DNA of 64,000 nt from Octopus vulgaris (taxonomy: Eukaryota), in the NCBI GenBank assembly GCA_951406725.2, contig OX597837.1:12586001-12650000 (forward strand), written 5' to 3'. The notes beneath the pieces were generated by a model. The model had not been told where the DNA came from, made no database searches, and was given only the letters and a program-made list of their open reading frames with translations. The position numbers were made by a program, and so were the translations under genes. Of the stretch, positions 1-64,000 are shown one piece after another. The first letter of the stretch is position 1. Every line of letters starts with the position of its first letter.

Positions 1-377
1 CTCAAATTTGCGGTTTATCCCTTCGTGGTAGATAAAGCGTAGTATGGCTGTATTTTACTGCGGTTAATGTATTCTGCGTCCACCGTCTAGCCTTATGTCT
101 AATTATATCAAGATCTTCACGTTATAAATTCATTGTTTTTACTGGTATTTGTAACTTTGACCATGCCTATGAAGAAATAATAAGACAATGTAATTGAACG
201 AGAACAAACTGGAAACGATATGATGCTCGTGAATTGGAATAGCGTCATTTACCCATTGATCAAGTTACCGTAGTTGCAAATACCGGGAACAGCAATAAGA
301 TATTTACCGATTTTCATAAATCTAACCGAATTCGTTTTGATTGACATGAAGAAACGATCAACAAGATACAAGTGAAA

Positions 378-672
378 TCTTTATATACAAAAGTGAAGTT
401 GTGTGAGTGTCTGTCTTCTGCGATTTAGATTCCTAACTACTCCCACATTTTGCGATGCAGTTTAACCAAAAGTGGGTGTCTTATAGTCGTGATTCATGTC
501 GAGACATTCTGGGTATTAGCGCGCGTCTACGCTGAGTCTACGATTTAAAAAAAAATTACCATCATTTTTCCCATTTTTAATGCCTTTTTTTGCTATTATA
601 TAAGGGAAGTAACTCTCTAAAAATGCTTATATTTCCCTTACAAACCCGAGCAACGCCGGGCGATACTGCTAG
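378..672 (+). mobile_element. Non-autonomous Helitron-like element (copy 1)
   Basis: Starts A|TC (378) and ends CTAG|T (669-672), with the subterminal GC hairpin cccgagcaacgccggg. A near-identical copy lies at 2815-3209. Confidence 0.75.
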
Positions 673-1240
673 TTATATATTAAAAGCAAAGACAAATTAG
701 TTTCGCCTGTGGGTATTAGGTCAAAAGAAATTAAAACTTTAGTACAGAATTCATCCGCTCATATCAATTGTGACAATTTCATATTTTGTGCTGTGGCGTG
801 GAATAACCGACACCCGAGACGTTACAAGGCAAATAATTGTTTCGTATAAAGCTGTAAGTTATTTTCTTTGTTCACTAGCGAAGCTACATTCAACTATCAT
901 GCACTAAATATTATATGTGTGTGTGTGTGTGTGTTTGTATTGTATGCACACACACACACACGCACAGACAAACACACACACACACACAGACACAAACACA
1001 GACACACATATATGTTTCAAGGTGTTAAACGACTCCCAAGCTGTGGTAAGCAGGTCAACTACAGACACACAGACAGACACACACTCAAACTCACACACAT
1101 ATACGATGGGCCTCTTTCAGTCTACTCACAAGGCTTTGGTCACGTGGCTACAGTACAAGTTGGTGGCCCAAGGTGGTAAAAGGTGTGACTGGACCCTGAA
1201 TTCCGTGGTTGAGAAGCAAATTTCTTACCACACAGCCACG

Positions 1241-1285
<45 letters not shown>

Positions 1286-1286
1286 A

Positions 1287-1331
<45 letters not shown>

Positions 1332-1334
<3 letters not shown>

Positions 1335-2283
1335 TCTACTCTTTTGCTTGTTTCAGTCATTTGAGTGGGGCCATGCTGGAGCACCACCTTTAGTCGAGCA
1401 AATCGACCCCAGGACTTATTCTTTGTAAGTCCAGTACTTATTCTATCGGTCACTTTTACGGAACCGCTAAGTTACGGGGACGTAAACACACCAGCATCGG
1501 TTGTCAAGCGGTGTTGGTCGGACAAACACAGACACACGAACATACACACACATATACATGCACATATATATATATATATACATATATACGGCAGGCTTCT
1601 TTCAGTTTCCATCTACCAAATCCACTCACAAGGCTTTGGTCGGCCCGAGGCTATAGTAGAAGACACTTGCCCAAGATGCCACGCAGTGGGACTGAACCCG
1701 GAACCATGTGGTTGGTTAGCAAGCTACTTAGCAGAAGACACTTGCCCAAGGTGCCATGCAGCGGGACTGAACCCGGAACCATGTGGTTGGTTAGCAAGCT
1801 ACTTATCAGAAGCCACTTGCCCAAGGTGCCATGCAGTGGGACTGAACCGGAACCATGTGGTTGGTTAGCAAGCTACTTAGCAGAAGAAACTTGCCCAAGG
1901 TGCCATGCAGTGGGACTGAACCCGGAACCATGTGGCTGGTTAGCAAGCTACTTAGCAGAAGACACTTGCCCAAGGTGACATGCAGTGGGACTGAACCCGG
2001 AACCATGTGGTTGGTTAGCAAGCTACTTAGCAGAAGACACTTGCCCAAGGTGCCATGCAGTGGGACTGAACCCGGAACCATGTGGTTGGTTAGCAAGCTA
2101 CTTAGCAGAAGACACTTGCCCAAGGTGCCATGCAGTGGGACTGAACCCGGAACCATGTGGTTGGTTAGCAAGCTACTTTGCAGAAGACACTTGCCCAAGG
2201 TGCCATGCAGTGGGACTGAACCCGTAACCATGTAGTTGGTTAGAAAGCTACTTAGCAGAAGCTACTAACCACACAGCCACTCC
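1332..2283 (-). mobile_element. tRNA-derived SINE family A with about 8 tandem 75-bp copies of its tRNA/CORE-like head
   Basis: Same sequence recurs at 19071, 37797, 39523, 40635, 52522, 53490 and 62588. The minus strand has A-box-like tggctgtgtgg, B-box ggttcagtccc, cttgggcaagt core and a (GAGTAAAA)n tail. The 25-aa repeat in the overlapping ORFs gives a 75-bp unit. Confidence 0.85.
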
Positions 2284-2814
2284 TTTTCTTGCTTTTATTA
2301 AAATGAAAAAAAGAACGACGTGTCTGTAACGTCTTCAGTGATCTCCATTTTCAGGCTGATCTGAAACACACAAAAAGCAACGAATCGCGTTACAGGTTCG
2401 CGTCGAACTACGTTGAAGGGTCATGCATCTAATATGGGTGCATGCGCACTCATAGGGAAAAAAGCTTACGTAATTTTTGGCCATCCCAGTATATGTAAAT
2501 ACCTAAAAAGATACACACACATTTATATGTGTGTGTGTATACATATATTTGCGTGTGCGTATGTGTTTGTCAGCATATGCATATATGTAAGCGTGTATGT
2601 GTGTTTGCACGATTGTGTGTATATATGCATACATATGTATAAACATACGTACATACACGTAGATATCATTTCAAGGTGTGTGATGTATTGATAACAGGAC
2701 AAAGAGTGTTATATATACTTGATGATATTTGATGCACTCGATGATGTCATATACACCCGATAACATCATAAATCTGATAATATTAAACAACAGAAGACAG
2801 TATATACCAGATTA

Positions 2815-3209
2815 TCTTTATATATAAAAGTCAAGCTGTGTGTCTGTCTCCTACGATTTAGATTCCTAACTACTCCCACATTTTGAGGTGCAGTCTAACC
2901 AAAACCGGGTATCTTATAGTCGTGATTCATATCGAGCCCTTCTGGGTATTAGCGCGCGTCTACGATGAGTCTACGATTTTAAAAAAATTTACCATAATTT
3001 TTTCCCATTTAATGCCTTTTTTCGCTATTATATAAGGGAAGTAACTCTCTAAAAATGTCTACGATGAGCCAACGATTTAAAAAAAAAATTACCATCATTT
3101 TTTTTCCATTTTGAATGCATTTTTTGCTATTTTTTGGCTATAACTCTCTAAAAATGCTTATATAGTTATTTCCCTTACAAACCCGAGCAACGCCGGGCGA
3201 TACTGCTAG
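2815..3209 (+). mobile_element. Non-autonomous Helitron-like element (copy 2, internal ~100-bp duplication)
   Basis: A|TC...CTAG|T termini and the same 3' hairpin; homologous to 378-672. Confidence 0.75.
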
Positions 3210-3515
3210 TATTATATACATGAGAATTTACACCCAATGATATTTTATACCTGATGAGGATATGCGCTTAATCATCTTGGCCATTTGGCAACCATAGTTT
3301 TAAACGATGAAAAACTATTTGGTTGGTTGTTGTGGTAACATATGCTACGCATGAGTCTGTGTGTGTGAGAGAGAGAGAGAGGGACAGAGAGAGAGAGGGT
3401 TTGTGTTTCAGTATATGACACAGTGTGTCCTTCTAGCAGTATCTATATACAAGTTGTTTCAAAGATTTTATAATATTTGAGATCTAAATATCTGCATAAC
3501 TTTATAGTCTAGGCC

Positions 3516-3580
3516 AGTGATTCTGAACCTGGGATCCGCAGGCCCCTGGGTGTCCGTGAACTAAATTCTTTTTAATGTTT
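3516..3580 (+). mobile_element. Possible hAT/Charlie-like terminal fragment
   Basis: cagtgattctgaacctgggatccgcaggcccctggg resembles CAGTGGTTCTCAACC-type hAT termini. The partner end was not found. Confidence 0.3.
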
Positions 3581-4468
3581 AAATTGATCTATATATGCTA
3601 ACGTTAGTCAGCCTAGTTTGATATCCCTTTCTAAATTTTCAGAAAAATGTTACTTTTATTTTTATACAACATAATAATACAGGTTTTTCTTTACGATAAC
3701 TTGATTATAAACTTATCCCTGAACCTTTAATTTTTTCCAGATCTCATTATAGCGTACTGTGTTTCATAGTATATGCCCTTTTAACTGAAAATAATGACAA
3801 GGTTTAATGTCAACCCTACCCTAGTTCTCTATGGGCATTTACTACTAGCTAATTGACTCCTTCAAAAGTTTGTTTCTTTTTGTGGAAAGGGGTACTTATG
3901 GCAGTAGGAAATTATTAAGAAATAGTAAGAAATTAAGGAATATGGGAAGCATCTAGTAATGTTTATTTATGACCACCAGTCAACACACAATATTCATCTG
4001 TCAACGCAATATCGATTATTCTCAATAAACGCAGTCTTCTAATCTTAGATCTTTTGTTGATGATAAGAAGGTAAATAAAAACACTTCAAATGATTTAAAA
4101 CCCTATGACACCCCCCCCCCCAGCTCCCACTGTGTTCCATGCCACTCCAAAATTATAGTTGTTCTTAGCTTATTCTTGGGGCAATATTGACATTATGAAA
4201 TTCGTACCTCCTCTAGCTCTGATAAAATATTAGTTTAAAATTATATTAACATATATGTTGTCTGTTGAAAATCCATTTTTCTTGCAATGGAAGATGGCGC
4301 TATATTTAAATTGATGCAATGCTTGCATTGTTCAATTAAACGGAGCCGTGTGAAACGGTCGTACTTGACATCCTGTTACTTATTTTGATTTTATTCACCT
4401 CACTTTGAGCTGTGCGGATACTACCGCGCTTATTTGGTGATTCAACCTAGTATAACTGAATCTTAATA

Positions 4469-4515
<47 letters not shown>

Positions 4516-4612
4516 AAAAATAAGGGTGAAAAAATTGGATATTAATTTAATAACATCAATTTAACACCAAGTGGTTTAGCGCATAAAAACTGGGATTCAG
4601 TAAATATTAACA

Positions 4613-4932
4613 CACAAATATAAGAGAGAATCCGCTATGTGGACGCTCTTGCGCTAAAAATAGATCCACAATGGTCTCAACCACCAAGAATTCTTCTCAT
4701 GGAAAATTAGCACAACTATGAACGTAAGCGAGCAGGACAAATGGAAAATAACAAAAATAACAAACATTTGTCAAGGGTTAATCTACATTTCTGTTATTTT
4801 TCATTTGTCCTGCTCGCTTACGTTCATAGTTGTGCTAATTTTCCTTGAGAAGAATTCTTGGTGGTTGAGACCATTGCGGATCTATTTTCATCGCAAGAGC
4901 GTCCACATAGTGGATTCTCTCTTATATTTGTG
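4613..4932. repeat. Fold-back element, ~145-bp inverted arms between (TA)n tracts
   Basis: 4613-4758 is the reverse complement of about 4787-4932 with few mismatches. Confidence 0.85.
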
Positions 4933-4947
4933 TTATATATATATATA

Positions 4948-4978
<31 letters not shown>

Positions 4979-5048
4979 GGTACAAAAAATTCAGGGTGAA
5001 TATTTGATAACTGTAAGCACCTGTATATGCCAGCTAGTGGTATAGGTG

Positions 5049-5152
<104 letters not shown>

Positions 5153-6238
5153 TATGTACGTATGTATATATGTTAACTAATATGTAATTCTTATATCGAT
5201 ACAGGCACTTATTATTCCGAAAAGTCGAATCGCATAAGTTTTGCCTGACCTTAGGGCAAAATGGGACGTTCAGAATTACCGCAAGAACTTAATTTTCAAC
5301 TTCATCAATTACTCCTGCCAATATTTCTCCTTGGACTATTATTTCCAGAAACGCCATCTTTAACTTCTATCACATTTTAAATACAAGGAACGGACTACCT
5401 GGAATGACTCAACTGGACAGGAATCTATATAGTAAACACCACCACACAGCCATACAGAGCTTATTTATTTAATCAAACACAAACCGTTTCGCAAGCATAG
5501 CTTTCTAGCAATTCGCTACCGTTTTACTATGGCATCTACACCGAACTTTTACAAGGAACACTATCCAACAAATCATAGAACCAATTGGAACTGAACAGAC
5601 ATCTTACCGTCACCAGTCGCTCACCATTTGCTCATCAACTGTCTCTTAAACACAAGTGAGATATCATATCTACTGTACACAGTTAAATACCATAATATTG
5701 CCTTTTCCAGTATAACAGATTATACCAAAATAACAAAATATATTTCACAAATTCGTACCTTTACAGTTATATCATTTCTTGGACATTTTCTTGATTTACG
5801 GTGATTTATTCTAGTTTTAAATAAGAAAAAGAAATATATAACGAAAAGATCTTGATTGATATGTATTGATACCAGATACTGTATTCATTGGTAAACGCCA
5901 TCTATATTTATCGATAATGAAATATATTTATCGATGATGGAATATATTTATCGATGATGGAATAACTGTGACGCATATTGGTTCTAAAGACATTTTAATT
6001 TTAGTTATTGGAGTCCATGTTTCGTTTAATCAAATATACACTTCAGACACCAAACAAACATCGTTTATTTTATGTAATCAAGCTAACCAAAAGAAACGAA
6101 TAAGTTGCTGACTTTTGAGACAATCTTTTATGTCATTGATTCCATATTGAGAAATTACCGCACACATCACTGAATATACTTTCACCAAAACATCAAGCGA
6201 AATATTGTGAGAACCAGTGGAAATCAAAGTTAACAAAA

Positions 6239-7705
6239 ATGTCTGCCTTCACCAACTGGATTAAGCGTTATTCTTCATGTCGATGGAGATTATGCTATGC
6301 TTGTTGAATGAGTTGTCTTCTGCTACAAACAATGCGAGTGGATCTAAGTATGGCCTTTCTTTGTATGTTGAAACCCCTCAATCACACAAGAGGGGAGGTG
6401 AATTTTACTGCAAACAGCCAATATTGTTCCGGTTTGGATAATAATTCAATGAAAGCAAATTTTGAAGGAGAGTTCGAATGGAGTGACACCTTGCAAGCGA
6501 ACATCCTGGCTGGGTTCTTCTACGGATATATGGCAACTAATTTTCTAGGTGGTTTATTGGCAGACAAATACGGTGGGAAACGAGTTCTAGGGGGTTCGAT
6601 TCTCTAAGCAGCAATTCTTACAATTTTATACCCAAGTTTGTCTCGAATTAGTGGTTACTTTACGCTTGTACTAAGGATATTAACAGGCGTAGCATCAGGA
6701 CCCTTATTCCCAGCAATTCAGTCTTTATTTGGACGTTGGGGGCCCTCAAACGAAATTTCTGCATTGCTTGGGTTTACATTTTCTGGTCAGTTTCTAGGTG
6801 ATATCGTGGGTCTATCAATGTCTGGTTACCTCTGTGTATATGGATTTGATAATGGATGGGGTTCTATATTTTATACATTCGGTGGATTATCGTTGGTGTT
6901 TAGTTGTGTGTGGTTTTATGTGGTTTACGATAATCCAGACGTCCATCCCACTATCAGCGAAGAAGAACGTTCTTACATAAACAGAACTACAATAAGTGAA
7001 AAAGTTGTTAAAAATGTACCTTGGAAACGGCTGCTTTCTTCACCTGCAGTTTGGGCCATTATTTTCAGTTTGCCCATTTATGTTTGGATGGAGACATTTG
7101 TTCAGGTGTTGCTACCTCTATATATGAAAGACACCTTAAACATTGATGTAATATCCAGTGGTTTAATGTCATCTGCTCCTTCGGCTGGTCTAATGATTGG
7201 TCTACCTCTATGTGAAAAATTTGCAGATTTTGTACATTCAAAGAAATATCTGTCAACTCGTTCTGTTAGAGTCCTATTCCAAACCTTTTCTATGATTATT
7301 CCAGCAAGTCTGTTGACTGCCATAGGATTTCTTAGATGTGATCAGACCATTTTAATAACTTTCCTTTTGTTTCTCAGTGGTACAGCAATATCCTTTACCA
7401 GTGGTGGTGTTATCGTCAACAGCAATGACATAGCTCCAAGTTATGTTGGTATCATATTTGGAATTGGGAACACTTTTGCTGCAGCAGCGGGTAGCATTAA
7501 TTCTTTAACTACAAAAGCTTTAACCCCAAACGATACACAAATACAATGGCAGATCGTGTTTGCCTTATGTGCTGCTATATGTGTAGTTGGCGCAATATTC
7601 TTCGCAATAATGGCAAGAGGAGAAATCCAAGTTTGGGCAAGATCACAAGAACCCGGATCACGCGGTAATGCGGGCGACGTGAATATAAATAATATTGTTC
7701 AATAA
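6239..7705 (+). pseudogene. SLC17/sialin-like MFS transporter paralog 1, full length, two in-frame nonsense codons (TGA 6305-6307, TAA 6605-6607)
   Basis: ATG at 6239 (MSAFTNWIKRYSSCRWRLCYAC*). ORFs 6308 and 6638 are in the same frame. Same length as paralog 2; the TAA aligns to TCA (Ser) in paralog 2. Confidence 0.88.
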
Positions 7706-8440
7706 TGTTTCCCAGGTATAGCTTCGTAATCAGAGAGTATTTGTTCCTGAGTAGGCGTCACCAGCTCAGCATTTCCTTACCCTGGCCGTAACAACGAAAG
7801 AGTTACAAATACATAGAAACATAGGCCGTCAGCTGACCATTCGTGTTTATACTATGATGCTCTCTCTTTCTCAATGACATGTCAAGCTCGACAAAATCTT
7901 GATTCTCGTAGTTATCTCTCCTTTTCTTTTACAGTTTGTCACAACTTCCACCAAGCAATTATCCTACCTTCCCCAAAAGAGAGTATTTCAAGTTAAGTCA
8001 ACAATATATTTTCTGTGGGAATTAACATACCCTTATTCGTATTGTTTTTTTAAATAAAAACTATTAGTCACTGTGAACTATTACTCTTAGCTTTATACCC
8101 AGCTTAGCCCAAGTACGAACAACGTATTTTTATGTGTGTCTAAATATGTTTATTGGGGGAAAACTCGCGTAACTGTCGTAAGGACGAAATTTATTGAGGT
8201 AGAAACACGTCTTTTCTCTCCAGAGAAACAGATTATGTTTCTTTAATCATATGTCATTGTTAATTCTTGAGATCATCTCCGCTTTCCGTTTGAAGTTAAT
8301 CCCAATCATCACTAAGAGATCTTTCTACCATATGTATAATATACCTTCAATAAATTATCAATTTATGCTGTATTTAAATTATATCCTTCATAAATATATA
8401 TTTATAAGTGTGTAAGAGTGTGTTTGATTGTGTTTATGTC

Positions 8441-8503
<63 letters not shown>

Positions 8504-9909
8504 TAAGTGTGATAAAGCAGCTTTTGTAAGAGAAAAGCTCAAGCAAACAGCTTCCATTAAATTAGATACCGATACTACCATCAAGGAGGTAGACCTCCTT
8601 GATGGTAGTCCAAAACAATATTTCACAAAAAAGGAAAGAGAGAATTCAAAAGGAAACAAAAGGGAAGAAGAAAAAAAAGCAAACAGTTCAATAAAAAGTC
8701 ACAATAGAAGAAAACAAGAGTTAAAAAAACATAGCAAAAAAATCTTCTGGGCATTCAGGTACTCCAAGCCCTTATGGTACTCCAATTAGAACCTGGACTG
8801 CTCCACTTGAAATACAGCTTTTCAACGTAGTTGTAAAAATACACACTATTTAGAAACAGCGAACGAGTTTTGGTGGCAGGATACGTCACCAAACTATACT
8901 TCTCACAACGAGAAAAAATGTTCACTTCATGTGAACACTTGAAATACAGCTTTCCAATAATGGTAAATGTTGTTGTAAAAACATACACTGTTAAAAAGTG
9001 GACAACTTTTGGCTGGAGGATAAGCCCACCAAACTGTACTTCTCACAATCAGAAAAACATTTTTTAAATTAATATGAACCATATTGCTGAACCGCCAGTA
9101 GACCAGCATCCTGAATCCAGTGATGATTTCGTTTGTAAAACATATAAGCACAGAGAATGACCCTCACTGGATCCAAGAGACAAAAATCTTACCTTACAGC
9201 AGCTTCTTTTGGCAGGCTAAACACTGCCGGCTTTCTTCTTCAGTGCACAACACAAAGATACATGCGCACACTGACAACAGAGACTCGTGGGAAGTAAGCA
9301 AGCTACTTACCACACAGACATTCCTAAGCCTACAATAGTTGTCTATTGTTTAAAAATTTTTTTATGGATTCCTGCGATCGAACTGGCGTATAAGCATTTT
9401 GGTTTTATTAGATTGTGGAAAAAATTCGTGCGCCGTGTGAAAATAATGCTTCGTTATATATTTTGTGGTGTGTATAACGTGCATAATTCAAACATCCTCA
9501 TTGTTGCCACACGAATCTGTTGAGCATTCGCCCATTTTATGTTTACCATGTTTGATCAGGTTACTGCAGCTGCAGATTATTTAAATCAGAAACCGCGTAA
9601 TTTTAACTCAGATTCAATTGGAAGAAGCGACATTCAACAACTTAACAAAACATATGTCATGTTCTAAACCAATACAAATGTGCAGTTTTATGTGGAAATT
9701 ACATGTAAAAAAGGGACTTAATCATCCTACTGTAATAGTGAAGATTTGGACGTATGTATTTTATTCATTGGAGTGGAAAAATCGAGACGTCCAGCGGAAA
9801 ACATCTATTTTATATAACTGTAACTCTTTTTCTTTGTTCCCTACTGAGGCAAACATTCAGTTTCCATGTATTAGATATCACACACACATGCACACACACA
9901 CGCACACAT

Positions 9910-10016
<107 letters not shown>

Positions 10017-10019
10017 AAT

Positions 10020-10178
10020 ATATATTATATTATATTAAATTAGAGATAAAACCACTATTAGGCAAATCAAACAGTGAAAAACTTAAGCCAATACATAAAA
10101 TTAATTTAAAAATATAAAAGTTAACAATAAAAAATTATTTAAATAATTTAAACATATAAATTTCATATAAATATACGA

Positions 10179-10209
<31 letters not shown>

Positions 10210-10560
10210 AATTTTTATATTTATATATTATTTTATTTATTAATTAATTAATTTATTTATTTATTTATTTTAAATATCAAAAGTATTAAAAGTTTAATAA
10301 AAGATAAAGAGTTTAATAAAAGATAAAGTTCTTGGAGCATTTCTTACGTCTTATTTATGTTCTTGGTTCAGGCAAGAGTTATATATATACATGTGTGTGT
10401 GTCTGAGTGTGCGTGTGTGTATATATTGTATTTGCCTAATAGTGGTTTTATCTCTAATTTAATATATTATATATTTATACTATAAAATTGGATTTAATCC
10501 TAAATCTAATTTTTCCCTGTAAGTTTGGATTTATATCCTAATATTATTATTATTAATTTA
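10020..10560. mobile_element. AT-rich dispersed repeat with inverted arms (probable Penelope pLTR-derived family)
   Basis: tagagataaaaccactattaggcaaat at ~10041 is inverted at ~10430-10460. The same block recurs at 30690-30825 and 42250-42310, and its 3' portion at 45850-45890. Confidence 0.55.
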
Positions 10561-10604
<44 letters not shown>

Positions 10605-11653
10605 GTGTGTAAATATTTACATAATTATATATATGAAGATATTTACGTAATTAATACTCACATATACACACACGCACACTCAGACACACACATTGACTAA
10701 TATTGATTTTTTTAACTCTTGCCTGAACCAAGAACATAAATAAGACGTAAAAAATACTCCAAGAACTTTATTTCTTATCTTCACCAGGTTTGTCCAGCAA
10801 CATTCACGGACATTCGTCACTGAAAGATATTTCCTAAAGCTGGGTATTCACTTCCTGACACATTTTAAATACATTTCATGGATTGCATGGAATGAGGAAC
10901 ACCTGAACAGGAAGCTGTATTGTAGACGCCAATAAACAACATTACTGATGTCAGGTAATTAAACCAATCAAATAATACAAACCGCATTGCAAGCAGCGTT
11001 TCAAGAATTTACTCTCATTCTGTTTAGCAGAATCCGATTTTCAACAAATATTGTTAAACTAAATCTCCCGAGGAATTGAACAGACATCCTACCGTAACCA
11101 ATTGTTCACCATATATCTATGAACTGCTTCTTAAATACGTATGAGTTTTCATATCTACACTAGACAGCTGAGTGCGGGCTTTTATTCCCTTTTCCGAACA
11201 TTACAGGTCATTACAAAATACCAGAACCTATGTCACAGCTCTGCACCTTCACAGTTATCTTATTTCATCATCGTTTGCTTGACTTTACGTGATGTTTCCT
11301 GTTTCTAAATAAACGAGAAAAGAAGAAATTCACGAAGACCATCATAACTAACGTTATTGGTTGATAAATGACGTCCATGTTTATCGGTAACAGAATCTAC
11401 CAAATTATTGTGAAATATTTTAAATACTAAATGCATAACAGGTTTTGGAGATCATGTTTCATTCAATCCGTTATACACTCTAGGGATGAGACAACCACCA
11501 TTTATTTCATGAAATGAAGCTGACCAAATGAGACAATAAACTGTCTAAAAGATTGTTTCTTGACGTGATCGTGCCCAGACACGTCGAATGCTTACACAGA
11601 GCAGGTTTTACAGCCACATCATCCACACCGACCGGTGAAACCGGGCTTAGCTG

Positions 11654-11708
<55 letters not shown>

Positions 11709-12063
11709 CATAATTAATACTCACATATACACACACGCACACTCAGACACACACACACACATATATATATGTATATATAACTCTTGCCTGAACCAAAAAC
11801 ATAAATAAGGCGTAAGAAATACTCCAAAAACTTTATTTCCTATCTTCACCAAGTTTGTAATTGCATTAGAGATTTTGGAGATCATGTTTCATTTAATCCG
11901 TTATACACTCTAGTGACGAAACAACCATCATTTATTTCATTGTCTAATTTTTGCGACTATCTTTTAGTTATTGATTCAATATTGAGAAATTACCTCACAT
12001 ATCACTCAATATACTTCTACCCAGACAACAAGGTAAATATTGGGAGAATCAGTGAAAGTCAAA

Positions 12064-13530
12064 ATGCCTGGATTTGCCAACTGGATTAAACGCTATTATT
12101 CATGTCGATGGAGATTATGTTATGCCTGTACTATTGCTACGATTTTGATGCAAACACTAAGAGTTGATATCAGTATGGCTCTTGTGTGTTTGTTGAAAAC
12201 ACCGAATCGTACGACTGAGGAAGTTAACAATACTACAAGCAACCAACACTGTTCCGGTTCAGATAATTATTCAATGGATCAAAATTTTGAAGGAGAATTA
12301 CAATGGAGTGACACCTTGCAAGCGAACATCCTGGCTGGGTTCTTCTACGGATATACAGCAACTAATTTTCTAGGCGGTTTATTGGCAGACAAATACGGTG
12401 GGAAACGAGTTCTAGGGGGTTCGATTCTCTCAGCATCCATTCTTACAATTTTATACCCAAGTTTGTCTCGAATTAGTGGTTACTTTACGCTTGTACTAAG
12501 GATCTTAACAGGCGTAGCATCAGGACCCTTATTCCCAGCAATTCAGTCTTTCTTCGGACGTTGGTGTCCTCCAAGTGAAATTTCTGTATTCGTTGGGTTT
12601 ACATTTGCTGGTCAGTTCCTAGGTAACATTGTAGGTCTTTCTATATCTGGTTACCTCTGTGTATATGGATTTGATAATGGATGGGGTTCCATATTTTATG
12701 TATTCGGTGGAATATCGTTGCTGTTTTGCTGTGTGTGGTTTTATGTGGTTTACGATAATCCAGACGTCCATCCCACTATCAGCGAAGAAGAACGTTCTTA
12801 CATAAACAGAACTACAATAAGTGAAAAAGTTGTTAAAAATGTACCTTGGAAACGGCTGCTTTCTTCACCTGCAGTTTGGGCCATTATTTTCAGTTTGTTC
12901 GTTTATGACTGGATGGCGTCCACTTTTGAGGTTTTGCTACCTCTATATATGAAAGACACCTTAAACCTTCATATAATATCCAGTGGTTTAATGTCGTCTG
13001 CTCCTTCGGCTGGTCTAATGATTGGTCTACCTCTCTGTGGAAATTTTGCAGATTTTGTACATTCAAAGAAATATCTGTCAACTCGTTCTGTTAGAGTCCT
13101 ATTCGAAACCTTTTCTATGATTATTCCAGCAAGTCTGTTGACTGCCATAGGATTTCTTAGATGTGACCAGACCATTTTAATAACTTCGTTTTTGTTCCTC
13201 AGTGGTATAGCAATGTCATTTGCGAGTGGAGGTGCACTCGTGAATACCAGTGGCATTGCCCAGAGTTATGTTGGTATCATATTTGGAATTGGGAACACTT
13301 TTGCTGCAGCAGCGGGCAGCATTAATTCTTTAACTACAAAAGCTTTAACCTCAAACGATACACAAGAACAATGGCAGATCGTGTTTGCCTTATGTGCTGC
13401 TATATGTGTAGTTGGCGCAATATTCTTCGCAATAATGGCAAGAGGAGAAATCCAAGTTTGGGCAAAACCGCAAGAACCCGGATCATGTCGTAATGCGGGC
13501 GACGTGAATATAAATAATATTGTTCAATAA
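12064..13530 (+). CDS. SLC17/sialin-like MFS anion transporter paralog 2 (488 aa, single coding exon)
   Basis: RVDISMA (TM1), FFYGY, GGLLADKYGGKR (MFS motif A), RWCPP, FDNGWGSIFY, DNPDVHPTISEEE, VPWKRLLSSPAVWA and WQIVF are SLC17 signatures. ATG at 12064 aligns with the starts of the other paralogs. Confidence 0.93.
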   Translation: MPGFANWIKRYYSCRWRLCYACTIATILMQTLRVDISMALVCLLKTPNRTTEEVNNTTSNQHCSGSDNYSMDQNFEGELQWSDTLQANILAGFFYGYTATNFLGGLLADKYGGKRVLGGSILSASILTILYPSLSRISGYFTLVLRILTGVASGPLFPAIQSFFGRWCPPSEISVFVGFTFAGQFLGNIVGLSISGYLCVYGFDNGWGSIFYVFGGISLLFCCVWFYVVYDNPDVHPTISEEERSYINRTTISEKVVKNVPWKRLLSSPAVWAIIFSLFVYDWMASTFEVLLPLYMKDTLNLHIISSGLMSSAPSAGLMIGLPLCGNFADFVHSKKYLSTRSVRVLFETFSMIIPASLLTAIGFLRCDQTILITSFLFLSGIAMSFASGGALVNTSGIAQSYVGIIFGIGNTFAAAAGSINSLTTKALTSNDTQEQWQIVFALCAAICVVGAIFFAIMARGEIQVWAKPQEPGSCRNAGDVNINNIVQ

Positions 13531-14255
13531 TGTTTCCCAGATAGCTTCGTAATCAGAGAGTATTTGTTCCTGAGTAGACGTCATCAGCTCAGCATTTCCT
13601 TACCCTGGCCGTAACAACGAAAGAGTTACAAATACATAGAAACATAGGCCGTCAGCTGACCATTCGTGTTTATAAATGATGCTCTCTCTTTCTCAATGAC
13701 ATGTCAAGCTCGACAAAATCTTGATTCTCGTAGTTATCTCTCCTTTTCATTTACGGTTTGTCACAACTTCCACCAAGCAATTATCCTACCTTCCCCAAAA
13801 GAGAGAGTATTTCAAGTTAAGTCAACAATATATTTTCTATGAGAATTAACATAGCTTATTCGTATTGTTTTGTTTTTTTTAATACAAGCTATTAGACTCT
13901 GTGAACTATTACTCTTAGCCTCATGTCGTGCTCCTCCCAAATACGTACAACATAAATGTGACACAATGTTTTGTGTGTGTGTGTAAATATGTTTGTTGGA
14001 AAAAAAATCGTGTAACTAACGTAATGATGAAGCTTAATGAGGTAGAAAAATGTCAACAAAGCCGGCTTTTTCCTTCCAGATAATCAAATTATTCCTCTTC
14101 TTAAATGATACGTCTCAGTTTTAGGTTCCAAGCTAATGCCTATCGCTACCAAGCGATCGTTCAACCATATGTATAATAAACCTTCAAGAAATGAAGAATT
14201 TATGTTTTGTTGTAATTATATATCCTTTATAAATATATATATGAGAGTATTTGAT

Positions 14256-14310
<55 letters not shown>

Positions 14311-16404
14311 GAGAGACAGACAGACAGAGAGAGAATGTAATGTATACTGTCTTTATTCTTGCCAACATCCCATTTCATACATCTTGACAGAATTATAACC
14401 GTTATATCTAATTTTTATCTATTGTGAATATAAAGGAGTCCTCCATCCACAGGAATATAGTACTATTGAAGAACTAATAGTATTGTTACTAAATTGAAAT
14501 TACGGAACTGGAGCTACAATTTGTTGAGGAAGGGATAGGATTCAATTCTGAAATTCTGTGGAACATTCAAATGATGGACACCTGCTCATGTTTTGGATTA
14601 CACTTTACGGATTTTCAAAATATTGAATAATACTTCTCTACTGAATGACTCGAGATTATTAAATGATAGATCGCGATTGAAATTATAGACAGCAAGTGAA
14701 AAACACAGGAGCATTCTTTGGAGTACAAATATGTACATTTTTACAGGATGTGTGTGATTACTTGTTTATTCCGACACCAAAATTGCACGTAACTACCTTC
14801 GCCTTATCAGGTCAATGGTGTCGTAAGAGACGAATTTTGTGGAATATTCCGTCTCAAAGATCTGACTGCTATTCAACCGTGTGTGTATGGAGCACCTTAT
14901 CTGTTTTAATTATCCGTGTTTTAATCATGTTTAATTTTTATAAATTTAACTATCCAGTTTTTTCGTTTAATTTACATCCTATGTATAACACGCACAATTA
15001 TTAATAGTATAACCTCCTTTGTACTTCTAATTTTAATTTTAAAACTTAATTTTTGATTAAAGATTTATTTTTTTATACACTCTCACTTTAGGTTTCGTAT
15101 ATTCTATTTCATGTTTTCTTAATCTGAACCATACACGAACTAGCATTTTAATTAGAGAAGTGGAGACATTACCATTGTTTAGTATTTGTTCCTGGGTAAG
15201 AGTTACCGGTTCAGCATTTCCTTTCCTTGTCCATAACAGAACGAATGACTGACAAATACATAGAAACATGGGTCGTTGGTCATTTACAGGGTGTCTTGTC
15301 TTCCACCAAGCAATTAGTCTAACTCATGTAATGATGAAGCTAATTGAGGCAGAAACACGCCTACATAGCCGTCCTATTCCCTCCAGTATTAATCAGATTA
15401 TTTTTTTCTTTAACGACATCTCTTTGTTAATTCTCGAGATTATCTCCGCTTTCCGTTTCAAGTTAATCTCAATTACCTCCAAGCGAACGTTCTACCATAT
15501 GTATAATATACCTTCAGCAAATGAATAATTTATGTTGTATTTTATTTATATCCTTTATAAATATATTTGTATGTGTGTACTAGATTACTCGCAACCCATT
15601 GGTTCACCTGGAAAGTCCGAGTTTTTTTCTTGGGCTTTTTTCTTTTCCAGGTTATTTCGCATGCTTTCAACGAATGTGTCACCGAAATCACGCGTAAACG
15701 TCTCCTCCCAGAAAAAGAAAGATTTGGTTTCTATTTCTTGGACGCTCTGCTACCCCGTAACAGGTATTTCGGGTCATATATCGCAACTAGTTGTTACGTG
15801 GTAGCAGGGCGTGCTAGAAATAGCAGCCAAATCTTTGGAGCTGAGATACGTTGAATGCACTCGAAAAGATTTGGACACTTTCGGAAGAATCTCGATCGGC
15901 TGTTAATCCGAACGATACGGATACAATTAATATATTTAATAATATTTCCGAGTTAACATTTCAATTAGAGTGTCGAACATATTACCTGCTAGATTGTCGT
16001 CAATAGACATGATCGTCTCGGTATTTCCTGGCCTTGTCTTTGACATATATAGAAACACGGATAGTCAGCTAACCTTTTCTGCCCATACTACGACACGCAC
16101 CCATTTTTGATATCATGTCAAGTGTAAAGAACGCTTGATTCTCGCTGTTATCTCACATTTCAATCTGAACTCACCAAGCGTCGGAAACTGATCTAATTTC
16201 CTTATATCAAGAATGCGTATTATATGGCAATTAATGTACCCTTATTCGACTTTTTCTGAAATACCCGCCTTTAGCCAGCGTAAAACGTTGCTATTAACAC
16301 TACGTTTTATGTACTCCAACATCTAAGGTCTTAATCTTTTCATAACCTACATTCTGTGGGTCTCAATACTAATTGTCTTTGTTACAGACAAGCCTATGTA
16401 ACCG

Positions 16405-17645
16405 TTGTGCTATTGAGGTTCAGATCTCCACAACACTTTTTGTTTCCAGACAATCAGATCATTTTCGTATTAAAATCATGACAGTTTTGAGGAAATCTTA
16501 ATTCTTGAGATTATCTCCGCTCTCCGTTTGAACTTCATCCGAATTACCACCAAATGATTGTCCCAAGAGCGGATATATTTTCAATAAATAAATTATTTAT
16601 TCTGTGTTATATTTAATATATCCACACAAGCATTTGATACAATGCGAATCCTTAATTTTTTCTAGGGTACGTGTGATTATTTGTTTAGTCCGATATGAAA
16701 AAATTCTCATGGCTGCCTTCGGCTTTGACGGATTAATGGTGTGCAAGAGACATATTTTGGAGAATGTTCCGACTCAAAATTATCTGGTGGCGACGCACCT
16801 ATCACTCAATGAGTTGTCCTACATCTTTAGTATAATTTTCATTAATTACCTAGTTTTTCATTTCGTTGCGTCTTTACATAATTATCTATTCATCTTGTCT
16901 TTAATTTGTATGCTAATTAGAGCATGTCCAATTATTAATAGTATAACATCGCTGTTCTGGCTCAAAGGTCTTCGCAAATTAATAGGATTGTATTCCATAA
17001 TGACGCCCACCCCTTTGGCAGTGGACAAAAGGAAGCCATATAAGATCATAGAGTAGAATAAAAATGTGTTCGACTTACAAATTTATGTTGCATGCTCTGT
17101 ATAATGTCTTCTTGAGCGTTTGTAAATGCTTTGGTATCAGTAATAAAAGGATCTATTATCACTAATGAAAATAAGCTGCTTGTTGTTGTTGTCCTTCATA
17201 TGAGTGTGTGTGTGTGTGTGTTTGTGTGTTTGTGTGTGTGTCTTTGCGTGTGTGGATGTGTGTCTGTGGATATGTGAGCGTGTATGTTATATTACATAAC
17301 ATTATATGACACGGTGTCTGAAATTTCAAAACTACTTATTAGTTGTGGAATTTCGAACATTCTTAAGAAAAAATGCCCCCTAAGAAAATATCAAATAAGA
17401 TGAGACAGAAAACAAGAAACGAATAGAAATGCGTTTTCCTTTTCATTTTGCATTTCAAATATTAAAGAGGCAAAATACTTCACCAAAAAGAATTCGTACA
17501 GTCGTACCAGTTGTGAAAGTTTGGACGCAAGTACTTTATCCATTAGAATTGAATAACTCAGAGGTCCAGCGCCGAGGTGAAGGTCTATTTCTTTGTTCAT
17601 AACTGAATCACACTTTCAAATTTCATGTGCTTAATGTCACATCTA
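16405..17645 (+). repeat. Segmental duplication block shared with 28076-29725 (paralog 3 / paralog 4 units)
   Basis: 16405-16950 is nearly identical to 28076-28625, and 17300-17645 matches 29180-29725. The duplicated spurious ORFs 16604 and 28276 show the same thing. Confidence 0.9.
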
Positions 17646-17659
17646 CCTACCTACCTACC

Positions 17660-19600
17660 TAGATAATTTCAGGCCCATCACTCTGCTTAACGCAGATCTG
17701 AAAATTTTGGCCAAAGTAATAGCCGAGAGGTTGGTAAACTGGTCGACAGGGCGCAAACATGGATCAGTCGGTACTTGGCGGCCGTCCTCAGGGCGGCTGG
17801 CTTCGGTCCCGTCTTCCGCGGTTGTATCGCTGCCTTGTATAGCGGCATCCGATCGGTGATTCGGGTGAACGACCACCTGTCGAAACCGTTTGACATCACG
17901 CGTTCGGTCCGTCAGAGGTGGCGAACGCGTACATCGCATCCGTCATCGATTACCGCCTGACCGTCGTGCCTTGTCCCGACGCCACCATCACCAAACTGGA
18001 ACGCATACTCTTCCGCTTCCTGTGGAAGGGTGGCGTTCCAATGGTGAGGAGGTCCATTTGCTGTCAATATCCGTTGAATGGAGGACTAGGCATGCCGTGG
18101 TTGATGATGCACAGGCATGAACTGAGACTGCGACATCTCCGGAACTTCATCGATGACGGTGAACAGGTGTGGGCGCCGTTTGTGAGGCGCGCCTTCCCGC
18201 AGCTCGTCTCACTGACCGAACTGCAAACGTAGATCAGGAAGAGACCGAAACTGGGCGATTGGCATCGAGAGTGTCGCCAAGCTCTACAGCAGCTCTGCCG
18301 ACCGGGGTCAAACTTGTTCAACTTACAAACGACTAAAGCGTTCTATAGAGGACTAGTGGAGGGGAGGTCCGATGACACGCTCGGGGCAAACATGGGCGTC
18401 GACGAGAAATTCCTAACCCGCCTTTTCAAGACGACGTTCGGGCCGGGGCCTATGGATAACTTCCAGAAATCCCTGGCTTGGCAATGCTATCGAGACGCAC
18501 TACCTGTTCGAGAGAAGAGCTACAGGCACGGTTCGAAAACCATCAGCGGACCGACCTGCCCGAGATGCGGTCAGAGCGACGAAACCGTTCTGCACGCACT
18601 CGTGCAGTGTCCAGATATTTCAGAGCTGTGGACCTTCGTCGAACAGCTGTTGTCACGTGCAGGACGGGCCCGCTTATCGGCCGAGTCTATCGTGAATATT
18701 GTTCCACCACCTTCCTTTAAACGGGAAGGGAAAACGGTTTTCGTTACGCTGATGGCTATGGCGAAAGAATGTGTGTGGTGGACGCGTTTGAAAGGACTGC
18801 GAACAAACACCTTCCTCTCTGGTCAGTCTCTCGTCACCTTTTTCAAGTACCACTTGAAAAGGAGGATGAGAATAGAGAGGAAGGCTTTGTCGAACGAATG
18901 TTCTAATAAAAAGTGGGTAAAAGTGGCACAAAATGGTCAGTATGAAAGCCGACACTATTTTAAGCATAAATCTGTGACCAAAAGAGACAACGAGAGGTAA
19001 GGCGACTTACTCATATGTTCATTTTCGAACTGTCTGAGGTGACCTTGGTCTTTTTTGTAGGTTTTTCTTTCCTGGAGCACCGCCTTTAGTCGAGCAAATC
19101 GACCCCGGGACTTATTCTTTGTAAGCCCAGTACTTATTCTATCGGTCTCTTTTGCCGAACCGCTAAGTGACGGGGACATAAACACACCAGCATCGGTTGT
19201 CAAGCAATGCTAGGGGGACAAACACAGACACACAAACCCACAAACACACACATACATATATACGACAGGCTTCTTTCAGTTTCCGTCTACCAAATCCACT
19301 CACAAGGCATTGGTCGGCCCGGCGCTATAGCAGAAGACACTTGCCCAAGATGCCACGCAGTGGGACTGAACCCGGAACCATGTGGTTGGTTAACAAGCTA
19401 CTTACCCACAGCCACTCCAGTGAATTTTATTTATATATATATATATTATATTTTTATACACCACTCAACCCACAGATCCCTATTGATCGAACCCTTTTTT
19501 TCTTTGTGTCCCACCCATCCCACCTCGAAAAGAAAAAACTCTACGTTGTATTTCGTCCATTTTTATTCTGTGTTTAGCCCTGTGTGGCCAAAATAAAAAG
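17660..19600 (+). mobile_element. 5'-truncated, internally deleted L1/Tx1-clade LINE (RT fragments, zf-RVT, 3' UTR) with nested SINE
   Basis: DNFRPITLLNADLKILAKVIAERL, IRVNDHLSKPFDITRSVRQ, FLWKGG...GGLGMP and CPRCGQSDETVLHALVQCP. GC-rich relative to the host. The 3' end runs into (TATC)n. Confidence 0.85.
19071..19418 (-). mobile_element. SINE family A (3'-clipped) nested in the LINE 3' UTR
   Basis: Matches the family A consensus seen at 52522 and 62588. Confidence 0.85.
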
Positions 19601-19601
<1 letters not shown>

Positions 19602-19657
<56 letters not shown>

Positions 19658-19676
19658 CATCTAACTATCTATGTAC

Positions 19677-19713
<37 letters not shown>

Positions 19714-19900
19714 CATTTATTTATTTATCTATCAGTTTACCTATCTATATATCTATTTATCTATCTGTACATCTATTTATTTATTTATTTATCTGTCTAT
19801 TCATTTATTTATCTATCTACTATTTATATATTTATCTATCTATCTATCTATCCATTTATCTACCTATCTATGTATCCAGCTATGTATATATGTATGTATG
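19602..19900. repeat. (TATC)n microsatellite, degenerate distally
   Basis: Direct reading. Confidence 0.9.
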
Positions 19901-19908
19901 TATATATT

Positions 19909-21062
19909 ATACAACTTCTTTCCAACGTTCAACCGGATTTTCAATACCTCGTTGGTAGAAATCACCCGATCGACTAGAAAAATTGATCCAATCAAGCTCT
20001 CAATTCTGCATCAGTATTGAACGAAACTCCGCGCACAGCATTTGAAAGAGACCGAAAGAGGCGGAAATCTGTTGGTGCCAAATCAGGAGAGTACGGCGGA
20101 TGTGGCAGCACTTCCCAGCCATGCGTTTGAAAGGCTTCCTTGGTCATATAGGCGATATGAGGGCGGGCGTTGTCGTGCAGCAGAAGAACTCCATGCTGAC
20201 GATTAGGTCTTTTCTCTTGAATAGCCGTGTTGAGTCGCTCCATCTGTTGAACATAGAGTTCCACGTTGACCGTTTGCTTCCGTTCAAGCAACTCATAATG
20301 GATAATCCCTTCCCAGTCCCACCATACGCACAACATCGTTTTACGTGGATGAAGATCTTGTTTCATGCGCGGTGTCGCTTGTTTACCGGGGCTAAGCCAT
20401 TCCTCATGCTGCTTCATATTGATGTACAGACACCATTTTTCGTCGCCAGTAACGATTCGGTAAAGAAATCGTTTCTTGTGTCCATGAGTTGGGCGGTAAC
20501 GAGCAAGGAAACCAGCGGAGATTGTGGCTCGTTGATTTTTGTTGTTGTCACTTAAAGCATGCGGAACCCATGCTCCATACTTCGGAAGATGCCTTTCTAT
20601 AGTGAAGATGCCTTTCTATAGCAGTGTGGGAGCATACATACCATTTTCTCTGCCTGTTCCCTTGTCGTTTGACGAGAATTTTCGTGCAAAAGTTGGTTTA
20701 ATCGCTCTTCATCGAACTCGAGTGGACGGTCAGAACGAGGTGCGTTTTCCATTTTTGAACATGGCATACCAATCACGAGCGGTTCTTTCAGCTACGGGAC
20801 CCTCTCCATGCACAGCACAAATGTCGCGAGCAGTTTTTGCGGCATTAGAACCTTGATTAAAAGCAAAAAGAAGGAGGTGTCGAAAATGCTCGTTTTTCTT
20901 AACTTCACATTCCATTTTAATGATCTGAAAACAATTAACTAAAATTAACTAGAAAAATGATTCAAAAATATAATTCTCGAAAAAAAATAGATTCCAAAAT
21001 TTAAAAACGCAATAAATTCCAAAATTGAAAAAACGGCGGGAACTCAATTGCCAACCCAATAT
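19909..21062 (-). mobile_element. mariner (DD34D) transposon, frameshifted, 3' end lost
   Basis: MECEVKKNEHFRHLLLFAFNQG...VAERTARDWY (HTH), VTGDEKW, HDNARPH and YSPDLAPTDF. TA-flanked 5' TIR ttgggttggcaattgagttcccgccg at about 21035-21060. Confidence 0.92.
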
Positions 21063-21174
21063 ATACATATATATGCACACATACACACGCACACATACAC
21101 GCACGTACACACACATATGAATATATTCACATAGTCATATAGATATACACGCATAACATACATACACACACACG

Positions 21175-21217
<43 letters not shown>

Positions 21218-21268
21218 ATTATATATATATTTATATATATATATATGTATATATATAATTATTATATA

Positions 21269-21336
<68 letters not shown>

Positions 21337-21860
21337 GTCCAGAAGTTCTTATGTTCTCATAGGAGCCACATACTTTATATACCTAATGTGATCTATCTTG
21401 TGATATAGGATTTCTGGTAGTATATACTGGATGAAATTATACAACCAAGTACATTGTTCACATAGTGCCATTATCAAATGTGTCATTTCATGTTCACTTT
21501 TATAAATGATGAAATAATCATTCATTGCTTTAGGTAAGACCACATGTTGTGCATTTATGAATGCAGATATGTGCGTGGATGCATCTGTTAGCGCGAACAT
21601 ATGTTTGCTAATAAATTTGTGTTCTTTCCCTAACGCGTTTAACCCCTTTGTGGATGTGCGTGAGGACGCATGCTTTTATTTGCATGTATATATATATATA
21701 TATATATATTCAGTAAAAGCAATTAAGATTCAAATGAGTTCCAATGAATTCACATGAATGCGGTACTTAACTTAGAGGCACCAGAAATCTATATGGTATT
21801 AACCATAAAATAATGTGGGGTGATTATAAACAAGAAAAAAACAACAAGAATGGATTAGTT

Positions 21861-21950
21861 GTTCAGTACAATTGTTTCATACGAAGAACAGCTTTATTAA
21901 AAGCTGCAAATATAGCAGCAGATACAAGTGTCCCGTATTCATCAGCCAAA
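21861..21950 (-). ncRNA. Type I hammerhead ribozyme motif within a small inverted-repeat element (~21700-22165)
   Basis: Minus strand reads tttgg CTGATGA atacggga...ttcgtat GAAA caattg TA ctgaa: core boxes, a paired stem II and a palindromic stem III. An inverted partial copy lies at ~22075-22165. Confidence 0.65.
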
Positions 21951-22164
21951 ACACATATGAGTTTTCCAAACATCCTAGAGGGTGAGGCTACACTCATGAA
22001 GTATCGAAGAGAGTTCTATAAAAAGCAATGTTAGATTGTAAACAGACTTGAAAAGTTATCTAATGATGCACAGTTTGCTGCAATATTTGCAGCTTTTAAT
22101 AGGCTGCTCTTCGTATGAAACAATGGTACTGAACAACTAATCCATTCTTGTTGCTTTTTTCTTG

Positions 22165-22205
<41 letters not shown>

Positions 22206-22671
22206 TTATGTGTGTGTGTGTGCGTGTATATGTATATATAAGTGCTAATATATATATATAGATATATAAATTAATATTGATTCTTTATATTCGTACAGGT
22301 CACACATTTCCACGAATGTACAATCGAGGAATTCTTTCCAGAACTAAGAGCATAAAGAAGCTTAAACAAACACTCAAAGAACTTAAATTCTCAGCATTTG
22401 TTACTGTGCTAATATTTCCTACACGTGGACTCTCAATTCCTGCTACAAGGAGTGGATTACCTGTAATGATGCAACCTGGAATAGAAAATTTCTTGCAAAC
22501 ACCACCAAGAAAATATGCAGAACAAATATAAGATACAATGAAACATATCAACGAATAATATGGATTTGAAGCAACATCTTTCGATGAGCAGTTGATTAGA
22601 AGAGTCTTTTAAAGTTGTTTTAAATATATGTGGAATTTCATATTTACCGTAAACAGAAGGAATTGGATATA

Positions 22672-22874
22672 TTCCTTTCTACTCTAGGCACAAGGCCCGA
22701 AATTTTGGGAGAGGGTGCCAGTCGATTATATCGACCCCAGTTAATTTATCGACCCCGAAAGGATGAAAGGCAAAGTTGACTTTGATGGAATTTGAACTCA
22801 GGACGTAAAGACAGACAAAATACTGCTAAGCATTTCGCTCGGCGTCCTAACGTCTCTGCCAGCTCGTCGCCTTA
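22672..22874 (-). mobile_element. tRNA-derived SINE family B upstream of paralog 3 (corresponding copy at 33722-33895)
   Basis: Reverse complement of ggcgacgagctggcaga...gagttcaaattcc...ctttgcctttcatcctttcggggtcgat. A copy sits at the same position upstream of paralog 4. Confidence 0.8.
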
Positions 22875-22994
22875 GGAACTGGAAATATTGGTATTGTTCA
22901 CATATTTATGTTACATCTATCGTGGATTAATATATATGTACAAACATTCAGTTCCAAGTAATACATTGTGAGAACCAGAAGTCATACCATAAAA

Positions 22995-24458
22995 ATGTCT
23001 AAGTTTATCGAGTATACGAAGCGTTATTGTTCCTGTCGGTGGAGATTGTGTTATGCTTGTTTTTTTGCTTCTATACTCATACAAACATTCAAAGTCGATC
23101 TAAGTATGGCTTTTGTTTGTATGTTGAAAACACCCAATCGTACAACTGAGGAAGTTAAAATTTCTGTAAACAACCAACACTGTTCCGGTTCAGATAATTA
23201 TTCAATGAATCAAAATTTTGAAGGAGAATTCGAATGGAGTGCGACATTACAATCGAACATGTTGGCCGGGTACTTTTATGGATATATTATGTCTAATATT
23301 GTGGGTGGTTTCTTGGCTGATAAATACGGGGGGAAAAGAGTTGTGGCGGGTTCACTAATCTTAGCCTCTATTCTGTCTGTTCTTCACCCAAGTTTATCTC
23401 GAATTAGTGGTTACATTACGCTTGTTCTTAGAATTTTAACAGGTATGGTATCTGGACCTATATACCCAGCAATTCATTCAATATTTAGACGTTGGGGACC
23501 GCTACAGGAAATTGGTTCACTGATTGGGTTTTCATTTGCTGGTCAATTTCTAGGTACCTTCGTAGGCCATTCAGTATCAGGTTACCTTTGTGTTTATGGC
23601 TTTGATAATGGATGGGGTTCCATATTTTATGTATTTGGTAGTTTATCGCTGGCGTTTAGCTGTGTATGGTGTTATTTTGTTTATGATAATCCGGACACCC
23701 ACCCGACAATCACCGACGAAGAACGTTCTTATCTAAATACATCTATAACAAACAAAAAGGCAATTAAGAATGTACCATGGAAAAAATTATTTTCTTCACC
23801 TGCAGTTTGGGCAATTAACTTCGCTAAGTTCGCTAACAAGTGGATGCAAACATCTTTACAGGTATTGCTTCCTCTGTATATGAACGAAGCACTAAAAATT
23901 GAAATCACATCCAACGGTTTAATGTCGTCTGCCCATTCAATTGGACAAGTCATTGCTCTACCATTATGTGGGAATCTGGCAGATTTTGTACTTTCCAAGA
24001 AATATGCGTCAACTCGTTGTGTCCGTGTTTTGTTCCAAGACTTTTCTCTGATTCTACCTGGATGTTTATTAATTGCCGTAACTTTCCTCAGATGTGACCA
24101 AACCATTCTAATAAGTTTTCTCTTGTTTCGCTGTGGTGTAACAATATCATTTATCTGCGGTGGTGTTTACGTGAACAACAAAGATATTGCTCCAAAATAT
24201 GCAGGTATTGTATTTGGAATTGCAAACACTTTTGGAACAATAGCCAGCAGCATTTGTCCCTTATCTACGAAAGCCTTGACCCCAAACGGCACTAAAGAAG
24301 AATGGCAGATTGTGTTTGCATTGCTGTCTGGCATATGTTTATCTGGTGCAATCTTGTATACAATATTTGCAAGAGGAGAAATACAAGATTGGGCAAGGTC
24401 AGAAGAGTCTGGACCTTCCGTTAATCATAGCGACACACAATCAAATAAAATTGCTTAG
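22995..24458 (+). CDS. SLC17/sialin-like MFS transporter paralog 3 (487 aa, single coding exon)
   Basis: Intact ORF with the same SLC17 motifs. TM1 has K in place of the conserved R. Confidence 0.93.
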   Translation: MSKFIEYTKRYCSCRWRLCYACFFASILIQTFKVDLSMAFVCMLKTPNRTTEEVKISVNNQHCSGSDNYSMNQNFEGEFEWSATLQSNMLAGYFYGYIMSNIVGGFLADKYGGKRVVAGSLILASILSVLHPSLSRISGYITLVLRILTGMVSGPIYPAIHSIFRRWGPLQEIGSLIGFSFAGQFLGTFVGHSVSGYLCVYGFDNGWGSIFYVFGSLSLAFSCVWCYFVYDNPDTHPTITDEERSYLNTSITNKKAIKNVPWKKLFSSPAVWAINFAKFANKWMQTSLQVLLPLYMNEALKIEITSNGLMSSAHSIGQVIALPLCGNLADFVLSKKYASTRCVRVLFQDFSLILPGCLLIAVTFLRCDQTILISFLLFRCGVTISFICGGVYVNNKDIAPKYAGIVFGIANTFGTIASSICPLSTKALTPNGTKEEWQIVFALLSGICLSGAILYTIFARGEIQDWARSEESGPSVNHSDTQSNKIA

Positions 24459-24468
24459 TATTCGTTTG

Positions 24469-24555
<87 letters not shown>

Positions 24556-24562
24556 ATATATA

Positions 24563-25695
24563 CTAGCAGCATAGCCCGGCGTTGCCCGGGTATGTAAGAG
24601 CCCCTAGTATGCAACGACTAATCCCAATCTAGTCCTTTCCCTCTAGGGAACGAAGGCGCATATGTAGGTTGCAATGTCTTCTCTTCACTCCCAAATAACT
24701 ATCAAACAGCTATCAATAATTTAACCCAACAAATTCCTACCAGAAAGAAATTACATTCGAGACTTTACCCCCAACACCGCCACTTCTGCTAATAGCTGCT
24801 GCAGCCGCAAGTTATTCGAATACTTTTTTTTGTTTAAACTTTCTTTATAACTACCACTCCAAACGTTTTACCTTAAATTTTTGACGTGCCCTAAGGGTCC
24901 TACTTGCAAACTCTTGGTTTATTATAAACCGCTTTTGTCGTGTGTACCAAAAAACCTTTTCCATTCGTTTGTTCAGTTTGGTCACTTTTGACTTTTTCGT
25001 TGTTGTCACTCACATTGCTGCCCGCTTTTTTGCCGTTTTTGTACATTTTTATACATTTTGGGATACTTATTCCAAGAGTTAAAAAGGTCGAGTTGCGTCC
25101 CCTAGATAGTCTGTGGTTTGTGTTTAATACACAAATCGATTTGCTATGTGCGCCACATATGATTTAATTAACCGATTTTTTTCCAGTAATAAAGTATCCT
25201 ATTGGAATAAAAAGGGCCATATAGCTCCTTGGAGCAGACATGATGCTCGCTGTGAATTTAAAAAAAAATTCCTTCCAATTGTCGAAAATATGTCATCTTG
25301 AATATGAACGCGATTTCCCAAAATGGCATGATTTTATCGATTTTTTCTGATGGTAAGGCATTGCATGGAAAACTAACGTCAGAATTAAGTTTCTTAGGGT
25401 AACATTAAGCTTCGCCATGAGTTTGGTGAAAATCGATTGCAAGTTGCGAAAACTACAACAGAAAATGTGATGCATATAAAAAGCTTAGATTCTCGACCCC
25501 ATGTCGAATTTATCAATTTTTTTCAGAACTGGGGGAACTTTTCAAAATTCTCGCTGCGTTAGTTTTGAATTATGACATTGGGCTATGTGTGTGTCAAGTT
25601 TCATCAGAATCGGTTGAAAGCCGTGGTCAGAGTGAGGGTACAACCTGACAGACGCACAGACACACAGACAGACAAGCTGCCGTTTATATATATAT
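24563..25695 (-). mobile_element. Non-autonomous Helitron inserted in (TA)n 3' of paralog 3
   Basis: CTAG end plus hairpin gcccggcgttgcccggg at 24563-24590. Absent from the paralog 4 3' flank, where (TA)n joins directly to ttgactggttttgc at ~35912. Confidence 0.75.
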
Positions 25696-25796
25696 ATTGA
25701 CTGGTTTTGCTTCAATTTTATAATCTCTACGCTTTTCTACAAAAAGGAACACAGAAAGGAACAAGGGGAGAAAATAAAAAATTTGTTGTGGCGATT

Positions 25797-26080
<284 letters not shown>

Positions 26081-26653
26081 TACACATATATACATATATA
26101 CTTTCAGAAAATTGATTTCATCTTCAACAAAGAAAAGGTGACCAACAACAAAAGCAACAAAACGGACACTAATTTTGCCGAAAGTAAATTATAGTAATTT
26201 TGGAAGAAGTTGCGTAGGTCGCATACCAAAACACATTCTTTTTGGTAGGAAAGAAATTCTACACAGTGCTTTAGAAAAGGATGCGCATCCTTACCTAAGA
26301 AATTTGTCCTACAACAAGGAAGATGTAAACACAGTCCCATAATATCTGAGACGAGAAAGACATTTTAAAGGAAAAAAAGTTATGAGTGTTTAATTCTTAT
26401 ATTTGAGGGTGATAATATAGTTCCATACTTTTTACGAATATAGTTCTATAAGGGGACGTCATTGAGGTAATTTTCAATAAGGTAAAATCTTGAATTATTA
26501 ATTGACACATTATTAATTAGAATAATAGCAAACATGCATTACATGGAAAATGCGAGCAAAAGAAATAATATTCTTAAGATTCTAAACCTGGAAAAGTACA
26601 GGACAAGTTATTAGACTTGGAAAAGTTCATGACACGTTATTACATCTGCTAAC

Positions 26654-26737
<84 letters not shown>

Positions 26738-27375
26738 GCCTATCTATCTATCTATCTATCTATCTATCTCTCTATCTATCAATCTATCTATCTATCTGTC
26801 TGTCTATCAATCGCCACAACAAAAAAATTTTTATTTAAAATATTGCAGCTGAGGATAAATTTGAATATTAACAATTATTTGATTTTAATTTACAAAGTAA
26901 CATTATAATTAAAAAACGTACCATCATTTTCTTTAAAATATTAACACACTAGAAAACTTTAAAAATGAGAGCCAGAAGTACCAATATAGCTGAAGTTTTA
27001 TGCAAAGTAGAATAGTATATATAATGTAGGCAAATTCATTTTGTAAAAAATAGGCATTGGGTCAAGACTAAACATATGAAAACTTGGCAGTAACTCAAGC
27101 ATATTTTAGTGTGAATTTGTTACTATAGGTAGATTTTATTGTAATATGTAACTAATTTTTGTATTATTCTATTTATTGTACTAACTAATTATGTACTACT
27201 ATTATTTTTATAACCTGTTTTCAAATTTCTAATTATTAATTAATAATTTTAAAAAGTGAATTTTTCTAAAGTGCGAAGCATATTTTGAGTTATTTTATTT
27301 TTATTTTTAATAGAAGTAACAAGAAATAACAAACAGAAGTAATAAATGACATGGGATATTGAGATATGTAATGAA

Positions 27376-27665
27376 CTAGCAGCATCGCCCGGCGTTGCTC
27401 GGGTTTGTTTCGACCCTTTAGAATTGGAGTTTTTGAAAAGTAAAAATTTTGCATTATGTAGCTTGTTATTCTCTTTAAGTAAACATTTTTCTGGTTGAAA
27501 TACACGGAAAATGGCGAAAAAAATAGGGATTGTCAAAGAAAAACGTACCTTTTGATGTAAATAATTTTTGGTGTTAACATTGTCCGATTTGAATTTTTTC
27601 TTCTACGAAAGGAAGAGCAAGGCGTCTTCTATCATACTCTCAATTTTAGTCAACTTACACTGCAG
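27376..27665 (-). mobile_element. Helitron 3'-end fragment
   Basis: a|ctagcagcatcgcccggcgttgctcggg is the same terminal hairpin plus CTAG as in 378-672, on the opposite strand. Confidence 0.65.
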
Positions 27666-27892
27666 ACTTCATCATATTTATTCTTTTCTATGATGTTCTA
27701 CCCCATTAATCACGTTATATAATTTGTAATGTTTGACATTTTACCGTAACCAGATATTTGCCATAAATCTTTCGACTCTTTCGTAACTATGTGAGAGCTC
27801 ATATGTACAACAGACAGTGAACTGTGGTATTATTGCCTTTTCCAAACATTACAATTTAAAACAAAATACCAGAATCTATGTCACATCTATGT

Positions 27893-28072
27893 AAGTTTGC
27901 AGATTTTCTACTTTCCAAGAAATATCCATCAACACGTTCTGTCCGAGTTTTATTCTCAGCCTTTTCTTTGACTGTTCCAGCATGTCTGTTAATTGTCACA
28001 GGCTTTCTCAGATGAGACCAAACCATTCTGATAATTCTGCTTTTGATTCTTAGTGGTGTAACAATATCATTT
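27893..28072 (+). pseudogene. Internally deleted SLC17 paralog relic (TM8 loop to TM10)
   Basis: Translates KFADFLLSKKYPSTRSVRVLFSAFSLTVPACLLIVTGFLR*DQTILIILLLILSGVTISF. Preceded by the paralog 5'-flank module (27740-27890) and followed by 3'-flank sequence. Confidence 0.85.
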
Positions 28073-29021
28073 CCTAGTGTGCTATTGAGGTTCAGATCTC
28101 AACAATTATTTTTGTTTCCAGACAATCAGATCGTTTTCGCATTAAAATCATGACAGTTTTGAAGAAATCTTAATTCTTGAGATTATCTCCGCTCTCCGTT
28201 TGAACTTCATCCGAATTACCACCAAATGATTGTCCTAGGAGCGGATATATTTTCAATAAATAAATTATTTATTCTGTGTTATATTTAAAATATCCACACA
28301 AGCATTCGATACAATGCGAATCCTTAATTTTTTCTAGGGTACGTGTGATTATTTTTTTAGTCCGATATGAAAAAATTCTCATGGCTGCCTTCGGCTTTGA
28401 CGGATTAATGGTGTGCAAGAGACATATTTTGGAGAATGTTCCGACTCAAAATTATCTGGTGGCCACGCACCTATCACTCAATGAGTTGTCCTCCATCTTT
28501 AGTATAATTTTCATTAATTACCTAGTTTTTCATTTCGTTGCATCTTAATATAATTATCTATTCATCTTGTCTTTAATTTGTATGCTAATTAGAGCATGTC
28601 CAATTATTAATAGTATAACATTGCTGGTATGGCCGATGGTTTTCGAGGAGTATTAGAACCGTATGTCCATTGTGATGCAAAAATGTTTACTGGTAGCGTA
28701 ATTTCGAATATTCACATTAAAAATATTCCTGCAGAAAATGGAATCCAATAAGATGAGATTGAAAACTGAAGCAGCGGAATATAATGTCCGTCATTGTCGC
28801 GACTCTCATCCGTCGATCACCCACCTGCTTTTGTATCTACCTTGATTGGTCAAGATACTACAGTTGCATTTAAATTTAAAGCAGAAACAGAAGGTTAAAT
28901 CAAAAAGAATTTGCTCATGAAGTTGTTATATTTCCTATGACTGTGTGTGTACTTATCTATTTGTCTATATTCATACATATCATATATCTGTGAGTATACA
29001 TCTGAGTTTGTGTGTGTGTGC

Positions 29022-29111
<90 letters not shown>

Positions 29112-29718
29112 GTGTGTACTTGTGTGTACTTGTGTGTATGTGGATGTGTGATCGTGTGTGTTGTATTATATGACAATATATGACACGGTGTCTGAAATTT
29201 CAAAAGTACTTATTAGTTGTGGAATTTAGAACATTCATAAGAAAAAATGTCCCCTAAGAAAATGATATCAAATAAGATGAGACTGAAAACAAGAAGCACC
29301 TGAATACAAAGACCGTCGTTATTCCAACTCTTATCTAACAATCAGTCACCTATTTTTGTTTTTTACCTTGATTGGTCAGGTTACTGAAGTTGCAATATAA
29401 ATATAAAACAGAAAGTTTCTAATCTTCATTGAGAAGACTGACTTTGTTTCATTGGCGTCGGGAAACCAAAGACATCTTGGCAAAATTTATCTATCATTCG
29501 AAACGAATAGAAATGAGTTTTCCTTTTCATTTTGCATTTCAAATATTAAAGAGGCAAAATACTTCACCATAGAATTCATACAGTCGTACCAGTTGTGAAA
29601 GTTTGAACGCAAGTACTTTATCCATTAGAATTGAATAACTCAGGGGTCCAGCGGAGGTGTAAGTCTATTTCTTTGTTCATTATTGAATCACACTTTCAAC
29701 TTCCATGTGTTTAATGTT

Positions 29719-29749
<31 letters not shown>

Positions 29750-30553
29750 CTATTATAACCTGCCTCTCTAAGGGCCTTTTAAACGCTGTATAAGACGTTT
29801 TTGATTCAAAATTTTAGTTCATTGTTTAAACCTCGCCAAGATAAGTATGTATCTTTTTAAGATCTTCAAATTGTAAATTTTAATATTGTATAAGCCTTTG
29901 GAGTAATAATATTCTCATTATGTAAATATCGTTGTTTATGTAATGATCTAATTATCTTAATTTTCTATGTTATTAGATATTAAATAAATTAGATAAACTT
30001 TGATAAAATTAGATATGTTTCGACTAAAGATTGGTCTAGGCCATGTCTAATTTAATAGCATAATTTATATTAGATAATTATTCCCATTCATAATTATATT
30101 TATAGTACTTATAGTATTTATTTGATACTATATTACTAAGAATTGAATATTTCTATAAGTATTTTACATAAGATTTTGAAAGTCCGTTAAAGTTAGTTTA
30201 TTTGTATTTTGAAATTAGCTATTTCATCTTTAAATATGAAAAGTTAAATTTATTAGGTTTTCATTATATACAATTATTTATAGAGATTATTTTAGATCTT
30301 GATTATAATATTTATATATATTTTCATTGATAATTCATATATATATGTCATTTTAAATATTTATGTAATTAGATATAGACTAATATTGATATTAGATTAT
30401 GGGTTTTCTACCTTATAAATTAAAGTTAATATTTAACATTATAGTCGATTTCGATATAATCATATTTAATAATAGAGTTTATTATAAGTAAAATTATTAT
30501 ATTATATATATTATTTATATCTTAAAAATATTGATTATATTTTAGATATTTAA

Positions 30554-30621
30554 ACCACCTGATGAATGACTGCGACTTAAAAATTTGAAGAAGTTAGCAG
30601 GCATGAAACGATCGTAGTGTG
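30554..30621 (+). ncRNA. Type I hammerhead ribozyme motif in an AT-rich repeat (~29760-30830)
   Basis: cac CTGATGA atgactgcgactt...aagttagcaggcat GAAA cgatcg TA gtg. Long stem II, palindromic stem III and a GUA cleavage triplet; stem I is short. Confidence 0.7.
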
Positions 30622-30836
30622 ATATTAATTATATTTTTTAATAATTTTGTTATATATTTAAATAATATAAATATAATAATCTTATGTATTGGCTTAAGTT
30701 TTTCATTGTTTGATTTGCTTAATAGTGGTTTTGTCTCTAATTTAATATAATATAAAATTTTACTATAAAATTGGATTCAATCCTAAATCTGATTTTTCCC
30801 TGTAAGTTTGGATTTATTCCTTAATATTTATTATAT

Positions 30837-30879
<43 letters not shown>

Positions 30880-30925
30880 GTGATAAATAAAAATATGTGC
30901 ATACATACAAACATATATGTACGTA

Positions 30926-30974
<49 letters not shown>

Positions 30975-31265
30975 TCACATCGCAAAGATGAAACCGCATC
31001 AAAATGAATCCTATGGAAGAGTGGTGGAAAAGTACATCTCGTAAACAGCATCCTGGGACAATATAGAAGTGAAAAGGACAAGTGCAGATCAATATCTATA
31101 AAACAAGTTCAATACTGAAAGGTGGTGCTCCAGCATGGCCGCAGTCAAATGACTGAAACAAGTAAAAGAGTAAAAGAGAGTACTGTAAAATATATTTAAA
31201 TAAAGGAAAAAATATAAAAATTTACAAATAGGATTAAATTAAATTAAAAACTTATACATACATAC

Positions 31266-31354
<89 letters not shown>

Positions 31355-31514
31355 CATTAGTACGTATATTTAGAGAGAGAGAGACATAAGTACATATATA
31401 TATATTGTTGAAAACGGTAAGATAAAGAAAGAAAAAGACATCAATATTATTTAAATAGACGAATTTATCTGTAAAATTTGTCTGAATAATTGTGACATAT
31501 TATTTTACAGATAC

Positions 31515-31547
<33 letters not shown>

Positions 31548-31772
31548 TGTATGTATGTATGTATGTATGTATGTATGTATGTATGTATGTATTTGTATAT
31601 AAATAAAAGAGGCAGGCAAAAGGTTGCTTAGCCACATATCGAAAAATTAGAAATAGCAGTCAAAGACTGTTTATTTCAATTTTCTACAAGTGGGACTCCA
31701 CATACGACATATCTCTGTAATTCACAAATGCAAAACAGAAGGAAGAAATAACGAAAGCAAAGTCTAATGGTT

Positions 31773-31836
31773 ATTTACGAACGCGTTTCTACACTAGGAA
31801 TATAATATAAATTCCATGTCTTTCATCAGCGTAAAC
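31773..31836 (-). ncRNA. Type I hammerhead ribozyme motif
   Basis: Minus strand reads tttacg CTGATGA aagacatggaat...attcctagtgta GAAA cgcg TT cgtaaa. Perfect 6-bp stem I and palindromic stem III; the base of stem II is partly decayed. A ~50-bp inverted repeat is adjacent (31903-31952 / 32018-32067). Confidence 0.62.
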
Positions 31837-32096
31837 CTCCACTAAAATAGATTTATCAAATGCTACGTACCTCCACTTCTCGATGAGGCGTCATCGAAAT
31901 AATGGAAGGAAGCAAGCATAAGCCAAACCTATATAGACGATTGAATCCGCAAATCTTCCCTCCAAAATTTTACTATGCGTATTACAAAAATACTTCCTTA
32001 GAGATAGAAACTATGGGTTGCGAATTCAATCGTCTATATAGGTTTGGCCTATGCTTGCTTTCTTCCACTAGGTATGTACATATATGTACATATATA

Positions 32097-32400
32097 TCAC
32101 GTGATCACGTGACCGACCAGTCCATCAGATGTAGTTACACATCGCTGGTCACAATTGGTTCGCATTTTTATAGCCTTCGAATGACGCCACCCCGCTGGCT
32201 AAGCGAGCAGGCCAACAGAAGAAAGAGTGAGAGAAAGAGTGGTGAAAGAGTACAGCAGGGATCACCACCCCCTGCCGGAGCCTCGTGGAGCTTTAAGGTG
32301 TTTTCGCTCAATAAACACTCACAAAGCCCGGTCTGGGAATCGAAACCGCGATCCTACGACCGCGAGTCCGCTGCCCTAACCACTAGGCCATTGCGCCTCC
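32097..32400 (-). mobile_element. tRNA-derived SINE family C
   Basis: Minus head ggaggcgcaatggcctagtggttagggcagcggactcgc...ggtttcgattccc (A and B boxes), with a (CACGTGAT)n tail. Confidence 0.75.
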
Positions 32401-33219
32401 ACTTGTACATATATATGCATATATTTATGTATTATTTATATTATTATATGATCGAACACGGCGCATCCTTTTCCAAGTAAGTTTTATCTTAATAATTACG
32501 ATGTGTACTCTTATTCTATCTCTTTTCTGTCTATCTCCCTCTCTTTTTCTTCTTCCTTTCTGTTTTTCTCTCCCACCCTTTCCTTATTCTTCTCCTCTCC
32601 CCTTCATCGTTCCCTCTCTCTCACACTTCCTCCTTGACTCTCTCGTTGATCACACGTGACTAACGGCCATTCTCTCTTTCTTCCACTACCTTCCTAATGA
32701 CAAGACGAGCTTTTATCTATCTCTTCTAAAAGCTCGTTTTCCCAGCGTTCAGCACTTCACATCTCCTTCGCTTAACAGCCCTCACCGTTGTCTATTCTGT
32801 ATTTTATGTAGTTTGTTCTTAGTGCTTGCACTTGGGCAGCACAGGTTAGAGCCTCCGTTTCCGGTTTTGAATCACTTTTAGTCATCCACAGCCATCTTTT
32901 TTCCCTGTCTGTCTTATCTTCAACATCCTATATAATTGACCATGTATTCTTTTCTTCGCCCACCTATTTTCAGTTTCATTCGTTTTCAATTTCTTGTATA
33001 GTGCTTTATCTTCGCAATCTTCTATCCTACACAAGACGGTTCTGTGGAATTTTTTACATACTATGCTTTTTCTTTTCTTCTGCCTAATGCTGTGTTCGAT
33101 TCCAATAAGTCCTCTTCCCCTCTTTTTCTTGGTACATACAGTCTGTCTGCGTCACTTTTGGGGTGGAAGTGACCCATATCTAGTTAGCAACTTCCTTATC
33201 TTTCTTCTTCTTCTTCTTC

Positions 33220-33278
<59 letters not shown>

Positions 33279-33312
33279 TTTTTTATTATTATCATCATCA
33301 TCATCATCATAT

Positions 33313-33480
33313 AAACTTAACAAATTAGACTGTTGCAAAAGAAAAATTCCAACATCAGGCTACATAAGATAATCTTAGATACCAAGAGCCCTCTTAAGTA
33401 TCCTAGATGTCCCTAATAACACTGATTCCTGGAGCTGTACTAAACTGGGGTTTATACCAATTTCCTCTAACCATCTTCAC
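33313..33480 (-). mobile_element. 3' end of an R4/Dong-like (REL-endonuclease) non-LTR retrotransposon abutting (TAA/TGA)n
   Basis: Minus strand translates RWLEEIGINPSLVQLQESVLLGTSRILKRALGI*, matching the typical LQKxxLLGTxRILR C-terminus. The trinucleotide tract 33200-33310 lies directly downstream. Confidence 0.72.
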
Positions 33481-33571
33481 TATTAACTACATGTGAGTCT
33501 ATATCTACTCTGGCTAACTTCAAGCAGTCTTCTTAGTTTCCTGGCAACCAATATTTTAAAACACAGTCCGC

Positions 33572-33665
<94 letters not shown>

Positions 33666-34381
33666 ATATATATAAATGAATATTGATTCTTTATATTCGT
33701 ACAGGTCACACATTTCCACGAATCCCAGTCGATTAGATCGACCCCAGTACGCAACTGGTACTTAATTTATCGATCCCGAAAAGATGAAATGCAAAGACGA
33801 CCTTGATGGAATTTGAACTCAAGACATAAAGACAGAGGAATTACCACTAAGCATTTCGCCCGGCGTCCTAACCTTTCTGCCAGATCGTCGCCTTAGGAAC
33901 TGGAAATATTGGTATTAATTCTTGCCTCAAACATTGCAGATTATAACAGAATTTCCGAATCTGTGTTCTGAGTAACTTATTGTCACATCTCTGCACTTTT
34001 GCATTTGCCTTTGTTTTCATTATATTCTTGCCTTGGAAGAGGTGATTTTTTTTTTAATTTTTAAGTAAAGGAAAATTAAAATAAACTACTAATTTGATCA
34101 TAGCTGGTGTATATAGGTTATTAATGTTCTAATGATTGATAAACAACTTCCTTGTTTTTTACCGTTAAAGTATACCAATGTATTGTGACCTATAAACATC
34201 TACATCATCAAATCTGATAAACCAGACCAATACGTTGATCCACTCAAAGTAATATTTTCTTAAACAAGTCTTTCTTTAGAGATTGTTTACATATTTATGT
34301 TACATCTATCGTGGATTAATATATGTACAAACATTCAATTCCAAGTAATACATTGTGAGAACTAGAAGTCGGAACATAAAA

Positions 34382-35845
34382 ATGTCTAAGTTTATCGAGT
34401 ATACGAAGCGTTATTGTTCCTGTCGGTGGAGAGTGTGTTACGCTTGTTTTATTGTTTCTATACTCATACAAACATTCAAAGTCGATCTAAGTATGGCTTT
34501 TGTTTGTATGTTGAAAACGCCCAATAGTACAACTGAGGAAGTTAACATTTCTGTAAACAACCAACACTGTTCCGGTTCAGATAATTATTCAATAAACCAA
34601 AATTTTGAAGGAGAATTCGAATGGAGTGCCACATTACAATCGAACATGTTGGCCGGGTACTTTTATGGATTTATTATGTCTAATATTGTGGGTGGTTTCT
34701 TGGCTGATAAATACGGGGGGAAAAGAGTTGTGGCGGGTTCACTAATCTTAGCCTCTATTCTGTCTGTTCTTCACCCAAGTTTATCTCGAATTAGTGGTTA
34801 CATTACGCTTGTTCTTAGAATTTTAACAGGTATGGTATCTGGACCTATATACCCAGCAATTCATTCAATATTTAGACGTTGGGGACCGCCACAGGAAATT
34901 GGTTCACTGATTGGGTTTTCATTTGCTGGTCAATTTCTAGGTACCTTCATAGGCCATTCAGTATCAGGTTACCTTTGTGTTTATGGCTTTGATAATGGAT
35001 GGGGTTCCATATTTTATGTATTTGGTAGTTTATCGCTGGCGTTTAGCTGTGTATGGTGTTATTTTGTTTATGATAATCCGGACACCCACCCGACAATCAC
35101 CGACGAAGAACGTTCTTATCTAAATACATCTATAACAAACAAAAAGGCAATTAAGAATGTACCATGGAAAAAACTATTTTCTTCACCTGCAGTTTGGGCA
35201 ATTAACTTCGCTAAGTTCGCTAACAAGTGGATGCAAACATATTTACAGGTATTGCTTCCTCTATATATGAACGAAGCACTAAAAATTGAAATCACATCCA
35301 ACGGTTTAATGTCGTCTGCCAATTCAATTGGACAAGTCATTGCTCTACCATTATGTGGGAATCTGGCAGATTTTGTACTTTCCAAGAAATATGTGTCAAC
35401 TCGTTGTGTCCGTGTTTTGTTCCAAGACTTTTCTCTGATTCTACCTGGATGTTTATTAATTGCCGTAACTTTCCTCAGATGTGACCAAACCGTTCTAATA
35501 AGTTTTCTGTTATTTCTCTGTGGTGTAACAATGTCTTTTGTCTGTGGTGGTGTTTACGTGAACAACAAAGATATTGCTCCAAAATATGCAGGTATTGTAT
35601 ATGGAATTGCAAACACTTTTGGAACAATAGCCAGCAGTATTTGTCCCTTATCTACGAAAGCCTTGACCCCAAACGGCACTAAAGAAGAATGGCAGATTGT
35701 GTTTGCATTGTTGGCTGCCATATGTTTATCTGGTGCAATCTTGTATACAATATTTGCAAGAGGAGAAATACAAGATTGGGCAAGGTCAGAAGAGTCTGGA
35801 CCTTCCGTTAATCATAGCGACACACAATCAAATAAAATTGCTTAG
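34382..35845 (+). CDS. SLC17/sialin-like MFS transporter paralog 4 (487 aa), recent duplicate of paralog 3
   Basis: Intact ORF, nearly identical to paralog 3 including flanks. Confidence 0.93.
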   Translation: MSKFIEYTKRYCSCRWRVCYACFIVSILIQTFKVDLSMAFVCMLKTPNSTTEEVNISVNNQHCSGSDNYSINQNFEGEFEWSATLQSNMLAGYFYGFIMSNIVGGFLADKYGGKRVVAGSLILASILSVLHPSLSRISGYITLVLRILTGMVSGPIYPAIHSIFRRWGPPQEIGSLIGFSFAGQFLGTFIGHSVSGYLCVYGFDNGWGSIFYVFGSLSLAFSCVWCYFVYDNPDTHPTITDEERSYLNTSITNKKAIKNVPWKKLFSSPAVWAINFAKFANKWMQTYLQVLLPLYMNEALKIEITSNGLMSSANSIGQVIALPLCGNLADFVLSKKYVSTRCVRVLFQDFSLILPGCLLIAVTFLRCDQTVLISFLLFLCGVTMSFVCGGVYVNNKDIAPKYAGIVYGIANTFGTIASSICPLSTKALTPNGTKEEWQIVFALLAAICLSGAILYTIFARGEIQDWARSEESGPSVNHSDTQSNKIA

Positions 35846-35874
35846 CATTTGTTTGCTACACACAAACACATACA

Positions 35875-35915
<41 letters not shown>

Positions 35916-36078
35916 ACTGGTTTTGCTTCAATTTTATAATCTCTACGCTCTACTACAGAAAGGAACACAGAAAGAAACAAGGGGAGAAAAAATAATTTGT
36001 TGTGGCGATTGATAGACAGATAGCTAGATAGATAGATAGATAGATATAGATATATATGTACACATATATGCAGGTGTG

Positions 36079-36151
<73 letters not shown>

Positions 36152-36410
36152 CGTTGTTGTTCAAACGATGAATAGCTTTGCGTTAACCATGGTCCGTTAT
36201 GTTGTCTTACTTTATTATCATCTTATAATCATCTCATAATAATGACTTTTATGACTCGTATTACTACCTCAGTCAATCTAAATATATATATTTGTCGTTA
36301 CCTGTCATAAATAGCCTTTTTCTATTTGCAATGTGTATTTTCGTTGATTTTTCATATTTTACCCTTACATTTCCACGTGTATTTTATATTTTCTTTTCGT
36401 AACATATTTC

Positions 36411-36555
<145 letters not shown>

Positions 36556-37796
36556 CATATACATATATATATACTGAATCACAAGTATCGCAGCGGTACT
36601 TCAGTTTTTCTAAACCCTGTTAAAAGAACCTGGAAGTTTGGTCCTAGAACCACTCCTTTCGTGATACCCTTAAAGGCAGGAGCTTTTCCCGATCCCCTCG
36701 TACATGGGGTTCCTATATTTCTGAGATGAGGAATTTGTATATTATGCCTAATTGGGAATGGTGTTCGCATCTTGGTTGCTGCTTTCACTATGTTTCGACT
36801 GTTGTATTCTCCAGACTTCTGCTGCCTTGTGATTCACCTTAGTAACTTGCCTCGGATTGAGCTCAGAACCCCTAGGTGATTGTTCTGCATTTTAGCGCGC
36901 CTTCAACGCACTGAAATCTAGCGTAGTCCCGTGCTCTTAGGTATATGTGTGCGTGTATGTATGGCTGTGGATGTTTGTATACCTTTTCTGTATTTATTCG
37001 TAATGGCGTCTCTGTGTAAAATATATTTGGAATGCGTCAGGCGATGTTAACGCTGTAACTTTTGTGCGTGCGAAGATGCGAATGCTAATTCCTGCTCGTG
37101 TGTGGAGTTATATACGTCGATGAGCAGATACGGTAACATAAGGTAACATGTAAGCATACGTAACAGTTTTATGGCGTCGTGAGGATTAAATTTGTGGAAT
37201 ATTCCGGTCCAAACGATCTGGTAGGTTCCCACCTATATGTTTGTTTGTGTGCGTATGTTACTCTATCTGTATGGTAAATAGTTTAAATAATTGTATATGT
37301 TTTAATTATGTTGCCTTATTGTGTAATTAATCATTTACAGCGTGTTTAATCTAATTAATAATTTTACCATCTCCAGTTAGTCATGGTAAAACTACTCCAG
37401 AATGGCCCTGTGCTTTTTTGCGTTTTATTAGAATTATAAATGGAAATTGGGTCTCATATATAAAAGTGAGGAGAAGGCGTAGAATCCTTTAAAGATTCGC
37501 TAAAATCTGTCTGCGTAATTTTTTGACAACGATTTATGCTCTGAATTCAGAATTGCCTTGCTTCCTTTCGGTATCGATCAAATAATGTGCCAAATTCTAT
37601 CGTACACATTATCCTCTCTCTTCAAAATGATAGGTATTTTACTGAATCAGCAACAATTTAAGTCTGTTTTGTTTCTCTTTCCAGCGCCATTATATCAAAT
37701 ATTTTTGTTGCATGCTTGAAAAGATCCAAATTGTAATAATAAAAGGAAACATTACATAATACTGTTATTGTTCTTGATATTGTTGTTGTTATTTAT

Positions 37797-38637
37797 TTTA
37801 CTCATTTACTCTTTTACTTGTTTCAGTCATTTGACTGCGGCCATGCTGGAGCACCGCCTTTAATCGAGCATATACACACACACACATACACATATACATA
37901 CATACGACGGGCTTCTTTCAGTTTCCGTCTACCAAATCCACTCACAAGTTTTTTTGTCGGCCCGAGACTATAGTAGAAGACACTTGCCGAAGGTGCCACG
38001 CAGTGGGAATGAACCTGGAACCATGTGGTTGATAAGCAAGCTACTTAGCCCACAGCCACTTCTGCGCCTAAAAGTCATTCCTATTCTGAATTTTACAGCT
38101 TGTGGAGTTTCCAACATTGACCACAATACGCAAATGGTACTTAATTTATCGACCCCGAAAGAATGACAGGCAAAGTCGACCTCCATGGAATTTGAACTCA
38201 GGACGTAGAGACAGACGAAATAGCGCTAAACATTTCGCCTGGCGTGCTAACGTTTCTTATTTCTTTATTGCCCACAAGGGGCTAAACATAGAGGAGACAA
38301 ACAAGGAAAGACAAAGGGATTAAGTCGATTACATTGACCCCAGTGCCTAACTGGTACTCGTCGGCGGAATTTGAACTCAGAACGTAACGCCAGACGAAAT
38401 ACCTATTTCTTTACTGCCCACAAGGAGCTAAACACAGAGGGAACAAACAAGGACAGACAAACGGGTTAAGTCGATTATATCGACCCCAGTGCGTAACTGG
38501 TACTTAATTTATCGACCCCGAAAGGATGAAAAGCAAAGTCAACCTCGGTGGAATTCGAACTCAGAACGTAATGGCAGCCGAAATACTGCTAAGCATTCCG
38601 GCCGACGTGCTAACGTGTCTGCCAGCTCGCCGCCTTA
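37797..38637 (-). mobile_element. SINE A (internally deleted) followed by tandem SINE B copies
   Basis: Family A pieces at 37797-38068; three family B units at 38135-38637. Confidence 0.8.
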
Positions 38638-39522
38638 GTACACACTGATATTAAAATAAAAGCGAACCATACATAAATACGATGGCCTATGAGTAACCAA
38701 CAAAACCATTGTAATTGACTCATCGAAAGTACAAAGCACTTTATATTCTATTTATGAAAGACAATATCACAAAATAGACAACAAACGAAAATACAACAAA
38801 TGAAACTTCAAAAGTGAATAATATAAAATAACACGAAAAGATCTTCCCTTCGTAATATGAGAAATGTTAGAGACAGCTGAATCTGGAGCACGCAGATTTA
38901 ACAGTCGCAATTCCGATGGCCAGTCGCCAGATGAATGTCGAGAATACGATACTTAGAAAGGTTTAAGAATGTGAAATAAAATGTCACTTTTTTCACACAA
39001 AGTAATTGATAATTCATTTACTTTATATTTAAACAAATCTACCGAGAAAACAACCGCTTACGACATTTTGAGAGAGAAGTAACTGAACGACCATTTTGAG
39101 AAAGATCTGAATGACCTCCAGTAGCGTTGATCATTTAAATCTCGTAGCCAGCACAAATGGGATTATCCTCTGAAGATAACGTATTAAGAAAAAAACAACT
39201 TAATCACTAAATGTATACACTTGTACAAATGTGGATGTGTATAATTCATCCAATGGAATCACGGAGCGCAGGCATTCCGCAGGGACAAGTATTCTATTGT
39301 AACGCTGTAAGTACGTTTTGTTATTCACCACCGGCACAAAATTTTGTATACGTAGTATTGTATATACACAGTTTTATACACTCATATACATACAGTCTCA
39401 CACGTACACTGACATATTCATTCACTGAAACATAAATGAAACGCATACTTAACCCTGTAAAACCTTACGCAAACGCACACACACACAAACAAACACATAA
39501 ATAGATATATATTACCCTTGCA

Positions 39523-41251
<1,729 letters not shown>

Positions 41252-41930
41252 TATATATACACATCTGCATATATAATTATATATGCATGCATGTATATTA
41301 AGAAAAAGAGGGTAGTCGGGACTTGGATAAAAATTACTTATTTATTTAAAACTCACCAAATACATACACATACTTACACACACGTACACGCACCCACACA
41401 CATATCGATACAAAATAACAAAGAACTCGTATAACAGCTCCCAAAGTTGTTATAAGTATAACTGAATTAAATTCAGTATATTTGGTATATACATAGTATA
41501 TATCAAATCAATAACAAGAACTATTTACTTAATTACAGGACGATAAGTATAAGATATCGTAAAATATGGTATCCAATATAAAGGGTAATTGAGTTAGAGG
41601 CATACTAAGTGTAGAAGGGATAACTAAACCGCTTTGGGCAGGTAAACAGTTAATGAATGTTGCATGATTTAAAAATATACTAAAATAAGGATTTCCATAT
41701 CCAGTAAATTATATAAAAAGACATTACAAAAAATGATTTATGCGTTACAACAGCTAGGAAAGTATATAAAAGGATATTTAAATGTATAAAAATATCAAAT
41801 ATAAAAAATTAATAACACAACGTTTAATTATAAGTATAAAATATGATATTGCATTATACGATGAGTGTTATGAAAAGAGATTATAAACTCTCTATAAGCT
41901 TTATAAGCTACACAAATGTATAAGGGGGTA

Positions 41931-42010
<80 letters not shown>

Positions 42011-42305
42011 GTTATTAAACTTTTAATACTTCTGATATTTATTTTAAAAAAATTTTTTTAATAAAAAAAATTTTAAAAATTAATTAATTAATTAATTAAT
42101 TAATTAATTAAATAATATATAAATATAAAAATATACATACATACATATATATATATATATTTGTATATATATATGTAAAATTTATAAGTTTAAATTATTT
42201 AAATAATTTTTTATTTTTAACTTTTATATTTTAAAATTATTTTTATGTATTGGCTTATGTTTTTCACTGTTTGATTTGCCTAATAGTGGTTTTATCTCTA
42301 ATTTA

Positions 42306-42420
<115 letters not shown>

Positions 42421-43099
42421 CAAATAAGAAAATGGAGAGAAAATTTGGTTTTTTCATCAACTTTCGGATATTATAATGCTGGGTTATTTATTCATTTTAC
42501 AAATGAGAACATCAAAAGCATACAAAAATATTATATAAATCAACATATTTATAATATGTTGTATAAGAAATGTAAAATTTTAATAAAACTTTATAAAATC
42601 TTAGAATGATATAAAAGGTATTTCCTTACAGAGATAAAAGTAAGAATAAATAAAAAAATAAATAAAATAAAATAAGGATTATTTTATAAATTATGGTATA
42701 AATTATAAATTATATTGGTGTATTGAAAGGAATTCTTAGTTGTGATATTATTATGATACCATATAAAAATAAATATATATATATCAATTATTAATTGAAA
42801 ACAATAAAAATAAAGATACCTTTGGAAATGGGTTCCTAAAATATTTCTAAAATATATCAACGACACTGACCTAAGTAGAATAATATCAGTTCTTATGGGT
42901 TATATCCTATACTTAGGGGAAGTGTAAGATTTATTAATCCATTGTAAATTCAATTGTTATACTAACTATAAAGGAAGAGAGTACTGGGAGTATTGAAGGG
43001 GTAAATGTATAATATAATTATTGAAAGGAGTTAAGGGTTAATAGAAATAAGTACTACATAGATTTCTAAATAATAGAGAGTATGTTATGAATTGTATGA

Positions 43100-44920
43100 T
43101 GTCCTGGACAACTCATACTACCAAATGATAGTATGATATACTCACTATTATCTACTTCTAAAGTATCTCTAGGTACGGATAATCCTATGAACGCATCATA
43201 CTCAAAGATCTAATTGATTATTAATTAGGTTTTGTTTATCTCTATATTTGAATATTTCATATATCTCCTTACAACATAGTTCACAACCATTTCGGCTATT
43301 TGTGTATGGTTGAACTCTACGAACTATATCCCATTTTAGGCTGAATTTATTATTAATGTCTTTCGTAGATAATGAGGTACTGCTGGCTTTATGGCTAAAT
43401 CTAAAGAACAAAAAATGGTTATTCAACAGTTTTTTCATATTTACAGAGCATTCGATGTAAATGAGGTTATTAGTGTCTGTCATTACTGTACATTTATATA
43501 TGACATTTACAGTTAAACACTGGCCCAATAATGGGCATTGGGTTTCTTCTCTACAATTGCAACTGCGGATATTATTACTAGCATTACTTACCCTATCATT
43601 AACATTTATAGTGTCGTCATTCGCGGTACCTCTCAAATTCATAGAAGTATTATCAAAATTTATGTCACCATTTTTCGAGTTATTATAATAGGTATTATTA
43701 CTTATATTTATATTAGCCCTACTGCCTTGGATTATATCATCAGATGTTATGCCACCATAGGATACTTGGTGCTTCATCTGCGGTTTATTAGTTCTGCTAT
43801 CTATGTTGACTGCATTGTTAATAGCTGAGAGTGGGTCCTCAATTTTATCCATAGTATTATTGATTCTTACATATCTACTATTTATTAGAATCATTATTCA
43901 CATATCTACTATTTATCCACTATTACCATTATCATTATCAATTTCGCGGGCTAAGTTTATATTCCTTCTGTTCAAGTGGACTATAATCGTACCTAGATTT
44001 AGGAGGGTGGAATATGAAACTCTGATTCTCCTATTGAAGAATAGTTTGCTATACTTATGTGAAGCTGGAAATATTTCTCCAAAATCGCGATAAATTTACT
44101 ATATATATATTGCGCAATTGAAAGGCAGGTTAAACCAGACCTTATTATCCTTAGTGTTCTTATGCTTATGAACACGGATCAAATTAATCCTTCTACTACT
44201 TCTCAAACCTCTAGCTCGGTTATTAATTACGTTATCATTATCGGAATTTATTTTATTATTAGAATTGGTTCCATTCTTCCCATTCTTATCCTCGCTCTTA
44301 TTATACATGCTAGACATTTTTCTGTCCTTAGATTCTATTTTATTAAATGAACTAGTGTGATTTTTCACATTTTCATTTTCTTTAATGCGTTTAGCTGATA
44401 TCAAGCTCTCTGAATTAAGGAATGCGATCTCCTGATTGTATCACGCCTTAAACAGAGCAGAGTTATGGTAGTGGAAGTATAAGTTAAATATAAATTTTAG
44501 CCGATAATTAAGTAATTCTCCTTGAAATTCCTTTTGCTAATGATTTTAATACATTTGGGGGAATATTAGAGGATCTATTCACATACTTAGTAACTTCATT
44601 TGGTTTTCTATAGGGATAATACAAACCAGATTTAAGTTCTAGTGTAGCATCTAAGAAGTTAATTATCTTCATATCATATTCGAAAGTGAGCCCTAAGTTT
44701 TTTAAAGAATTTTCCGGTTTTCTTCCTCATTCTTTCTATGACAGTCTTACTATTTCTAGGTGTAATAAATAATGTTTCATCTCTATAAAGACCATCCTGC
44801 AGTTCAGGGAGATCACTACTAAGACACTTAAGGAGGTATGCACCAACCAAATCTGTAACTTGGGCGGAGTCACTTGAACTTATGGCAATATCAGAATTAT
44901 TAGAGGTATCACATCTCGTT
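43100..44920 (-). mobile_element. Degenerate Penelope-like element (RT plus GIY-YIG endonuclease)
   Basis: RT: SSDSAQVTDLVGAYLL...DGLYRDE. Linker: VWFNLPFN and FPASHKYSKLFFNRRIRVSYS. GIY-YIG: CNCREETQCPLLGQCLTVNVIYKC...IYIECS...LKWDIV...CELCCKE. Many stops and frameshifts. Confidence 0.85.
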
Positions 44921-45636
44921 GAATAAAATCATAACTGTTCCTCCTGTGTTTTCTTTTACCAAAAGCCAGGAACTTTTGAGCAAATCTCGTATGTCTTTAA
45001 ACCTATTAACTAATATTGATTTCCTTCATTGATACACGATCTCACATTTCAGAGAATGCACAATCAATTGATTCTTGCCAGAACTAAGAACATAAAGAGA
45101 CATAAAGGAATACTCAACAATCTTTATCACCCAGACCAATTCTGCCCAAAGATATTTGTCATTGAACTAATGTTTTCCACAGTTGGATCTTCAATTTCTG
45201 CCGTATTTTTGATACAAGGAATGAATAACTTGGAATGACTCAACCTTAAATAGAAACTGCATTGTAAATGTCCCCACAGATTTATACTGAGGTAACACAG
45301 AGTACAACTGAATGCATCGAAGAACTAAGTGGAATTGTGGAATTGAACATATATCGTTTAAAAACTAGTTGGTTACCACATATTTTTCGACTGTTTCTTA
45401 TGTATCTGTCACGTCTCAGATTTACAGCAGACAGAGAAGATTTGGAAGTGACGGTATTAATTCCAGACCCAAACTTTACAGATTGTAACAGAATTCCTGA
45501 ATTTGCGTTCTCTATAATTTACTGTCAAACTCTGCATTTTTATTCGTTGTATTTCTTGTTTGTATTTTTGCCTTAACGTGATGTTAAATAAAGGATAGTA
45601 AAAGATAAACGAAATAGTTTACTAAATCAGTGATAA

Positions 45637-45710
<74 letters not shown>

Positions 45711-45887
45711 TATATAATAAAAAACTTTCATCAATTCAAAATGAACAATTAAATTACACCATCTAAAAAATTACATATAATAGAAATATTAAAATTAAAA
45801 TAACAATAAATATCAATGATTAAGTAAATTGATTTAGTATTTCTAAATTGAATTTTTTCCCTGTAAGTTTGGATTTATATTCCCTCA

Positions 45888-45970
<83 letters not shown>

Positions 45971-46271
45971 TATATTAACACTAAGCTTTACAGGTTTACA
46001 TGTCTATATTTATCGATAATGAAATGCACCAAGCTACTCTGAAATATATTGACATTAAGATATCTTAATCAAAAGGTTTGAACATCAGATTTCATCCGGT
46101 TAAATATGCACTTTAGAGACCAAACAACCATCATTAATTTTATGAAATGAAGCTGCGCACAGGAAAGTAATAGTTTGCTCATTTTCGGTGACTCTCTTTT
46201 ACTGTTTCATTCAATATTTAAAAATTACATCACACATCTCTTAAAATAATTGGAAGTTGAAGTTAACAAAA

Positions 46272-47759
46272 ATGTCTCAATTTACGCTCTGGATAAAGCG
46301 TTATTCTTCTTGTCGTTGGAGACTATGTTATGCCTGTGCTGCTGCTAGTCTTTTGATGCAAACATTAAGAGTTAATCTAAGCATGGCATTTGTTTGTATG
46401 TTGAAACCACTCAATCGTACGACTGAGGAAGTTAGCTTTACTGCAAACGAACATCGTTGTTCTGCATTGCATAATTATTCATCAAATCGAAATTATGAAG
46501 GAGAGTTTGAATGGAGTGACAAATTACAATCAAACATGCTAGCTGGTTACTTTTATGGATATATAGGGACTAACATTGTCGGTGGTTTATTGGCAGATAA
46601 ATATGGTGGGAAAAGAGTTCTGGGGGCTTCATTTCTCTCATCATCAATTTTGACCATTCTCCACCCAAGTTTATCACGAGTTAGTGGGTACTTTACTCTT
46701 GTCCTACGGATATTAACAGGTGCGGTATCGGGGCCGATCTATCCTGCGCTTCAGTCCTTATTTGGACGTTGGGCTCCTTCACAAGAAATTAGTTTGTTGA
46801 TTGCCATTATATTTTCCGCCCAGTATTTAGGTAGTATTTTATGTCTTTCGATATCAGGTTACCTTTGTGTGTATGGGTTTGATAATGGATGGGGTTCTAT
46901 ATTTTACATATTTGGTGGAATATGTTTGGTTTTTAGTTGTGTGTGGTTTTATGTAGTTTACGATAATCCAGACGTCCATCCCACTATCAGCGAAGAAGAA
47001 TATTCTTACTTAAGCAGAACTATAGTGAGTGAAAAAGTAGTTAAAAATGTACCCTGGAAACGGCTGTTCTCTTCACCTGCAGTTTGGGCCATCATTTTTG
47101 GTTGGTTTGCTTATTGTTGGACTACTCTAGCTTTCCAGGTGTTGTTACCTCTTTATGTGAAAGAAGCTTTAAACGTTAATACAACATCCAACGGTTTAAT
47201 GTCGTCTGTCACTGCATTTGGACAAATAATTGCTCTACCGTTGTGGGGAAAATGCGCAAATATTGTACTTTCAAAGAAATATCTGTCAACGCGTTCTGTT
47301 CGAGTTTTATTCCACACTTTGTCTATGTTAGGTTCAGCAAGTCTGTTAATCGCGATAGGATTCCTCGGATGTGGCAAAAACACTTTAATAATTATCCTGT
47401 TGTTTCTTAGTGGTATAACTCTATCCTTTTCCAGTGGTGGTGTTACCGTCAACAACATTGACATTGCTCCAAATTATGCAGGCGTTGTTTTTGGAATTGC
47501 CAACGCTTTTGGAACAGCAGCCGGCAGTATTAGTACGGTGTCTGCAAAAGCTCTCACTCCAAATGGTACACAAGAAGAATGGCAGATCGTGTTAGCCTTG
47601 TTTGCTGCTGTATGTGTAGCTGGTGCAATATTGTTTGCGATATTAGCAAGAGGAGAAGTCCAAGATTGGGCGCGTATAGAGAGAACTGAATCGCTTGAAA
47701 ATTCCAAAACAGTGAATGTTAACTTAATACCTATTTCTTTATTACCCACAAGGGGCTAA
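46272..47759 (+). CDS. SLC17/sialin-like MFS transporter paralog 5 (495 aa; last 8 residues SINE-derived)
   Basis: Intact ORF with RVNLSMA and the other SLC17 motifs. The stop TAA lies inside an antisense SINE B. Confidence 0.93.
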   Translation: MSQFTLWIKRYSSCRWRLCYACAAASLLMQTLRVNLSMAFVCMLKPLNRTTEEVSFTANEHRCSALHNYSSNRNYEGEFEWSDKLQSNMLAGYFYGYIGTNIVGGLLADKYGGKRVLGASFLSSSILTILHPSLSRVSGYFTLVLRILTGAVSGPIYPALQSLFGRWAPSQEISLLIAIIFSAQYLGSILCLSISGYLCVYGFDNGWGSIFYIFGGICLVFSCVWFYVVYDNPDVHPTISEEEYSYLSRTIVSEKVVKNVPWKRLFSSPAVWAIIFGWFAYCWTTLAFQVLLPLYVKEALNVNTTSNGLMSSVTAFGQIIALPLWGKCANIVLSKKYLSTRSVRVLFHTLSMLGSASLLIAIGFLGCGKNTLIIILLFLSGITLSFSSGGVTVNNIDIAPNYAGVVFGIANAFGTAAGSISTVSAKALTPNGTQEEWQIVLALFAAVCVAGAILFAILARGEVQDWARIERTESLENSKTVNVNLIPISLLPTRG

Positions 47760-47933
47760 ACACAGAGAGGACAAACAAGGACAGACATAGGTATTAAGTC
47801 GAATACATCGACTCCAGTGCGTAACTGGTACTTAGTTAATCGACCCCGAAAGGATGAAAGGCAAAGTCGATCTATGCGGAATTTGAACTCACAACGTAAC
47901 AGTAGACGAAATACGGCTAAGGATTTCTGCCAG
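47733..47933 (-). mobile_element. SINE B inserted just before the original stop codon of paralog 5
   Basis: Matches 38400-38600. Flanked by the direct repeat aatacct (47726-47732 and 47934-47940). Confidence 0.85.
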
Positions 47934-48194
47934 AATACCTTAGCAATAGCACACAAGAATGTATACATTAATATCTATAATTTTACTAATCCTTTCAAAA
48001 CTAGCGGGACCCGTGGAAATTCCGCGATGGAGGTCAGTATATTAGAAAAACTAATATATGAAACACAAGCAAGGGCATTATTTAAAAAATTCGTTTGAAA
48101 TCTTGCCATTTAATCAAAACTTTACTTATAATCGAAATGAACTCAGAAGATGTTGCTTATTTACTTTCTTTTAATATCTTTGAGAGACAGAAAT

Positions 48195-48395
48195 GCTGTG
48201 AGCTGGCAGAATCGTTAGCACGCTCGAGCACAATGCTGCGTCCGTCTTTGCGTTCTGAGTTCAAATTCTGCCGAGGTTGACTTTGCTTTTCATCCTATCA
48301 GGGTCGATAAAATAAGAACCAGTTGAGTACTCGGCGAAATTTGAACTCAGAACGTAGAGACGGACGAAATGCCGTTAAGCATTTTGTCCGCCGCA
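48195..48395. mobile_element. Two SINE B fragments in opposite orientations
   Basis: gagctggcagaatcgttagc...gagttcaaatt on +, then aatttgaactcagaacg... (minus-strand copy). Confidence 0.7.
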
Positions 48396-49534
48396 CTAGC
48401 CTCGAGAATTGTGTTAATAACGATAATTATTATTATCTTTGTCATGTATTATCATCGTTATACAATTCTGTATTTTAAGACGAGGAATTTTATATTATTT
48501 ATTATTTGGAGCGGTGTCCACGATTTATCGGTTTTTTGTTTATATTTATTTTGTTTTAAAATGACTTTACAACATTTACGCCCAACTTCCCCATGTTATT
48601 GGACTAAAGCAATATGGGACTTTACTACCTACGCGCGCGCATGCGTGTGTCTATGTGGGTTTCTCAATTTGCTTAGTACATTTTTGAAACGATTGTTTTG
48701 CTTTGCTTTTATATAATTATCGATTTAGTGTGTGCGTAGTTCACATATTTTCTTCATGTTCAGTTATTTATTGTACAACATATCCGGAACAGTTCTCTGC
48801 TTTCCGATGCGTACTATGATTCTAAATTGAAACTGACCTCACAATTTGAGAGATGGTCAAGACGATGTCGTATAAAAACGAGGAGACGAACGCAGAATCA
48901 TTCAAGCGTCGATAACAATTATTTGTCAACTTTTCTCCGACATTTTATGATCTGAGTTCAAATTTGCCTTTCTTCCTTTCGGGATCGATAAAATAAAGTA
49001 CTCAACTAGTTATAACTTTGATGGGACCGATTATCCTCTGTCCTAAAAACTACCGTTTTTTTTTACTACTCTAGAAACAATACAAATCTTTTTTGTTCTA
49101 CTTTCCAACACAATCTCTATGTCAAATGTTTTCGATGTTTTCTTTAAAAAAAATCCAAATGACAATAATAAAAGAAGGCGTTGGTTTCACTATTGTTGTT
49201 GTTGTAGTTCTTGATATTTTTTGTCGTTTTTTTTCTGAAAGAAATGGGGGGTTTTTTTTGTGTTCATATTCTGGATTACAGTCTGTGAATTTTCCAATGT
49301 TATGCTTCTTTCTGTGCCATATTGCACGGAATTATTACCAAAATAAGAAAATCGTTTTTGATATTTTTGTAAGTGTAAAAAGACATTTCTGCAATTTTGT
49401 GAGGGATCGGGGTCAGTTTAATTCTTTTAAACATATTTCAGGAATTCACTTTCTTTTATTAGGCAGTAGCAAGACGGATTTGAATTAGTAGTCGTAGCCT
49501 TAAAAATAAAACACATATCTCAGTCAAGTATTTG

Positions 49535-50172
49535 CTAGAGACATTGCACAACAGAAAAAAATAAACAAAAAATTCGTAACGCGGTACAAAAGACACACAC
49601 GGAAAAATTGATGAATTTCTGAGAAAACAAAAATAGACAAGAAAATTCGTAACGCGGTGCAAAAGGCACACGCGGAAAAATTGAGGAATGTCTGAGAAAC
49701 AAATATAAACAAGAAAATTCGTAACGCGGTACAAAAGACACACGCGGAAAAATTGAAGAATTTCTGAGAAACAAAAATAAACAAAAAATTCGTAACGCGG
49801 TGCAAAAGGCACACGCGGAAAAATTGAGGAATGTCTGAGAAACAAAAATAAACAAGAAAATTTGTAATGCGGTATAAAAAGCACACACGGAAAATTTGAT
49901 GAATTTCTGAGAAACAAAAATAGAGACATTGCACAACAGAAAAAAAATAAACAAAAAAATTCGTAACGCGGTACGAAAGGCACACGCGGAAAAATTGAAG
50001 AATTTCTGAGAAACAAAAATAAACAAGAAAATTCGTAACGCGGTGCAAAAGACACACGCGGAAAATTTGATGAATTTCTGAGAAACAAAAATAAACAAGA
50101 AAATTCGTAATGCGGTGCAAAAGGCACACGCGGAAAAAAATGATGAATCTCCGAGAAACAAAAATAAACACA
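49535..50172. repeat. 72-bp minisatellite, about 8-9 units with a ~385-bp higher-order repeat
   Basis: Unit gaaacaaaaataaacaagaaaattcgtaacgcggtgcaaaaggcacacgcggaaaaattgaagaatttctga. The linker gagacattgcacaacagaaaa occurs at 49538 and 49923. Confidence 0.9.
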
Positions 50173-50329
50173 GAAAATATTGATTCCACCTTCAGCAGAA
50201 AAAAAATAACCAACAACAAATAACAACAAATCCACACACTAATTTGTTGCGAATAAATTATGTTAAGTTTGGCGAATAAATTATGTTAAGTTTGGCAGTG
50301 ACTGGCTGTGCTTCATAATCTGGTTGGGA

Positions 50330-50435
50330 TAATTCCATGTTAGTGGTCCCAGGGGTGTCATCATGCGTAGAGCTGACCAGGTCTACAACTGCTCTCCATC
50401 GCTGGCGGTCCCGTACTAGCCCCTCTGCATTCCCC
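50330..50435 (-). mobile_element. Probable RTE-clade LINE 3'-end fragment
   Basis: Minus strand translates GLVRDRQRWRAVV, the DRxxWR C-terminal motif. Confidence 0.45.
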
Positions 50436-50482
50436 AAGATGGCGTCGAGAATTTGGGGCGCTGACAACCCAAAATATATATA

Positions 50483-50856
50483 CACTTGCGTCAGAAATTA
50501 ATTAGCACTTCTCAAATTTCTACATTAAATAGGTTAAATCAATTAACCTATGAGCTGTTCAAAACGTCTTACGCGATGAGAAAACTTAGTATGGTGTGAT
50601 TTCGGTCCTTGCGAGGCGCTACCTATATCTATTAAACAAAGGAAGATTTGTCTGCATCCGCACTCCAAGTTGTTGCACTGCTATGTCAACATCATAAGGC
50701 TTGTAGACTCTCAAACTGCTCTGCAAACAAAGTTACGTCATCGTTTTGCGCAACAGTGAACTCGCAACAAATAGTTCGAGATATGGCCACTAGGTGACAG
50801 CACATACCTTGAGTGAAGAGCAAATCAAGGGTGCTAATTAATTTCTCACGGTAGTG
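50483..50856. mobile_element. Tc1/mariner-type MITE
   Basis: TA|cacttgcgtcagaaattaattagcac ... gtgctaattaatttctcacggtagtg|TA: imperfect ~26-bp TIRs with TA target duplication. Confidence 0.75.
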
Positions 50857-51387
50857 TATATAACAAAATACATCCGGCTTCTCTCACGAAGAAAAACTTG
50901 CCAACCATTGCCCGCGAAACAGCAACGTTAACTAACAGCAGCCGTCACCTTTATTGTGCAATATGCACAGAGGGTAAGTGCAAAGCATTTTAGATCAAAA
51001 GTGAATGGCCTTACATATGAGATTAAATTTCTGATAGCAATAAAGAGCATGGCCAGTGCATTAGGAGGTAGGCAAGTGCATAAATTAAAATTGTCATCTG
51101 AGCTTTCATAGAATTTAATGTAATTAATACATGTGCACGTAACCAGGAAAGTTGATAAGGTCACTATGAAATTTTTGTGGTTTTACATAAAGTGTAAACA
51201 CTTTAATGAAACAAATTCTGTAAAGCTACTCTCTATGAGGATGTATATTAAAGACGATTAACAATTGAAAGGTATATATTTTGTTATTAGCTCATTACAG
51301 GTGAGGATCAACTTGGGGAAGAGAACGACGACAGCGTAAGTATACAGGAAATGGAGCACAAAAACACACACTACACACACGTGAATA

Positions 51388-51809
51388 TATGTATGTATGT
51401 ATGTATGTATTTATGTATGTATGTATGTATGTATGTATGTATGTATGTATGTATGTATGTATGTATGTACGTATGTATGTATGTATGTATGTATGTATGT
51501 ATGTATGTACGTATGTATGTATGTATGTATGTATGTATGTATGTATGTATGTATGTATGTATGTATGTATGTATGTATGTATGTATGTATGTGTGTGTAT
51601 GTATGTGTGTGTGTATGTATGTATGCATGCATGCATGTATGTATGTATGTATGTATGTATGTATGTACGTATGTATGTATGTATGTATGTATGTATGTAT
51701 GTATGTATGTATGTATGTACGTATGTATGTATGTATGTATGTATGTACGTATGTATGTATGTATGTATGTATGTATGTATGTATGTACGTATGTATGTAT
51801 GTATGTATG

Positions 51810-51854
<45 letters not shown>
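51388..51854. repeat. (TATG)n microsatellite followed by (TG)n
   Basis: Direct reading. Confidence 0.95.
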
Positions 51855-51857
<3 letters not shown>

Positions 51858-52021
51858 TAATATTTTGGACTAAAATGTATAAGTCGGTTAGTTGTGTTGA
51901 GAGAGTAGGACCGGTCGAAACGAACGTGGTACAGGATTAGGTTTAATACCAAATCCATCTTGTTACTTAATTTCCATACACACACACACACACACACATA
52001 CATATATATACATATATATAC

Positions 52022-52123
<102 letters not shown>

Positions 52124-52272
52124 CATATATATACATAAAATCGTTGAATATCTTATCAGTGGCCAACCTATAAAACCGACCTATTTAGGTAAAGTTATAT
52201 AGATTTATAATAGCATAAAATAGTATAAATTATAGTTATAATTGTATTTTATACTAGTATAAATCTATGCAC

Positions 52273-52303
<31 letters not shown>

Positions 52304-52521
52304 TATATATATTGAGAGAGAGAGGGGGGGGAGAAAGAGAGACAGACAGACAAACATGAACATGCATATGTATTGGCGTATGACTTGCTGTATGACTTTC
52401 TGCTTCTACGTGCCTGTAAATATGTCTACAAGAGTAAATTATTTCTTGTGTATTTACGGTTGTGTATTTACATTGTTGACGCTGTCATCATAGTCGTCGT
52501 CGTCGTCGTTGTTTAATACTA

Positions 52522-52733
52522 TTTTACTCTTTTACTTGTTTCAGTCATTTGACTGCGGCCATGCTGGAGCACCGCCTTTAGTCGAGCAACTCGACCCTGG
52601 GACTTATTCTTTGTAAGCCCAGTACTTATTCTATCGGTCTCTTTTGCCGAACCGCTAAGTTACTGGGACATAAACACACCAGCATCGGTTGTCAAGCAAT
52701 GCTAGGGGGACAAACACAGACACAGACACACAA

Positions 52734-52786
<53 letters not shown>

Positions 52787-53905
52787 TACGACGGGCTTCT
52801 TTCAATTTCCGTCTACCAAATCCACTCACAAGGCTTTGGTCGGTCCTAGGCTATAGTGGAAGATACTTGCCCAAGGTGCCACGCAGTGGGACTGAACCCG
52901 GAACCATGTGGTTGGTAAGCAAGCTACTTACTACACAGCCACTCCTGCGCCATATATATATATATATACATATATACGACGGGTTTCTTTCAGTTTCCGT
53001 CTACCAAATCCACTCACAAGGCTTTCGTCGGTCCGAGGCTATAGCAGAAGACACTTGCCCAAGATGCCACGCAGTGGGACTGAACCCGGAACCATGTGGT
53101 TGGTAAGCAAGCTACTTACCGCACAGCCACTCCTGCGCCTATTATGTAATCCTTGATCGATGACGTCTGAAATCGAACTCGTTCCGTCCTTACCCACGTG
53201 AAGGCGCGTGTCTTAATGGTGGGAGGTATTCAGCTCACGATCTTAAGGTTGTGAGTTCGATCCCCGGCGGGGTTTGTGTCCTTGAGCAAGGTACTTTATT
53301 TCACATTGCTCCAGTCCTCACAGTTGACGAAAATGAATAGTGCCACCTCTATTTCAAAAACACCCACTTTTAGTATCTACAACAATGTATAAACTAAAAC
53401 CTTTTTCCATGCAAAAGGGTCGGAGTAGCATGTGAGTCCTTATTTTTCCTTCTGTGCTTCCATCTTTCTCGTTTCTCTTATTTAATTTTTGACTCCTTTA
53501 TTTGTTTCAGCCATTTAACTGCGGCCATGCTGGAGCACCGTCTTTAGTCGAACAAATGGACCGCAGGAGTTATTCTTTGTAAGCCTAGTACTTATTCTAT
53601 GGGTTTCTTTTGCTGAACCGCTAAGTTACGGGGACGTAAACACACCACCATCGGTTGCCAGGTGATGATGGGGGAACAAATATAGACACACAAACACTCA
53701 CACACACACATACACACACACACACACATATATATATATACGACAGTCTTCTTCAGTTTTCGTCTACCAGATCCACTCAGATGGCTTTGGTTGGCCCGAG
53801 GCTACAGTAGAAAACACTTACTTGCCAAAGGTGCCCGTAGTGGGACTGAACCTGGAACCATGTGGTTGGTATGCAAGCTACTTACTACACAGCCACTCCT
53901 GTACC
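52522..53905. mobile_element. SINE A copies (52522-53140 with duplicated head; 53490-53905; minus) flanking another tRNA/CORE-like SINE head (53200-53345, plus)
   Basis: Family A consensus. The plus-strand head is aggcgcgtgtcttaatggt...gagttcgatcccc...gtgtccttgagcaag. Confidence 0.8.
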
Positions 53906-55083
53906 TATGTTTATATAAAATACAAATGTGAAACTCACCTTAAGAATACATATAGCAATATAATTTCACATGAACTTTGATACAAAAACAGTTATTCTTT
54001 GAATATATATCGGCCGAGATGTACCATGCCCACCGCACCCGATTTTGACTGGCCCCCTTCCCCAAAAATTTCAGGCCTTGTGCCTAGAGTAGAAAAGTGT
54101 ATTGATGTAGCAAGAGATTAATTTTGTAAAATATTCCAGCCCTAAAGATCTGCTGCGCTGTCACCTATATGTGGATTTGTTGGTCTATTTGTTTAGTACA
54201 CTTTTTTTGTAAATATATATGTTTTAATTATGCTGTGATTTAATATAGTTGCCCATTTACGGTGTATTCAATTTGAATCGTATTTTTAACACGTCCATTA
54301 ATAGTGTAACATCTCCGAAATGATCCTATATTTTTCGCGGATTATTCGGAACAAAATATTTCTGACAGCTCCACTTCATTAAAATATTTCTGGGTATAGA
54401 CAAAACGAAGTCATATAAAGCCAAATAGAGAAAAGTATTCTTGATTTAATATAATTCTGTAATGTCCATCCGAAACCCTTGCAATCCCTATGCGTAACAT
54501 TTGCCTTGTTTGTGTCAAAAGACATTTGTGACAATAAATGGAATACAGCCTTTTTTGTTGTTATTGTTGTTGTTGTTGTCTTTCTTGTCTAACAAGATGT
54601 TAAGTGTATGTTCATGTTACGAATTAATTTTGTGAATTTTCAAACACTGGATGCTCATTCCTGTGCCAAATCGACAGGAATTGATATAAAAAAGATGACA
54701 ATATTTTATTTTCATTTTTGGAACTGTTTATGGACGAAAGAAATATTAAATAATTTTACATAATTCGACATTGCATAAGCATATATAATTCTAAATAATT
54801 CTAAAGAGACAGAATGAAAAAAGAAACGATAGTGAAAGGAAGGGGTTTCATAGCGATTTCTATTTTTTGAAAACAATGAAAACGAAGAGGTCGCTATAAG
54901 AAAAGTAGAGATTATATGTCACCGTAAATTTTTTTCAGAAAGTAAACAAAACAAATACTAGAAATTAACTCAAATTTTCATCCAATATTACCAAAAATAA
55001 AAGAAAATAAACAAATGAGAAGGATAGTTATTCGCAACTACTGAATGTATCTTGGTCTCCCATGTTCTAGCTAGGCAAAACGA

Positions 55084-56559
55084 TCAACGAATTTTCTCAT
55101 CTCTTCCTTTTGTATTCCTGTTGCTAGGATGCACAGATGATCCGGGTACTTCTGGACCTGTCCAATCTTGGATCTCTCCTTTTGCTAATATTGCAAAAAA
55201 TATTGCACCAAATACACAAATAGCAGCGTACACGGCGAACGTGATCTGCCATTCTTTTTGTGTACCGTTTGGTGTTAGAGCGTTAGTAGATACGGCGCTA
55301 ATGCAGCCTGCTATGGAAGTAAATGTGTTGGCAAATCCAAACACAATACCAGCATAACTTGGAGCAATGTCATTGTTATTGACGAGGGCACCACCACTGG
55401 TAACTGATATTGTTATACCACTGAGAAACAAAAGGAGAGTTATTAGAACGGTTTGGTCACATCTAAGGAATCCTATGGCAATCAGCAGACATGCTGAAGC
55501 CACCATGGAAAATGTTTGGAATAAAACTCGTACGGAACGAGTTGACAGATATTTCTTGGAACGTAAAATATCTGCACATTTTCCACACAACGGTAGAGCA
55601 ATGATTTGTCCAATGGAAGGAACAGACGACATTAAACCGTTCGCTGTTGTATTAACGTTTAAGGCTTCTTTCATATACAGAGGGAGCAATACTTGGAAAG
55701 ATATATCAGTCCAGCCATAAGAAAACATACCGAAATTAATAGCCCATACGGCAGGTGAGAAAATCAGTCGTCGCCAAGGCAGATTCTTGACTACATTTTC
55801 ACTTACTATAGTCCTTTTTAAGTAAGAACGTTCTTCTTCGCTGATTGTGGGATGGACGTCTGGATTATCATAAACAATGTAAAACCATACACAACTAAAT
55901 ACCAACGATATTCCACCAAATATATAAAATATGGAACCCCATCCATTATCAAATCCATAAACACAAAGAAAACCAGATATTGAAAGACCTACAATACTAC
56001 CTATAAACTGACCAGCAAATGAAAACCCAATCAAAGAACTGATTTCTTTTGGAGGGCCCCAACGTCCAAATAAGGACTGAATTGATGGGGGCACCGCTGA
56101 CGATGCCATGCCAGTTAATATCCTTAGAAAAAGTGTAAAGTAACCACTAATTCGAGATAAACTTGGGTAAAGAATGGTCAAAATTGATGCTATGAGAAGT
56201 GAACCTCCAAGAACCCTTTTCCCACCATATTTATCTGCCAATACACCACCCAAAATATTAGTTGCTATATACCCATAGAAGTACCCTGCCAACATATTCG
56301 ATTGTAGAGCATCGCTCCATTCGAACTCTCCTTCATAGTTTTGATTCATAGAATTATTGTCCGAAGTAGAACACTCTCGGTTGTTTGCAGTAATGTTAAC
56401 CTTCTCAGTTGTACGATTGAGTGGTTTCAACATACAAACAAAAGCCATGCTTAGATCAACTCTTAATGTTTGCATCAGAAGAAAAGCAACAGTACAGGCA
56501 TAACATAATCTCCATCGACATGAAGTGTAATGTTTCACCCATCTGATAAACCTCGACAT
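55084..56559 (-). CDS. SLC17/sialin-like MFS transporter paralog 6 (491 aa), inverted relative to the others
   Basis: Intact ORF with all SLC17 motifs. The homologous 5'-flank module extends to ~57860 on the minus strand. Confidence 0.93.
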   Translation of the reverse strand: MSRFIRWVKHYTSCRWRLCYACTVAFLLMQTLRVDLSMAFVCMLKPLNRTTEKVNITANNRECSTSDNNSMNQNYEGEFEWSDALQSNMLAGYFYGYIATNILGGVLADKYGGKRVLGGSLLIASILTILYPSLSRISGYFTLFLRILTGMASSAVPPSIQSLFGRWGPPKEISSLIGFSFAGQFIGSIVGLSISGFLCVYGFDNGWGSIFYIFGGISLVFSCVWFYIVYDNPDVHPTISEEERSYLKRTIVSENVVKNLPWRRLIFSPAVWAINFGMFSYGWTDISFQVLLPLYMKEALNVNTTANGLMSSVPSIGQIIALPLCGKCADILRSKKYLSTRSVRVLFQTFSMVASACLLIAIGFLRCDQTVLITLLLFLSGITISVTSGGALVNNNDIAPSYAGIVFGFANTFTSIAGCISAVSTNALTPNGTQKEWQITFAVYAAICVFGAIFFAILAKGEIQDWTGPEVPGSSVHPSNRNTKGRDEKIR

Positions 56560-58204
56560 TTTCTCTTGAACTTCAGGTTTTCCAGATTCTCACAAAGTTT
56601 CGATTGACGCTTAGAATCTGAAATTATATCAATCGATGAGGAATCTAACATACACTAACAAACAATTGTAGCACTTCAATAACGTACCTCTAGTACATTT
56701 TAGGTAGAGTTAATGTTCACGGTAAATTAGTACATTTTTTATCGATAAACATATACGTTATTTTCGAATCAATCATAACTCAAGAAAATATACACATTAA
56801 TTGCTTTGTTAACTTCCAGTTGGTTCTTTGGTTTGTATAAGATCAATATCGATTGATGTTTAGAATCTGAAATTATACCAATCGATGAGGAATCTTAACA
56901 TACACAAACAATTGTAGCAGTTCAATAATTAATAACTTTGATTAGGTTGCGTTATTGCCTTCTCTGAAATTACTTAATTATATAACAGATGTTTGTTTTC
57001 TCAAGTGTGCTTTGCATAGAATAAAATGTGTTCTTCCAAAATTATGAACAAAATGTCTTTTGTACAGTACAGTTAGAATTATAGGTCACAGAAAAAGTGT
57101 AAAGTAACACTTTTTTTATCGAGAAACATGTACTTTACTTTGCAATTACTATAAATTCAAGTAACAATATTCATCAGTTATGGAGTTTGTTAACTGATGT
57201 TCTCTTTTATTTCGGAATAGAAAATGTCAAGTTAAGGCGAAAATGCAATAAAATAAGTAAAGAAACAGTGTTGTGACAGAAAGCTGCAGAGAATAAAGGT
57301 TCAAGGATTAAGTAATAACCTGACTATTTGAGACAGGAATTAACACCATCATGTCCGAATCCTTCTGTATCTATTGTAAATCTGAGACTTTACAAATGCA
57401 TAAGAAACAGTTGAAGGATATTTGAGATCCAACTAAGTATTACAAAATGTGTTTTCAATTCCTGTTGGTTCTTTGGTTTGTATAATAACATTTTATAGTA
57501 AAAGATAAGTGCATACGTCATAGAAAGTGGTAGTAAACTCCAAGAGAGCTCAGTCTGCAAATATGGTCTAAATTCTTTGATTTGTTTAAGTATAATTAAT
57601 ATTAGTTTAGAAAACTTGTGTGTTTCGGGTTTACGATGTAGTTTATATTGCATGTTGAGTGATGCCATGTAATCCAGTCGTTCAGAAACCGAAGATCCAG
57701 CAGCAGGAAATATTAGTTCAATGACGAATATCGTTGAACAGAATTGGTGACGCTGAGAAAGAAAATTCGTGTAATTCTTCACGCTTCTTTATGATTTTAA
57801 TTCAGGCAAGAATGGATCCATTGTATAGGCCCTGTATCAATATAAAGAAATTAAATATTAACTGATGGGATCACATATTTATGCACATACACACACACAG
57901 AAATATATATATATATATATATATATGGGCAAGGAAAAATTATAAAAAGGCAGAATGCTAAATTGAAAGAAAATTTTAATGAAAATGGGTGTATGGAAAA
58001 TTTTGAAAAATTGATAAAATATATATATATATTAATTCAAACCGGTTTTTGTCATAATGTAACTTTTCAAGAATTGTAAAGAAAATTTTTTTTTTTTTAA
58101 TTTGAGGAGGGGGAAAAAAGAAAATTACATTGTTTTTTGCAAAAAAATAATAATAAATATATACAAAAAAAATAATAATAAAAATGAAAAATGTAGTGTC
58201 ATAT

Positions 58205-61200
58205 ATATAACTTAGAATAACTTAGAAAGGTTTTGGCCAGTATTGGCCCAGGCCATGTCTAACTTAATAGCACCGCCTGGTGAAGTCTTTCCATTCAGGA
58301 TTTGGGCACCAAGGCCCATTCGAGCAGAGAGTTATTGTTTTCGGAGACATATCCGGGTGTGGGTGGTTTGTCCGGGACTGTTTGAAGGAATTTGTCCAAA
58401 ATCTTCTTGAATTTTGTGTGGTCAGTTTCTGTTTTGACGTGTCTTGGTGTAATGTTGAAGAGGGCGAGCGAGTCCAATTGAGGTGAAATAATTGTGCCGC
58501 AATGTTGTTATGAGATGCGATTGAGATTTTTGTTGTGGACGGATGGCACGGAGTCCAAGTCTTGGATGTATTTTGAAGGTGATACCAATATCATTTGGAC
58601 AGTGCTGATGGAATATTTTCCACATCATACAGATAATGTAGCGTTCACGGCGTCGTTGGAGTGAATACAGTTTCAGCTTTTCCAGTCGATCCCAGTAGTC
58701 GAGGTCTGACATGCCATCTATCTTTTTCGTGATTGACCTTTGGGGAGCTTCAACTTTCATAATATTCCGTTTTGTGTAGGGAGACCACAGTGGACAGCAG
58801 TATTCAAGGTGAGGTCGGGCAAAAGTGGAGAAGAGAAGGATAATGGTGTGGGAATCTCTCGACTGGAAGGTTCTGAGAATCCAGGAACACATTCTGCGAG
58901 CCATGTCAACTTTGCTGCTTATATGTGTAGCCCAGCTTATGTTGTTGTCCACAGTTACTCCCAAGTCTCTGCTGTTGTTAGACGCCATGAGAGTTTCACC
59001 AGAAGGAAGGGAGTATGGGAGTTTCAGAGCGTCCTTCCTTCCAAAGTGGATCAATTCGAATTTGTCTTCGTTTAGCACCATGTTGTTCTTTTCTGCCCAT
59101 TGGACAACAACCAGTAGGTCTGACTGAATGTTTATCCGGTCATCCACGCCATTGATGACCTTCTGGAGCTTGGAATCATCAGCGAAGATTCTGATGTTAC
59201 TGTGTTTGATGATGTCAGTGATGTCATTAATGTAGATGATGAAGAGAAGTGGGCCCAACACAGTGCCTTGTGGGACACCACTACTGACTTTGGCTGGTCT
59301 GGATTTGACTCCTTCGACTACAACATGTTGGGTTCTGTTAGACAGGAAGCACTTGATCCACTGCAGTAGCTTTCCAGTGACACCAATATTGGACAGCTTT
59401 CTCAAAAGGATCTTATAATCAACCCTGTCAAAGGCCTTGCTGAAATCAATGTAGATAACATCAGTGTTGGAACCCTCTCCCAAGGCTCTCAAAATGTCAT
59501 CGAAGTGATGCAGTAGCTGTGTCAGGCAATCCCTTCCATTACGGAATCCTTGCTGGTTGGAGTTCAGCATATTATGACTCTCAAGGAAGTGAGTCATACG
59601 CGATCTCACCTCTCTCTCAAATACCTTAATGATATGAGAGGTGAGTGAGATTGGACAGTAATTCACGGCAAGGGATTTGTTTCCTTTTTTGAAAACTGGG
59701 ACAACAGACTAGGATAGAAGGTTTTCTGGTATATATCCAGCATCCAGTGAGTTCCGCCACAGATTGGCTAGAGGAGGTGCAAGTTGGTGTTGACACATCT
59801 TCAAGACACAAGCAGGGAACCTATCGGGACCTACTGCTGAATTATGCTTCATTTCCTTTATTGCTGCTAAGACATCAGGAGCGCCAAAGGTTATGTCCGA
59901 TAAAGTGTATTGGGGAGTAATATCAGTGATACAGCCCAGATCAGCCATATCAGGATTGCTGAAAACAGAGCAGTATTGTTTCTGCAACATCTCTCCCATG
60001 GTTTTGGCATTGTCTTGAAGAGTACCATTTTCATCAATCAGAGGGCCAACAGTAGAGCCAGTAACTTTGTGTTGTTTTGCAAATGAGAAGAACACTTTGG
60101 GATTAAGTTTGATCTTCTCAATGGCCCAGGCCTCTTCAGCTCTTCTCTGACTATTGATGATAAACATCATGTTGTTTTGGAGGTAATGTTTTTTAATCTC
60201 TAGTGACGTGATGGCAGTCAGGTTGGTGTGTTGCTGTTGGCAGTATTTCAGCTTGTTGATCTTTTTGTTGATTCTTTTAATTTTCCTGATGAGAGTTTTT
60301 CTATTTCTGGGGATTCTGCACTTAGATTTGTTTGCAGATCTTAATGGGGTGTGTTTTGCACATATGTTCGTAATGGTGTCTACAAATGACTGCCAGGACT
60401 TATTGATGTTAGTGGGTGTGTATGTGTGCGTGAAGGACCAATCGAATTGTGCAAGATCATTACTGATCGCTTCCCAGTTTGCGTTGTGGAAATCCATAGT
60501 GTCAAATGGATGGACAAGAGGGATGACATTTGTTTTGCATTTTGGCCGGTGAATTTTCAGATCACAGAGAACCATGTCGTGATCAGAGAGTAGAGTTTTC
60601 TCCACTGCAATATTGTGGATAGTGTCAGTGTGATTGCTGAAAATTAAGTCTAGGACGTTTTTGTGACATCTCGTTGGTTCGAGCACCAGTTGGGACAGGA
60701 AAAAATCCTCCATGAAATCATGAAGCGATTCCACTGCCTCCCTGTCAGGGGTTGAGGCAGAAGAACCTGGCGGCAGACTGTTTGTAGACCAGTCAACTCC
60801 AGGGAGATTGAAGTCCCCCATCATTAAGATGTTGTCAGATTGATACTGCTGAATGAAACACTTTATGTTATTGAGACATTCCTTGAAGCATGCTAGTGGC
60901 GTTTGGGGTGGTCTGTAGAGCCCAACTACTGTTAAGTTGTTGGTTTGACTTAATACAGCGACTGCTTCGCAGTATCCATTGGAAAATATGTTCATAGCCT
61001 CTGTTGAGAAAGAATCATGAACATAAATGGCAGTCCCACCCTTTCTTCTGCCAGCACGATCAGCACGAATGGCTTTGAAATTTTTAACTTTCACCTCGGC
61101 TTCCAAGTGGAGGTTACTAAGATGGGTTTCAGTGAGGACGAAGAAAGGGATGTGGCTTGGATGGGTATCGACCCAGTCCTCCAGGAATTTTATCTTCCAT

Positions 61201-62580
61201 TTTTGAGTATTGGTGGAAGGGCTGATGCCTTGGGCATTAAGCAAAAATGTTGAGGCGAGAGTGGATAGTTTTAATTGTTTTGGTGTTTTGTTTATTTGAT
61301 TGCTTTTTAATGGCATGTGCAGTGGGGTGATAGTGGTGAATGGTGGTGGGTGATAGCTCGGATGTTTTTTTCCAGTTCTTTTGCTAGATTCATTATAGCT
61401 AAAAAAGAGGAAGAAGTTTCCTGTCTAGGGAACTGTAGGTGACTGTGGTTGTGGTTATTATTATATGAGTGGTTATTGTTATATGAGTCGTAGGTTTTTT
61501 TGTTTTTATTTTTACTTTTATAATCAATTGTCCGACGAGTCCCCGGGAGATGGGTAAAGGGGCAATCTCTGTGCAAACACAATCTGTCTCGCTGGGAATA
61601 GCGGCAGATTTGAGGATTCCTTCTTTTAGTTATTGGTGGTTGTGGTGGTGTTGTAATAGAGTATGCATTATGGTGGTAGCTGTTGTAGTTTGTGGGGATA
61701 TAGCGTTTTGTTCCCGGTAAATGGGTGAATTTGCAGTCGCTATCAGTGCATAATTTATGGCGAAGAGAATATCGGCAAATGATGGGGTTTCGAGTGGGTG
61801 TGTAGGTGCGTGTATGAGTTGTAGATGATAGTTTGTTGAGGTTTTGGCGACCTTTGTGACCTGAGGAGGTAGACTCCTTGAGATAGCATTAGTAGTAGTA
61901 GTTGTAGTAGTAGTAGTAGGCAGAAGAGATGATGACAGTGATGATGATTGAGGAGGTGGATTCCATGATATAGCGGTAGACAAAGATGTTTGTGGATAGA
62001 TAGTGGGTGTAGTACTAGTAGTTGTAAGCAGGGGAGAAGATGTTGACAATGATGATAATTGAGCTGCTGGGGCAGTGAAAGGAAGGGGTGGTGCTTCCTG
62101 CTGTGTGACCCTGATGACTGGGGGGGGGTCAATCGTTTCGTTTAGCAAATCGGCCATTGTAGAAGAATCAAGGAGTGGTTCATACTCTTGTTGTTGCCGC
62201 TGAGGTTGTTGTTGGTGCTGCTGAAGTTGTTGTTGTTGTTGTTGTTGTTGCCGCTGAGTTTGTTGTTGAGGTTGTTGTTGTTGTTGTTGTGCCGGAGATG
62301 CGTTCGAAGAGAAAACACATCTCAGTTTATCGAAGTGTTTATTTATTAATTTAAAAGCAACTTCGATTTGTTTTAATTTATTTTGTATCTGCTGTTCAGA
62401 TCGAGTTTGCAAATGATGAACTGTTCGTTTAGCAATTTCGTTCAGACACGAAGCTCCTATTCTCTCTGTTTGGGTAAGGCCACGCCATGTGCTGATAAAA
62501 CGTCGATTTCATTATCAGACCAGTTTTTGTTGGATTTTTGGTAGCTAGCCATTCTGGTGGATATGTTTTATTAAATTTTA
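58205..62580 (-). mobile_element. Near-complete CR1/L2-group LINE: ORF1 (~62412-61307, frameshifted) and ORF2 APE-RT (61316-58295)
   Basis: APE: LNAQG, LTETH, GLYRPP, MGDFN, LDLIF, SDH. RT: DFSKAFD, SGVPQGTVLGPLLF, FADD, RPHLEYC. ORF2 is broken only by TAG 59711-59709 and a 4-bp duplication near 58468. Short (TTCTAAGTTA)n tail. Confidence 0.9.
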
Positions 62581-62587
62581 TTTTGTT

Positions 62588-63005
62588 ACTCTCTTTACTC
62601 TTTACTCTTTTACTTGTTTCAGTCATTTGACTGCGGCCATGCTGGAGCACCGCCTTTAGTCGAGCAAATCGACCCCAGGACTTATTCTTTGTAAGCCCAG
62701 TACTTATTCTATCGGTCTCTTTTGCCGAACCGCTAAGTGACGGGGACGTAAACACACTAGCATCGGTTGTCAAGCAATGCTAGGGGGACAAACACACACA
62801 CAAACACACACACATACACACATATATACATATATATACATATATACGACAGGCTTCTTTCAGTTTCCGTCTACCAAATCCACTCACAAGGCATTGGTCG
62901 GCCTGGGACTATAGCAGAAGACACTTGCCCAAAGTGCCATGCAGTGGGACTGAACCCGGAACCATGTGGTTGGTTAGCAACCTACTTACCACACAGCCAC
63001 TCCTG
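62588..63005 (-). mobile_element. SINE family A, full length
   Basis: Family consensus including the (GAGTAAAA)n tail and tRNA-like head. Confidence 0.88.
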
Positions 63006-63518
63006 TTCGTTTGTTTTGTTGATTATTTTTATTTACTTTTATTTTTTATTTTATTTTATCTTATTTTTTTTTAAGGAGACGTATGTAGAATAGATTGTAC
63101 AGAATGTTTGATGTAATACTGAGAAATTTGTATTTGAATTATGAGCTTGCAGTTATTTTATCTTTCTTTTCTTTTCTTTTTTTCCCCTCTTTTTCTAATT
63201 TTTAATGTGTGGTTGATCCTTTAGTTATCAGAAGGTGTTGATGAAGTATATATATAAATAAATACTCTCTCGTAGAAGTGTGTGGTTTTGTTTATTTGGT
63301 CGTTTGAAATTTATGAGCATAATTTGTAGTTAAAGAAAAGTCTACTCACGAGTTGGGAAAACGCGTGGTTTCAAATATACAAGAATATATGTGATGGTCA
63401 ATTTCGTTTGTAGCTGTGAAGCTTGCTGCTGACCGGTGCGGAGAGGAGTAAAGACACGTCTTTATACTTCAGCAATAAGTGTGGATTATGAGCAATCATA
63501 ATGTATGTATGTATATAT

Positions 63519-63578
63519 ACAACTTATAAATAAGGGCAAACGAAAAAATTTTTTCGTTTGCCCTTATTTATAAGTTGT
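63519..63578. repeat. Perfect 60-bp palindrome
   Basis: acaacttataaataagggcaaacgaaaaaa|ttttttcgtttgcccttatttataagttgt, with no spacer. Confidence 0.92.
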
Positions 63579-64000
63579 TTATAATTTAACCTTTAAAGGT
63601 ATTTTTTAATATGCTGGCCATTGATAAATTTTTTTTCGAAAAAATGTTATCCTACATTAGATATATATAATAAATATTTAATGGTTTATTGAATATAGAG
63701 TCTGGTAAGTTACAATTTTATTTATATTATATATTTTGTTATATTTCAGTTATAATTTCGTTAAATTATAATTTTGTTATATTAATCTATTTGTATGTAA
63801 TCTCTTTATATTTGAAATAGACTTATTTAGTTGTTTATTTAATCTATTTTATTTAATATAGAAGTATAGATTAGTAGATTAATTATTTAGATTAAACTTA
63901 ATGTTTACCTCTATTTTGTATTGTAGTATGAATATAGACATTTATATACGTATTTATTATACGATATATGAGGTAGTGTGTGTATGTATATATGTGTATA

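Follow-up and report, generated by a model that had tools for sequence, protein, structure and literature searches.

The TM7 pocket patch of the octopus SLC17 array is a real and statistically solid feature of these transporters. Our best explanation, which we consider probable, is that the TM7 pocket of the tandem copies was re-tuned after duplication and then fixed, each copy likely carrying a different organic anion. Most changes of the pocket residues separate young duplicates and few separate species, hence the copies likely carry different small molecules and, on this explanation, would not be mere dosage copies. The gene expansion itself was already known; what appears to be new here is the pocket-focused divergence among its copies.

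An array of six transporter genes

We analysed a 64-kb stretch of Octopus vulgaris DNA, called the window below, which contains six full-length single-exon copies of an MFS protein of 487-495 aa and one relic fragment, in DNA where microsatellites and mobile-element relics are abundant. Copy 1 (6239..7705, forward strand) is full-length and carries stops at 6305 (TGA) and 6605 (TAA). Both stops are in frame without any frameshift, and the copy may be either a young pseudogene or the result of an assembly error. Copy 2 (12064..13530, forward strand) is intact and intronless, and encodes 488 aa with 12 predicted TM helices. Copies 3 (22995..24458, 487 aa) and 4 (34382..35845) are both intact, lie on the forward strand and share 96% identity. 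Copy 5 (46272..47759, forward strand, 495 aa) and copy 6 (55084..56559, opposite strand, 491 aa) are intact as well. The relic of a seventh copy (27887..28078, forward strand) matches aa 324-388, i.e. TM8-TM10, with one stop. Directly after it, a 600-bp stretch at 28078-28678 has 94% identity to 16406-17006.

Sequence and predicted fold place the window genes in the SLC17 / anion:cation symporter branch of the MFS. The phmmer match to sialin has an E-value of 1e-86, and the Pfam domain MFS_1 was found in 4/4 copies scanned. The predicted structure of copy 2 (pLDDT 87.7, pTM 0.88) has sialin and VGLUT2 as its top Foldseek matches with TM-scores of 0.73-0.84, ranks 1-10 being occupied by sialin, VGLUT2 and DgoT.

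Relatives named sialin or slc-17.2-like were found in the databases for O. sinensis, O. vulgaris, O. bimaculoides and Argonauta hians, and in each species (O. bimaculoides, O. sinensis, O. vulgaris and Argonauta) most relatives of the array sit on one contig. An O. sinensis relative is 98% identical to copy 5, and the O. bimaculoides orthologs of copies 5 and 6 show about 94-95% identity. For copy 2, the database search found no annotated near-identical protein, the best match having 80% identity. The coding regions of all six window copies are intron-free. The array proteins have an N-terminal tail of 10-12 residues versus 45 in a single-copy octopus sister gene, which is located on another and much longer contig than the array. 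It is possible that the array originated from a 5'-shortened retrocopy.

The variable patch of TM7 lines the substrate pocket

The most variable part of the six proteins is a patch of 14 residues in TM7, located at 12889..12930 (forward strand, aa 276-289) in copy 2 and at 7064-7105, 23820-23861, 35207-35248, 47097-47138 and 55693-55734 in copies 1, 3, 4, 5 and 6, respectively, the patch of copy 3 being dibasic. The six 14-residue strings quoted in the original prediction are exact, and they are flanked by SPAVWAI(I/N) and VLLPLY in all copies. Among the six copies 12 of the 14 patch columns vary, versus 241 of 456 overall, with F276 and W283 invariant. The patch has the top residue diversity of all 14-residue windows in the six genes (score 29, the best non-overlapping window scoring 20). 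The net charge had been described as running from acidic to dibasic to neutral; charge changes do exist, and they fall on five pocket positions (defined below) or on the gate position 289, but copy 6 has a net charge of -1 and is not neutral.

The patch was predicted to be a cavity-lining part of TM7, and this is supported, as five of its positions match the pocket residues H298, Y301, N302, F305 and Y306 of sialin. Across TM7 the alignment to sialin (8dwi) runs without gaps at an offset of 20, and the model of copy 2 has one continuous helix at 269-298. According to the accessible text of Hu et al. (PMC9858498), the sialin pocket consists of Y54, R57, Y119, H298, Y301, N302, F305, Y306, S411 and N430, and L309 is the luminal seal. 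Schmiege et al. (PMC11116495) add F179, Y203, Q207 and H414, and the part of their paper that we draw on gives E171 and E175 as proton-sensing residues and a loss of transport upon mutation of H298, Y301, S411, Y306 or L309; PMC11649914 was a further source, in part, for the SLC17 background. This list was drawn from the papers independently of the octopus data, with exposure assigned by homology. Since an outside list names them, we take 278, 281, 282, 285 and 286 (copy 2 numbering) as the pocket positions. In copy 2 the equivalents of H298, Y301, N302, F305 and Y306 are Leu (codon start 12895), Tyr (12904), Asp (12907), Ala (12916) and Ser (12919), respectively, and the equivalent of the luminal-gate residue L309 is Glu (12928). 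That the variable residues face lipid was ruled out by mapping them, by homology, onto the sialin pocket.

Rates of change across the family

The fast rate of change is restricted to the pocket-facing positions and does not extend to the whole patch. The tree of the array proteins has a basal grade of 13 proteins and a younger crown clade, of which 45 proteins, including window copies 2-6, were used. The protein rate sets do not include copy 1 and the short or redundant array models, and the outgroup does not include P0157, P0159 and P0162, which have gaps. In the 45 crown proteins the mean site rate of the five pocket positions is 2.55, versus 0.98 for the 332 TM sites, the positions 278, 281, 282, 285 and 286 lying at the 98th, 83rd, 98th, 97th and 95th percentiles, respectively. 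The mean pocket rate is 2.37 in the 34 crown proteins that are left after removing 11 window genes and orthologs. For both crown sets the P value of the excess was printed as 0.0000 with 20,000 random TM sets. As the excess stays after the window genes and their orthologs are dropped, the family rate result is independent of the post hoc choice of the patch. The other eight patch sites have rates of 1.14 and 0.98 in the two crown sets, which are not significant, and without the window genes the 14-residue patch window drops to rank 36 of 443.

The same five positions are slow in the 89 outgroup SLC17s, with a mean rate of 0.59. As a partition, they evolve at 3.5x in the 45 crown proteins, 3.1x in the 34 crown proteins and 0.57x in the 89 outgroup proteins. 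A general variability of TM7 in all SLC17s was ruled out, the patch window ranking 357 of 443 in the outgroup and 178 of 443 in the 13 basal members. Outside TM7, the equivalents of F179 and S411 reach the 99th and 96th site-rate percentiles in the crown, and the nine literature contacts there, taken together, show no significant rate excess (P=0.11-0.20).

The crown clade has replaced most of the sialin pocket wall while retaining the anion clamp. H298 is kept and N302 mostly kept in the basal grade of 13 proteins. All crown members have H298, Y306, L309 and Y335 replaced, and the replacement concerns 42/45 crown proteins for N302 and 42/43 for H414. H298 is thus kept in 0/45 crown versus 74/89 outgroup proteins, Y306 in 0/45 versus 84/89 and N302 in 3/45 versus 80/89. 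For the sialic-acid pocket, F305 is found in 0/45 and S411 in 0/43 crown proteins, and only Y301 is common (29/44), with Y29 H8 N3 K2 L1 F1 at this position in 44 crown proteins. For the anion clamp, R168 of TM4 is kept in 45/45, Y119 of TM2 in 41/45 (Phe in 4) and R57 of TM1 in 34/38 proteins, the other 4 having Lys. The N430 equivalent is kept in 36/42 crown proteins, and the equivalents of S61 and W303 are also retained. At the positions of E171 and E175 the array has Thr (58/58) and Ser (56/58), respectively; only 4/89 outgroup proteins have E171 and 6/89 have E175, so the lack of these glutamates is no peculiarity of the array and is shared by most mollusc relatives.

Pocket variation was also observed in other molluscs. 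In the Haliotis proteins P0108, P0115, P0118, P0120, P0124 and P0148 and the Mytilus proteins P0121 and P0131, the positions of H298, Y301 and F305 vary and Y306 is kept. The abalone and mussel SLC17 paralogs may possibly represent an independent and milder pocket divergence.

Codon-level selection

Positive selection at the five pocket codons is borderline. We fitted codon models with our own implementation to the six window genes, the patch region having been picked on these same genes. The patch codons have an omega of 1.01 versus the gene mean of 0.30, ranking 2 of 456 windows; the whole-patch omega is 1.0 (0.69-1.45), and that of the 14 literature contacts is 0.91 (0.62-1.32). The five pocket codons have an omega of 2.0 (95% 1.1-3.9, p=0.025) with six genes and 2.5 (1.2-6.7, p=0.012) with five genes. 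They rank 1 of 236 helical-face sets, and a neutral simulation gave P of about 0.01 (1,500 runs). If the synonymous rate is left free, the omega of these five codons drops to 1.0-1.1.

The original prediction called for PAML-type site tests, and these gave a mixed answer. M7/M8 is significant (p=0.008; 0.0002 without copy 1) and the fixed-site test of the five codons is borderline, but M8a/M8 (p=0.23; 0.34 without copy 1) and M1a/M2a (p=0.59; 0.56 without copy 1) on the six genes are not significant. Diversifying selection on specificity, as originally proposed, is hence supported in part: the TM7 pocket sites diversify far beyond the other membrane sites, also in the 34 members unrelated to the window genes, but a dN/dS above 1 is not established.

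The near-neutral averages agree with a relaxed constraint, which we consider an unlikely explanation. It holds that after the loss of the H298/N302/Y306 wall the copies became broad-specificity anion exporters whose TM7 face drifts nearly neutrally, and that having many copies matters for dosage or for expression in tissues, not for new substrates. The average omega of the patch is about 1, the 3.1-fold protein rate multiplied by the gene omega of 0.28-0.30 projects to about 0.9, i.e. neutral on average, and M8a is not rejected. Young duplicates are also often relaxed, as are copy 1 as a putative pseudogene, copy 2 with an omega of about 0.8 and the relic fragment. Yet the five pocket sites outpace the luminal loop, whose partition speed is 1.2x, about threefold, and the timing described below also speaks against relaxation.

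Paralogs differ and orthologs agree

Most of the pocket change took place between young paralogs, and little of it between orthologs of different species. Orthology was set by hand from the tree and the nearest neighbours, with some of the database models being incomplete. When O. bimaculoides is compared with the vulgaris/sinensis group in 13 one-to-one ortholog pairs, the pocket differs at 7/63 sites versus 455/5286 elsewhere (ratio 1.3). In seven independent young paralog pairs it differs at 12/35 sites versus 156/2796 elsewhere (ratio 6.2), a ratio inflated by gene conversion, which lowers the divergence of tandem neighbours in the rest of the gene. The difference between paralogs and orthologs is significant (Fisher p=0.0008; p=0.0006 without copies 1/2). 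Three of the seven young pairs show no pocket change. Before cleaning, the totals were 9/64 for orthologs and 19/45 for young paralogs. The pair P0182/P0013 was dropped as P0182 is out of register in TM7, and P0060 with 3 scorable sites was used in its place; two of the three non-independent pairs in the P0003/P0052/P0056 trio were also dropped.

These comparisons argue against the relaxed constraint. The orthologs keep their pocket, with 7 changes versus 16.6 expected at the family-wide factor (P=0.007), and the acceleration in the young pairs is 6-7.5x at the five pocket sites but only 1.6-2.2x at the eight non-pocket patch sites. We infer from an average omega near 1 together with the constraint between orthologs that there were faster-than-neutral episodes after duplication, and short bursts of positive selection at that stage are likely.

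The original prediction went further and suggested a receptor-like repertoire. This would be an arms-race family under continuing diversifying selection, with a large set of pockets to sense or handle foreign molecules such as prey, microbial or toxic compounds and possibly with transceptors among its members, and we regard it as very unlikely. The 26 loci carry 24 different five-residue signatures, of which one is incomplete, and the point estimate of omega is 2-2.5 at the five codons. Close relatives can differ in the pocket as well: copy 3 and its O. sinensis ortholog have K/M at 278 with 7 differences in the other 451 sites, and contigs from the sequencing runs X5 and X11 have, among the differences listed, a Glu-to-Ala change at 289. 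Against it, nine closer ortholog pairs (window versus O. sinensis and O. vulgaris versus O. sinensis) differ at 1/45 pocket sites, the same as the background of 88/3849, and most of the deeper orthologs are identical at the five sites. The tails of the proteins are short without an added signalling domain, and the anion clamp and the gating residues are retained, as in carriers. With the pocket mostly shared across species (7/63 and 1/45), the receptor-like hypervariable repertoire is not borne out.

Copies 3 and 4 share all five pocket residues. At individual loci the pocket is kept between species: the five pocket residues of copy 5 and all 14 patch residues of copy 6 recur unchanged in the orthologs of O. 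sinensis and O. bimaculoides, and four basal ortholog pairs have 0/20 pocket differences. Differing paralogs with constant orthologs are the pattern of a fixed specialisation and not of a continuing hypervariability.

Gene conversion between copies 1 and 2

These two genes are old paralogs that were partly homogenised by gene conversion. They were described as almost identical on both sides of the patch, with 8 differing residues in it and another cluster of changes in TM10. The 8/14 differences (12 nt; about 10 non-synonymous and 2 synonymous) and the TM10 cluster are both present, and there are 0 differences in the 42 upstream codons, but the two copies are only 84% identical overall and have further clusters of differences at aa 1-79 and in TM5. 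Four homogenised segments have a third-position difference of 0.015-0.06 and three islands one of 0.36-0.44; the patch lies at 0.20, and old paralog pairs give 0.29-0.33 for comparison. The islands of copy 2, all on the forward strand, are unconverted and cover the N-tail, TM1 and luminal loop (12064..12300; third-position 24/67 over aa 13-79), TM5 (12553..12645, aa 164-194, copy 1: 6728-6820; 12/31) and TM10 (13183..13263, aa 374-400, copy 1: 7358-7438; 12/27).

The islands and the homogenised segments have different histories. In the islands the split of copies 1 and 2 lies at the base of the six-gene tree and omega is normal, and in the homogenised segments the two copies are young, with omegas of about 0.56 and 0.84 versus 0.22 (p=0.016). 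The contrast between the two copies thus stems for the most part from a conversion mosaic, in which TM1, TM5, TM7 and TM10 lie in unconverted islands, and this reading was preferred over a recent burst of replacements. The islands cover 9/12 literature contacts downstream of aa 80 (P=0.002); without the patch the overlap is 4 contacts with P=0.024, and both remaining islands holding a contact has P=0.09. This fits selection against overwriting of the pocket, or blocking of conversion by mismatches where the divergence was already high.

The patch could also be a by-product of conversion, imported from unsampled paralogs or pseudogenes and kept by mismatch-blocked homogenisation with no functional selection, which is in part what the original prediction had allowed for. 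We find this highly improbable as an account of the pocket. The clear mosaic of copies 1 and 2, splitting at the base of the six-gene tree in the islands, speaks for it, and so does a contig of run X2 that, among the differences listed, joins the unchanged copy-2 patch to copy-1-type letters at codons 302-304. However, no donor of the copy-2 patch was found among the sampled array proteins (best match 53%), 0/22 candidate short proteins carry this patch, and conversion leaves unexplained why the family-wide excess lies on five helically spaced positions and not on their neighbours. In the single O. bimaculoides relative, the N-terminus resembles that of copy 2 and the patch that of copy 1.

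Several observations on the patch of copy 2 come from the contigs of four sequencing runs and from the alignment. If a one-base shift and its compensation are allowed, the last five patch codons at 12916-12930 can be aligned to 7091-7105, and fewer mutational events may lie behind the 8 residue differences. In a contig of run X11, position 12921 is deleted and an insertion follows 12925. In run X5, over 12857-13301, the contig depth over copy 2 is 220-460 in places versus 55-73 elsewhere, a hint at further copy-2-like duplicates in that organism, contig depth being a poor measure of copy number.

As evidence for function this pair of genes is the weakest and the family-wide result is stronger, given the likely pseudogene state of copy 1 and the losses in copy 2. 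At codons 13246-13263 (aa 395-400) of copy 2 the equivalents of the near-invariant D416 and P419 and of H414 are replaced. The D416 equivalent is Asp in 89/89 outgroup and 41/43 crown proteins. Copy 2 may be decaying, as its loss of the D416 equivalent and an omega of about 0.8 since the last conversion suggest, or it may be strongly re-tuned.

Proposed mechanism and relation to known systems

Each copy most likely functions as an alternating-access organic-anion carrier. The conserved arginines of the N-domain would still clamp a carboxylate or another anion, and the wall formed by TM7, TM4 and TM10 (278, 281, 282, 285, 286, plus 157 and 392) would read the rest of the substrate. An acidic wall as in copies 1, 2 and 6 would favour zwitterions or amine-bearing acids, and a dibasic wall as in copies 3 and 4 would favour di- or poly-anions. 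Both proton-sensing glutamates of sialin are absent, making a sialin-type H+ symport unlikely, and transport is likely driven by voltage or a gradient. The short N-tail without a dileucine signal is a weak pointer to the plasma membrane as the location of these carriers.

Vertebrate sialin, SLC17A5 (PDB 8dwi, 8u3d-h, 9ayb), is the closest solved structure with about 36% identity. The array keeps its equivalents of R57, S61, Y119, R168, W303 and N430. Unlike sialin, the array has Thr/Ser at E171/E175 and Gln at Y54, and has H298, N302, F305, Y306, L309, Y335 and H414 replaced. The sequence thus indicates that the array copies are not sialic-acid/H+ symporters. No N-terminal dileucine motif was found in the array proteins examined or in the single-copy octopus sister gene, whereas P0158 and P0166, two vertebrate-type relatives, have one; the array differs from such relatives in its N-tail of 12 residues without the motif.

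The VGLUTs (SLC17A6-8) have the same fold with about 30% identity. VGLUT3 and sialin, which have different substrates, differ at the positions of H298, Y301 and N302, and these TM7 positions are among those varying in the array. VGLUT3 has Arg at the Y301 position, where none of the 44 crown proteins has Arg and two have Lys. The 89 outgroup SLC17s mostly keep H298, N302 and Y306, but the octopod crown released all three. SLC17A1-4 are plasma-membrane, voltage-driven organic-anion exporters, and pocket divergence after duplication is familiar in transporter families.

Expansions of sialin-clade SLC17 genes by local duplication are described in the accessible part of PMC2824716 for amphioxus, Drosophila, C. 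elegans and mammals (SLC17A1-4), and the array resembles them in having grown by local duplication of a gene of the sialin clade. In the reviews PMC6110919 and PMC6062618, Albertin et al. 2015 is the source given for an octopus expansion of "sialins", and the window array is very likely part of it. The suggestion that this is an undescribed system was therefore overstated. The octopus sialin expansion has been listed among the cephalopod novelties since 2015, and the passages citing it give only the copy number, with no function and no mention of pocket divergence, timing or a conversion mosaic. Our literature search, with subscription papers mostly outside its scope, found no paper that deals with selection on the SLC17 genes of octopus or with divergence of their pocket. 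The accessible part of a 2026 preprint on glutamatergic evolution (10.64898/2026.09.05.749567) does not mention octopus, and sialin or slc-17.2 had no match in the readable supplements of PMC9712504 (3 files searched) and PMC9815951 (1 file).

A further comparison is with the octopus chemotactile receptors, ligand-gated channels whose sensory function has been shown. They too arose in octopods by tandem expansion from an old gene related to neural function or transport, and their ligand pocket changes fast; they differ from the array in being channels. In a bolder scenario, which we consider quite unlikely, octopods turned a sialin-like carrier into two dozen or more distinct pockets by positive selection on the TM7 face, protected from conversion, for sensing, secretion or detoxification. 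If true, the array would be the transporter counterpart of the chemotactile receptor family, in octopod-specific tissues.

For our preferred explanation, a pocket re-tuned after duplication and then fixed, the specificity code is narrowed to about five to seven named residues, and de-orphaning by residue swaps is therefore a direct experiment. The copies also form a naturally occurring set of pocket variants built on the sialin/VGLUT scaffold, of use for studies of SLC17 selectivity.

Other elements in the window

Mobile elements lie between and beside the gene copies. A zf-RVT retroelement relic (18314-19000, forward strand) and a Mariner-type transposase relic (19992-20417, reverse strand) were found with Pfam between copies 2 and 3. 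A LINE-type retroelement occupies 58422-61316 on the reverse strand, with an endonuclease ORF at 59709-61316 and a reverse-transcriptase ORF at 58422-59666 (Pfam). A SINE-like repeat of about 400 bp, itself containing a tandem unit, is scattered over the window in at least seven copies, at 1334-2261, 19072-19457, 39470-39758, 40925-41252, 52522-53927 and 62585-63042.
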